Source: an uncultured Alphaproteobacteria bacterium
GTDB taxonomy: Bacteria > Pseudomonadota > Alphaproteobacteria > Rhizobiales > Rhodomicrobiaceae
Length of the DNA stretch: 40,000 nt
Direction: 5' to 3'
NCBI GenBank assembly: GCA_963749875.1
Contig: CAVVOX010000002.1
Coordinates: 1,615,372 to 1,655,371 of the forward strand
In this document: in pieces, positions 1 to 40,000 of the stretch
Layout of the letters: every line of letters starts with the position of its first letter
Position numbering within the stretch: the stretch's first letter is position 1
Position numbers and translations under genes: made by a program
The notes under the pieces: generated by a model
Told to the model about the DNA's origin: nothing
The model's database searches: none
What the model saw: the letters and a program-made list of their open reading frames with translations, nothing else

Positions 1-46
1 GAGGAAGAGCGGGACGATGACGAGGATGGCGGCAGTGACTGATCGC

Positions 47-238
47 CTATTGGCTCTCCGCACTGGCCAACATGGTTGCGGCCGGCCGCGCAACTTCGAC
101 TGAGACCACATCGTCTATTCCGCCGGCGAGCGAGGTCACGCTCTGCTCAAGCGTGGCGACGAAGAAGCTGGGGCTGAAGTGGCTTTCACAGGCGAGCCAG
201 AAGAGGCAGATGGCAAGAGGGAGGGCACGGATAATCAT
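47..238 (-). CDS. small putative lipoprotein (63 aa; inner start of ORF 47..310)
   Basis: ATG at 238 is preceded by GAGG about 8 nt upstream. The N-terminus MIIRALPLAICLFWLAC ends in a lipobox-like L-A-C. No family was recognised, so coding status itself is uncertain. Confidence 0.3.
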   Translation of the reverse strand: MIIRALPLAICLFWLACESHFSPSFFVATLEQSVTSLAGGIDDVVSVEVARPAATMLASAESQ

Positions 239-535
239 TGGAGCCTCGACGAACTGAAACGCGGTTCCCGCTGCCCCCGGTTGGTCCGGGGCGTGTTTGG
301 TTTCCGGCATCAGTAAAGGAGGAGGCTTAACCGTCTATGGATGATTCCGGTAAAATGCAGCCTCAGGGCCATTGCGCGGCGAGTTTGCCCCGAGCTGTGG
401 CGAAGGGATCACGCTGGACGATCCGCGGGCCGCACGGCGTTCAGGCAAGCGAACGCGCATCGTTCTGATACGGCTCTGTTACGATCATATGGCGGGATAA
501 GAACAGGAAGAGAGGCGTGCCCGGCCCTCTAGGGC

Positions 536-571
536 GGCCGGATCCCGATGGGGGCTAGGATCCGGCCTTTT
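536..571 (+). terminator. rho-independent terminator-like hairpin
   Basis: Perfect 10-bp stem GGCCGGATCC (536-545) / GGATCCGGCC (558-567) with a 12-nt loop, followed directly by TTTT. There is no convincing + strand CDS upstream. Confidence 0.4.
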
Positions 572-915
572 GGGCACTAGAGAGGGAGAGGATTGGTCAC
601 AAAGAGACAAGCCGAAACTTGCGATCTTCATTCCCATCCACTTACGCTACGCTACGCTTACTAAGCTCGATCACGAGGAACGCTTTGCAGGCCTTGCGAG
701 ATCTCAAATGGCTGAACCAAGCCAGCCAATTCGACATAGCCCTGTTTAACCTCCAAAGTTGTTCCGTCGCGTTATACGTGTACACTTAATACGGGCATTT
801 CTGAAACGCAACCATTTTAAGTTGCGGAAATGGGAATTTTGAGGAAAAGCTGTGAAAAAGGCTTGTGTGCCGGCCGAAGCAGGCCGTGTACGGATCTCTT
901 GTTCGCGTCGAGGGA

Positions 916-1668
916 ATGGTGAGCCGCATTCAGCCTTCATCCGGCGGCGTCGGGACGGCAATCATCACGGGCGCCGCTCACCGCGTGGGACGCGCCATTG
1001 CGCTGAGCCTTGCGCGTTCCTCATGGCAGATCGCGATCCACTATCGCTCCTCGTCCGACGCTGCCGCAGCGGTCGTCGAGGAGATTGACCGCCTCGGCGG
1101 CAAGGCCATCGCGCTCGATGCCGAATTGACCGACATCGATCAGCTGCGAGCGCTTGCGCCGCGCTGCGCCGAAATGCTCGGCGCCCCATCCTGCCTGATC
1201 AACAATGCCTCGCTGTTCCTCAAGGATGAGCTCGGGACGCTCGATCCCGCAGGCTGGCAGGCGCATCTCGACACCAATCTGCGCGCGCCGGTCTTCCTTG
1301 CACAGAGCTTTGCCGAGGCTCTGCCCGCCGGACAGCGTGGCCACATCATCAACATCATCGACCAGCGGGTTTTGAACCCGTCGCCGGAGTTCTTTTCCTA
1401 TTCGGTCAGCAAGGCCGGTCTTTGGTGGGTGACGCAAACCATGGCCCAGGCGCTCGCTCCCAAAATCCGCGTGAATGCGATCGCGCCGGGTCCGGTTCTG
1501 CAAAGCATCCATCAGACGGCCCAGCAATTCGAAGCCGAACAACGCGGCACGCTTCTGGGGCATGGCGCCTCGCCCGAGGACGTTGCCGCTGCGGTGCACT
1601 TCCTTCTGGAGACGCCGTCGATCACGGGGCAGATGATCTGCGTGGATAGCGGTCAGCATCTCAGCTGA
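916..1668 (+). CDS. SDR family oxidoreductase, pteridine reductase (FolM/PTR1)-like
   Basis: Lies in ORF 865..1668. Has the glycine-rich cofactor motif ITGAAHRVGRAIA, the catalytic YSVSK segment and NAIAPGP. ATG 916 places the Rossmann motif about 15 aa from the N-terminus, but the GTG at 865 is an alternative start. Confidence 0.8.
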   Translation: MVSRIQPSSGGVGTAIITGAAHRVGRAIALSLARSSWQIAIHYRSSSDAAAAVVEEIDRLGGKAIALDAELTDIDQLRALAPRCAEMLGAPSCLINNASLFLKDELGTLDPAGWQAHLDTNLRAPVFLAQSFAEALPAGQRGHIINIIDQRVLNPSPEFFSYSVSKAGLWWVTQTMAQALAPKIRVNAIAPGPVLQSIHQTAQQFEAEQRGTLLGHGASPEDVAAAVHFLLETPSITGQMICVDSGQHLS

Positions 1669-1728
1669 CCGATGAAGCGGCATGAGCCTCCGACGCCGCA
1701 GTGGCCCAGGCGCAATTCTATTAAGCGC

Positions 1729-2403
1729 CTATTGCTGGCCGTACCCTTGGAACTTCTCAAGCACGCGGCGCATCTCCGCCGCGTCGAGAAGCGGACCGCC
1801 GCCGATCTGGAGCACCCGGCAATATTGTCCGGCGAGCGTCTCAACCTCGCGGGCGAGATCGAGCGCCGCCGCAAGGTCCGGGCCGCAGGCGATCTGTCCA
1901 TGATGAGCGAGCAGAGCCGCCTTACGGTCCTTGAGCGCGGCGACAACGCTCATGGCCAGCTCGCGCGTGCCGAAGGTGGCGTAGGGCACGAGCGGAATGT
2001 CGGCGCCGCCGGCGACGGCGACCATATAATGAAAGGCCGGGATCGGCCTGCCCGCGCAGGCCAGCGCCGTGGCATCCATTGAATGGCAGTGCACGATCGC
2101 CCCGGTTTCCGGCCGCATCGCATAGAGCGCGTTATGCATTTGCCATTCTGACGAGGGCTGTAGCGATCCCGGTCGCGTTTTGCCGTTTTCGCCGACGAAA
2201 ACGATGTTCTCTTCGCGCAGCACGTCATAGGTCATGCCGGTCGGCGTAATCAGCATGCCGCCAACGGTCCGCGTCGAAATATTGCCCGACCGCCCGGGGC
2301 TCAGCCCTTCCCGGCTCATGGCGAGGGCAGCCTCGATCACCGTGCGCCGAAGCGCACGGTCATTCTCCTTCGGAGCGTCGAGCTTACGCAGCAGCTTGTC
2401 CAT
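1729..2403 (-). CDS. class II aldolase/adducin-family protein (Ald2-like MTRu-1-P aldolase or MtnB-like dehydratase)
   Basis: 224 aa with family motifs GNIS-R, PSSE, HCHS and HHG. The ATG at 2403 overlaps the mtnA stop (2384-2386) by 20 nt, implying one operon. Confidence 0.85.
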   Translation of the reverse strand: MDKLLRKLDAPKENDRALRRTVIEAALAMSREGLSPGRSGNISTRTVGGMLITPTGMTYDVLREENIVFVGENGKTRPGSLQPSSEWQMHNALYAMRPETGAIVHCHSMDATALACAGRPIPAFHYMVAVAGGADIPLVPYATFGTRELAMSVVAALKDRKAALLAHHGQIACGPDLAAALDLAREVETLAGQYCRVLQIGGGPLLDAAEMRRVLEKFQGYGQQ

Positions 2404-3490
2404 CGGCCTTCTCGGGGTAGAGGGACCGCAGACCTTCCGCGGAGGCTCGGCAAATACCGCGCTCGGTGATGAGACTCGTGATCAGCCGGGCGGGGGTGAC
2501 ATCGAAGGCGGGATTCGCCGCCGGGCTGCCCGGCGCGGCAATGTCGATCGTCGCAAGCGCGCCATCCGCCCTGCGGCCGGTCATCTTCGTGACTTCCGAA
2601 GCGTCGCGTTCCTCAATCGGTATCGCCCGGCCGTCCGCCAGCGTCCAGTCGATCGTGGAGAAGGGAATGGTGATGTGGAACGGCACGTCATTGTCGCGGG
2701 CGGCAAGTGCCTTGAGATAGGTGCCGATTTTGTTGGCCGCATCGCCATTCGCGGTGACGCGGTCAGCGCCGGTGATGCAGAGATCCACCTGCCCGCTCTG
2801 CATCAGATGGCCGCCCGCATTGTCGACGATGATCGTATGCGGCACGCCATGCGCGCCAAGCTCGAACGCCGTCAGCGCCGCGCCCTGATTGCGGGGCCGC
2901 GTCTCATCGACCCAGACATGGACGGGAATTCCGGCGTCATGCGCCTGATAGATGGGCGAAAGGGCCGTCCCCCAATCGACGCAGGCCAGCCACCCGGCAT
3001 TGCAATGGGTGAGGATATTGACGCGTTCCCCGCCCTTGCGCTCGGCGTGGGCGCGGACGAGCGGGAGGGCGTGCTCGCCGATGAGCCGGTTCGTTTCCAC
3101 ATCCTCGTCGCAGATCTGCGCGGCTTTGGCATAGGCGGTCTCGGCGCGCTGCGCCGGAGAAAGGGGCTGGAGGGTGCGGCGCATCTCATCGAGCGCCCAG
3201 CGCAGGTTGACGGCCGTCGGGCGGGTTGCTCCCAGCAGGGCGATCGCGCCGTCGAGATTGGCGTCCGAGGGATCGTCCCGCAGCGCAAGCGAGAGACCGT
3301 ATGCCGCTGTCGCACCGATCAGAGGCGCCCCGCGAACCTGCATGGTCTTGATCGCCCGCGCGGCGCCCTCCACCGATTGAAGGCGCGCAATCTCGAAGGC
3401 GTGCGGCAATTTCGTCTGGTCGATGATCTCAACCGACGATCCATCGGCGGCAAGCCAAATGGTCCGGTAATGCGTACCGTCGATCTTCAT
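2384..3490 (-). CDS. mtnA: S-methyl-5-thioribose-1-phosphate isomerase
   Basis: 368 aa. The N-terminal DGSSVEIIDQTKLPH and VRGAPLIGATAAYG, and the C-terminal ANKIGTY, are typical of eIF-2B-like MTR-1-P isomerases. Confidence 0.9.
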   Translation of the reverse strand: MKIDGTHYRTIWLAADGSSVEIIDQTKLPHAFEIARLQSVEGAARAIKTMQVRGAPLIGATAAYGLSLALRDDPSDANLDGAIALLGATRPTAVNLRWALDEMRRTLQPLSPAQRAETAYAKAAQICDEDVETNRLIGEHALPLVRAHAERKGGERVNILTHCNAGWLACVDWGTALSPIYQAHDAGIPVHVWVDETRPRNQGAALTAFELGAHGVPHTIIVDNAGGHLMQSGQVDLCITGADRVTANGDAANKIGTYLKALAARDNDVPFHITIPFSTIDWTLADGRAIPIEERDASEVTKMTGRRADGALATIDIAAPGSPAANPAFDVTPARLITSLITERGICRASAEGLRSLYPEKADGQAAA

Positions 3491-3635
3491 CCGAACCCCG
3501 TCTTACTAACCCGACCTTGGGGCGGGATGCGGGCGGCACTCCGGCCCGCTGCCTCACCTTTATATGACCTTGCCGGCCACCCATGCAAAAGATTAACGCC
3601 GCGACTGGAAAACTCCGCGAAATTCTCATTTCGGC

Positions 3636-5453
3636 TCACGGAGCGGCTTCAATTTCCTCGCGCAGGATCTCCAGCTCCAGCCATTCGGTCTCCGCCGCCT
3701 GCAACGCCGCCTCCGCCTCGGCGAGCGCGGCCGTAAAGTCTGCGAAAGCCTTCGCGTCACGGGAATAGAGCGTCGGATCGTCGAGCCTGTCCTGCAATTC
3801 GCGGACTCTGGCCTGCAGCGTCTCGATCCGGCCGGGCAGCGTCTTCAGCGCATGCTGCTGGTTGAAGCTGAGCTTGCGCCGTCCCGGTTTGCGCGCGGGC
3901 TCGGGCTGTTTCGGTTTCGTGGAGGCCGGCTGTTTCGCATCGCTTTCCAGCCGCCACCAGATGTCGGCGCCGCGCTGCGCCAGCATATCGGCGTAGCCGC
4001 CGGCATATTCGGTCCAGCGGCCATCCCCTTCCGGCACGATGACGCCATTGACAATGCGGTCGAGAAAATCACGATCGTGACTGATCAGGATGACCGTGCC
4101 CTCATAGTCGCCGACCATCTCCTCCAGCACGTCGAGCGTCTCCAGATCGAGATCGTTCGTCGGTTCGTCCAGCACCAGCAAGTTCGAGGGCTTGGCCAAG
4201 GCGCGGGCCAGCATCACCCGCGCCCGCTCGCCGCCGGAGAGCACGCTGAGCGGTGTCCGCAGCTGTTCCGGGGAGAACAGGAAATCCTTCATATAGCTGA
4301 CGACATGGCGCGGCCGGCCGCCTATGATCACATGATCGCCGCGCCCGCCGGTGAGTGCCTCGCCCAAAGTCCAATCCGGCACAAGGCTCTCGCGGCGCTG
4401 ATCGAGCGTCGCCATTTCGAGATTGGCGCCCAGCCGGATGCTTCCTGCATCCGGTTCGAGCGCCCCTGTCAGCAGATTGATGAGCGTCGTCTTGCCTGCG
4501 CCGTTCGGTCCGACAATGCCGATCCGGTCGCCGCGCAGAACACGCAGCGAGAAATCCGTCACGACCGGACGGCCCTCGAAAGCTTTCTCGACATTGCTCG
4601 CCTCGATCACCAGCTTGCCCGACTGTTCCGCCTCGGCGGCGGCAATGGCCGCCTTGCCTTGCACCGCCCGATAATCGCGGCGCTGCCGCCGCATGGCCTG
4701 CAGCGCGCCAAGCCGCCGGACATTCCGCTTGCGCCGGGCCGTCACGCCGTAGCGCAGCCAGTCTTCCTCGGCCGCAATCTTGCGATCGAGCTTGCGCTGG
4801 GCGAGTTCCTCCTCGGCGAGTTGCTCGTCGCGCCAGGCCTCGAAAGCGCCGAAACCCAGCTCAACGCGGCGCGTCGTGCCCCGGTCGAGCCAGACGGTCG
4901 TGCGGGAGAGATTTTCCAGAAACCGCCGGTCATGGCTGACGATGACGAGCGCGCATCGCTGCGCCGCCAGCCAGCTCTCCAGCCATTCGATGGTCGGCAG
5001 ATCGAGATGGTTGGTCGGCTCATCGAGCAGCAGGATCGACGGCCTGGGCGCCAGCACATGAGCGAGCGCGACGCGCCGTAATTCGCCGCCGGAGAGCCGT
5101 GCCGGATCTTCCTCGCCTGTGAGACCGAGCTTCTCAAGAAAATAGCGCGCCTGATGGGGATCGTCGCTCGCCGTCAGACCGGCGTGTACATAGGAAAGCG
5201 TCGTCTCATATCCGGAAAGGTCGACCTCCTGCATCAGATAGCGGACAACCGCCCCCGGCTGGACGAACACCGTCCCACGATCGGGCTCGATCAGCCCCGC
5301 CGCAATCTTGAGAAGCGTCGACTTGCCCGAACCGTTGCGGCCGACCAGGCAGACGCGCTCGCCCTCGGCAACGGACATCTCCGCGCCGTCAAGAAGCGGC
5401 GTGCCGCCAAATGTCAGGGCGATGTCTTTCAGCTGAAGAAGTGGCGGTGTCAT
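3636..5453 (-). CDS. ABC-F family ATPase (Uup-like), no transmembrane domain
   Basis: 605 aa with two ABC cassettes: Walker A GRNGSGKST and GPNGAGKTT, signatures LSGGELRR and LSGGERAR. Also has a charged inter-domain linker and a C-terminal coiled-coil tail. Confidence 0.9.
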   Translation of the reverse strand: MTPPLLQLKDIALTFGGTPLLDGAEMSVAEGERVCLVGRNGSGKSTLLKIAAGLIEPDRGTVFVQPGAVVRYLMQEVDLSGYETTLSYVHAGLTASDDPHQARYFLEKLGLTGEEDPARLSGGELRRVALAHVLAPRPSILLLDEPTNHLDLPTIEWLESWLAAQRCALVIVSHDRRFLENLSRTTVWLDRGTTRRVELGFGAFEAWRDEQLAEEELAQRKLDRKIAAEEDWLRYGVTARRKRNVRRLGALQAMRRQRRDYRAVQGKAAIAAAEAEQSGKLVIEASNVEKAFEGRPVVTDFSLRVLRGDRIGIVGPNGAGKTTLINLLTGALEPDAGSIRLGANLEMATLDQRRESLVPDWTLGEALTGGRGDHVIIGGRPRHVVSYMKDFLFSPEQLRTPLSVLSGGERARVMLARALAKPSNLLVLDEPTNDLDLETLDVLEEMVGDYEGTVILISHDRDFLDRIVNGVIVPEGDGRWTEYAGGYADMLAQRGADIWWRLESDAKQPASTKPKQPEPARKPGRRKLSFNQQHALKTLPGRIETLQARVRELQDRLDDPTLYSRDAKAFADFTAALAEAEAALQAAETEWLELEILREEIEAAP

Positions 5454-5585
5454 GCGATGTCGGCCGTTCCAAGGGTCAAGCGCCCCTGGCGAGATGTCAC
5501 GTCACTTCTATAGCGGATTGTGCGCTCTTATGCAGATCCGAAAGTCCGTCGGATTCAGAACGAGCTTCGGACTCGCAAGCGACGC

Positions 5586-6569
5586 TTATGCCTGCGTATC
5601 ATCCGCGATGAACGCCGTCACCTGATTGCCGATCTGATTGAAGCGTAAATCGTCGAAGCTTTCGCGGCCGACCCGGGCAAGGCCTTCGCCGCAGGCAGCG
5701 GTGACCGCGCCGTCCTCCGGCCGATCCTTGTGAACGACGTCCTGCCAGCAGAAACCGCAGCCTTCATCCATGATGACGATCATAAATCCGTCGTCTCGAC
5801 GGTTCACGATCAGCTCGGCCCAGCGGCTCGAATAGGGCGGCGTCTGCAGCCGTTTCAACAGCTCGCTGCGATAGATCCCGCGGGCAACCCATTCCGCTTT
5901 GCGTTCGTGGCCGATTTCCAGATTGCCGTGTTCGACGGCATTCATCATCAGCTCGGCGAGCCCGGCGGCGCTGCGCTCGGGATGCGGAAAGAGCCTGGCG
6001 ATGATCGGGACGAGCATGTCGACATCGGCCGGCGTGCGAAACCGGAATTTGCAGCTCTCCAGCAGGCTGACGGCGTCGTTCAGGCAGAACTCCCCGGCCG
6101 GCTCGTCCAGCTGCACTCTTTTCAGAAGCGTATCGAGCGCCTGTTTGAGATCGGCGAGCCGGCAAGGCATGGAAATGATCGTCGATAGCCCGGCCTCCGA
6201 GGCAAGCTGAATGTCCTCCGCCCGGCCCGCTGCCCCGAGCGTCAATACGGGAAGGCTCGCTTCGGCGGCCCGGCGGGCGAGCGCTTCGGCGAATTCGCCC
6301 CGCTTCGGCGCATCCGATCGCCAGTCCAGAATGACCGCGCTGCAGGTCGCCGCAAGCGCCTCAAGCTCCTCGAGCGCGGAAAGGGTCTCCGGGAGATAGG
6401 CGAGCTCAAAACCCAGCTTGCGCAGCTGCTCATCGATCTTGCCCTGGGGCGCCCCCGCCGGATTGATCATGATCATCCGATACTGCCGACCCAGAACCGC
6501 ATTTGCCCCGTTGCCATTCAGGCTTTTCGCGCCGTTGAGATCCGCGGTTATGGACTGAAACACCGTCAT
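5586..6569 (-). CDS. receiver-like domain fused to an RsbW/SpoIIAB-type HATPase (putative serine kinase/anti-sigma-like)
   Basis: 327 aa. The N-terminal half has a receiver-like beta-alpha pattern (MIMINP..., AVILDW, PVLTLG). The C-terminal half has an N-box-like NAVEHGN and a G-box-like MDEGCGF. There is no HisKA H-box. Confidence 0.5.
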   Translation of the reverse strand: MTVFQSITADLNGAKSLNGNGANAVLGRQYRMIMINPAGAPQGKIDEQLRKLGFELAYLPETLSALEELEALAATCSAVILDWRSDAPKRGEFAEALARRAAEASLPVLTLGAAGRAEDIQLASEAGLSTIISMPCRLADLKQALDTLLKRVQLDEPAGEFCLNDAVSLLESCKFRFRTPADVDMLVPIIARLFPHPERSAAGLAELMMNAVEHGNLEIGHERKAEWVARGIYRSELLKRLQTPPYSSRWAELIVNRRDDGFMIVIMDEGCGFCWQDVVHKDRPEDGAVTAACGEGLARVGRESFDDLRFNQIGNQVTAFIADDTQA

Positions 6570-7362
6570 TGCTGTCCTCAGTTCTTCTCTGGCGCCTGCA
6601 CCGACGCTCTCTTGGTAACCACCGAATAACGCCCGGTCTCCTGCCGGGTATCGGTGTCACATTGATATGAAAGTCGCCGCGGCCGGGCCTCGGTCGCCGA
6701 GGGTGCGTTCCAGCCTCTCAAATGCGCATTGTGCCCTTGGCCGAGCGGCCCAGGGTTAAGCCCTTTCTTACGACCGGCCCCAAAAGCATTCCCGAATTGC
6801 AGAGCAACTCCAATTTCGCGCGCTTCGTGCCCCAGCGGTGCGGCTGACGACGCCTCCATATGCTGTAGCACTTCGGCACTTTCAAGCATTGATCGCGTTT
6901 CCCCTGCCGTCGAAAGTGTAAGCCTCCGAGTCGCGCATACATAAAATAAACAAATCTACACAATTATTCTTTACGTATTAACAAGAAGAGCAACAGCGCC
7001 CCCGCTGTTTATCCTGGTCGAATTTGGTTATTGGAATTTTTTTGCTTGCACTGGTCGAGTTCACTCCTGGACGGTCTCTCGTCTCAGCATCTCCCGACCC
7101 GCCAAACAACGTTGCAAACAGAATATTTAATATGAATGTGTTCCCAAGGGGGCAATATTCATGCAACGTTCATTATTGCAGTTTGAGCCCGCTTGCAAGG
7201 CTGCCTGCGACGAATTGCTTAACAGCATAGCCTTGCCCGGAAGCGTTCGCCCATCGCCGATCGAAGGCGGTTTTGACCGGTGACTAGGGAAGGAATCGCA
7301 AACGCGGCTCTCCGGATTATGGTTAGGATGGCGAATTACCGACCACGCCACTGAGCACAAAA

Positions 7363-7776
7363 ATGACAAGAACAAAGGATGCCGGCCCGTCCAAGCCGAT
7401 CTCCCGGCGGAGAGCAAAAACGCCCGGCGCCCCTCGCGGAGCGCCGCGGCTGTCCCTGCGGATCAAATTCGGCGACAAGTTTCATCTGGGGCCGGGCAAG
7501 ATCCAGCTCATGGAACTGATTGACGAACTCGGCTCGATTTCCGCCGCCGGGCGGGCCATGGGCATGTCCTACCGGAGAGCCTGGATGATCATTGATGCGG
7601 TGAATGCGGCCGCGATCTCGCCCGTCGTGGTCAAGCAGACCGGCGGCAGCGGCGGCGGTGGCGCCGTCCTCACCGAACTCGGGCGCGAGATCGTGAAGCG
7701 CTACCGCAATGTCGAAAGGCGCGCCGAGAAAGGGTCAGCGGACGATCTGACGGCGCTCTCCAATGCGATCAGCTGA
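7363..7776 (+). CDS. ModE N-terminal-domain (winged HTH) molybdate-responsive regulator-like protein, lacking Mop/TOBE domains
   Basis: 137 aa. GPGKIQLMELIDELGSISAAGRAMGMSYRRAWMIIDAVN matches the ModE/LysR-like HTH domain. The gene lies next to modABC, and its 3' end overlaps the modC 3' end by 8 nt (7769-7776). Confidence 0.75.
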   Translation: MTRTKDAGPSKPISRRRAKTPGAPRGAPRLSLRIKFGDKFHLGPGKIQLMELIDELGSISAAGRAMGMSYRRAWMIIDAVNAAAISPVVVKQTGGSGGGGAVLTELGREIVKRYRNVERRAEKGSADDLTALSNAIS

Positions 7777-8950
7777 TGCCCGGCGCCCGACCGCAAACCC
7801 GGCGGCTTCTCCAGTTATGGCTTGCCGACCGGCCCGCGGCTGAGGCAAGCAGCGCCACGCTCTTGATCTGAGCGAAAACCGTCTTGCCGGGAACGAGTTC
7901 GAGCGCGTCCCGGCTTTTGCGCGTGATGCGCGCCACGATACGCGCTCCCTGCCCATTTTCGCCCAGCGTGGCGATGATATTGACCTGCTCGCCGCCCTCC
8001 GGGTGATCGGAGACAGACAGAATGCGCGCGGACAAACAGTTCAGTATCGTCGTCCCGGCGGGCGGTGCAAGGGCAAAGCTGATATCGGACGCGCTGATCC
8101 GCAGGCAAATCCGCTCATTCGTGCCGCCATGCAGGCCGGGAACGACGAGCTGACCGCCGGCAACCGAGATCGCCGTCAGCGCATAGGCCTTGTCGAGCGC
8201 GGCGACGTGTCCTTCCAGGATGACGGCCGCGTCGGGGGCGTGGAGCAGCGGCAGCTTCGGATCGGCCTGCAGCTCCGGCAGCGGCCCGGATGCGACCACG
8301 CGGCCCCCTTCGAGCAGGATGAGCCTGTCGGCAAGCCGCTCCACCTCGGCCATGTCATGGCTGACGTAAAGGATCGGGATGGAGAGCTGGGTATGCAGCG
8401 CTTCCAGAAAGGGCAGGACTTCGTCCTTCATCGCACGGTCGAGCGCCGAAAGCGGCTCGTCCATGAGGAGAAGCCGCGGCTGGGACAGCAGCGCGCGGCC
8501 GACCGCGACACGCTGGCGTTCTCCGCCGGACAGAGCTTGGGGCGAGCGGGAGAGCAGATGGGCGATGCCGAGAAGATCGACGACCTCCGCTTCGGTGATG
8601 AGCGGCCCTGCCCCATTCGTGATTGCCCGTCTCAGACCGTAAAGCAAATTCTTGCGCACCGACAAATGCGAAAAGAGGCTCGCTTCCTGGAAGACATATC
8701 CGATCCGCCGCTCATGGGGTTTCCGGAAAAGGCCGCGCTGATCGTCCTGCCAGACATCTCCGCCGACGCGCAGAGTCCCCGCAAGCTTCTGCAGCCCGGC
8801 CATGCAGCGCAGAATTGTTGTCTTGCCGCAGCCGGAGGGACCGAAAAGCGCCGTGATGCCGCGCATCGGCGCCGCGAGCTCGACATCGAGCGTGAAGCCG
8901 CCGAGGGTTCCCGAGAAGCGCCCATGAATGCGATCCTCCAAAGGGGTCAT
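7769..8950 (-). CDS. modC: molybdate ABC transporter ATP-binding protein
   Basis: Walker [10 protein letters not shown], signature LSGGERQRV, Walker B LLLMDEP, and a C-terminal TOBE-like domain. The start overlaps the modB stop (ATGA). Confidence 0.9.
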
Positions 8951-9630
8951 GAGCCCGATCGCCCTATCCGCTTCTCAAGCAGCATCATCGAGAGGATCAC
9001 CGTGAACGCAAAGGCGAGCAGGCCTCCGGCGAGAATATGGGCCTTCGTCCATTCCAGCGTCTCGACATAGTCGTAGATCGCGACGGACAGGACCGTGGTT
9101 TCGCCCGGAATATTGCCGCCGATCATCAGCACGACGCCAAATTCGCCGACCGTGTGAGCAAAGCCCAGCACCGCACCGGTCAGCAAGCCCGGCCGGGCAA
9201 GCGGGACGGCGACGCTCCAGAAGCGGTCCAAGGGCGAGGCGCGCAAGGTTGCGGCGACTTCCAGCGGACGATCGCCGAAGGCTTCGAAAGCGTTGCGGAT
9301 CGGCTGCACGACAAATGGCATGGAGTAGATGACCGAGCCGATCACCAGCCCCTCGAATGTGAAGGCGAGCGAACGGTTGCCCGCAAAGCCGGCGAGCCAG
9401 CCACCGGGCCCTTCGGGTCCGAGAACGATCAGCAGATAGAAGCCGAGAACGGTTGGCGGCAAGACGAGCGGGAGCGCGACGATGGCGGCGACCGCTTCCT
9501 TCCATTTCGCAGTCGACCGTGCCAGCCACCAGGCAATCGGCGTTCCCACGATCAGGAGAATGATGGTGGTGGTGAACGCCAGCTTTAGTGTCAGCCAGAT
9601 CGGCGACCAGAGTTCGGCAAGTTCGGGCAT
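8947..9630 (-). CDS. modB: molybdate ABC transporter permease
   Basis: 227 aa polytopic permease sitting between modA and modC. Typical ModB/CysT-like sequence ([21 protein letters not shown]). Confidence 0.9.
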
Positions 9631-9645
9631 GAGGAAGCCATGGGA

Positions 9646-10434
9646 CTAGTCGCCCGCGCCGTAGCCGAATTTTTTCTTAACGGCACGAGCCTCGGGGCTT
9701 TTCAGGAAACCGAAAAATGCGCGCGCCGCTTCATTCCCAGCGCCCTGTTTGAGAAGCACGGCGTCCTGCGCAATGATCGGATAAAGCCTTGCCGGCACGA
9801 TCCATCGAGAACCGCCCTCCTTGCCCGCAAGCTGGGAGAGCGCGACGAAGCCGAGCTCGGCATTGCCCGTCGCGACGAATTGGTAGGTCTGCGCAATGTT
9901 ATTGCCACGCACGATCTTGGCCGAAAGCTCATCGTAAACGCCGAGCGCTTTCATCGCCTCGACGGCGGCCGCTCCATAGGGGGCTGTAACCGGATTCGCG
10001 ATGGCGATCTTGGTGAAATCGCCGTTTCTCAGAGTCTGCTCGCCCTTCACCAGCTCTTCGTCCCCGCTGAAAAGCACGATCCGGCCGGTGGCGTAGGTGA
10101 AACGGCTGTCCGCTACAGCTAGGCCCTCATTGACGGCTTTTTCGGGCCGCTTCTGATCGGCGGCCAGAAACACCTCGAACGGGGCACCCTGAGTGATCTG
10201 CGTGTAGAGCTGACCCGTCGATCCGAAGCTGAAAATCGCCTTGTGCCCGGTTCGCTTTTCGAACAAGGCGCCGATTTCCCTGGCGGCCTCGGTGAAATTG
10301 GCGGCGACTGCGACATTCGTCTCGCCTGCCTGGAGGCTTCCCGTCGCGCCGAGCAAGCCGAGAATTACAATGGCGGCTGCAGCGAAGGGTCTGCCGCGGA
10401 AAAAACGCTGGCAGGCCGGCAAACGATCGGTCAT
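9646..10434 (-). CDS. modA: molybdate ABC transporter substrate-binding protein
   Basis: 262 aa with a signal peptide (AAAAIVILGLLGATGSLQA), SFGSTGQL and ANPVTAPYG motifs. First gene of modABC, with RBS GGAAGGAG upstream. Confidence 0.9.
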   Translation of the reverse strand: MTDRLPACQRFFRGRPFAAAAIVILGLLGATGSLQAGETNVAVAANFTEAAREIGALFEKRTGHKAIFSFGSTGQLYTQITQGAPFEVFLAADQKRPEKAVNEGLAVADSRFTYATGRIVLFSGDEELVKGEQTLRNGDFTKIAIANPVTAPYGAAAVEAMKALGVYDELSAKIVRGNNIAQTYQFVATGNAELGFVALSQLAGKEGGSRWIVPARLYPIIAQDAVLLKQGAGNEAARAFFGFLKSPEARAVKKKFGYGAGD

Positions 10435-10445
10435 CGCGCTCCTTC

Positions 10446-10473
10446 CTCGATGTATTCACTCGAATATAGCGAT
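10446..10473. promoter_or_regulatory. candidate ModE operator (Mo-box-like imperfect dyad) in the modA-dusA divergent intergenic region
   Basis: CTCGATGTATTC-N4-GAATATAGCGAT, with 9 of 12 positions self-complementary. The ATATAGCG half resembles the CGnTATAT-type ModE half-site. It sits immediately upstream of the modA RBS. Confidence 0.4.
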
Positions 10474-10568
10474 TGATACGCCCCGACGGCCGGCTACCGC
10501 AAGCTTTATTTTCAAATCGGCCGCACGCTGCTATTGATTTCGCCCATCTGCCGAACGAGCTTTTTCCT

Positions 10569-11576
10569 ATGCCGCAGAGAGTGGACCATAGATTTTGCGT
10601 CGCGCCGATGATGGAGTGGACGGACCGGCATTGCCGCTATTTCCACCGCCAGCTCACGCGCCATGCCTTGCTCTATACGGAGATGGTCACGGCGCCGGCC
10701 ATTATTCACGGCAAACGTGAAAAGCTCATTGGCTTCGATGCGGCGGAGCACCCGGTCGCGCTGCAGATCGGTGGAAGCGATCCGCGCGAACTTGCCGAAG
10801 CGGCCCGGATCGGTGAAGCGTTCGGCTATGACGAGATCAATCTCAATGTTGGCTGTCCCTCGGATCGCGTGCAGGCGGGGCGTTTCGGCGCCTGTTTGAT
10901 GGCGGAGCCGGCGCTCGTCGCCGAGTGCGTCGGCGCCACGCGCGAAGCGGTCCGGGTGCCGGTCACCGTCAAGTGCCGGATCGGCATCGACGAGCAGGAC
11001 AGCGAGGCCGATTTTGCCCATTTCATCGACAGAGTTGCTGCGGCGGGCTGCGAAACCTTCATCGTTCATGCCCGCAAGGCCTGGCTCGACGGCCTCAGTC
11101 CGAAGCAGAATCGCGACGTGCCGCCGCTCGATTGCGCCCGCGTATACCGGCTGAAAGCCGCGCGCCCGGATCTGACGATCGTCATCAATGGCGGGATCAG
11201 GACGCTTGCCGAGGCCGAACAGCACCTTGCGCATGTCGATGGCGTGATGCTGGGCCGCGCCGCATATCAGAGCCCTGGCCTTCTGACCGAGGTCGATTCG
11301 CGCTTTTTCGGGACGCCGCCGCAAAGCGCCCATCCTGCCGCGCCGATCCTGAGGATGATCCCCTATATCGAACGCCAGCTTGCCTCGGGAGAGCGGCTTT
11401 CGGCAATCACACGTCATATGATGGGGCTGGCCAATGGAATGCCGGGGGCCCGGGCTTTCCGGCGCCGGCTGACCGAGGGCGCGATCGTGCCGGGCGCCGG
11501 GGTCGCCGTCATCTTTGACGCGCTCCGCCAGCTTCGGCTCGAAGAGATGGCCGCTGTTCCAGTCGCGGCGGAATGA
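10569..11576 (+). CDS. dusA: tRNA-dihydrouridine(20/20a) synthase
   Basis: The inner ATG at 10569 gives MPQRVDHRFCVAPMMEWTDRHCRYFHR, a typical DusA N-terminus. Also has NLNVGCPSDRV and VTVKCRIG motifs. The 32 codons upstream in ORF 10473.. look non-coding. Confidence 0.9.
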   Translation: MPQRVDHRFCVAPMMEWTDRHCRYFHRQLTRHALLYTEMVTAPAIIHGKREKLIGFDAAEHPVALQIGGSDPRELAEAARIGEAFGYDEINLNVGCPSDRVQAGRFGACLMAEPALVAECVGATREAVRVPVTVKCRIGIDEQDSEADFAHFIDRVAAAGCETFIVHARKAWLDGLSPKQNRDVPPLDCARVYRLKAARPDLTIVINGGIRTLAEAEQHLAHVDGVMLGRAAYQSPGLLTEVDSRFFGTPPQSAHPAAPILRMIPYIERQLASGERLSAITRHMMGLANGMPGARAFRRRLTEGAIVPGAGVAVIFDALRQLRLEEMAAVPVAAE

Positions 11577-12164
11577 TCAGCGCTCCGCGGGAACAAGCCT
11601 GTCGACCAGCTTCGTGAGACTGAAAAACCGCGGCGTCGTCCTTTTATAGGCCTCATAGCTGTCGCCATAGGCGCGGGCCAGCCAGGGCTCTTGCGCGAAA
11701 GCCACCAAGACATAGACGCCGATGGCAAGCGTGGAGAGCGCCGCCGTCTCGAAGGTGGCGACCGCAATGGCGAAGCCAATGAAGCCCAGGATCGAGGCGA
11801 CATATTGCGGATTGCGGCTGTAGCGGTAAAGGCCCGACGTCACCAGCCCCTCATCCGCGCAATAGGTGTTCTCAAGGCCCAGATCGAAATAGCCGTATAT
11901 GGTGAGGACGAAACCGATCAAGGCGAGCGGCATGCCGATGATCGTTTCGGCGCCATAGCTGTGGGCCGCTGCAAACTGCCAGATGCCGAGCAATATTGTG
12001 AGGCTGAGCCCGCCCCGAAACAGCGTCCAGAAAGTATCGCTTTGCCAGCTCCCCTCCTTGGGTGTGGGCCAAAGCTCTACGACATCCGTGAAGGCAGTCA
12101 GTGCGAGGAGGATGTTAAGAACGGCCAGCGCTGCAAAGGCTGACCCGAAAATGGCCCAAGTCAT
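11577..12164 (-). CDS. membrane methyltransferase family protein (ICMT/PEMT-like)
   Basis: 195 aa, 4-5 TM segments, with GLYRYSRNPQYVASILG resembling the RHPxY motif of isoprenylcysteine carboxyl methyltransferase-like proteins. Its stop abuts the dusA stop. Confidence 0.55.
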   Translation of the reverse strand: MTWAIFGSAFAALAVLNILLALTAFTDVVELWPTPKEGSWQSDTFWTLFRGGLSLTILLGIWQFAAAHSYGAETIIGMPLALIGFVLTIYGYFDLGLENTYCADEGLVTSGLYRYSRNPQYVASILGFIGFAIAVATFETAALSTLAIGVYVLVAFAQEPWLARAYGDSYEAYKRTTPRFFSLTKLVDRLVPAER

Positions 12165-12260
12165 CGGTCAGTGCCCCCGGGTTCTTTTCGATCATCTTCA
12201 AGGCAGGTTGTAATCCTTTAACGCATTTCCGTCGAATCCGTTTATCGCGCATGGGCCGCG

Positions 12261-13232
12261 CTACTGGTGCTCGATAGCAGCAAAACGCTCGGCCGCTTCA
12301 ACGATTTCATGAACAATTCCCGGCTCGGTCATGGCGTGGCCGGCATCGGGAACGATCCGCAGATCGGCCTCGGGCCAGGCCCGCTTCAGGTCCCAGGCGT
12401 TGCGCGCCGGGGTTACAACATCGTACCGTCCATGCACGATCACGCCGGGAATGTGCCGGATCTTCTCCGCTCCGGCCAAAAGCTGGTCATCGCTTGTCAG
12501 GAAGCCCTTATTGAAGAAGTAGTGCGCCTCGATTTTCGCAAATGCGAGCGCGTAGCGATCTTGGCGGAACCTTCGCACCCGGTCGGGATCTTCCATCAGG
12601 GAGAGCGTTGTCCCCTCCCATGCGCTCCATGCGCGGGCGGCCTCAAGCTGGGTCTCCACAGGCCCTTCGGTCAAACGCCGATAATAGGCCGCGATCATGT
12701 CGCCGCGCTCCTCCGGCGGAATCACGGCCGCATAGTCGTTGAAGGCGTCGGGGAAGATCCAGCTGCAGCCGTCCTGATAGAACCATTCCACCTCGGCGCG
12801 ACGCAGAAGAAAGATGCCGCGCAGAATGAGCTCGGTCACACGCGCCGGGTGCGATTGTGCGTAGGCGAGCGACAGGGTCGATCCCCAGGAGCCGCCGCAA
12901 AGCTGCCATCGCTCAATGCCGAGATGGGCGCGCAAGGCCTCCATGTCCGACACCAGATGCCAGGTCGTGTTGTCCTGGAGCGATGCGTAAGGGGTCGAGC
13001 GTCCGCAGCCGCGCTGATCGAAGAGAATGACCCGGTACCGGGCGGGATCGTGATAGAGCCGCATGACCGGGTTGGTGCCGCCGCCGGGACCGCCATGGAC
13101 CATCACCACCGGTTTCCCCTCGGGGTTGCCGCATTCCTCGAAATAGATCGAATGCACCTCGGAAACCGCGAGAGTGCCGGTTCGATAAGGCTGGATGGCT
13201 GGGAAAAGACGCCTTCGGCTTTGCTCCTGCAT
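12261..13232 (-). CDS. pip: prolyl aminopeptidase (proline iminopeptidase)
   Basis: The inner ATG at 13232 (GGAG RBS upstream) gives MQEQSRRRLFPAIQPYRTG. Has HGGPGGG and the nucleophile elbow GGSWGSTL. The ORF-track N-terminal extension to 13397 overlaps the symporter gene. Confidence 0.9.
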   Translation of the reverse strand: MQEQSRRRLFPAIQPYRTGTLAVSEVHSIYFEECGNPEGKPVVMVHGGPGGGTNPVMRLYHDPARYRVILFDQRGCGRSTPYASLQDNTTWHLVSDMEALRAHLGIERWQLCGGSWGSTLSLAYAQSHPARVTELILRGIFLLRRAEVEWFYQDGCSWIFPDAFNDYAAVIPPEERGDMIAAYYRRLTEGPVETQLEAARAWSAWEGTTLSLMEDPDRVRRFRQDRYALAFAKIEAHYFFNKGFLTSDDQLLAGAEKIRHIPGVIVHGRYDVVTPARNAWDLKRAWPEADLRIVPDAGHAMTEPGIVHEIVEAAERFAAIEHQ

Positions 13233-13248
13233 GGCTCCGGCTCTTGCC

Positions 13249-15189
13249 TTATGGCTTTGGCGCCTTGCCCCGCGCGGCAAGCCGTGTGAGCCGCGCATGG
13301 ATCGTTTCCCCGCTCGGCACGCGCATTTCGTCGGCAATTTCCAGGATCGCCGAACTCGGTTTCGGCGACAGGGTGCTTCCCAGGATGGCCGCTCCAATAG
13401 AGACAGGAACGCCGATGACCCCCGCCGTCAAGCCATCGATGCCCAGCCACGGCACGCCGCCCCCTTCGGTCAAGACGATATAGGCCGCCGTCACGCCGAA
13501 GCCTGCGACCATCCCGGAGAGCGCGCCGAACCAGGTGAGACCGCGCCACCATATCGCCATGACGAGGGGCGCAAAAAAGCATCCCGCACAAAGCGACACC
13601 GCCCAGATCATCAGGCGCAGCGGATCGAGATCCCCCCGAACCGTGACCGAATAAGCGGCGATCGCGAAGACGATCATCGCGGCCCTGGCGACCAGGAGGC
13701 GCCTGGCGGGCGATGTGGACCGGTTGAACAGATAAAAGATGTCATTGCTGAACGCGGTCGCCAGCGAAACCAGCTGGCCGCCTGCGGCCGCCAGGACGGC
13801 TCCGAGCGCCGCCGCTCCCACAAGCCCGGTCATGACGAAAGGAAATTCGTTCAGAATCGGCAGGATCAGCGCGACGCTGTCGCGGTTGAACAGGACCTTC
13901 GCATCGCCGAGAGCCGGATCAAGCGGATTGGCCGAAAGCGAGATGAGGCCGAGCTGCGAGAGAAGATTGCCCCAATCGGGGATTTGCGCCGCCGGAACGC
14001 CCAGAAGCTGTTTCATCACCTGGAATTTCGTGAAGGCGGCATAGGCCGGGATCGTCAGCACGATCAGCCCGACGAACAAGGCGGCCCAACCGAAGGACTT
14101 GCGCACGCCCGAGACATTTGGCGGCGTGCTGAGGCGGGCGATCTGAGCGGGCAGAACCGCCGTGCCGAGCATGATGCACAGGGTCAGCGCAAGAAAGTCG
14201 CCGGGGCCGAGGGACTGGAAGATCGCCACGAACGGCCGGGTCAGCGCGACCGGATCCGCGCCTGGGAGCGCCGCGCCGAGCGGCCGCACTCCACCATCGA
14301 TGAGGCCGCGCCCGACCTCGAGCTGACTGGTTTCCTCAAGCACGCTGCCGAAGGAGAGCTGCGGGAGGGGAAGATTGGTCAGCAGAACCGAGATCGCAAT
14401 CAAAGGGACGCTAATGCCGAGTAAGAGAACGATGAACTGCGCGCACTGCGTCCAGGTAAGCGAACGCATGCCGCCGAGAATCACGCTCGCTGTCAGAAGG
14501 GCGACGCCGATCTGGAGCATGAGCTGGGAGTCGAAATTGAGGAATGTTGCGGCAATGAGCTGGCCGATGCGGAATTCGGCGGCGAGCAGCATCAGGACGG
14601 GCGGAAACAGCAAGAGCGCCGCGACCAATCTCAGAAGCGAACTGGAAAAGCGTATCCCCAAAAAGCCGGGGAGCGTATAGGCCCCGACCTTTCGGACATA
14701 AGGCGCCAGCAGGATCGTCGTCACGCCAAGTCCGGCGCACCAGCCCAGCAGAACCGGCAGCGCATCATAGCCGATGAAGAAGAAACAGCCGATGAGGCCG
14801 AGAAGGCCTGCGCCGCTCACCAGATTCGCGGACAGCGCAAAGCCATTATAGAGCGGCGGCACGCGTGCGCCGGAGATGAAGAAGTCCTCGACGCTGGTCG
14901 TGCGCACCAGGATGCCGATCGCCGCATAGAACAAAACCGGCAAGGCGATGATGAGCTGGCTGATCGTGTCCTGCGCGAGCCCGAGTTGCTCAAGAATGAT
15001 CAGCATGACAACGAGGCACGCAAAGGCGCTCGTGAAGATACTGAATCCGGTGCCGAGCCGGGGGGTGGACGTTGGATAGCTCGTATTCAGTGACATCGGT
15101 GTTTCCGAGCTGGCATACGTCCGGAGTCGGGACGCGCCACTCATTGAAAAGGACTTGCGTGACAGGCTAAAGCTCGCTGACCAGCCCAT
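13249..15189 (-). CDS. sodium:solute symporter (SSS) family transporter, large subunit of a DUF4212-type pair
   Basis: About 615-646 aa and polytopic throughout. Lies directly downstream of a DUF4212-like small membrane protein. The start is uncertain (15189, 15144 or 15096). Confidence 0.85.
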   Translation of the reverse strand: MGWSASFSLSRKSFSMSGASRLRTYASSETPMSLNTSYPTSTPRLGTGFSIFTSAFACLVVMLIILEQLGLAQDTISQLIIALPVLFYAAIGILVRTTSVEDFFISGARVPPLYNGFALSANLVSGAGLLGLIGCFFFIGYDALPVLLGWCAGLGVTTILLAPYVRKVGAYTLPGFLGIRFSSSLLRLVAALLLFPPVLMLLAAEFRIGQLIAATFLNFDSQLMLQIGVALLTASVILGGMRSLTWTQCAQFIVLLLGISVPLIAISVLLTNLPLPQLSFGSVLEETSQLEVGRGLIDGGVRPLGAALPGADPVALTRPFVAIFQSLGPGDFLALTLCIMLGTAVLPAQIARLSTPPNVSGVRKSFGWAALFVGLIVLTIPAYAAFTKFQVMKQLLGVPAAQIPDWGNLLSQLGLISLSANPLDPALGDAKVLFNRDSVALILPILNEFPFVMTGLVGAAALGAVLAAAGGQLVSLATAFSNDIFYLFNRSTSPARRLLVARAAMIVFAIAAYSVTVRGDLDPLRLMIWAVSLCAGCFFAPLVMAIWWRGLTWFGALSGMVAGFGVTAAYIVLTEGGGVPWLGIDGLTAGVIGVPVSIGAAILGSTLSPKPSSAILEIADEMRVPSGETIHARLTRLAARGKAPKP

Positions 15190-15427
15190 GCTGCCGGTCG
15201 AGATGATCCTGCCGCGCCGCCGCCCAGTAGATCACGGCGACCACACCCGCAACGGCGCCCTGCGTGGCGAGGAACAGCCCAAGCGGAAAGCGCAGAAAGG
15301 AGTAGCCGTTCAGCGCCGGCGCCGCAAGCGGCACGATGAGCACCAGAATGCCGAAAAGCGCCAGGGTTACCACGACGAGTTTCAGAGAACGCTTTGCGTG
15401 ACGGTGGCGCTGTTCCTCATCGATCAT
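15167..15427 (-). CDS. DUF4212-like small membrane protein (putative solute symporter small subunit)
   Basis: 86 aa, two TM segments, and FPLGLFLATQGAVAGVVAVIYWAA resembles the DUF4212 core. Adjacent to or overlapping the SSS gene. Confidence 0.7.
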   Translation of the reverse strand: MIDEEQRHRHAKRSLKLVVVTLALFGILVLIVPLAAPALNGYSFLRFPLGLFLATQGAVAGVVAVIYWAAARQDHLDRQHGLVSEL

Positions 15428-15633
15428 GTCGGTCTGTTCCTTCTCAGCCTATCGGCGAAGGCCCGAGCCAAGCCGCTGCTTGCCTTCGGGGCCGGACACA
15501 CTTAACACAGGGCACGGGCGTCTTATGGTAAAATAAAGGCAAAGCTTGGCCTTAGGCCGAAAAAGACGCTAATTTGTTATACAGAATTCAGTCTTAGATT
15601 CCGATGCGCGAAGACAAGCCCTGAAAAACCGCG

Positions 15634-16299
15634 ATGACTCAGCATCATATTGCCATCGTTGACGATCATCCGCTGTTCCGCGACGCGCTCAAACAGGTAC
15701 TTGCGACGAGTTTCGCCGATCTGCGGCTCAGCGAAGCGGGCTCATTGGAAGAGCTGAGCAAGATCCTGAACGAAGGCGATGTCGACCTGGTGCTGCTCGA
15801 CCTTAGCATGCCGGGGGTGCAAGGATATTCCGGCCTTCTTTATCTGCGCTCGCTCGACCCCGGCATTCCCGTCGTTGTCGTATCGGCCAATGAAAGCCCC
15901 TCGACGATCCGCCGCTGCCTCGATTTCGGCGCATCGGGTTTCATTCCCAAATCCTCGCCCGTCCCGACGATTCAGAAGGCGATTGCCGCCGTCCTGCAGG
16001 GGGAAATCTGGGCGCCAGCCGACGGCGACATGGATTTGGCCGATGCGCCCGACACGGCGGCTCTCGTCGAAAGGCTCTCGACGCTTACCCCGCAGCAGGT
16101 CCGTGTACTGATGATGCTGGGAGAAGGCCTGCTCAACAAGCAGATCGCCTATCAGCTCGGCGTGTCGGAGGCGACGGTCAAGGCCCATGTCTCGGCCATA
16201 TTGCAGAAGCTGCATGTCGAGAGCCGGACGCAGGCCGTGATTGCGGTGAAGAAGATCGAGAGCGGCGAGTTCGGCGATATCAAAGCGGACTCGCTCTGA
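15634..16299 (+). CDS. LuxR/FixJ(NarL)-family response regulator, CrbR-like
   Basis: Receiver domain (IVDDHPLF, VLLDLSMPG, KS) followed by a C-terminal LuxR HTH (LTPQQVRVLMMLGEGLLNKQIAYQLGVSEATVKAHV). Confidence 0.9.
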   Translation: MTQHHIAIVDDHPLFRDALKQVLATSFADLRLSEAGSLEELSKILNEGDVDLVLLDLSMPGVQGYSGLLYLRSLDPGIPVVVVSANESPSTIRRCLDFGASGFIPKSSPVPTIQKAIAAVLQGEIWAPADGDMDLADAPDTAALVERLSTLTPQQVRVLMMLGEGLLNKQIAYQLGVSEATVKAHVSAILQKLHVESRTQAVIAVKKIESGEFGDIKADSL

Positions 16300-16322
16300 C
16301 ATCCCATCCGATGGCGGGACGG

Positions 16323-19300
16323 CTATTCGGCCGCCGCACGGCGCAGATGCAACCGGCTCATCAGCGCCCGGAGCGCCGCCGGCTTGATCGGCTTGCGTAG
16401 CAGATAGAGTTGCTTGCCGCGCGCCTGCGCCTCGACATCGGGCGAACGATCCGCAGTAATAAGAATGGCGGGGACGGCGTAGCCCGCTTCGCGCCTGATC
16501 GTGTCGATGCAATCGATTCCGGTTTCTTCCTCCAGATGGTAATCGGCCAGAATCATGTCGGGCATCGCGGCCTCCTCCGCGATCAGCTGCAGCGCCTGCG
16601 CAAGACCGACGGCCTTCAGCACCCGGCATCGCCAGTTCTGAAGAAGCATGCCCATTCCATCCAGGATCGCCGGCTCATTGTCGATGCAGAGAACCGTGCA
16701 ACCCTCAAGGCTTCCCCACTGTCCCGGGCTCACAAAGGCCACACGCCGCTCGGCGCTTACCTGATCGGCAATCGGGACTATCAGACCGAAAACCGATCCC
16801 ACACCGGGCTTTGAGAACAGATGGATCGGATGGTCGAGCATACGGCTGATCCGCTCCACAATCGACAGGCCCAACCCGATTCCGTGAACGCTCGGCGCTC
16901 CGGAGTTCAGGCGGTGAAATTCCTTGAAGATCACCTCATGCTTGTCCGGCGGAATGCCGCTGCCAGTATCGTGGACCTCGATCCGCAAATCCCTGCCTCG
17001 GCGCCGGCAGCCGAGCAGCACCTTGCCTTTCTTGGTGTATTTGATGGCATTGGAGAGGAAATTCTGCAGAACCCGGCGCAGCAGCCGGCGGTCCGACTGC
17101 ACGGTCAGGCTGCAGGGCATCACGATGAGTTCAAGCCCTCTGCCTTCCGCCAGCGGCTCGAACTCGACCTTGAGCTGCTGCAGGAGCTCGCTGAGCGTAA
17201 ATGTCCCGATCTCAGGCTTGAGCGCGCCGGTATCGAGCCGCGAGATGTCGAGAAGCGCATTGAGAATCTCTTCCACGGCTTCCAGCGAGGCGTCGACATT
17301 GTTCGCCAAATGCTGAAGCTCCTCCGGCGCCTTCCGTTCGATAAGGCTTGTCGTATAGAGCCTCGCCGCATTCAGAGGCTGCAGAATGTCGTGGCTGGCG
17401 GCAGCGAGAAAGCGCGTCTTGTCCAGATTGGCCTCGTCCGCTTTGATCTTGGCTTCGGCAAGCGCCATGTTGACCTGCGTCAGCTCCGCCGTGCGTTCCC
17501 GGACCCGGCGCTCCAGCGTTTCATTGGCGCGCTCCAGCGCGTTCGCGGCGGCAACCCGGTCGGTAATATCGGTAAAGGTGGTCACGATACCGCCCTGCGG
17601 CATGGCGTTGGTGCGCACCTCGACCACCCGCCTGCCATCGTCGAGCCTCTCGTGAAAGGTCTCCAGAGTGACGATATATTTGCGCAACCGGTTCGACACG
17701 AAGCTCTCAAGGCGCGCCGGATCCTTCACCACCCGTCCGGCGAGATGGCGCACGACCTTATCGAGCGTGACGCCCACCCGGCCGAGGCTCTGAGGCAGCT
17801 TCAGCATTTCCCGGAATTCGCGATTCCAGCAAATCAGCTGCAGATTACGGTCGAACACCGCAATGCCCTGATGGACGTGGTCGATCGCCGATTGGAGCAG
17901 ATCGCGATTATATTGAATGGCTTCCGAGGCATCATCGAGAAGCTTCAGCGCCGATTTCATGCCGACATCGTGCCGTCTCAGCGTGAGCGACATGACGAGC
18001 CGCGAGGAGGCGGTGCCGATGGCGCTTGCGAGCAGATTCTCGGCAAAGCGCATCAGATGGATGTCCGCCTCGGCTTTCGGCGCCAGGTCCATGTTCCGGG
18101 TGGTCATATAGTCGGTGAAGGATCTCTCGGTACGCTCCTCGCCGAGATAGCGGCCGACGGTCTGCATGAGATCGCCGACCGTGACCGAGGTCCGCCACGC
18201 CCGGAATGAAGGCGCGGTTGAGCGGACGAAGTTCCTTTCGATGAAGATATTGGCCTGGAGCCGCTCGATCGGTTCCGGCGCGCGCAGCTTCGAAACCAGA
18301 ATGTAGGCGGCAACATTCGCCATCATGCTCCAGAGGACGCCGTGAGGAAGGGGGTCGAGTTCCAAGCCGAACAGCGCCTCGGGGCGCAGGAGCTGCAACC
18401 CGAAAAGCCCCTCCTGCATGATGTCTGAGGTCAGAATGCCGGCCTGGACGAAATAGGGGATCAGCAGCGTGTAGGCCCACATGCCGAATCCCGCCAAAAT
18501 GCCGGCCACCGCGCCGCGTGCGGTCGCGTTGCGCCAGATGAGGCCGCCGAAAAAGGCCGGCGCGAACTGTGCGATCGCCGCGAAGGATAAGAGCCCGATG
18601 CGCGCCAGGCCATAGGTGTCGCCGACAAGGTGATAGAACAGATAGGCGAGCAGCAAGATGGCGAAGATCGCAATCCGGCGGATGTGAAGCAGGAGCCCGC
18701 TCAGATCGCCCTGCTCGCCATCGGCCAGCTTGAAGCGATGCAAGATGACCGGAACCACCAGATCGTTACAAATCATGATGGAGAGAGCGACCAACTCCAC
18801 GATGACCATCGCCGTCGCCGCCGACAGGCCGCCCACAAAGGCGATGATCGTTAAAATCCCCCCGCCATTTGTGATCGGCAGCGCCAGCATATACATATCG
18901 GCATCGACGCTTCCGTCCCGGAAGGTGAGAAGGCCCGCAACGGCGATCGGAACGACGAAAATATTGATCGCAATCAGATAAAGCGGAAACAGCCAGGTCG
19001 CCCGCCCGATTTCGCGCTCGGAGTTGTTCTCCACGATGGTCACGTGAAACTGGCGTGTCAGCAGGAGAATACAGACTGCGCTGAGGAAGGTGACGGTTAT
19101 CCAATTCCCGCCATGAAAGCCCTTCGCAAAAAGGCCGATGATGTCGGGATGCTCGGCGGCCCTGTCCATCAGGGGACCGATCCCCCCGAACAGCCAATAG
19201 GTGATGAAGGTGCCGACGATCAGGAAGGCGGCAATTTTCACCACCGACTCCGTCGCAATCGCGAGCATCAGGCCTTCCTGGTGCTCGGTCGCATCGACAT

Positions 19301-19850
19301 GGCGCGTGCCGAAGAGGACCGCGAACAGCGCCATGGTGATGGCGATCAGGAAAGTGGCGTCCCCGAACGGGTCGGCGCCGGGCAGGAACGGGGCATAGAA
19401 GGTCGGCTGGACGACCGTCGCGACCGACTGTGAGACAGCCTTCAACTGCAGGGCGATATAGGGCAGCACGCCGGCGACGGCGATGACCGTCACGACGGCG
19501 CCGACGGCGGAATTCTTGCCGTAGCGCGCCGAGAGGAAATCGGCGATCGAGGTAATGTTCTGAGACTTGCTGAGCTTTACGATCCGTTCGATCAGTGGCC
19601 GCCCAAAGGCGAAGACGAAGATCGGCCCGAGATAGACGGCGAGGAAGTCGAGACCGCTCGTGGTGGCAAGACCGACACTGCCGAAGAAGGTCCAGGAGGT
19701 GCAATAGACGGCAAGCGACAGCGCATAAATCGTCGGCCGACCGCCGGTCAGATTTCGCGATTTGACGTGCTTATCGCCGAAATAAGCGACCGCGAAAAGA
19801 AAACCGACATAAGCCAGCGCAACAGCTACGACGATCCAGCCATCAATCAT
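16323..19850 (-). CDS. hybrid sensor histidine kinase with N-terminal SSS-transporter-like domain, CrbS-like
   Basis: 1175 aa. Consists of an approximately 500-aa polytopic SSS-like domain, a PAS-like segment, an H-box (AAASHDILQPLNA), a HATPase (HDTGSGIP, GIGLGLSIV) and a C-terminal receiver (LCIDNEP...ILADYHL). Confidence 0.9.
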   Translation of the reverse strand: MIDGWIVVAVALAYVGFLFAVAYFGDKHVKSRNLTGGRPTIYALSLAVYCTSWTFFGSVGLATTSGLDFLAVYLGPIFVFAFGRPLIERIVKLSKSQNITSIADFLSARYGKNSAVGAVVTVIAVAGVLPYIALQLKAVSQSVATVVQPTFYAPFLPGADPFGDATFLIAITMALFAVLFGTRHVDATEHQEGLMLAIATESVVKIAAFLIVGTFITYWLFGGIGPLMDRAAEHPDIIGLFAKGFHGGNWITVTFLSAVCILLLTRQFHVTIVENNSEREIGRATWLFPLYLIAINIFVVPIAVAGLLTFRDGSVDADMYMLALPITNGGGILTIIAFVGGLSAATAMVIVELVALSIMICNDLVVPVILHRFKLADGEQGDLSGLLLHIRRIAIFAILLLAYLFYHLVGDTYGLARIGLLSFAAIAQFAPAFFGGLIWRNATARGAVAGILAGFGMWAYTLLIPYFVQAGILTSDIMQEGLFGLQLLRPEALFGLELDPLPHGVLWSMMANVAAYILVSKLRAPEPIERLQANIFIERNFVRSTAPSFRAWRTSVTVGDLMQTVGRYLGEERTERSFTDYMTTRNMDLAPKAEADIHLMRFAENLLASAIGTASSRLVMSLTLRRHDVGMKSALKLLDDASEAIQYNRDLLQSAIDHVHQGIAVFDRNLQLICWNREFREMLKLPQSLGRVGVTLDKVVRHLAGRVVKDPARLESFVSNRLRKYIVTLETFHERLDDGRRVVEVRTNAMPQGGIVTTFTDITDRVAAANALERANETLERRVRERTAELTQVNMALAEAKIKADEANLDKTRFLAAASHDILQPLNAARLYTTSLIERKAPEELQHLANNVDASLEAVEEILNALLDISRLDTGALKPEIGTFTLSELLQQLKVEFEPLAEGRGLELIVMPCSLTVQSDRRLLRRVLQNFLSNAIKYTKKGKVLLGCRRRGRDLRIEVHDTGSGIPPDKHEVIFKEFHRLNSGAPSVHGIGLGLSIVERISRMLDHPIHLFSKPGVGSVFGLIVPIADQVSAERRVAFVSPGQWGSLEGCTVLCIDNEPAILDGMGMLLQNWRCRVLKAVGLAQALQLIAEEAAMPDMILADYHLEEETGIDCIDTIRREAGYAVPAILITADRSPDVEAQARGKQLYLLRKPIKPAALRALMSRLHLRRAAAE

Positions 19851-20032
19851 CGACTGGCATTTCCTCCCTCCGGCAGCGGGTCACGGTGTAAAATGGCAAT
19901 TGTGCCGCCAGGAGCATTGAGCCTGATCTTTAGACGTATTGTGTATTATAACATAATGCCATGAACCCACAGGGTTAAATCCTGGGCGTAACGCAAGACA
20001 CCGTTCGCGAGTTCCGGCCATCGATTTCTTGC

Positions 20033-20061
20033 TTGGCTTCGCCCTCAATTCTTCGCTAGAA
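20033..20061 (+). promoter_or_regulatory. candidate sigma70-type promoter of the tRNA gene
   Basis: TTGGCT-N17-CTAGAA, ending 12 nt before the mature tRNA 5' end. Pattern match only. Confidence 0.3.
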
Positions 20062-20073
20062 GCAGACGGGTGT

Positions 20074-20150
20074 GGGCCTGTAGCTCAACTGGTTAGAGCC
20101 GACGGCTCATAACCGTCTGGTTGCAGGTTCGAGTCCTGCCGGGCCCACCA
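20074..20150 (+). tRNA. tRNA with anticodon CAT (elongator tRNA-Met, or tRNA-Ile2 if lysidine-modified)
   Basis: Hand-folded cloverleaf: acceptor GGGCCTG/CGGGCCC, D arm GCTC..GAGC, anticodon arm GACGG-CTCATAA-CCGTC, T arm GCAGG-TTCGAGT-CCTGC, and an encoded CCA. Confidence 0.9.
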
Positions 20151-20458
20151 TTTTTGTTTGCCGGTTGCCGTCGGCCAACCCAACCGGCGGGTTCCGGTTC
20201 GAGGATACTCCTCTCACCTCCATCATTTGATCTTTTGCCCCCTGACGCGATTAACATCTTGAAAAGTATGCCTAATTCAGAGGATCGAAAGCCCTCGATC
20301 CGGCGGTGAGGCATTTACCGGATAAACGCCAGCCTGCGCACCATTCTCCGGACATCCAGATTGCCGATTTCTCAGAGTTTTCAACGCCATCCCTTTTGTG
20401 ACAGGCAGCCGGCAAACAACAGTTGCGACTTTCTTCGCATCGCCGCGCGCGATGAACA

Positions 20459-21803
20459 TTGGCAATCGCAATCGGATATTTCATGATCAGCTTCGCCGCG
20501 GCAAGGTCCGGCTGCGAGGGAGCACTGATGGATACAAGATCTGAAGATCGCAGCGCCTTTGATGGCAGCCCCGCTTTAGCCGCCGAGTCAGTTGCGTCCG
20601 ACGCTCAGGACACGACTCAGAAATATCTGCTGTTCGCTGCAGCATTCGCATTCTTCTGGCTCACCGCCTCCATTATTAGCGACAGCGGGATGCGTGAGCT
20701 CTTCGGCGCCGACTCCCCGCAATATGAACAGCTCGCAAACGGCGAGGTTCTCGATCGCATAACGCGCTTTCATCCCGTTACCGTCGCGATCTCCCTTATC
20801 TGGGTGAAAACGATCGGCGCAATTTTCCCCAAGATGTGGCCTTCCGATATTCTGACAGCTCTGTTTGCCTTGATCGGAGCCATTGGCGTTTGGGCGGCAT
20901 CATCGGCATTTTCACTGCTGGTCCCAAAGCGCCTCGTCCCGATTTGCGGGACGATCTACGCTTGCTCTCTCGGTGTCTGGTACTTCTCAAGTATCCCTGA
21001 AGTCCAAGATCGTCAGTGGAACGCTGGTTGCGATCTATATCGCGCTCTATTTGCGGCTGAGACTCCATTGGACTCTTCGGGGGGCTGCGTGGCTGACACT
21101 CGTCCTTTTCATCGCGTGCCTGAATGAAATCGTCAGCGTCTTTCTGGTCGCGATCCCTGCCGCGGACATTTTGTTGAGACGCGGCATCGATTTTCGCGCA
21201 GCGCGCTGGATCGCCATCCACGCCCTGGCCTCCGCATTACCTGCATTGTTCGTTCTGGAAATTATCGTAGGAAGGCTCATACTTTCCGAAGTAACGGATC
21301 CCGCAAGATCCTCGCTTTTCACCATGTTCTGGTATTATATCGAGCGCGCGGAATATACATGGTATAATATTTATAACTTCATTTTGAATTGGTTCGTATT
21401 CAGCATTGCGGCGCCAATGCCATTGCCGCAATATGTCGATCAGCCCATTTCTTATTTTGAACCCGCGCTTATAAACTATTTCAGAAGCACAGCTTCATCC
21501 GCCGTCATTTTCTTAATGGCGGCTATGATCGTAACGCCACTTCTCCCCATGTGGCGCAATTCTTTTCGGGATTTTCTACCGATTTGCCTTGCTGTTATCG
21601 CATATAGTTTCGTTCGGGGCTTGTTCTTCTTCCTTTATATTCCCGGCGAAAGCTTGATTTTTACGCCCTCGGTCGTCTTAGCCCATCTGATTTTCATCCT
21701 GATCCTATTTGCGAATTCGCGTTTTCCGGCGAAGGCAACAGTCCTTGTCCTGTTTGCCGTCGCGCTTTTCCTTACAAATCTCAACTTTATGATCGCTTCC
21801 TGA
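20459..21803 (+). pseudogene. polytopic membrane protein (GT-C/polymerase-like shape) split over two reading frames near 20995-21010
   Basis: ORF 20459..21127 is membrane-like up to ...GVWYFSSIPE and then turns polar. ORF 20883..21803 starts with an Arg/His/Ser-rich stretch and becomes membrane-like from ...KSKIVSGTLVAIYIALYL. The two overlap by 245 nt in different frames. The 3' half is AT-rich. Confidence 0.55.
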
Positions 21804-21839
21804 CATGACCCGGCTGTCCGCCGGATCTTTCAGCCGATC

Positions 21840-22400
21840 CTAAAAGCCTGTCCAAAGCGTATATTGACCGACCGCGCCATGGGCATTGAGAGCGATAGCG
21901 CGGCAAGGCGCGAACTCCGTTAACTGGGCAGAGATGATCTGCACGCCATATCCGTTCAGAGCCTCGCCGGCCCGTTCGCTCAGCTTCACTCTGAAGCCTT
22001 CACGGTCGCCTTGGATTTCTTCCAGCGTATGCTTGCTGACCTCGTCATATATGGCGCCCTGAGATCGCTCCATGACATCTGATGGAAGATCTGCAATGTG
22101 GGCGAGCGCTTGCACGACGTCGTTAATATAGTATGTCACGAGCGCGCCAACCAAGACGGTCTTGTGGTCGCTGGTCATAACGACCTTGGACTGTATCAAC
22201 TGCGTTTGCCGCACCGTCATAATCTTCTTGTAGGTTGTCGCCACGGGCCAGTACCAATGCAGTCCCGGCTTCCATTCTCGTATGTGGCGTCCCCTTACAA
22301 ATGCGACAGCGCCATCCGTGGCGGGAATGATTACCAGCCAGGGGAGAAGCCTGAGGAGAGCCTGAGCGATCTCTCCAATCCATCCTAAAGCCCTGTCCAA
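21840..22400 (-). CDS. short SPFH (stomatin/prohibitin/band-7) domain protein with N-terminal membrane anchor
   Basis: 186 aa. The pattern GAVAFVRGRHIREWKPGLHWYWP...VMTSDHKTVLVGALVTYYINDVVQA...HTLEEI...NGYGVQIISAQLTEF follows the SPFH core (G-V-FG-..PGLH..P / T.D...V.V...V.Y.I.D). Confidence 0.6.
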   Translation of the reverse strand: MDRALGWIGEIAQALLRLLPWLVIIPATDGAVAFVRGRHIREWKPGLHWYWPVATTYKKIMTVRQTQLIQSKVVMTSDHKTVLVGALVTYYINDVVQALAHIADLPSDVMERSQGAIYDEVSKHTLEEIQGDREGFRVKLSERAGEALNGYGVQIISAQLTEFAPCRAIALNAHGAVGQYTLWTGF

Positions 22401-22519
22401 AGGTCACCTCCAGATTTTAGCGATCATCTTGCGGAAGATATCGCTCATGCAGAATTGGTAGGAACGCGTTCGGCCCGCGCCTGAGATCATGAGGAATTGA
22501 GCAGAGAGCCGACTAGCCC

Positions 22520-22640
22520 AACGTGCGTCCAAGCATGTCCCCGCGAAGGTGGGGATGGACGCGGGAACAGTTGCGCTCGTCTTTTGATATAGATCAACTT
22601 AACCTCGTTCAAATGATTCCACTTGAACGAGGGTTGATCT
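22520..22640 (+). repeat. 121-bp structured intergenic repeat, copy 1
   Basis: Aligns without gaps to 39154-39274 with 13 mismatches (hand count). Contains two hairpins: GCGTCC..TCCCCGC-GAAG-GTGGGGA..GGACGC and GATCAAC..CCTCGTTCAA..TTGAACGAGG-GTTGATC. Confidence 0.85.
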
Positions 22641-22683
22641 GGATCCTGTCGACGGTTCTCACTCTGCGTCAAGGCTTTTCTGT

Positions 22684-23961
22684 TCAGTCGAGGGCCGTAT
22701 TTGCGACCATATTGGTGACGACTCCGATGCCGTACCCATCCAGTCTCATCTTGCCGCTGAACTTTTCTCGAACGATCTTTCCGGAGCTCTCGGCGTCCAG
22801 CCGCAGCAGCTCCTGGCAATCGTTGAGCCTCTCGTCCCAGTCCGACGCCTCCAACTCCAGACGTTCCGGCGTGGTGTTGACGAAAACACCGCTTAGCTGA
22901 CCGCTATCGTCCCAGGAAACAATCGAATCCACGGCAACATCGTTGGGGTAATGATCGGGGAAACAGACCCAGTCGCCATATCGCACATGCTGGGCAAAGA
23001 GCTGCTTGCCCAGGCAAGCCGGGGTCGCCTCGCCATCCATGCTTATCAGACCATACGCATCATCGTTGGCGGTCGCGGTCCATCGCATCTCCAGGTCTGC
23101 GCCACCTCGGATGAGGTGAATAAGGGCCGAGGCGTAATATGCCGCGCCAAAAGCCGTCTGGTTCAACCCACCGACAAATTGGTGGTCGTGATTGACTACC
23201 GTGTTCAGCTCGCCGCAGATATTCAGAATATCGCGACCGGCCAGAATCTTGGCGACCGCCCGGGCCCTGGCCTCGTATTGGGGCGTCTGGGCCATCAACA
23301 AGGTCTGGTATGACGCACCTGCCGGCGCATCCGGATCCCCCCTAAGATCAAATCCCAAGGTCGCACTTGGCACCACCGGGCGCCAATCCCCATAGTGATG
23401 CCAGGAGACGAACCGGACGAGCGACTCATCGACCTCGTTGACCAGTCTGGAAACCCAGTCCATCCAATAGGGCTGGAACCCGCAGAGCGCCGGCCCGCCG
23501 ATCCGGGCCTTCTGCCCGTTGAGATAGGGCTCGATCAGGCGGTGGACAGCTTGCGCGACCTCCTCATAGATGCGGCGATATTGCGGGAAAGTGAGGTTGC
23601 CCCCCACCTGGTAATTGTTCGGCTCGTTCCACACACACCAATACCAGTCCCGGACGGCCTCGCCGCCCCATTGCTCGATACACCCCCAAACGACGTCGGC
23701 GCAGCGGGCGACGAAAGTCCGCAGGCTACGCGGATCATCATGAGGCGGATGATATTTGGCAAAGGTTACCATCGGCACCGCGCCCATATCCAGGACACCC
23801 TGCACGTAAGCGGCAAACAGCGCCCATTCGGTCACTGGATCGGGCACGGGCTTGTCGAAGACAAAGATCCGCACGATTTGCGTGCCCATGAGACGATGAT
23901 GGTGCCCGATCCGCTCGCGGTGCTCACCCGAGCGACAAGTGCCACCAGCCGTCGACTTCAT
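22684..23961 (-). CDS. clan GH-A-like glycoside hydrolase (GH39/GH5-like), no signal peptide
   Basis: 425 aa. Has CVWNEPN (acid/base Glu motif), VSWHHYGDW, and ICGELN as a candidate nucleophile. The N-terminus is uncertain because an ATG-initiated 37-codon frame at 24037..23924 may be the real 5' end. Confidence 0.6.
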   Translation of the reverse strand: MKSTAGGTCRSGEHRERIGHHHRLMGTQIVRIFVFDKPVPDPVTEWALFAAYVQGVLDMGAVPMVTFAKYHPPHDDPRSLRTFVARCADVVWGCIEQWGGEAVRDWYWCVWNEPNNYQVGGNLTFPQYRRIYEEVAQAVHRLIEPYLNGQKARIGGPALCGFQPYWMDWVSRLVNEVDESLVRFVSWHHYGDWRPVVPSATLGFDLRGDPDAPAGASYQTLLMAQTPQYEARARAVAKILAGRDILNICGELNTVVNHDHQFVGGLNQTAFGAAYYASALIHLIRGGADLEMRWTATANDDAYGLISMDGEATPACLGKQLFAQHVRYGDWVCFPDHYPNDVAVDSIVSWDDSGQLSGVFVNTTPERLELEASDWDERLNDCQELLRLDAESSGKIVREKFSGKMRLDGYGIGVVTNMVANTALD

Positions 23962-24063
23962 TGAAACCGTAGCGCAACTGCATCCGTTGCGGGGCCAGCC
24001 GGGAACGGCAAGGCCAGTCTTTGTTGTCCAGCATCATCGAACTTTTGTCATTGGCTGAGAGAG

Positions 24064-25119
24064 TCATGATTGGATAATATCGATCAGCTGCCGCAGCCGG
24101 GGCTGCGGGCTATGATGTCTGCGGAACTCGTCCCTAATCCCACGCACGATCTCGGCATAGTGTTCGGGCCGCCGAAGCACATCCTGGATCTTTTCCGGCT
24201 GGCCATCACCTGACAGGACCAATTGATCGGCGGCAGCATCACCGTAGATACTGCGAACATAATCAGCATCCAGAACGAACAGAGGTACGGTGCCGGCCGC
24301 GGGCGTCTCGAAGGTCCGGCATGTCACCATCCCCAGACGTTCGAATAACGGCCGGTACACCACGGGGTTCATCGCGCCGCGACTCATCGTGGCAATAACT
24401 TCTGAGAACGGGATCGGCGGAATCGCCTCGACCGCCAGCTTTTTCATATAGTCGTAGTCCACATGGTAGACGTCTTCCATCCGCATTGGCGTTGCCCAGT
24501 CCGGCAGCGCGTCCCATCCATATCCGAACAGGCCGATCCGGCCGACCTCATCGCGTATCGGCTCAACCGCGCGCAAGACCTGCTCCATCCCGTGCCAGCG
24601 GAATTTCGAATGCCCGACATAGACGATATCGAAATCCTTGGCCGAGAAGTCCAGAGGGGCCTCCCAAGCCGGGTCGTACAGGTGAAAAAGGAAGGTGCCC
24701 ACATTCGGGCGCAGAGGATGCGGCGTAGGCTGATAGATCTTGTCCGCCACCGCATCGCAGAAGTCCACATAGGTCCGGCTCTCTTCCGCGTTTCGGTGAT
24801 TGAAGTCGCCGTGGATCTCCACCATGTCGTTATAACGGCCATCGCAGTCGATCACGACGCGCCGCTCGCGTGGCACGGACGATATCAGCCGGAGCCAATC
24901 CATCTGGTCTCCGGACAGCAAATCCGTCGTCCACTCGAAGATGAACACCAGCGCATCGGCGCCGCTGAGATCGATGGAGTAGTCCAACGGGATCTTGGGA
25001 TTTGGCCACCCATAGACTGTGGCCTCGTGCCCGAGTTCCTTGGCGGCGCGAGCGTAGCCTTGAAGGTCCAGCTCGCTTCCCTGGTTCTCATAGGCATAAT
25101 AGACAAAGACAATTTTCAT
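24064..25119 (-). CDS. CgeB-like (Glyco_trans_1_2-like) GT-B glycosyltransferase, paralog 1
   Basis: Starts MKIVFVYY. Has motifs DCDGRYN, YVGHSKFRW, RPLFERLGMVTCRTFETPAAGTVPLF and RRPEHY. Alignable along its length with the two upstream genes. Confidence 0.6.
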   Translation of the reverse strand: MKIVFVYYAYENQGSELDLQGYARAAKELGHEATVYGWPNPKIPLDYSIDLSGADALVFIFEWTTDLLSGDQMDWLRLISSVPRERRVVIDCDGRYNDMVEIHGDFNHRNAEESRTYVDFCDAVADKIYQPTPHPLRPNVGTFLFHLYDPAWEAPLDFSAKDFDIVYVGHSKFRWHGMEQVLRAVEPIRDEVGRIGLFGYGWDALPDWATPMRMEDVYHVDYDYMKKLAVEAIPPIPFSEVIATMSRGAMNPVVYRPLFERLGMVTCRTFETPAAGTVPLFVLDADYVRSIYGDAAADQLVLSGDGQPEKIQDVLRRPEHYAEIVRGIRDEFRRHHSPQPRLRQLIDIIQS

Positions 25120-25148
25120 GCCTGGGGCTTTCAAACTGCGCAGATGGA

Positions 25149-26238
25149 TTAATCGGAGAGCGCGGTGACGAGTTCCTCGACGCGGCGGCGATAGGAGTGA
25201 TGAACCGCCATGTAGCGCCGCGCGTCTTCGACGATCTCCCGGTAGTGGTCGGGCCGTTGCAGTGCGTCCATGATCTTTTCGGCAACGCGGCCTGGAAGCG
25301 TCAGCTCCCGTCCCGCCGGACCGTAAACAGCTTCAGCCAAATCATCCTCAAGCATCAAAAGAGGAATCGTATCGGCGCAGAATTCCTCGAAATAGCGCAG
25401 CGTAAGGTGTCTTACATGCTGCAGAAATGGGCGCTGTGTAAAGATGTTGATACGCCCAGTGCTCATCGTGCGGATAACATCGGTGAAAGGCACTGGCGGC
25501 TTTATCTGGATGCGCAGCTTACGGAATTTCTCGGCCTCGACGCGGAAGGCTGGTTCGAGATCGAGCTCTGCCGCCCACTCCGGCACGGCGTCCCACCACA
25601 AGCCAAGAAATGCGATCTCGCCGATATCGCCGCAGAATCTCCTCGAAGGCCGGTAAGAGCTGCTCGGACACCTCTTTCCAGCGCCACCAATTGTGCCCGA
25701 CATGGAGGATATCATATTGCTTGGGCGGGGCGGTTTCGGGGTCGATCACAAGAGCAGGGTCAAACCCAAAGATCGGAAGCGTCGTCACCTTCGGATCATC
25801 GGAGGGCACGATTGTCGGCTTGATGATTCGGTCGGAGAGTGCGTCGTAAAACTCCAGCCATTCCGCGCGTTCGGCCTCGTCATAGTGGCTGCGGTCATAG
25901 CCATCGACAATGGTGAACGGATTGTACCGGCCATCGGCGTCCAGAATGAACCGATGCTCGCGCGGAATGGTCCCAAGCAATGCGACTTCCTGCAGCCGGT
26001 TGACCCGATGCAGTTTCGACTCCAAGAGATAGATCACACGGTCGAAAGCGCTGGGGTCTGTCGAAAAACGGGCCACCTGCTTGTCCGGCGGCAGATACAA
26101 GCCATCGACCACGAGCGGCTGAGAAGGACCGTGGAACGCGATCTCATGACCCAGCTCCGCCCCGACGCGGATATAGTTGGCGATGGCATGCGTGTTACCC
26201 GCATTGCCCCGGTACTCGATCACGAACAGGATCTTCAT
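25149..26238 (-). pseudogene. CgeB-like glycosyltransferase, paralog 2, disrupted by a 1-nt frameshift near 25635
   Basis: ORF 25519..26352 (true ATG 26238, MKILFVIEY) and ORF 25149..25715 join as ...LLPAFEEI/CGDIGEIAFLGLWWDAVPEW. This aligns without gaps to VLRAVEPIRDEVGRIGLFGYGWDALPDW of paralog 1 if one C at about 25635 is skipped. Confidence 0.7.
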
Positions 26239-27353
26239 TGCGGCCCTCGAGCCGTCATGCGCCTGTCGAGCAGACCAAAGAGTTCTTGGAACCGCCGGTC
26301 GAACGAGTGATTGACGGCGAGATGCGAGCGGGTCTGCAGGACGGCGTCCCAATAGGTCTCGGGATGTTCGAGCGCATCGGTGAGATGTGCGGCCAGATCA
26401 TCGCCAGGGACAAGCTTGAGAGCGGCGGGACCGTACACGGCTTCGACAAAGTCGCGGGGCAGCATCAGGACCGGCAGGCTGTCCGCATAAAATGTCTCGA
26501 AAGTCCGCACTGTCACCATACCGAGATGCCTAAAGAGCGGGCGGTGAAAGACGGGAGCGAATTTGGCCTTACTAAGGTGTCCGGCCGCGTTATCATGACT
26601 GCAGCCATCCCAGATGTCGACGTCCAAATCGGCAAGAAATGCCGGGTCCGTATCAATACCCATGATGCCGAGTTCAATGGCCCAATCCGGCCGCGCGCCC
26701 CAATCCCAGCCGATCAGGCAGGCCCGGCCAACCGTCTCGCGGACGGGCGCATAGCGTTCGAGAAAACTCCGTATCTGGTCCCAGCGCTGCCAGTTGCTGC
26801 CGACATACATAACGCCATAAGGCTTTTCGGCGGGCCCGGCTTTGCTCCATGCGGCGGCGGCTTCCCTGGCGCTGTCATAATTTCTTACAACGGCACTCGG
26901 GTCATAGCCGTGGAAGAGGAATGATTCCACATCCGGCCGAATGGGCTTAAGCGCCGGCTGCAATATTGTGTTGGATACGGAGCGGAAAGCCTCTTCCCAT
27001 TCCCAGCCAAGATGTCCATCCAGCTTCTCGAGATGGTTGAAGTCATGCTCCAGCCGGATCGTATCGTTGTAACGTCCCCATAGGTCCACAACAACGCGCT
27101 TGTCACGCGGGACACTATCGAGCAATCGCGCGAGCTCGGGCATATCGGGCAAATCGGAAGGCACCTGGATCACGAACAGCGCCAGATCCACATCGCTGAT
27201 ATCTGTCGTGAAAGTCATGGAGGGCAGCTCTGGATCGGGCTCCCCGTAGACGGCGATGTCGTAGCCCAGTTCCCGGCCGGCGCTCACATATTTGTCGATG
27301 GTGGATACGCTCCGGACCCAAGGCTCCACCGAGGTCACAAGCAGGATCTTCAA
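26235..27353 (-). CDS. CgeB-like glycosyltransferase, paralog 3
   Basis: TTG start at 27353 (GGAGG RBS) overlaps the stop of the epimerase gene (TTGA). Its stop overlaps the paralog 2 ATG (ATGA). Motifs VDLWGRYN, YVGSNWQRW, RPLFRHLGMVTVRTFETFYADSLPVL and EHPETY. Confidence 0.6.
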   Translation of the reverse strand: MKILLVTSVEPWVRSVSTIDKYVSAGRELGYDIAVYGEPDPELPSMTFTTDISDVDLALFVIQVPSDLPDMPELARLLDSVPRDKRVVVDLWGRYNDTIRLEHDFNHLEKLDGHLGWEWEEAFRSVSNTILQPALKPIRPDVESFLFHGYDPSAVVRNYDSAREAAAAWSKAGPAEKPYGVMYVGSNWQRWDQIRSFLERYAPVRETVGRACLIGWDWGARPDWAIELGIMGIDTDPAFLADLDVDIWDGCSHDNAAGHLSKAKFAPVFHRPLFRHLGMVTVRTFETFYADSLPVLMLPRDFVEAVYGPAALKLVPGDDLAAHLTDALEHPETYWDAVLQTRSHLAVNHSFDRRFQELFGLLDRRMTARGPQ

Positions 27354-28339
27354 CGTCCGCCTCCACTCGCCACCGCAGTCATGGGCTCGCGGGCAAACAC
27401 GTCGCCACCCTGCCGGATCGTTTCTTTAAGGCCGTCCTCGAAACTTGTCTGCGGCGCCCACCCGAGGACCGCTTGTGCCTGGCTGATATCGGCCTGCACT
27501 CTGCGCTGTTCGCCTGGACGCGCCGCCGCCCGAATGATCTCATATTCGCCGGGCTTATAGCCGTATGCCGCAATCGCCCGTTCAGCCAGTTGGTTGATGG
27601 AAAGGGAATGGCCACTCCCCAGATTGAACACGCCGCCGGTTGCTTCGGGCGTGTTCAACGCGCGGACCCAACCCTCGACGATATCGTCGATAAAGACGAA
27701 GTCGCGCGTTTGCTCGCCGTCACCGAAGATCGTGATGGGCTCGCCGCGTTGGAGCTTGCCGAGAAAGATGCCGAGCACCCCCTGATACGGATTGTCCCAG
27801 GCCTGCCCGGGGCCAAAAACGCTGAACATCCGCAGCGATGTTACACGAAATGGGAAGTCGACATCAGGCCGCACCGCCGTGGCATGGACATAGCGCTCAG
27901 CCGCATGCTTCGTGATGCCATAATAAGAGTCCGGCCGGCACGGCTCCAACTCCGGCGTCGGGACCGTCTGGCAATCGCCATAGATGGTCATCGAACTCGC
28001 ATAGATCAGCTGAGGAACTTTGTATTTCAGGCAGAGCTGGAGAACGTTGAGCGTGCCTTCGACATTCGTCCGCAAATCTGCGGCCGGGTTCTCAAATGAT
28101 CGAATGATCGAAACCTGACCGGCAATATGGCAGACGGCGTCGAGCCCCTCGGCGAAAACCGGTTCTATCTGTGGTATCTGGGTAACATCACCGCGAATAT
28201 ATGCCGCTTGCGGGGGAACGTTCTCTCTTTTGCCATTGTACTCATTGTCTACGACCGAGACGGAATGGCCGTCGGTCAGCAATCGCCGGGTTAGATGAGA
28301 CCCGATAAACCCGGCCCCACCCGTTATAAGTATTCTCAT
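27350..28339 (-). CDS. NAD-dependent nucleotide-sugar epimerase/dehydratase (GalE/UDP-sugar 4-epimerase-like)
   Basis: 329 aa with GGAGFIGSH, a catalytic YGITK (YxxxK) and SSMTIYG. First gene of the minus-strand glycosyltransferase operon. Confidence 0.85.
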   Translation of the reverse strand: MRILITGGAGFIGSHLTRRLLTDGHSVSVVDNEYNGKRENVPPQAAYIRGDVTQIPQIEPVFAEGLDAVCHIAGQVSIIRSFENPAADLRTNVEGTLNVLQLCLKYKVPQLIYASSMTIYGDCQTVPTPELEPCRPDSYYGITKHAAERYVHATAVRPDVDFPFRVTSLRMFSVFGPGQAWDNPYQGVLGIFLGKLQRGEPITIFGDGEQTRDFVFIDDIVEGWVRALNTPEATGGVFNLGSGHSLSINQLAERAIAAYGYKPGEYEIIRAAARPGEQRRVQADISQAQAVLGWAPQTSFEDGLKETIRQGGDVFAREPMTAVASGGGR

Positions 28340-28606
28340 TCAGCCGGTTCCTTTGCCAGTCGAATTCTCGAAAGCTGTCGCTTCAGCGATTGGGGGGCGG
28401 ACGCATGCGGTGCGAAGTCTATTGCCACAGCAACCATGAAACGTCTATGAATAATTGAATTCAAAAAGAGCGCGGATTGGCAACCAAGAAATTGTAACGC
28501 GATTAGTCACTTCGCCTACAAGAAATCAATTTAGGGTTGCGTTAAAGTTTAGGGCTCAACTTTCAAAATAGTCTAGAGCGATGGGCGATGGTAGTCATTT
28601 CTGACC

Positions 28607-29758
28607 ATGGAGAAATATGTGCCGAATAAACGTGTACTGATTACCGGGGGAGCCGGTTTTATCGGTTGCAATGCCGCCCGTTATTTCGGAATGCGGAACT
28701 GGAGCGTCACCGTCCTTGATAATCTTTCCAGACAAGGGACGGACAAAAATCTCCAATGGCTGAACGAAGGCACGAGCTTTGACTTCGAGCATGTCGACAT
28801 TCGAAATCGCCCGGCCATCGATCGCGTTTTTTCCGGGGGCCGGTTCGATGCGGTGCTTCATTTGGCTGCCCAGGTTGCCGTGACGACCTCGGTCACGGAT
28901 CCGGGCACCGACTTTGCCGTGAACGCATTCGGCACATTCAATATCCTCGACGCCATGCGGCTTCATTGCCCGGAAGCGGTGCTGATCTTCGCCTCGACGA
29001 ACAAGGTCTACGGCAAGATCGCCGGCGCCACCTCCGAGCTCAGCGGCGACCATTATGCTTACAGCAACCGGCCGCACGGCATTGGCGAAAGTGAACCGCT
29101 CGATTTCCTTTCGCCCTATGGGTGCTCGAAGGGGGCGGCCGATCAATATGTCCTGGATTTCGCCCGAATCTATCAGATCCCGGCGACATCGTTCCGCCAG
29201 TCATGCATCTACGGCCCGCGTCAATTCGGCGTCGAGGATCAGGGCTGGGTTGCCTGGTTCGTCATTGCCTCGCTGCTCGGACGGGACATCACGATATTCG
29301 GCGACGGCAAACAGGTCCGCGACGTTCTTCATGTCGATGATCTCGTGCGCGCTTATGAAGCGGCCATTCTTGCACCGGAAAAGGTGACCGCCCAGGCGTT
29401 CAATATCGGAGGCGGCCCGCGTCAGGTCATGTCGCTCTTGGATCTGATCGGCTATTTGGAGGAAGCGCTGGGTCACAAAATTCCCTTGAAATGGGATAAT
29501 TGGCGCCCCGGCGATCAGCAAGTGTTCATCAGCGATATCCGAAAATTAGAAAAGGTTTTGAACTGGAGACCGGAGATCGACGTCAAAACCGGTATCGCGC
29601 AACTGATAGAGTGGGTCGATCGGAACCGCGCCGCCATTCAGACAATCGGGAACACGTTACAGTCGGCCCCGGTGCAGGCTGCAAACGGACCTAATCCGGC
29701 GATTGACGGCATGCCGACAGCTCCTCTTTTTACCTCTCGTCTGGAGCACCATGACTGA
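28607..29758 (+). CDS. extended SDR nucleotide-sugar epimerase, CDP-paratose 2-epimerase-like
   Basis: 383 aa with [27 protein letters not shown] and EDQGWVAWF, which is characteristic of the tyvelose/paratose epimerase subgroup. Its stop overlaps the next gene's start by 8 nt. Confidence 0.75.
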
Positions 29759-30797
29759 TCGAAAATCTGTACTTGTCACGGGGGGGGCTGGATTTTTAGG
29801 CTCGCACCTTTGTGAACGTCTCCTGTCCGATGGCCATGATGTCCTTTGCATCGACAATTTCTTCACTGGCCGGAAGCAGAACATTGAGCATCTGATCCAC
29901 AATCCGCGGTTCGAGCTGATCCGGCACGATGTGACGTTTCCGCTCTATGTCGAGGTTGATCAGATCTACAATCTCGCCTGTCCGGCCTCGCCGATCCACT
30001 ATCAGCATGATCCCGTACAGACGACCAAGACGAGTGTCATTGGCGCGATCAATATGCTGGGACTGGCAAAGCGGCTCAAATGCCGGGTCTTCCAGGCCTC
30101 CACCTCCGAGGTTTACGGCGATCCGACGGCTCATCCGCAAACCGAGGCCTATTGGGGCAATGTCAATCCGATCGGCCCGCGTTCCTGCTACGATGAAGGC
30201 AAGCGCTGCGCCGAGACCCTGTTTTTCGACTATTACCGGCAGCATCGGCTCGAAATCAAGGTTGCACGGATCTTCAATACCTACGGTCCGCACATGCATC
30301 CGAATGACGGCCGCGTCGTGTCGAATTTCATTGTCCAGGCCTTACAGAATGAACCCATAACCATCTATGGCGATGGCAACCAAACGCGGTCATTCTGCTA
30401 TGTCAGCGACATGATCGAGGGCTTCATACGATTGATGAGCAGTCCCGCGGACCTTACCGGGCCGATGAACCTTGGCAATCCGAACGAGTTCACAATCAAT
30501 CAGCTCGCCGATCTGATTATCGAGATCACAGGATCCAAGTCGAAACTCATTCACCTGACATTGCCTCAGGACGACCCGAGACAGCGTCAGCCCGATATTA
30601 CCAGTGCTACGCAGCATCTCGGTTGGACGCCGAGCGTCTTGCTTCGCGAAGGGCTGACGCAGACGATCGAGTATTTCGACAAGGTGCTTTCGACGAAAGC
30701 CTCGGTGCATCATACCGTTCGAAACGCGGCGAGTATCGCGCAGTTTCGGCCCCTCGCCGGAGCGCAAGCCGCCAGAATGAGTCCGGGACAAGGCTAA
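29751..30797 (+). CDS. UDP-glucuronate decarboxylase (UDP-xylose synthase)
   Basis: The inner ATG at 29751 gives [62 protein letters not shown] and YDEGKRCAE are textbook UXS motifs. Has a C-terminal extension of about 30 aa. Confidence 0.9.
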
Positions 30798-31187
30798 TCC
30801 CAAACGCAGTCGTGAAGGAGGAACCAGGCAGTAGGCGGCAAGCCGCGTCGTAAGCCTTTATCGTGGGGCCGCTGGCGGAGCCCATCGGCTTTGGCAGCGC
30901 GATGCCGCCCATCGCTTTCGGGATGTCACCGGCAGGGCAGTGCGCTTGATAGAAAGTGCTGCCTGCCGCCAATGGCTCGTCTCGGCCTGCATTGGAGACC
31001 GTGACATTTCACCGGACAAATCGTTGAACAGCTAAACAAAACCGATTGCATCCCAAGATTTTTCGCGACGCATTTCCGTTCAAAGGACCTCATAGCTCAC
31101 ACTCGATAAGCCCAAATTTCACTTCGATAAAACTTCGCAATCAGAGGCAACTGTGCAGGCGTCAGTATCTTAGTTCAAGGACGTGAA

Positions 31188-32453
31188 ATGTCTTCGTTGT
31201 GGGCTCGGTTAAAAACCTTCGGGATTTATGTGCTGGTTCTCGTCTCAACGATCGTAGCCCTGGACACTATTCTGTTTTTTAGCCTCGATAATGAAATTAA
31301 TTCTGACTTCCCGGGCTACAGGGAAGGTTTTTACGTCGAAGAACATATCGGCAAAGGCTACCCACTTTATTACTTTGAAAAGCATCCCGAACGTGGCTTC
31401 GACATAAAACCAACATCGACGCCGCGAACAGATCAAATTCACGAAATGACCGATGACTATTCGTATCCAGTATGGTCGAATAAACTTGGATGTTTCGATA
31501 CACCCGTCGACAAGCCGAAGTCTCCGTTCTGGTATATGGCGGGTGATAGCATCATTTGGGGGCACGCCAAGTTCGAAACTCTGATGGGAACACGCCTGGA
31601 GAAGGCATTGGGCATTGAAATACTACAATGCGGTGTCACCCATACGGGACAGCGACATCAGTTCTCCAAGTTCCTGGACATTACGAAGAAGCTTGGTCAA
31701 TGGCCGGACCTCGTCCTCGTCTTTTACTCACCGACCGATACGGCGAATGACTATCTCTATCCCCATACGACTGTCGTGAACGGCGGCTTGGCGGACACGA
31801 AGAAGCTCACTCGCGAAAACGACATCGTCACGCTCGACGACGGCTGGTACAAAAGATTTATTGAGGATCACGATCATTTTTCCATGTCGCGTTTCCTCAT
31901 GACGTTCTCTATGACGGCTCAAATATTCAATGCCGGACTTCACAAAATACGGCATTGGATACCTTGGTCGAAACAGTATATCGGCACGCTCGGAGTTGAA
32001 CCGGGGCTACCGTGGTATGACAAGTATTTTCTTTACAAAGGACAACGGGTTTACGACCTCCATAGAATGACCATATACCAAACTCAAAACGGACGGATGA
32101 AATATGAGAATTATAAATTTGCGAACAACAACAAAGAAATAATTAGAGAGTGGCGCGACCATGCCATTAAAAATAATTATAAGCTTGTTTTCGTCCTTAT
32201 GCTTCCCGGTCCATCCTGGTTTATCGATGCAGAAAACAATAGGAATGATTTTTATAAGGAACTAAGAGAATATCTAGACAATATAGGTGTGAAATACTTT
32301 GATATGGTCGATGAAGTGACAAAACGTGATATTGAAATAGATGATCTAATGTGGGAAACAGACATCCACATGTCTGAATATGGCAACAAGGTCGTGGCCA
32401 ACATCTTGCTCGAATTGTTAGGCAAGAAATCATATGCTGAGCAGAAACAATAA
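31188..32453 (+). CDS. membrane-anchored SGNH/GDSL-like hydrolase or polysaccharide O-acyltransferase-like protein, AT-rich
   Basis: 421 aa. Has an N-terminal TM (FGIYVLVLVSTIVALDTILFF), a block-I-like YMAGDSIIWGH and a C-terminal ETDIHMSEYGN (Asp/His pair). AGGA RBS. Hand-counted 60-nt lines give 20/60 and 23/60 G+C. Confidence 0.5.
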   Translation: MSSLWARLKTFGIYVLVLVSTIVALDTILFFSLDNEINSDFPGYREGFYVEEHIGKGYPLYYFEKHPERGFDIKPTSTPRTDQIHEMTDDYSYPVWSNKLGCFDTPVDKPKSPFWYMAGDSIIWGHAKFETLMGTRLEKALGIEILQCGVTHTGQRHQFSKFLDITKKLGQWPDLVLVFYSPTDTANDYLYPHTTVVNGGLADTKKLTRENDIVTLDDGWYKRFIEDHDHFSMSRFLMTFSMTAQIFNAGLHKIRHWIPWSKQYIGTLGVEPGLPWYDKYFLYKGQRVYDLHRMTIYQTQNGRMKYENYKFANNNKEIIREWRDHAIKNNYKLVFVLMLPGPSWFIDAENNRNDFYKELREYLDNIGVKYFDMVDEVTKRDIEIDDLMWETDIHMSEYGNKVVANILLELLGKKSYAEQKQ

Positions 32454-32629
32454 GGCATCAATTATTTGAACAGAATTTAAAACTTGATTTGATTAAGGCG
32501 GCCTTTTGAGCTCATCTTCATTAGAAATGCCGCGCAAACGCCAGTGACGGTACGGGCGGCAGTCCCGGGCCTTATAATGTTGACTGCTTCCACCTCACAT
32601 TGACCGCTATTTCCCTGGGCGCAAAACTG

Positions 32630-32641
32630 ATATATTAATAT
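32630..32641. promoter_or_regulatory. AT-rich palindromic motif ATATATTAATAT upstream of the GntR gene (candidate operator)
   Basis: The identical 12-mer occurs on the opposite strand at 36422-36433, in the dctP/MBL divergent region. The core ATATTAATAT is a perfect palindrome. Confidence 0.35.
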
Positions 32642-32666
32642 TGAGAGTTCAACATGATAGCGCCTC

Positions 32667-33404
32667 ATGACCATTCCATCCGCCGACCGTTTGAATGAAA
32701 ACAATCAGGAGAAGCAACTCCTGCTACCCGATATCCGGATCGATCGGAAGCAGGCCGCTGCCGCGCAGGTCTATGATCACCTCCGATCGCTCATCGTTTC
32801 GCTTGCCATACCGCCGGGCTCGCAATTGCCGCGCGCCTTGCTCGCAGAGCGGTTCGGCGTCAGCCAACAGCCGATCAGAGAGGCGCTTCTCAAGCTCGAA
32901 GAAGAAGGCCTCGTCGATACCTATCCGCAATCATCCACGAAGGTCTCAAAGATCGATCTCCAAAATGTGCATGAGGCGCAATTTCTGCGCATCGCGGTCG
33001 AGCTCGAAGTCGTTCGCACGCTGGCGAGCCAGGCCGACCGGCTGGATTTCTTCCCTATCGAGATGCTGATCACGCAACAGGAACGGCTCCTGCAGCGGGG
33101 GGATATCGCGGCTTTTGCCGAAGCGGACCGCGAGATGCACCGGACGATGCTCGACCTTGCCGGCGTGCCGGGCCTTTGGAGCGTGATCCGCAGCCGCAGC
33201 GGACATCTCGACCGGCTGCGCAACCTTCATCTGCCGACACCGGGCAAGGCGCGCAGTGTCGTCGAAGAGCACAAGCGTTTCTTCGACGCCATTGTGGCCG
33301 GCGACCCGGCCGCGGCGCAGGACGCCCTGCGCAGCCATCTGTCGGGCACCATCGCCAGCGTCGAAGACTTGCGGAGCCGCCATCCGGATTATCTGACCGG
33401 CTGA
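32667..33404 (+). CDS. GntR family transcriptional regulator (FadR/FCD subfamily)
   Basis: 245 aa with an N-terminal winged HTH (LPRALLAERFGVSQQPIREALLKLEEEGLV) and an all-helical C-terminal FCD-like domain. Confidence 0.85.
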   Translation: MTIPSADRLNENNQEKQLLLPDIRIDRKQAAAAQVYDHLRSLIVSLAIPPGSQLPRALLAERFGVSQQPIREALLKLEEEGLVDTYPQSSTKVSKIDLQNVHEAQFLRIAVELEVVRTLASQADRLDFFPIEMLITQQERLLQRGDIAAFAEADREMHRTMLDLAGVPGLWSVIRSRSGHLDRLRNLHLPTPGKARSVVEEHKRFFDAIVAGDPAAAQDALRSHLSGTIASVEDLRSRHPDYLTG

Positions 33405-33429
33405 GCCTGCCCGGCAAGGTGCGTGGTCC

Positions 33430-34710
33430 CTACATCAGCAGGTCCGGCAGGAACAGCACCGTCTTCGGGACCAGCCCCATCACGATGAACAGGATCACCA
33501 TGGCGATGATGAACGGGTAGGACGCCCGCACGAATTGCCCGAAGCTCACCTTCAGGATGCCCGAGACGGTGTACATGATGACTCCGATGGGCGGGGTGTT
33601 GCCGCCGAAGGTGATCAGGACCGTCATGATGACGCCGACATGGACCGGATCGAAGCCTTGTGCCGTCAAGGCGGGAAGAAGCAGGGGCGTCAGCAGCAGG
33701 ACATTGACGGTCGCCTCCATGATCATGCCGGCAACGAACAATGCGCCCAGCACGATAAGGAGCGTGGCATAGGGGCCGCCGCCGAAATTGGCCAGCCCTC
33801 GCGTGATTTCCTGCGGCGCCTGCTCGATGATGAAGGCGTGGCCCACGACGGCGGAGAGAATGATGATCAGCATCACCATGCCGATATCGATAACGGAGTA
33901 ATGCAACGCCTGGACAAAAGCCTTCCAGGTCAATTCCTTGTAAATGAAGACGCCGACGATGAGCGCATAAGCGACGACCACCGCGCCCGCCTCCGTCGCC
34001 GTGAAGAAACCGAACCGGAAGCCTGCGATCAGGAAGACCGGAAACATCAGGGCCCAGAAACATTCCCGGAAACTGACGGCCAGCTCCTTATAGGTCGGCT
34101 TTTCCGACAATTCGGGCTCGTAGCCATTCTGCTTGGCAACCATCCAGGTCACCGTCATCAGCGTCGCCGTCATCAGGATGCCCGGCACGATGCCGCCCAG
34201 AAGCAGGCGGCCGATCGAGACCTCGTTGACGAAGCCGAAGAGAATGAGGCCGATGCTTGGCGGGATGGTTGCGGTGATCACGGAGGAAAAAGCAATGACG
34301 CTGGCGGTAAAGCCTTTGGAGTAGCCGCGCTCGATCATGGTCGGACCGAGGAGCCGCGCCTCCATCGCGGCATCGGCGACGGCCGCGCCCGAAATGCCGC
34401 CCATCAGGGCCGAAAGCACAACCGAGACCTGCGCCAGACCGCCAACCATCCAGCCCGTCAGCAGGCGGGCGAACCGCAAGAGCCGCTCGGTAATGCCAGT
34501 CGTGTTCATCAAATTCCCGGCAAGGATGAAGAACGGTACGGCAAGAAGCGGATAGGAGAGCGTCACACCATACATGCGCTGAAGCGCGACGGCGGGCGGC
34601 ATGTAATCGCTGACCAGAAAAACCGGGACCGAGGCGAACGCCAGCGCAAATGCGACCGGGATATTGATAAGAAGCAGGATGAAGAAGAGAACGCCGATCA
34701 GGAGGAGCAT
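33430..34710 (-). CDS. TRAP transporter large permease subunit (DctM family)
   Basis: 426 aa, polytopic, typical DctM sequence. Its start overlaps the DctQ stop by 1 nt (TAATG). Confidence 0.9.
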   Translation of the reverse strand: MLLLIGVLFFILLLINIPVAFALAFASVPVFLVSDYMPPAVALQRMYGVTLSYPLLAVPFFILAGNLMNTTGITERLLRFARLLTGWMVGGLAQVSVVLSALMGGISGAAVADAAMEARLLGPTMIERGYSKGFTASVIAFSSVITATIPPSIGLILFGFVNEVSIGRLLLGGIVPGILMTATLMTVTWMVAKQNGYEPELSEKPTYKELAVSFRECFWALMFPVFLIAGFRFGFFTATEAGAVVVAYALIVGVFIYKELTWKAFVQALHYSVIDIGMVMLIIILSAVVGHAFIIEQAPQEITRGLANFGGGPYATLLIVLGALFVAGMIMEATVNVLLLTPLLLPALTAQGFDPVHVGVIMTVLITFGGNTPPIGVIMYTVSGILKVSFGQFVRASYPFIIAMVILFIVMGLVPKTVLFLPDLLM

Positions 34711-35210
34711 TACATGACATCCCTCGGCGCGAGCGCTTCCTGTTCACCGATGCCTTTCCAGCGCATGACGAGCTGCTCGACGACCGTGACGAACATCAGA
34801 GCGAAGCCGACCGGGAGCGCCGCCGTTGCAATGCCCTCGCTCACGCCGACGATCGGCAGCGGCCGACCGCTGCTCAGCTCGGCGAATGTAATGCCGTAGC
34901 GGACAAAAAAGGCGAGCAATGCAAGAACGACCGCCGCGTTGAAGATCTCAAGGACGCGGCGTTTCGCCGGAGACAGAAGGTCGGCCAAGGCCGGCACGCT
35001 GAAATGTCCGCGGTGCTGAAGCGTGATGTCGGCGGCCAGCACGCAGAGCCAGACGAACATGGCCTGCGTCACTTCGATCGCCCAGATGACCGGCGAGCCA
35101 AGATAGCGCATCGCCGTGGCCACGAAGACGAGGGCGAATATGCCGATGAGCAGGCTCATCGCCGCTGCGTGTTCGATGCGGCGCAGCCATCGGAGTAAGC
35201 TGGGAATCAT
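34710..35210 (-). CDS. TRAP transporter small permease subunit (DctQ family)
   Basis: About 166 aa from the inner ATG at 35210 (MIPSLLRWLRRIEHAAA), with four TM segments. Lies between the DctP- and DctM-like genes. Confidence 0.8.
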   Translation of the reverse strand: MIPSLLRWLRRIEHAAAMSLLIGIFALVFVATAMRYLGSPVIWAIEVTQAMFVWLCVLAADITLQHRGHFSVPALADLLSPAKRRVLEIFNAAVVLALLAFFVRYGITFAELSSGRPLPIVGVSEGIATAALPVGFALMFVTVVEQLVMRWKGIGEQEALAPRDVM

Positions 35211-35329
35211 GGTTCTGCCTCTGCAAAGGGCATAATCGGCAGGCGCAGCTTCACGGCTCCGCATACCGCGGAAGAGAGGGCCTTGCCCAGAACAGCCGGC
35301 GGCCCTCTCCGCGATACCGGGTGCGGCTC

Positions 35330-36308
35330 CTATTTGCCGACCGCCTTACGCGCTTCGGCAATCATATCGGTAAGCTTTAATTCCGCATAGACAGGCTCGA
35401 CCGCCTTGCGGAAAGGCGTGGTATCGATCCTGTGAACCTTCACACCTTTTGACTCGATCTCCGCAAAGATTTCGTCGGCCTGCTCCACATTGGCCTTGAG
35501 GACCCCGGCGCCGCCTTTGTTCGAACTCCTCAACCACGATTTTGCGCAGATCGTCCGGCAGCGCGTTCAGCCATTTGGCGCTGACCAGGAGACCGCTCAT
35601 CAGATAGATATGCTCGGTCACGGTCACGTCGCTGACGACCTCATAGAGCTTGGCGCCGCGAATGGCGGAAGGCTGGGCTTCGGCGCCGTCGATCACGCCG
35701 AGCTGGAGCGACGGGTAGACCTCCGCCCAAGCGAGCGGCGTCGGCACGGCGCCCATCGCGGCGATAGTCTTGATCCAGAGCGGCTGACCGATGGTCCGCA
35801 CACGCACGCCTTTCAGATCGGCCGGTTTCGAGATCGGCTTCTTGGTCAGCATGTTGCGGGCGCCCTGATACCAGTTGAAGGACAGGAGCGTCAGGCCGGT
35901 CTTTTTCTCCAGCTCCTTGTTCCATTTGTCGTATGTCGGCGTCTCCACCAGCTTGACCAGCTCGTCGACGCTGTCGAAGACGTAAGGCGCGACGAGAACA
36001 TTGAACTCCGGCACATAGACCGAGACGCGCGAGGCCTCAACGAACGTGCCGACATTGGAGCCCGCCTGGGCCTGGTCCATCATGTCCTGCGTATCGCCGA
36101 GCTGCGAACTGGGAAAAATCTGCACCTCGATTTTGCCGCCGGACCGTTCCTCGACGGCCTTCTTCATCTTTTCCGCTCCCACGACGAGCGGGTCGCCGGG
36201 CGCCAGGACCGTGCCCAGCCGCAGCGTATAATCGGCGGCGAATGGCTGGGCCGGCGCGACGGCCAGACCGAGGAATATCGCTCCGAAAAGAAGTCCTGTC
36301 TTACGCAT
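35330..36308 (-). pseudogene. TRAP substrate-binding protein (DctP family) with a frame disruption near 35505-35530
   Basis: ATG 36308 (GGGAGGA RBS) gives a signal peptide MRKTGLLFGAIFLGLAVAPAQPFAA. The DctP-like sequence runs to ...LRKIVVEEFE and then turns Arg/Gly/Cys-rich. The natural C-terminus (NKGGAGVLKANVEQADEIFAEIESKGVKVHRIDTTPF...) continues in the frame of ORF 35330..35533. Confidence 0.65.
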
Positions 36309-36421
36309 TTGAATATCCTCCCTGGTTTCCTTCCTGGCCGCTCCCACGCCGAGGCTGCGGCTTTCCCAATTCGAGGCTGGGCATCCGGCGATGCATTCCT
36401 CTTATTGACGCCCCCATTTGG

Positions 36422-36433
36422 ATATTAATATAT
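36422..36433. promoter_or_regulatory. second copy (reverse orientation) of the ATATATTAATAT motif
   Basis: The + strand reads ATATTAATATAT. It lies in the divergent intergenic region between the DctP-like gene (start 36308) and the MBL gene (start 36617). Confidence 0.35.
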
Positions 36434-36616
36434 TAGTAGCCGGAAGCGTCAAGGCGTTTTGCCGGATCATTGCCTTCAGGCCCAGAGAGTGCGCACCCGG
36501 TGGCACCCCAACAGCGCCGCCAGAAAGCGGGCCGGCGATCGGCCTTTATCCGCCGACAGAAAAAAGTCGTCTCGACATCTTCGCCAGGCGAGGCATAAAA
36601 ACGATCGTAAGGGTCC

Positions 36617-37432
36617 ATGTCAGAGCTTGCAGAACAGATCGCAGCATTCGAAGTTCCAGGGCGCGGGATCGCGATCTGGTTCCTCGGCCAGAATGGCTGG
36701 ATCGTGAAATCGCCCGGCGGGACTGTCCTCGCTGTTGACCCTTATCTTTCCGATGCCATTAAAGGGCGGCGGCCGAACCTCGATACGGCGCGGCAGGTGC
36801 CGATCGCCATTCCGGCAGAGCGGCTGGAGGTCGATCTTTTCCTCTGCACGCACAGCCATGCCGATCACGCCTGCCCGGAAACCATCGCGGGCGCGCGGAA
36901 CGCAGGTACGCACCGCTTTGCCGGCCCGCCCGAAACGCAGCCGATCTTCGCCCGCGCAGGTGTTCCTGAAAGCGAATGTCTGCTCACCTACCCCAAACAA
37001 GTCTTTGCGCTCGGCGACGTGACCATCACCGGCACCTTCGCTCTGCCGACCGACGCCACCGACCTCAATCACATGGGTTTCGTCATTGCCGTAGAGGATG
37101 GCCCGCGCTTCTACGTCACCGGAGACTCGGCCCCCTCGCCGCTTCTACGTTCGGCGAAGGCGCATGCGCCGCATCTGGTGGCCGTATGCATCAATGGCGG
37201 CTACGGCAATCTCAGCCATTGGGAGGCGGCCGAGTTCGTCCGCGACATTGATCCGGAGATCGCCTTTCCTAGCCATTTCGATATGTTCGCGGATAATAGC
37301 TGCCCGCCGCATCTGTTCCGTGCGTCGCTGACCATTCTCGGCATCGGGGAAAAATACTGCCTGCCTGACTATTCGACTCCATTCGTCTATACGCTGGCGA
37401 ACAACCGCCCTGAGGAGGATGCCGAAAGTTGA
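36617..37432 (+). CDS. MBL-fold metallo-hydrolase (UlaG/lactonase-like)
   Basis: 271 aa with an HxHxDH motif (CTHSHADH). Its stop overlaps the TTG start of the downstream dehydratase (TTGA). Confidence 0.8.
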   Translation: MSELAEQIAAFEVPGRGIAIWFLGQNGWIVKSPGGTVLAVDPYLSDAIKGRRPNLDTARQVPIAIPAERLEVDLFLCTHSHADHACPETIAGARNAGTHRFAGPPETQPIFARAGVPESECLLTYPKQVFALGDVTITGTFALPTDATDLNHMGFVIAVEDGPRFYVTGDSAPSPLLRSAKAHAPHLVAVCINGGYGNLSHWEAAEFVRDIDPEIAFPSHFDMFADNSCPPHLFRASLTILGIGEKYCLPDYSTPFVYTLANNRPEEDAES

Positions 37433-39150
37433 AGAAGACACCAGAACAGCTCCGCAGCCACCGCTGGTTCGGCGTTGAGGATCTGCGCGCTTTCGGCCAC
37501 CGCTCGCGCATGCTGCAGATGGGCTACCGGCATGAGGAGTTCGTCGGCAAGCCGATCGTCGGCATCATCAACACATGGAGCGGCATTAATCCGTGCCATG
37601 CACATTTCGCCGAGCGCGTCGAGGATGTGAAGCGCGGCGTCATTCGGGCCGGCGGATTTCCGATCGAGTTGCCCGCGCTCTCGCTGGCCGAGCCGTTCGT
37701 CAAGCCGACGACCATGCTTTACCGCAATCTCCTGGCGATCGAGACCGAGGAACTGCTGCGGTCCCATCCGATCGACGGCGCGGTTCTGATGGGCGGCTGC
37801 GACAAGACCACGCCGGCGCTTCTCATGGGTGCGATCTCGATGGATCTGCCCGCCATTTTCGTGCCCGCGGGCCCGATGCTGCGCGGCAATTGGAAAGGCA
37901 GAATATTGGGCAGCGGCTCCGATGTCTGGAAATATTGGGCCGAAAAGGAAGCCGGGAACATAACCGATGCCGAGTGGCGCGAGATGGAGGCCGGGATCGC
38001 CCGGTCCTACGGCCATTGCATGACGATGGGCACGGCGTCCACACTGACGGCGATCGCCGAAACGCTCGGCTTCACCCTGCCCGGCGCCAGCTCGATCCCC
38101 GCATCCGACGCCGGCCACATGCGGATGGCCTCAACGAGCGGCGAAACGGCGGTCGAGATGATCTGGGCGGACCGCAAGCCGTCCGCCTTCCTCACCCGGC
38201 AATCCTTCGAAAACGCGCTCGTCGCACAGATGGGGATCGGCGGCTCGACCAACGCCATCATCCATCTGGTCGCCCTGGCACGCCGCACGGGCGTCCCGCT
38301 CGATCTTGCCGATGTGGACCGCATCTCCCGGCAGATGCCGGTGACGGTCAATCTCCAGCCCTCCGGCCAATATCTGATGGAGGATTTCTATTATGCTGGC
38401 GGGTTGACCGGCTTTCTCGGTACCATTCGCGACAAGCTTCACCTCGATGCCGCAACGGTCAACGGGCGCACGATCGGCGAGAACGTCGCAGGCGCGGAAG
38501 TCTATAATGACGACGTCATCCGGCCGCTCGACAGGGCGATCTACGGGGCCGGCGCCACGGCCGTGCTGTTCGGCAATCTCGCGCCGAATGGCTGCGTCAT
38601 GAAGCCCTGCGCCGCCGAGCCGCGCCTCTTGAAGCATGAAGGCCCCGCCCTCGTCTTCCGCGACTATAATGAGATGGCGGCGATGATCGACCGCGACGAT
38701 CTCGACGTGACCCCCGACACCGTGCTCGTCCTGCAGAATGCCGGTCCCGTCGGCGCGCCGGGCATGCCGGAATGGGGCATGCTGCCGCTGCCGAAGAAGC
38801 TCTTGCAGCAGGGCGTTCGCGATATGCTGCGCGTCTCCGATGCCCGCATGAGCGGCACGAGCTATGGGGCCTGCGTTCTCCACGTTTCGCCGGAAAGCCA
38901 TATTGGCGGGCCGCTCGCCGCGGTCAGAACCGGCGATGTGATTTCGGTCGATGTGGAGAACCGGCGGATCGATGTGCGGCTTTCGGACGAGGAGATTGCG
39001 GCGCGCCTCGCCGAGTGGCGACCGCCCAGCCGCGACTACCCCCGCGGCTACAATCAGATGTTTGCCCGCCATATCGGTCAGGCTCATGAAGGCTGCGATT
39101 TCGACTTTCTGAGCGGGGCCGGCGGCATCCCGGAACCGGAGATTCACTAG
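37429..39150 (+). CDS. IlvD/Edd family sugar-acid dehydratase (arabinonate/xylonate/gluconate dehydratase-like)
   Basis: 573 aa. LRSHRWFG...GKPIVGIINTWSGINPCHAHF, GGCDKTTPALLMG and SDARMSGTSYG are typical of the IlvD/Edd family, sugar-acid branch. Confidence 0.85.
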   Translation: MKKTPEQLRSHRWFGVEDLRAFGHRSRMLQMGYRHEEFVGKPIVGIINTWSGINPCHAHFAERVEDVKRGVIRAGGFPIELPALSLAEPFVKPTTMLYRNLLAIETEELLRSHPIDGAVLMGGCDKTTPALLMGAISMDLPAIFVPAGPMLRGNWKGRILGSGSDVWKYWAEKEAGNITDAEWREMEAGIARSYGHCMTMGTASTLTAIAETLGFTLPGASSIPASDAGHMRMASTSGETAVEMIWADRKPSAFLTRQSFENALVAQMGIGGSTNAIIHLVALARRTGVPLDLADVDRISRQMPVTVNLQPSGQYLMEDFYYAGGLTGFLGTIRDKLHLDAATVNGRTIGENVAGAEVYNDDVIRPLDRAIYGAGATAVLFGNLAPNGCVMKPCAAEPRLLKHEGPALVFRDYNEMAAMIDRDDLDVTPDTVLVLQNAGPVGAPGMPEWGMLPLPKKLLQQGVRDMLRVSDARMSGTSYGACVLHVSPESHIGGPLAAVRTGDVISVDVENRRIDVRLSDEEIAARLAEWRPPSRDYPRGYNQMFARHIGQAHEGCDFDFLSGAGGIPEPEIH

Positions 39151-39153
39151 CGT

Positions 39154-39274
39154 AACGCGCGTCCAAGCATGTCCCCGCGAAGGCGGGGATGGACGCGGGA
39201 ACAGTTGCGCTAACTTTTTGAAATGGATCAACTTGACCTCGTCCAAGTGATGCTACTTGAACGAGGGTTGATCT
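39154..39274 (+). repeat. 121-bp structured intergenic repeat, copy 2
   Basis: Same orientation as 22520-22640. Starts 4 nt after the dehydratase stop, between convergent genes. Hairpin 1 has perfect inner stem TCCCCGC-GAAG-GCGGGGA. Confidence 0.85.
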
Positions 39275-39323
39275 AAGCGGCTGCGTGTTCGAGCGCTCTC
39301 ATCGTCGCAGCCTCGCCACCCGG

Positions 39324-40000
39324 TCACTCCATCCGCTGACGGAAGAGCCAGGCCGCGACCGACAGCGTGAACGCCGCGATGAGGATGAGCGGCACGATGT
39401 TCGAGGCGACGTCCAGCGCGGGCATGTCCTTCAGGAAGACGCCGCGAGCGATGACGAGGAAATGCCGCAAGGGGTTCGCCTCGGTGATGAGCTGAAGCCA
39501 TTCGGGCATATTCTCGATCGGCGTTGCGAAGCCGGACAGCAGGATCGCGGGCGCTGCGAACAGAAATGTCCCGAGAAAGGCCTGTTGCTGAGTTTGGGAC
39601 AGCGAAGAGATGAACAGGCCAATGCCAATGACGGCGGCGAGAAAGAAGACGACGCCGACATAGAGAAGCGCCAGCGCGCCGCGGAGAGGGACTTCGAAGA
39701 AGAGCGTCGCGACCAAGAGGAACGCGGTCGCCTGAACGACGCCGATAATCAGTGGCGGCAGCATCTTGCCGATCAGGATTTCATGCACGCGCAAGGGCGA
39801 GACCATGAGCTGGTCGAACGTTCCCAGCTCGCGTTCCCGCGCGACGGACTGGCCCGCGACGACCAATGCGATCAACAGGCCGAGCGTGCCCATCAGGCCC
39901 GGCACCGTGAACCACATATAGATGAGGTTCGAATTGAACCAGTGACGCACGGCGATCGCGCTTTTGACCTGACTCAGGCGGGTTTCGTCCTTGATCTGAA
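39324..40000 (-). CDS. ABC-2 type transporter permease (YbhS/YhhJ-like), 5' end outside the window
   Basis: Has the C-terminal TM bundle and motifs ERELGTFDQLMVSP and ANPLRHF. The frame remains open from 39950 to position 40000, so the listed GTG start is internal. Confidence 0.8.
   Translation of the reverse strand, partial: QIKDETRLSQVKSAIAVRHWFNSNLIYMWFTVPGLMGTLGLLIALVVAGQSVARERELGTFDQLMVSPLRVHEILIGKMLPPLIIGVVQATAFLLVATLFFEVPLRGALALLYVGVVFFLAAVIGIGLFISSLSQTQQQAFLGTFLFAAPAILLSGFATPIENMPEWLQLITEANPLRHFLVIARGVFLKDMPALDVASNIVPLILIAAFTLSVAAWLFRQRME

Follow-up and report, generated by a model that had tools for sequence, protein, structure and literature searches.

The locus between positions 21840 and 30797 of the 40,000-nt stretch of DNA analysed here (hereafter the window) is a cassette of ~9 kb that is intact, widespread, conserved and, as no paper describing it was found, not previously described in the literature searched. 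With a probability of roughly one half, it is one copy of a conserved gene set for glycan assembly at the cytoplasmic face of the membrane. The original prediction had treated the locus as a unit of 12 kb; it is not a one-off, and the unit of interest is instead the shorter cassette, with two accessory genes at its borders (Table 1).

Table 1. Features of the locus, with positions in the window and principal matches.
Feature	Position	Strand	Evidence
tRNA-Met (CAT)	20074..20150	+	ARAGORN; Rfam RF00005, 68 bits
Polytopic membrane protein, 424 aa when intact	20528..21803	+	~10 hydrophobic segments; intact in L001
Short SPFH/Band-7 protein, 186 aa	21840..22400	-	PF01145, 70.8 bits, E 1.9e-19
Intergenic repeat, ~130 nt, two hairpin-forming inverted repeats	22515..22643	.	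Second copy at 39146-39274
GH39-like clan GH-A hydrolase, signal-less, 460 aa when intact	22684..24067	-	PF01229, 31.9 bits (cut-off 26)
GT1, GT-B glycosyltransferase paralog, 351 aa	24064..25119	-	PF13524, E 1.1e-8
GT2, GT-B paralog, 362 aa when intact	25149..26238	-	C-terminal half PF13524, E 5e-7
GT3, GT-B paralog, 372 aa	26235..27353	-	AF2 model with GT-B fold
SDR1, GalE-like extended SDR, 329 aa	27350..28339	-	PF01370, E 4e-59
SDR2, CDP-tyvelose 2-epimerase-like SDR, 379 aa	28619..29758	+	TaTyvE (9rl0), E 2e-99
UXS, UDP-glucuronate decarboxylase/UDP-xylose synthase, 348 aa	29751..30797	+	Human UXS1, E 9e-131
AT-rich SGNH/AlgX-like protein, 421 aa, N-terminal anchor	31188..32453	+	GC 0.443; TM 8-26

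Organization of the Locus and Integrity of its Genes

The genes listed in the original prediction are all present at or near the positions given there, including the signal-less GH-A-like hydrolase, three tandem transferase paralogs, three extended SDRs with a clear UXS among them and the AT-rich, anchored SGNH-like protein. The low-GC stretch is bounded on the left by the tRNA-Met gene, which ends 308 nt before position 20459 and within which the sister contig L001 terminates; no repeat of the tRNA 3′ end was detected in the rest of the locus, which also yielded neither an integrase nor an att repeat. The chaining of the genes was also correctly described, with a TTGA overlap at SDR1/GT3, ATGA overlaps at GT3/GT2 and at GT1/hydrolase and an 8-nt overlap between the plus-strand genes SDR2 and UXS, as was the patchy composition, the GC content being 0.621 in the flanks, 0.574 in the cassette, 0.512 in the membrane protein gene and 0.443 in the SGNH-like gene. 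The gap of 283 nt between the hydrolase and SPFH genes is unusually long because it harbors the intergenic repeat, whose two copies share 89% identity over 129 nt (blastn and alignment). The ORFs that were scanned, within the locus and on either side of it, include no recognizable priming transferase, Wzx/Wzy, Wza/Wzc, ABC exporter or synthase, in agreement with the prediction. The closest to such a gene is an ABC-2 permease, which lies ~7 kb off at the edge of the window, and a TRAP transporter and a GntR regulator adjoin the locus.

Lone one-base insertions occur in the window at positions 21000, 23930 and 25634; the first splits the membrane protein, the second cuts off the N-terminus of the hydrolase and the third divides GT2 into two ORFs (25149-25715 and 25519-26352). 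The frame-split of the membrane protein noted earlier is therefore present in the window, but it is not a sign of decay, and the hydrolase and GT2, whose splits had gone unnoticed, are interrupted in the same way. All three frameshifts come from one-base insertions peculiar to this assembly: an NCBI contig 99.88% identical to the window lacks all three, two Logan contigs likewise lack the one at 25634, GT2 is uninterrupted in L001, L002 and L003, and the intact hydrolase of 460 aa is also recorded on two JGI contigs. A fourth insertion of identical kind, at 35524, lies in an unrelated housekeeping gene (DctP) and points to assembly error. Once base 23930 is removed, the hydrolase reads through for 460 aa and differs from its L001 counterpart by 10 SNPs, nine synonymous and one nonsynonymous.

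Distribution and Conservation of the Cassette

The cassette consists, in order, of the TyvE-like 2-epimerase, the GalE-like SDR, GT3, GT2, GT1, the GH39-like hydrolase and the SPFH protein. It was found in 79 genomes representing six or more phyla, mostly in Hyphomicrobiales and also in Myxococcota, Nitrospirota, Gemmatimonadota, Acidobacteriota and Planctomycetota, and the order SDR1-GT3-GT2-GT1-GH39 is kept in 66 of the 67 complete loci. The genes occur in 78 (GT3), 77 (SDR1), 76 (GT2), 74 (GT1), 73 (SDR2), 69 (hydrolase) and 60 (SPFH) of the 79 loci, with three to seven paralogous transferases in a fixed order. The GC content of the cassette follows that of the host genome, with a mean of 1.1 points under the flanks (54 loci). 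TRAP and GntR genes do not recur beside it from locus to locus.

A TylF sugar O-methyltransferase (PF05711, E 1.5e-90) adjoins the cassette in 44/79 loci and accompanies most alphaproteobacterial copies; it is absent from the window copy, in which no methyltransferase was found. In other phyla, class-I methyltransferases, a sulfotransferase, GT2 enzymes and a UDP-glucose dehydrogenase are found nearby, and exporters with ABC_membrane and ABC_tran domains, matching MsbA at ~1e-85, come right after the hydrolase in three loci (L065, L070, with two such genes, and L071). An adjacent exporter is missing in most alphaproteobacterial loci. TylF, the MsbA-type exporters and the fold of the membrane protein (see below) had escaped the original prediction.

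Predicted Enzymes of the Cassette

SDR1 opens the minus-strand operon and, wherever present, immediately precedes GT3. Its best PDB match is the UDP-glucose 4-epimerase of T. maritima (4zrm, E 7e-56), but it scores 168 bits against the GalE equivalog TIGR01179, under the cut-off of 262 bits, and its closest annotated relative adjoins gmd in a polysaccharide cluster of Azospirillum, for which reasons its substrate assignment stays at “GalE-like.” SDR2, divergent to SDR1, also matches 1orr (E 8e-85), and its closest match in Table 1, TaTyvE, converts CDP-glucose to CDP-mannose (PMC13098431). The similarity of UXS to its human counterpart makes its assignment very strong, and plasmid genes annotated as “UDP-glucuronic acid decarboxylase family protein” are 66-76% identical to it. 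Since UXS adjoins the cassette in only 38/79 loci, not every version of the product need contain xylose.

The three transferases belong to a small, isolated and uncharacterized GT-B family, as had been supposed. GT3 has no match in Pfam, NCBIfam or PDB sequences, its 633 homologues at 65-75% identity are, where named, all “hypothetical protein,” and its profile matches only 338 of 1.84 billion cluster representatives. The AF2 model of GT3 (pLDDT 76, pTM 0.81) has ManT, GlgM, T4 BGT, SenB and PimA as top Foldseek matches, with BshA, MshA, GtfA and SpnP among its further structural neighbors. Across 139 sequences of the family, a core of eleven residues (D90, N96, D104, N106, H107, G185, R190, W191, R271, F285, E286), common to all the paralogs, GT1 included, is kept at ≥90%. 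One member of the family carries a fused GT2 domain, followed, by eye, by a methyltransferase-like stretch and a coiled-coil tail.

The hydrolase probably acts at a β-xyloside, judging from its nearest solved relatives, the GH39 β-xylosidases, which are the only PDB matches of its family profile (best E 9e-13); the similarity spans only ~120 residues. The two catalytic glutamates of clan GH-A are retained, so that the active site is complete: E148, in the acid/base motif NEP, and E286, in the nucleophile motif CGE, do not vary within the family. No transmembrane segment or signal peptide is predicted in the hydrolase, the transferases or the SDRs. The SPFH protein, encoded by the last core gene of the cassette in Alphaproteobacteria, lies immediately downstream of the hydrolase in 60/79 loci, with 62-80% identity.

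Genes Added to the Cassette

The membrane protein and the SGNH-like protein are, judged by their composition, foreign add-ons. The former is an accessory rather than a core component, with a homologue at ≤10 kb from the cassette in 6 other loci of the 79. It matches nothing in Pfam or NCBIfam, and D62, in the first loop after TM1, is invariant. When the AF2 model of a homologue sharing 92% identity (pLDDT 89) is compared with the PDB by Foldseek, the top matches are almost exclusively GT-C enzymes (ArnT, Pmt4, PglB, STT3, ALG9, Emb, AftB), at weak E-values (2.5e-3 to 0.1, TM up to 0.57) and with no sequence-level support. A GT-C-like fold is thus predicted, which would imply chemistry on the periplasmic face; it is neither an exporter nor a polymerase domain, either of which would have spoken against the original prediction.

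The SGNH-like protein is a lineage-specific add-on that adjoins the cassette in the window and in L001 only. It scores 22.7 bits against PF13472, under the cut-off of 32.9, and shows, by eye, GDS and D-x-H motifs. Its family comprises 58 proteins from Rhodomicrobium, Rhodomicrobiaceae and Parvibaculaceae, of which one distant member has PF16822 (ALGX), and in three contigs a homologue lies between a carbamoyltransferase and a GT-C of the MptA/B family.

Possible Products and Alternative Explanations

The best reading of the locus is that a decorated oligosaccharide containing xylose is built step by step in the cytoplasm and that other parts of the genome provide priming and export. Surface-glycan pathways do not usually include a cytoplasmic hydrolase, which counts against this reading, as does a window in which no acceptor, priming enzyme or exporter was recognized.

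It is possible, at rather low odds, that the product never leaves the cytoplasm and is an intracellular oligo- or polysaccharide, a proteobacterial functional analogue of the mycobacterial polymethylated polysaccharides, in which the transferases would elongate, a methyltransferase would cap or decorate and the hydrolase would cut the polymer into primers for re-elongation, the product serving perhaps as a lipid or stress chaperone or as a compatible solute. The cassette enzymes are all signal-less, the hydrolase is universally conserved, and the scarcity of adjacent exporters in Alphaproteobacteria is equally compatible with an intracellular product; the frequent O-methyltransferase and the best structural match of GT3, ManT, point in the same direction, and the methylmannose polysaccharide pathway, to which ManT belongs, is encoded by a cluster of four genes for a glycosyltransferase, two methyltransferases and a cytoplasmic endo-hydrolase (PMC9883506). 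However, the resemblance to ManT is of the generic GT-B kind (TM 0.58, 14% identity), the hydrolase of that pathway, MmpH, is an (α/α)6 barrel unrelated to GH39, and the window copy lacks a methyltransferase. The MsbA-type exporters of other phyla, and the predicted periplasm-acting GT-C and SGNH genes that flank the cassette, also speak against retention in the cytoplasm.

Less probable again, and in our view unlikely, is that the cassette builds no free glycan chain but glycosylates a small molecule, a lipid or a protein, in the manner of a natural-product or glycolipid pathway, with sequential action of the GT-Bs, O-methylation by TylF, efflux of the ABCB type and removal of a protecting sugar by the hydrolase. 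TylF proteins are annotated as macrocin (macrolide-sugar) O-methyltransferases (PF05711), the neighbors of GT3 include transferases acting on small molecules or lipids (SenB, BshA, MshA, PimA, GtfA, SpnP), the exporters next to the cassette belong to the ABCB/MsbA type for lipids or drugs and not to the Wzm/Wzt type, and an aglycone acceptor would explain the absence of a polyprenyl-phosphate priming enzyme. Beside the cassette in the 79 loci, however, no recurring aglycone genes (PKS, NRPS, terpene, lipid) were found, nor was a conserved small ORF or precursor peptide noticed, the clustering across loci covering ORFs of ≥90 aa, while the number and fixed order of the paralogous transferases suggest a chain longer than a typical small-molecule decoration.

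The reading as a decaying island, which the original prediction had allowed and which would mean a recent, tRNA-linked acquisition now losing its genes to inactivation, could draw on the three frameshifts, the lowered GC content and the adjacent tRNA-Met, but it is already contradicted, because the indels are assembly-specific, the SNPs mostly synonymous and the gene order kept across phyla; the lack of an integrase or att repeat agrees with this. Equally improbable is a catabolic locus, in which a GH39-like β-xylosidase would act on imported xylo-oligosaccharides beside unrelated neighbors: its nearest solved relatives and the adjoining TRAP and GntR genes would fit, but the hydrolase is translationally coupled to the transferase genes and syntenic with them in 69/79 loci whatever the flanks, TRAP and GntR do not recur, the xylosidase similarity is short, and no xylose isomerase or kinase is present.

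Proposed Pathway

In the favored cytoplasmic assembly of a xylose-containing oligosaccharide, the three SDRs would supply modified sugar nucleotides, UXS converting UDP-glucuronate to UDP-xylose, SDR1 interconverting 4-epimers and SDR2 interconverting 2-epimers of the glucose/mannose type. GT3, GT2 and GT1, which may be ancient, non-processive paralogs, would each add one defined sugar, and together they would build a short hetero-oligosaccharide on an acceptor presumably primed by a gene outside the cassette. The GH39-like hydrolase, as a retaining glycosidase, would trim, edit or recycle the product, and the short SPFH protein may tether or organize the enzymes at the inner membrane.

In relatives, the product would be further O-methylated, by TylF or class-I methyltransferases, or sulfated, and in several non-alphaproteobacterial lineages the MsbA-type ABC exporter encoded after the hydrolase would flip or export it. 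In the genome studied here export would come from elsewhere, and the GT-C-like and SGNH/AlgX-like proteins, as later additions, could alter the glycan after its export, at the periplasmic face.

Organization and integrity of the locus

All the genes that the original prediction had listed between 20459 and 32453 are present: a polytopic membrane protein, an SPFH protein, a hydrolase, the three tandem GT-B paralogs GT1, GT2 and GT3, three extended SDRs and an SGNH-like protein (see table). The cassette proper (about 9 kb, 21840-30797) holds the TyvE-like SDR2, the GalE-like SDR1, GT3, GT2, GT1, the GH39-like hydrolase and SPFH, with UXS beside it; SDR1 opens the minus-strand operon of the GTs, SDR2 and UXS are divergent, and the TTGA and ATGA start/stop overlaps, as well as the 8-nt overlap between SDR2 and UXS, were confirmed. 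Composition is patchy, as had been claimed, with a GC content of 0.621 in the flanks, 0.574 in the cassette, 0.512 in the membrane protein gene and 0.443 in the SGNH gene. It also held true that, among the scanned ORFs of the locus and flanks, there is no priming transferase, Wzx/Wzy flippase or polymerase, Wza/Wzc, nearby ABC exporter or processive synthase, so that none of the canonical polysaccharide loci (Wzx/Wzy, ABC-transporter or synthase type) can be recognized there. The sole export candidate, an ABC-2-type permease (PF01061), is encoded at the edge of the window, some 7 kb away from the cassette, with TRAP, metallo-beta-lactamase-fold and IlvD genes in between; an ATPase partner would have to be encoded outside the window, and nothing indicates that the permease serves the cassette.

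Coordinates of the features discussed, in the window or on the contig named
Feature	Sequence	Position	Strand	Remark
tRNA-Met(CAT)	window	20074-20150		
Polytopic membrane protein	window	20528-21803	+	accessory gene
1-base insertion	window	21000		in membrane protein gene
SPFH protein, 186 aa	window	21840-22400	-	PF01145, 70.8 bits (cut-off 23.6)
Repeat element, first copy	window	22515-22643		intergenic
Substitution cluster, 109 nt	window	23830-23938		5' end of hydrolase gene
1-base insertion	window	23930		hydrolase N-terminus
1-base insertion	window	25634		middle transferase (GT2)
E-H-D-F-N-H-L-E-K motif	window	~26994-27068	-	GT3 residues 96-120
SGNH-like protein	window	31188-32453	+	AT-rich, N-terminally anchored
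DctP gene	window	35346-36347	-	TRAP solute-binding protein, outside locus
1-base insertion	window	35524		in DctP gene
Repeat element, second copy	window	39146-39274		intergenic
ABC-2-type permease	window	39324-39950	-	PF01061
Two GT3-GT2-GT1-GH39 blocks	L017	3837-15252		Hyphomicrobiaceae MAG
Cassette-neighbour protein	L063	11707-13248		Nitrospirae
Cassette-neighbour protein	L070	4287-5780		Myxococcaceae
Carbamoyltransferase/SGNH-like/GT-C trio	L083	5980-11091		
Carbamoyltransferase/SGNH-like/GT-C trio	L084	974-5950		
Carbamoyltransferase/SGNH-like/GT-C trio	L085	730-5706		

The membrane protein gene is frame-split, as originally described, but two of the three splits in the locus, those of the hydrolase and of the middle transferase, had been overlooked. 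Over 17.25 kb the window is 99.88% identical to the sister NCBI contig L001, the differences amounting to 17 substitutions and, on the window side, exactly four 1-base insertions, the fourth lying in the DctP gene. The GT2 insertion is missing from both Logan contigs too, and an intact 460-aa hydrolase is present on JGI contigs, the same protein being called as 401 aa on the 1.8-Mb source contig of the window. When base 23930 is removed, the hydrolase reads through to 460 aa and differs from that of L001 at 10 codons, 9 of them synonymously. The four single-base differences from L001 are without exception insertions that fall within genes, which points to an error in assembling the 1.8-Mb contig, and the simplest explanation for the frame-splits is assembly error or a very recent change. 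The suggestion of a decaying island does not survive these comparisons, given that the locus insertions are absent from L001 and that the hydrolase changes are nearly all silent. Twelve of the 17 substitutions are concentrated in the 5' end of the hydrolase gene, a cluster more suggestive of a short tract of recombination or allelic variation than of error or decay. One lesson for annotation is that seeming pseudogenes on long contigs can be single-base assembly errors.

A tRNA-linked integrative island was considered and rejected: the GC deviation does exist, but no integrase was present among the scanned genes and no att-like direct repeat of the tRNA 3' end was found. When metagenomes were scanned with the neighbouring GntR gene for sister genomes at the same site, the one relevant match was a 2-kb contig; its 700 nt upstream of GntR have no match in the window, and this is too little sequence to establish an empty site. 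Two direct copies of an intergenic element of some 130 nt, sharing 89% identity, lie in the window, both containing a pair of internal inverted repeats able to form hairpins; the element is REP- or MITE-like, and its first copy widens the hydrolase-SPFH gap. The Rfam scan found the tRNA alone, the PADLOC models of anti-phage defence gave zero matches for all ten proteins, promoter and terminator scans returned counts near those of shuffled sequence, and, of the 47 divergent SDR2/SDR1 intergenic regions, no more than 8 had any regulatory motif in common.

Enzymes of the cassette

UXS matches human UXS1 structures with an E value of 9e-131 over residues 3-319, shares 66-76% identity with plasmid genes annotated as UDP-glucuronate decarboxylase family, and is by homology unambiguously assigned as a UDP-glucuronate decarboxylase. 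SDR2 has a close full-length likeness to TyvE enzymes, with TaTyvE, which turns CDP-Glc into CDP-Man, as best match (9rl0, E 2e-99; 1orr, 8e-85), and is accordingly classed by its sequence as a CDP-tyvelose 2-epimerase-like SDR. SDR1 is an extended SDR with GalE as best PDB match (4zrm, E 7e-56), it scores under the TIGR01179 GalE equivalog cut-off (168.4 versus 262.3 bits) and, by eye, it lacks the D-E pair typical of 4,6-dehydratases; its closest annotated relative (60% identity) stands beside gmd in a canonical Azospirillum polysaccharide cluster, a neighbourhood that does not fix the substrate. The sugar-nucleotides supplied by the three enzymes are thus predicted to be UDP-Xyl, a 4-epimer and a 2-epimer.

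Clan GH-A is recognized as retaining (beta/alpha)8 glycosidases with an N-E-P acid/base glutamate and a nucleophile glutamate about 130 residues further on. In the hydrolase, E148-P149-N150 and C284-G285-E286 are invariant in family alignments of 46 and 21 sequences, other phyla included, and the clan N-E-P acid/base and C-G-E nucleophile glutamates are, as far as alignment can tell, kept in all aligned members. The PF01229 score is 31.9 bits against a cut-off of 26, over profile positions 115-227 of 472 only, and in the PDB the family profile matches GH39 beta-xylosidases and nothing else (best E 9e-13, at query positions ~76-231 only). The protein carries neither a signal peptide nor a TM segment and is predicted to be a catalytically complete cytoplasmic retaining glycosidase, which would make it a rare case of a GH39-type enzyme inside the cytoplasm. 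SPFH, far shorter than HflK/HflC and far under their equivalog cut-offs, is a probable membrane-associated partner. The cassette enzymes are an intact, co-oriented, translationally coupled, cytoplasmic set.

A new GT-B family

Searches yielded 633 homologues of GT3, at 65-75% identity; all those with a name are called "hypothetical protein". Its AF2 model (pTM 0.81) yields 142 PDB matches at E <= 0.001 with GT-B enzymes at the top, the nearest solved folds being ManT (first), GlgM, T4 BGT, SenB, PimA, BshA and MshA, and GT3 is on this model a GT-B fold with two Rossmann-like domains. At sequence level, GT1 (35.5 bits) and the C-terminal half of GT2 (30.2 bits) match PF13524 (cut-off 25) and GT3 does not; no paralog matches an NCBIfam model, the family has no match in the PDB sequence search, no GT3 relative occurs in the plasmid collection, and the family profile matches just 338 of 1.84 billion cluster representatives. 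The family is isolated, and it is a new GT-B family.

All three paralogs have a common core made of a D-x-N-H motif, a Gly/Arg-Trp element that opens the C-terminal domain, and R-x-F-E, with G185, R190, F285 and E286 kept at >=90% across all paralogs. No dead copy is apparent from these residues, and the three are predicted to be competent, non-processive GT-B enzymes. The most conserved motif of the family, E-H-D-F-N-H-L-E-K, is invariant in GT3 orthologues and sits in the lowest-confidence loop of the GT3 model; this loop may be mobile and take part in acceptor binding or catalysis. In P0391, a natural fusion of 1044 aa, a family GT is joined to a GT2 domain (PF13704), followed by what appears by eye to be a methyltransferase-like stretch and then a long C-terminal coiled coil, an architecture reminiscent of the enzymes that terminate chains or measure their length in ABC-transporter-dependent O-antigen pathways.

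Conservation and spread of the cassette

When the window proteins were mapped onto 79 loci obtained by a scan, one genome per species, GT3 was found in 78, SDR1 in 77, GT2 in 76, GT1 in 74, SDR2 in 73, the GH39-like hydrolase in 69 and SPFH in 60 of them, UXS in 38 and the GT-C-like membrane protein in 6; the SGNH-like protein occurs in none of the 79, and only in the window and L001. Carriers are mostly Hyphomicrobiaceae and other Hyphomicrobiales (Hyphomicrobium, Filomicrobium, Rhodomicrobium, Devosia, Xanthobacteraceae), joined by Enhygromyxa, Paraliomyxa, a Myxococcaceae MAG, Nitrospirae, Gemmatimonadota, Acidobacteriota, Rokubacteria and Planctomycetota. The order SDR1-GT3-GT2-GT1-GH39 is kept in 66 of the 67 loci that have both ends, 58 of which contain three GTs; outside Alphaproteobacteria there are four to seven GTs and at times two hydrolases. 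Cassette GC tracks that of the host genome (0.48-0.70), at a mean of just 1.1 points under the flanks, and the flanking genes vary by lineage. Of 60 scanned loci, 17 have tRNA genes within 10 kb, for 11 different amino-acid identities in all, and this variety indicates that the position of the cassette differs between lineages. Fixed order, host-tracking GC and changing flanks together argue that the cassette is old, selectively maintained and positionally mobile; it is neither a recent insertion nor a core feature of a single site.

That the gene order is fixed in Hyphomicrobiales as well as in five or more other phyla implies an important, undescribed glycan. No paper describing this gene combination was found in the literature searched, and searches on methyl sugars in Hyphomicrobium and on SPFH with GT, GH and UXS found nothing relevant. 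A glycan biosynthesis cluster is in itself a known kind of locus; the gene composition is undescribed and the GT family new.

Some individual loci deserve mention. A Hyphomicrobiaceae MAG (L017) has two GT3-GT2-GT1-GH39 blocks in tandem, mutually diverged (73-76% versus 51-59% identity to GT2 and GT1 of the window). The cassette was also found in assemblies labelled Leptospira interrogans (L068), where identities to the window within the Hyphomicrobiales range make assembly contamination likely, and Kocuria sp. (L071), which has six GTs, an ABC exporter and a UDP-glucose dehydrogenase and resembles other non-alphaproteobacterial versions.

Accessory and export genes

A TylF sugar O-methyltransferase (E 1.5e-90) adjoins the cassette in 44 of the 79 loci; the window has no methyltransferase, TylF included. 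Relatives also have GT2 enzymes, class-I methyltransferases in the Enhygromyxa, Nitrospirae and Myxococcaceae loci, a sulfotransferase in Gemmatimonadota, and UDP-glucose dehydrogenase in the Kocuria and Planctomycetota loci. In three loci of other phyla (L065, L070 with two genes, and L071) an ABC_membrane+ABC_tran half-transporter lies directly 3' of the hydrolase, a position that SPFH occupies in Alphaproteobacteria, and a related gene is found a few kb off in Rhodomicrobium; among bacterial structures, MsbA lipid flippases come closest (~1e-85). The Nitrospirae (L063) and Myxococcaceae (L070) loci also share a neighbouring protein, 44% identical between the two, with about four predicted N-terminal TM helices, a large C-terminal soluble domain and no Pfam match.

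The membrane protein has no sequence-family match and no sequence link to the PDB or to the MptA/B-type GT-C found beside SGNH homologues. Its model (pLDDT 89) has GT-C proteins as nearly all of its top PDB matches (ArnT, Pmt4, PglB, STT3, ALG9, Emb, AftB), all weak (E 2.5e-3 to 0.1, TM 0.35-0.57), and D62, in the first loop after TM1, is invariant. Assignment to SGNH calls for a Pfam score above threshold, a block I GDS and a block V D-x-x-H; the SGNH-like protein scores 22.7 bits against PF13472, under the cut-off of 32.9 and over its C-terminal part only, and 'AGDSIIWGH' and 'TDIHMSEYGN' motifs were seen by eye. Its family counts 58 members from Rhodomicrobium, Rhodomicrobiaceae and Parvibaculaceae, with PF16822 (ALGX) in one distant member and PF13472/PF00657 in another. 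On three contigs, two of them from Rhodomicrobiaceae, a homologue stands between a carbamoyltransferase and an MptA/B-family GT-C, and this trio is a separate, likewise uncharacterized periplasmic glycan-modification module.

Proposed pathway and alternatives

The reading that we favor, with a probability of about 50% for the pathway as a whole, is the stepwise assembly of an oligosaccharide that is then flipped or exported. The GTs, working in sequence, would build a defined xylose-containing oligosaccharide on an acceptor primed by a gene elsewhere in the genome, and in relatives the product would then be O-methylated or sulfated. The hydrolase would recycle or trim it, SPFH would place the machinery at the membrane, and the product would be flipped or exported, in certain phyla by ABCB-type transporters in cis, in this genome in trans. 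Modification of the product at the periplasmic face by the GT-C-like and SGNH-like proteins may follow.

Several known systems share features with the locus. In the ABC-transporter-dependent O-antigen and capsule pathways (E. coli O9a WbdA-D, Klebsiella WbbB) the glycan is finished in the cytoplasm by soluble GT-B/GT-A enzymes, the primer WecA is encoded elsewhere and chain ends are methylated; these pathways are not known to include a cytoplasmic GH. The P0391 fusion recalls their WbdD/WbbB-type architectures, but the exporters beside the cassette in relatives are of the ABCB/MsbA rather than the Wzm/Wzt type, and the window has no transporter. The Sinorhizobium APS operon, like the window locus, is an alphaproteobacterial accessory glycan operon, cryptic and AT-rich relative to its genome, and it opens with uxs1 and uxe, reportedly a UDP-xylose synthase and an SDR 4-epimerase. 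The operon is also said to include dedicated hydrolase-named genes and to depend on a GT2 synthase-type enzyme, ApsS, whereas the window has no GT2 or synthase, and its GT-B triplet, TyvE-like epimerase and SPFH have no APS counterpart. Hydrolases of the PslG type are GH39 enzymes encoded inside exopolysaccharide operons and presumed to process the operon's own product, and PslG acts outside the cytoplasm; the GH39-like cassette enzyme likewise lies among glycan biosynthesis genes, yet has no signal peptide or anchor, and its profile search did not find PslG at E <= 0.01.

The main rival, possible though doubtful, is a glycan that never leaves the cell and resembles in function the mycobacterial methylmannose polysaccharide (MMP), the cluster for which likewise brings together a GT, methyltransferases and a cytoplasmic endo-hydrolase (PMC9883506). 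Like the cassette, the MMP cluster (ManT, MeT1, MeT3, MmpH; PMC9883506) is compact and combines a soluble GT-B with a signal-less hydrolase for its own product; it has sugar O-methyltransferases, as do the relatives with TylF but not the window copy, and, like the window, no priming transferase or exporter, although some cassette relatives do adjoin exporters. GT3 finds its closest structural match in ManT, at fold level only. However, MmpH is an (alpha/alpha)6 barrel and the cassette hydrolase is GH-A-like, so that the likeness is one of function, not of membership; the window does not hold the defining set of a ManT GT4, 1-O and 3-O methyltransferases and an MmpH-type hydrolase. Moreover, MMP is a homopolymer made by one GT, with no SPFH partner, whereas the cassette has three to seven distinct paralogs and three sugar-nucleotide enzymes. 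A more specific version, which we hold only tentatively and consider rather unlikely, is that three ancient paralogs of the new isolated GT-B family act as an assembly line for a decorated pentose/hexose oligosaccharide, intracellular or tethered to a membrane microdomain, with the GH39-like enzyme controlling length or recycling chains and the minimal SPFH protein as scaffold.

Glycosylation of a lipid, a small molecule or a protein is less probable still. A catabolic locus, or one in decay, is very improbable.

A further comparison is with Bacillus subtilis CgeB and spore-crust glycosylation (PF13524; PMC13577073), which involves no membrane-export step. Two of the three paralogs have a weak match to the Pfam model of that family, Glyco_trans_1_2; GT3 has no PF13524 match, and the carriers are non-spore-forming and without sps-type partner genes.

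The cassette is broadly conserved and has so far gone without characterization; it is made from familiar enzyme superfamilies, and the association of glycan enzymes with a minimal SPFH protein is an unexplained partnership. As cultivable carriers exist (Hyphomicrobium, Filomicrobium, Rhodomicrobium, Enhygromyxa, Paraliomyxa), its product and role are directly testable. If the tethered or intracellular version were true, the oligosaccharide system would be an unrecognized, widespread Gram-negative counterpart of the mycobacterial polymethylated polysaccharides.
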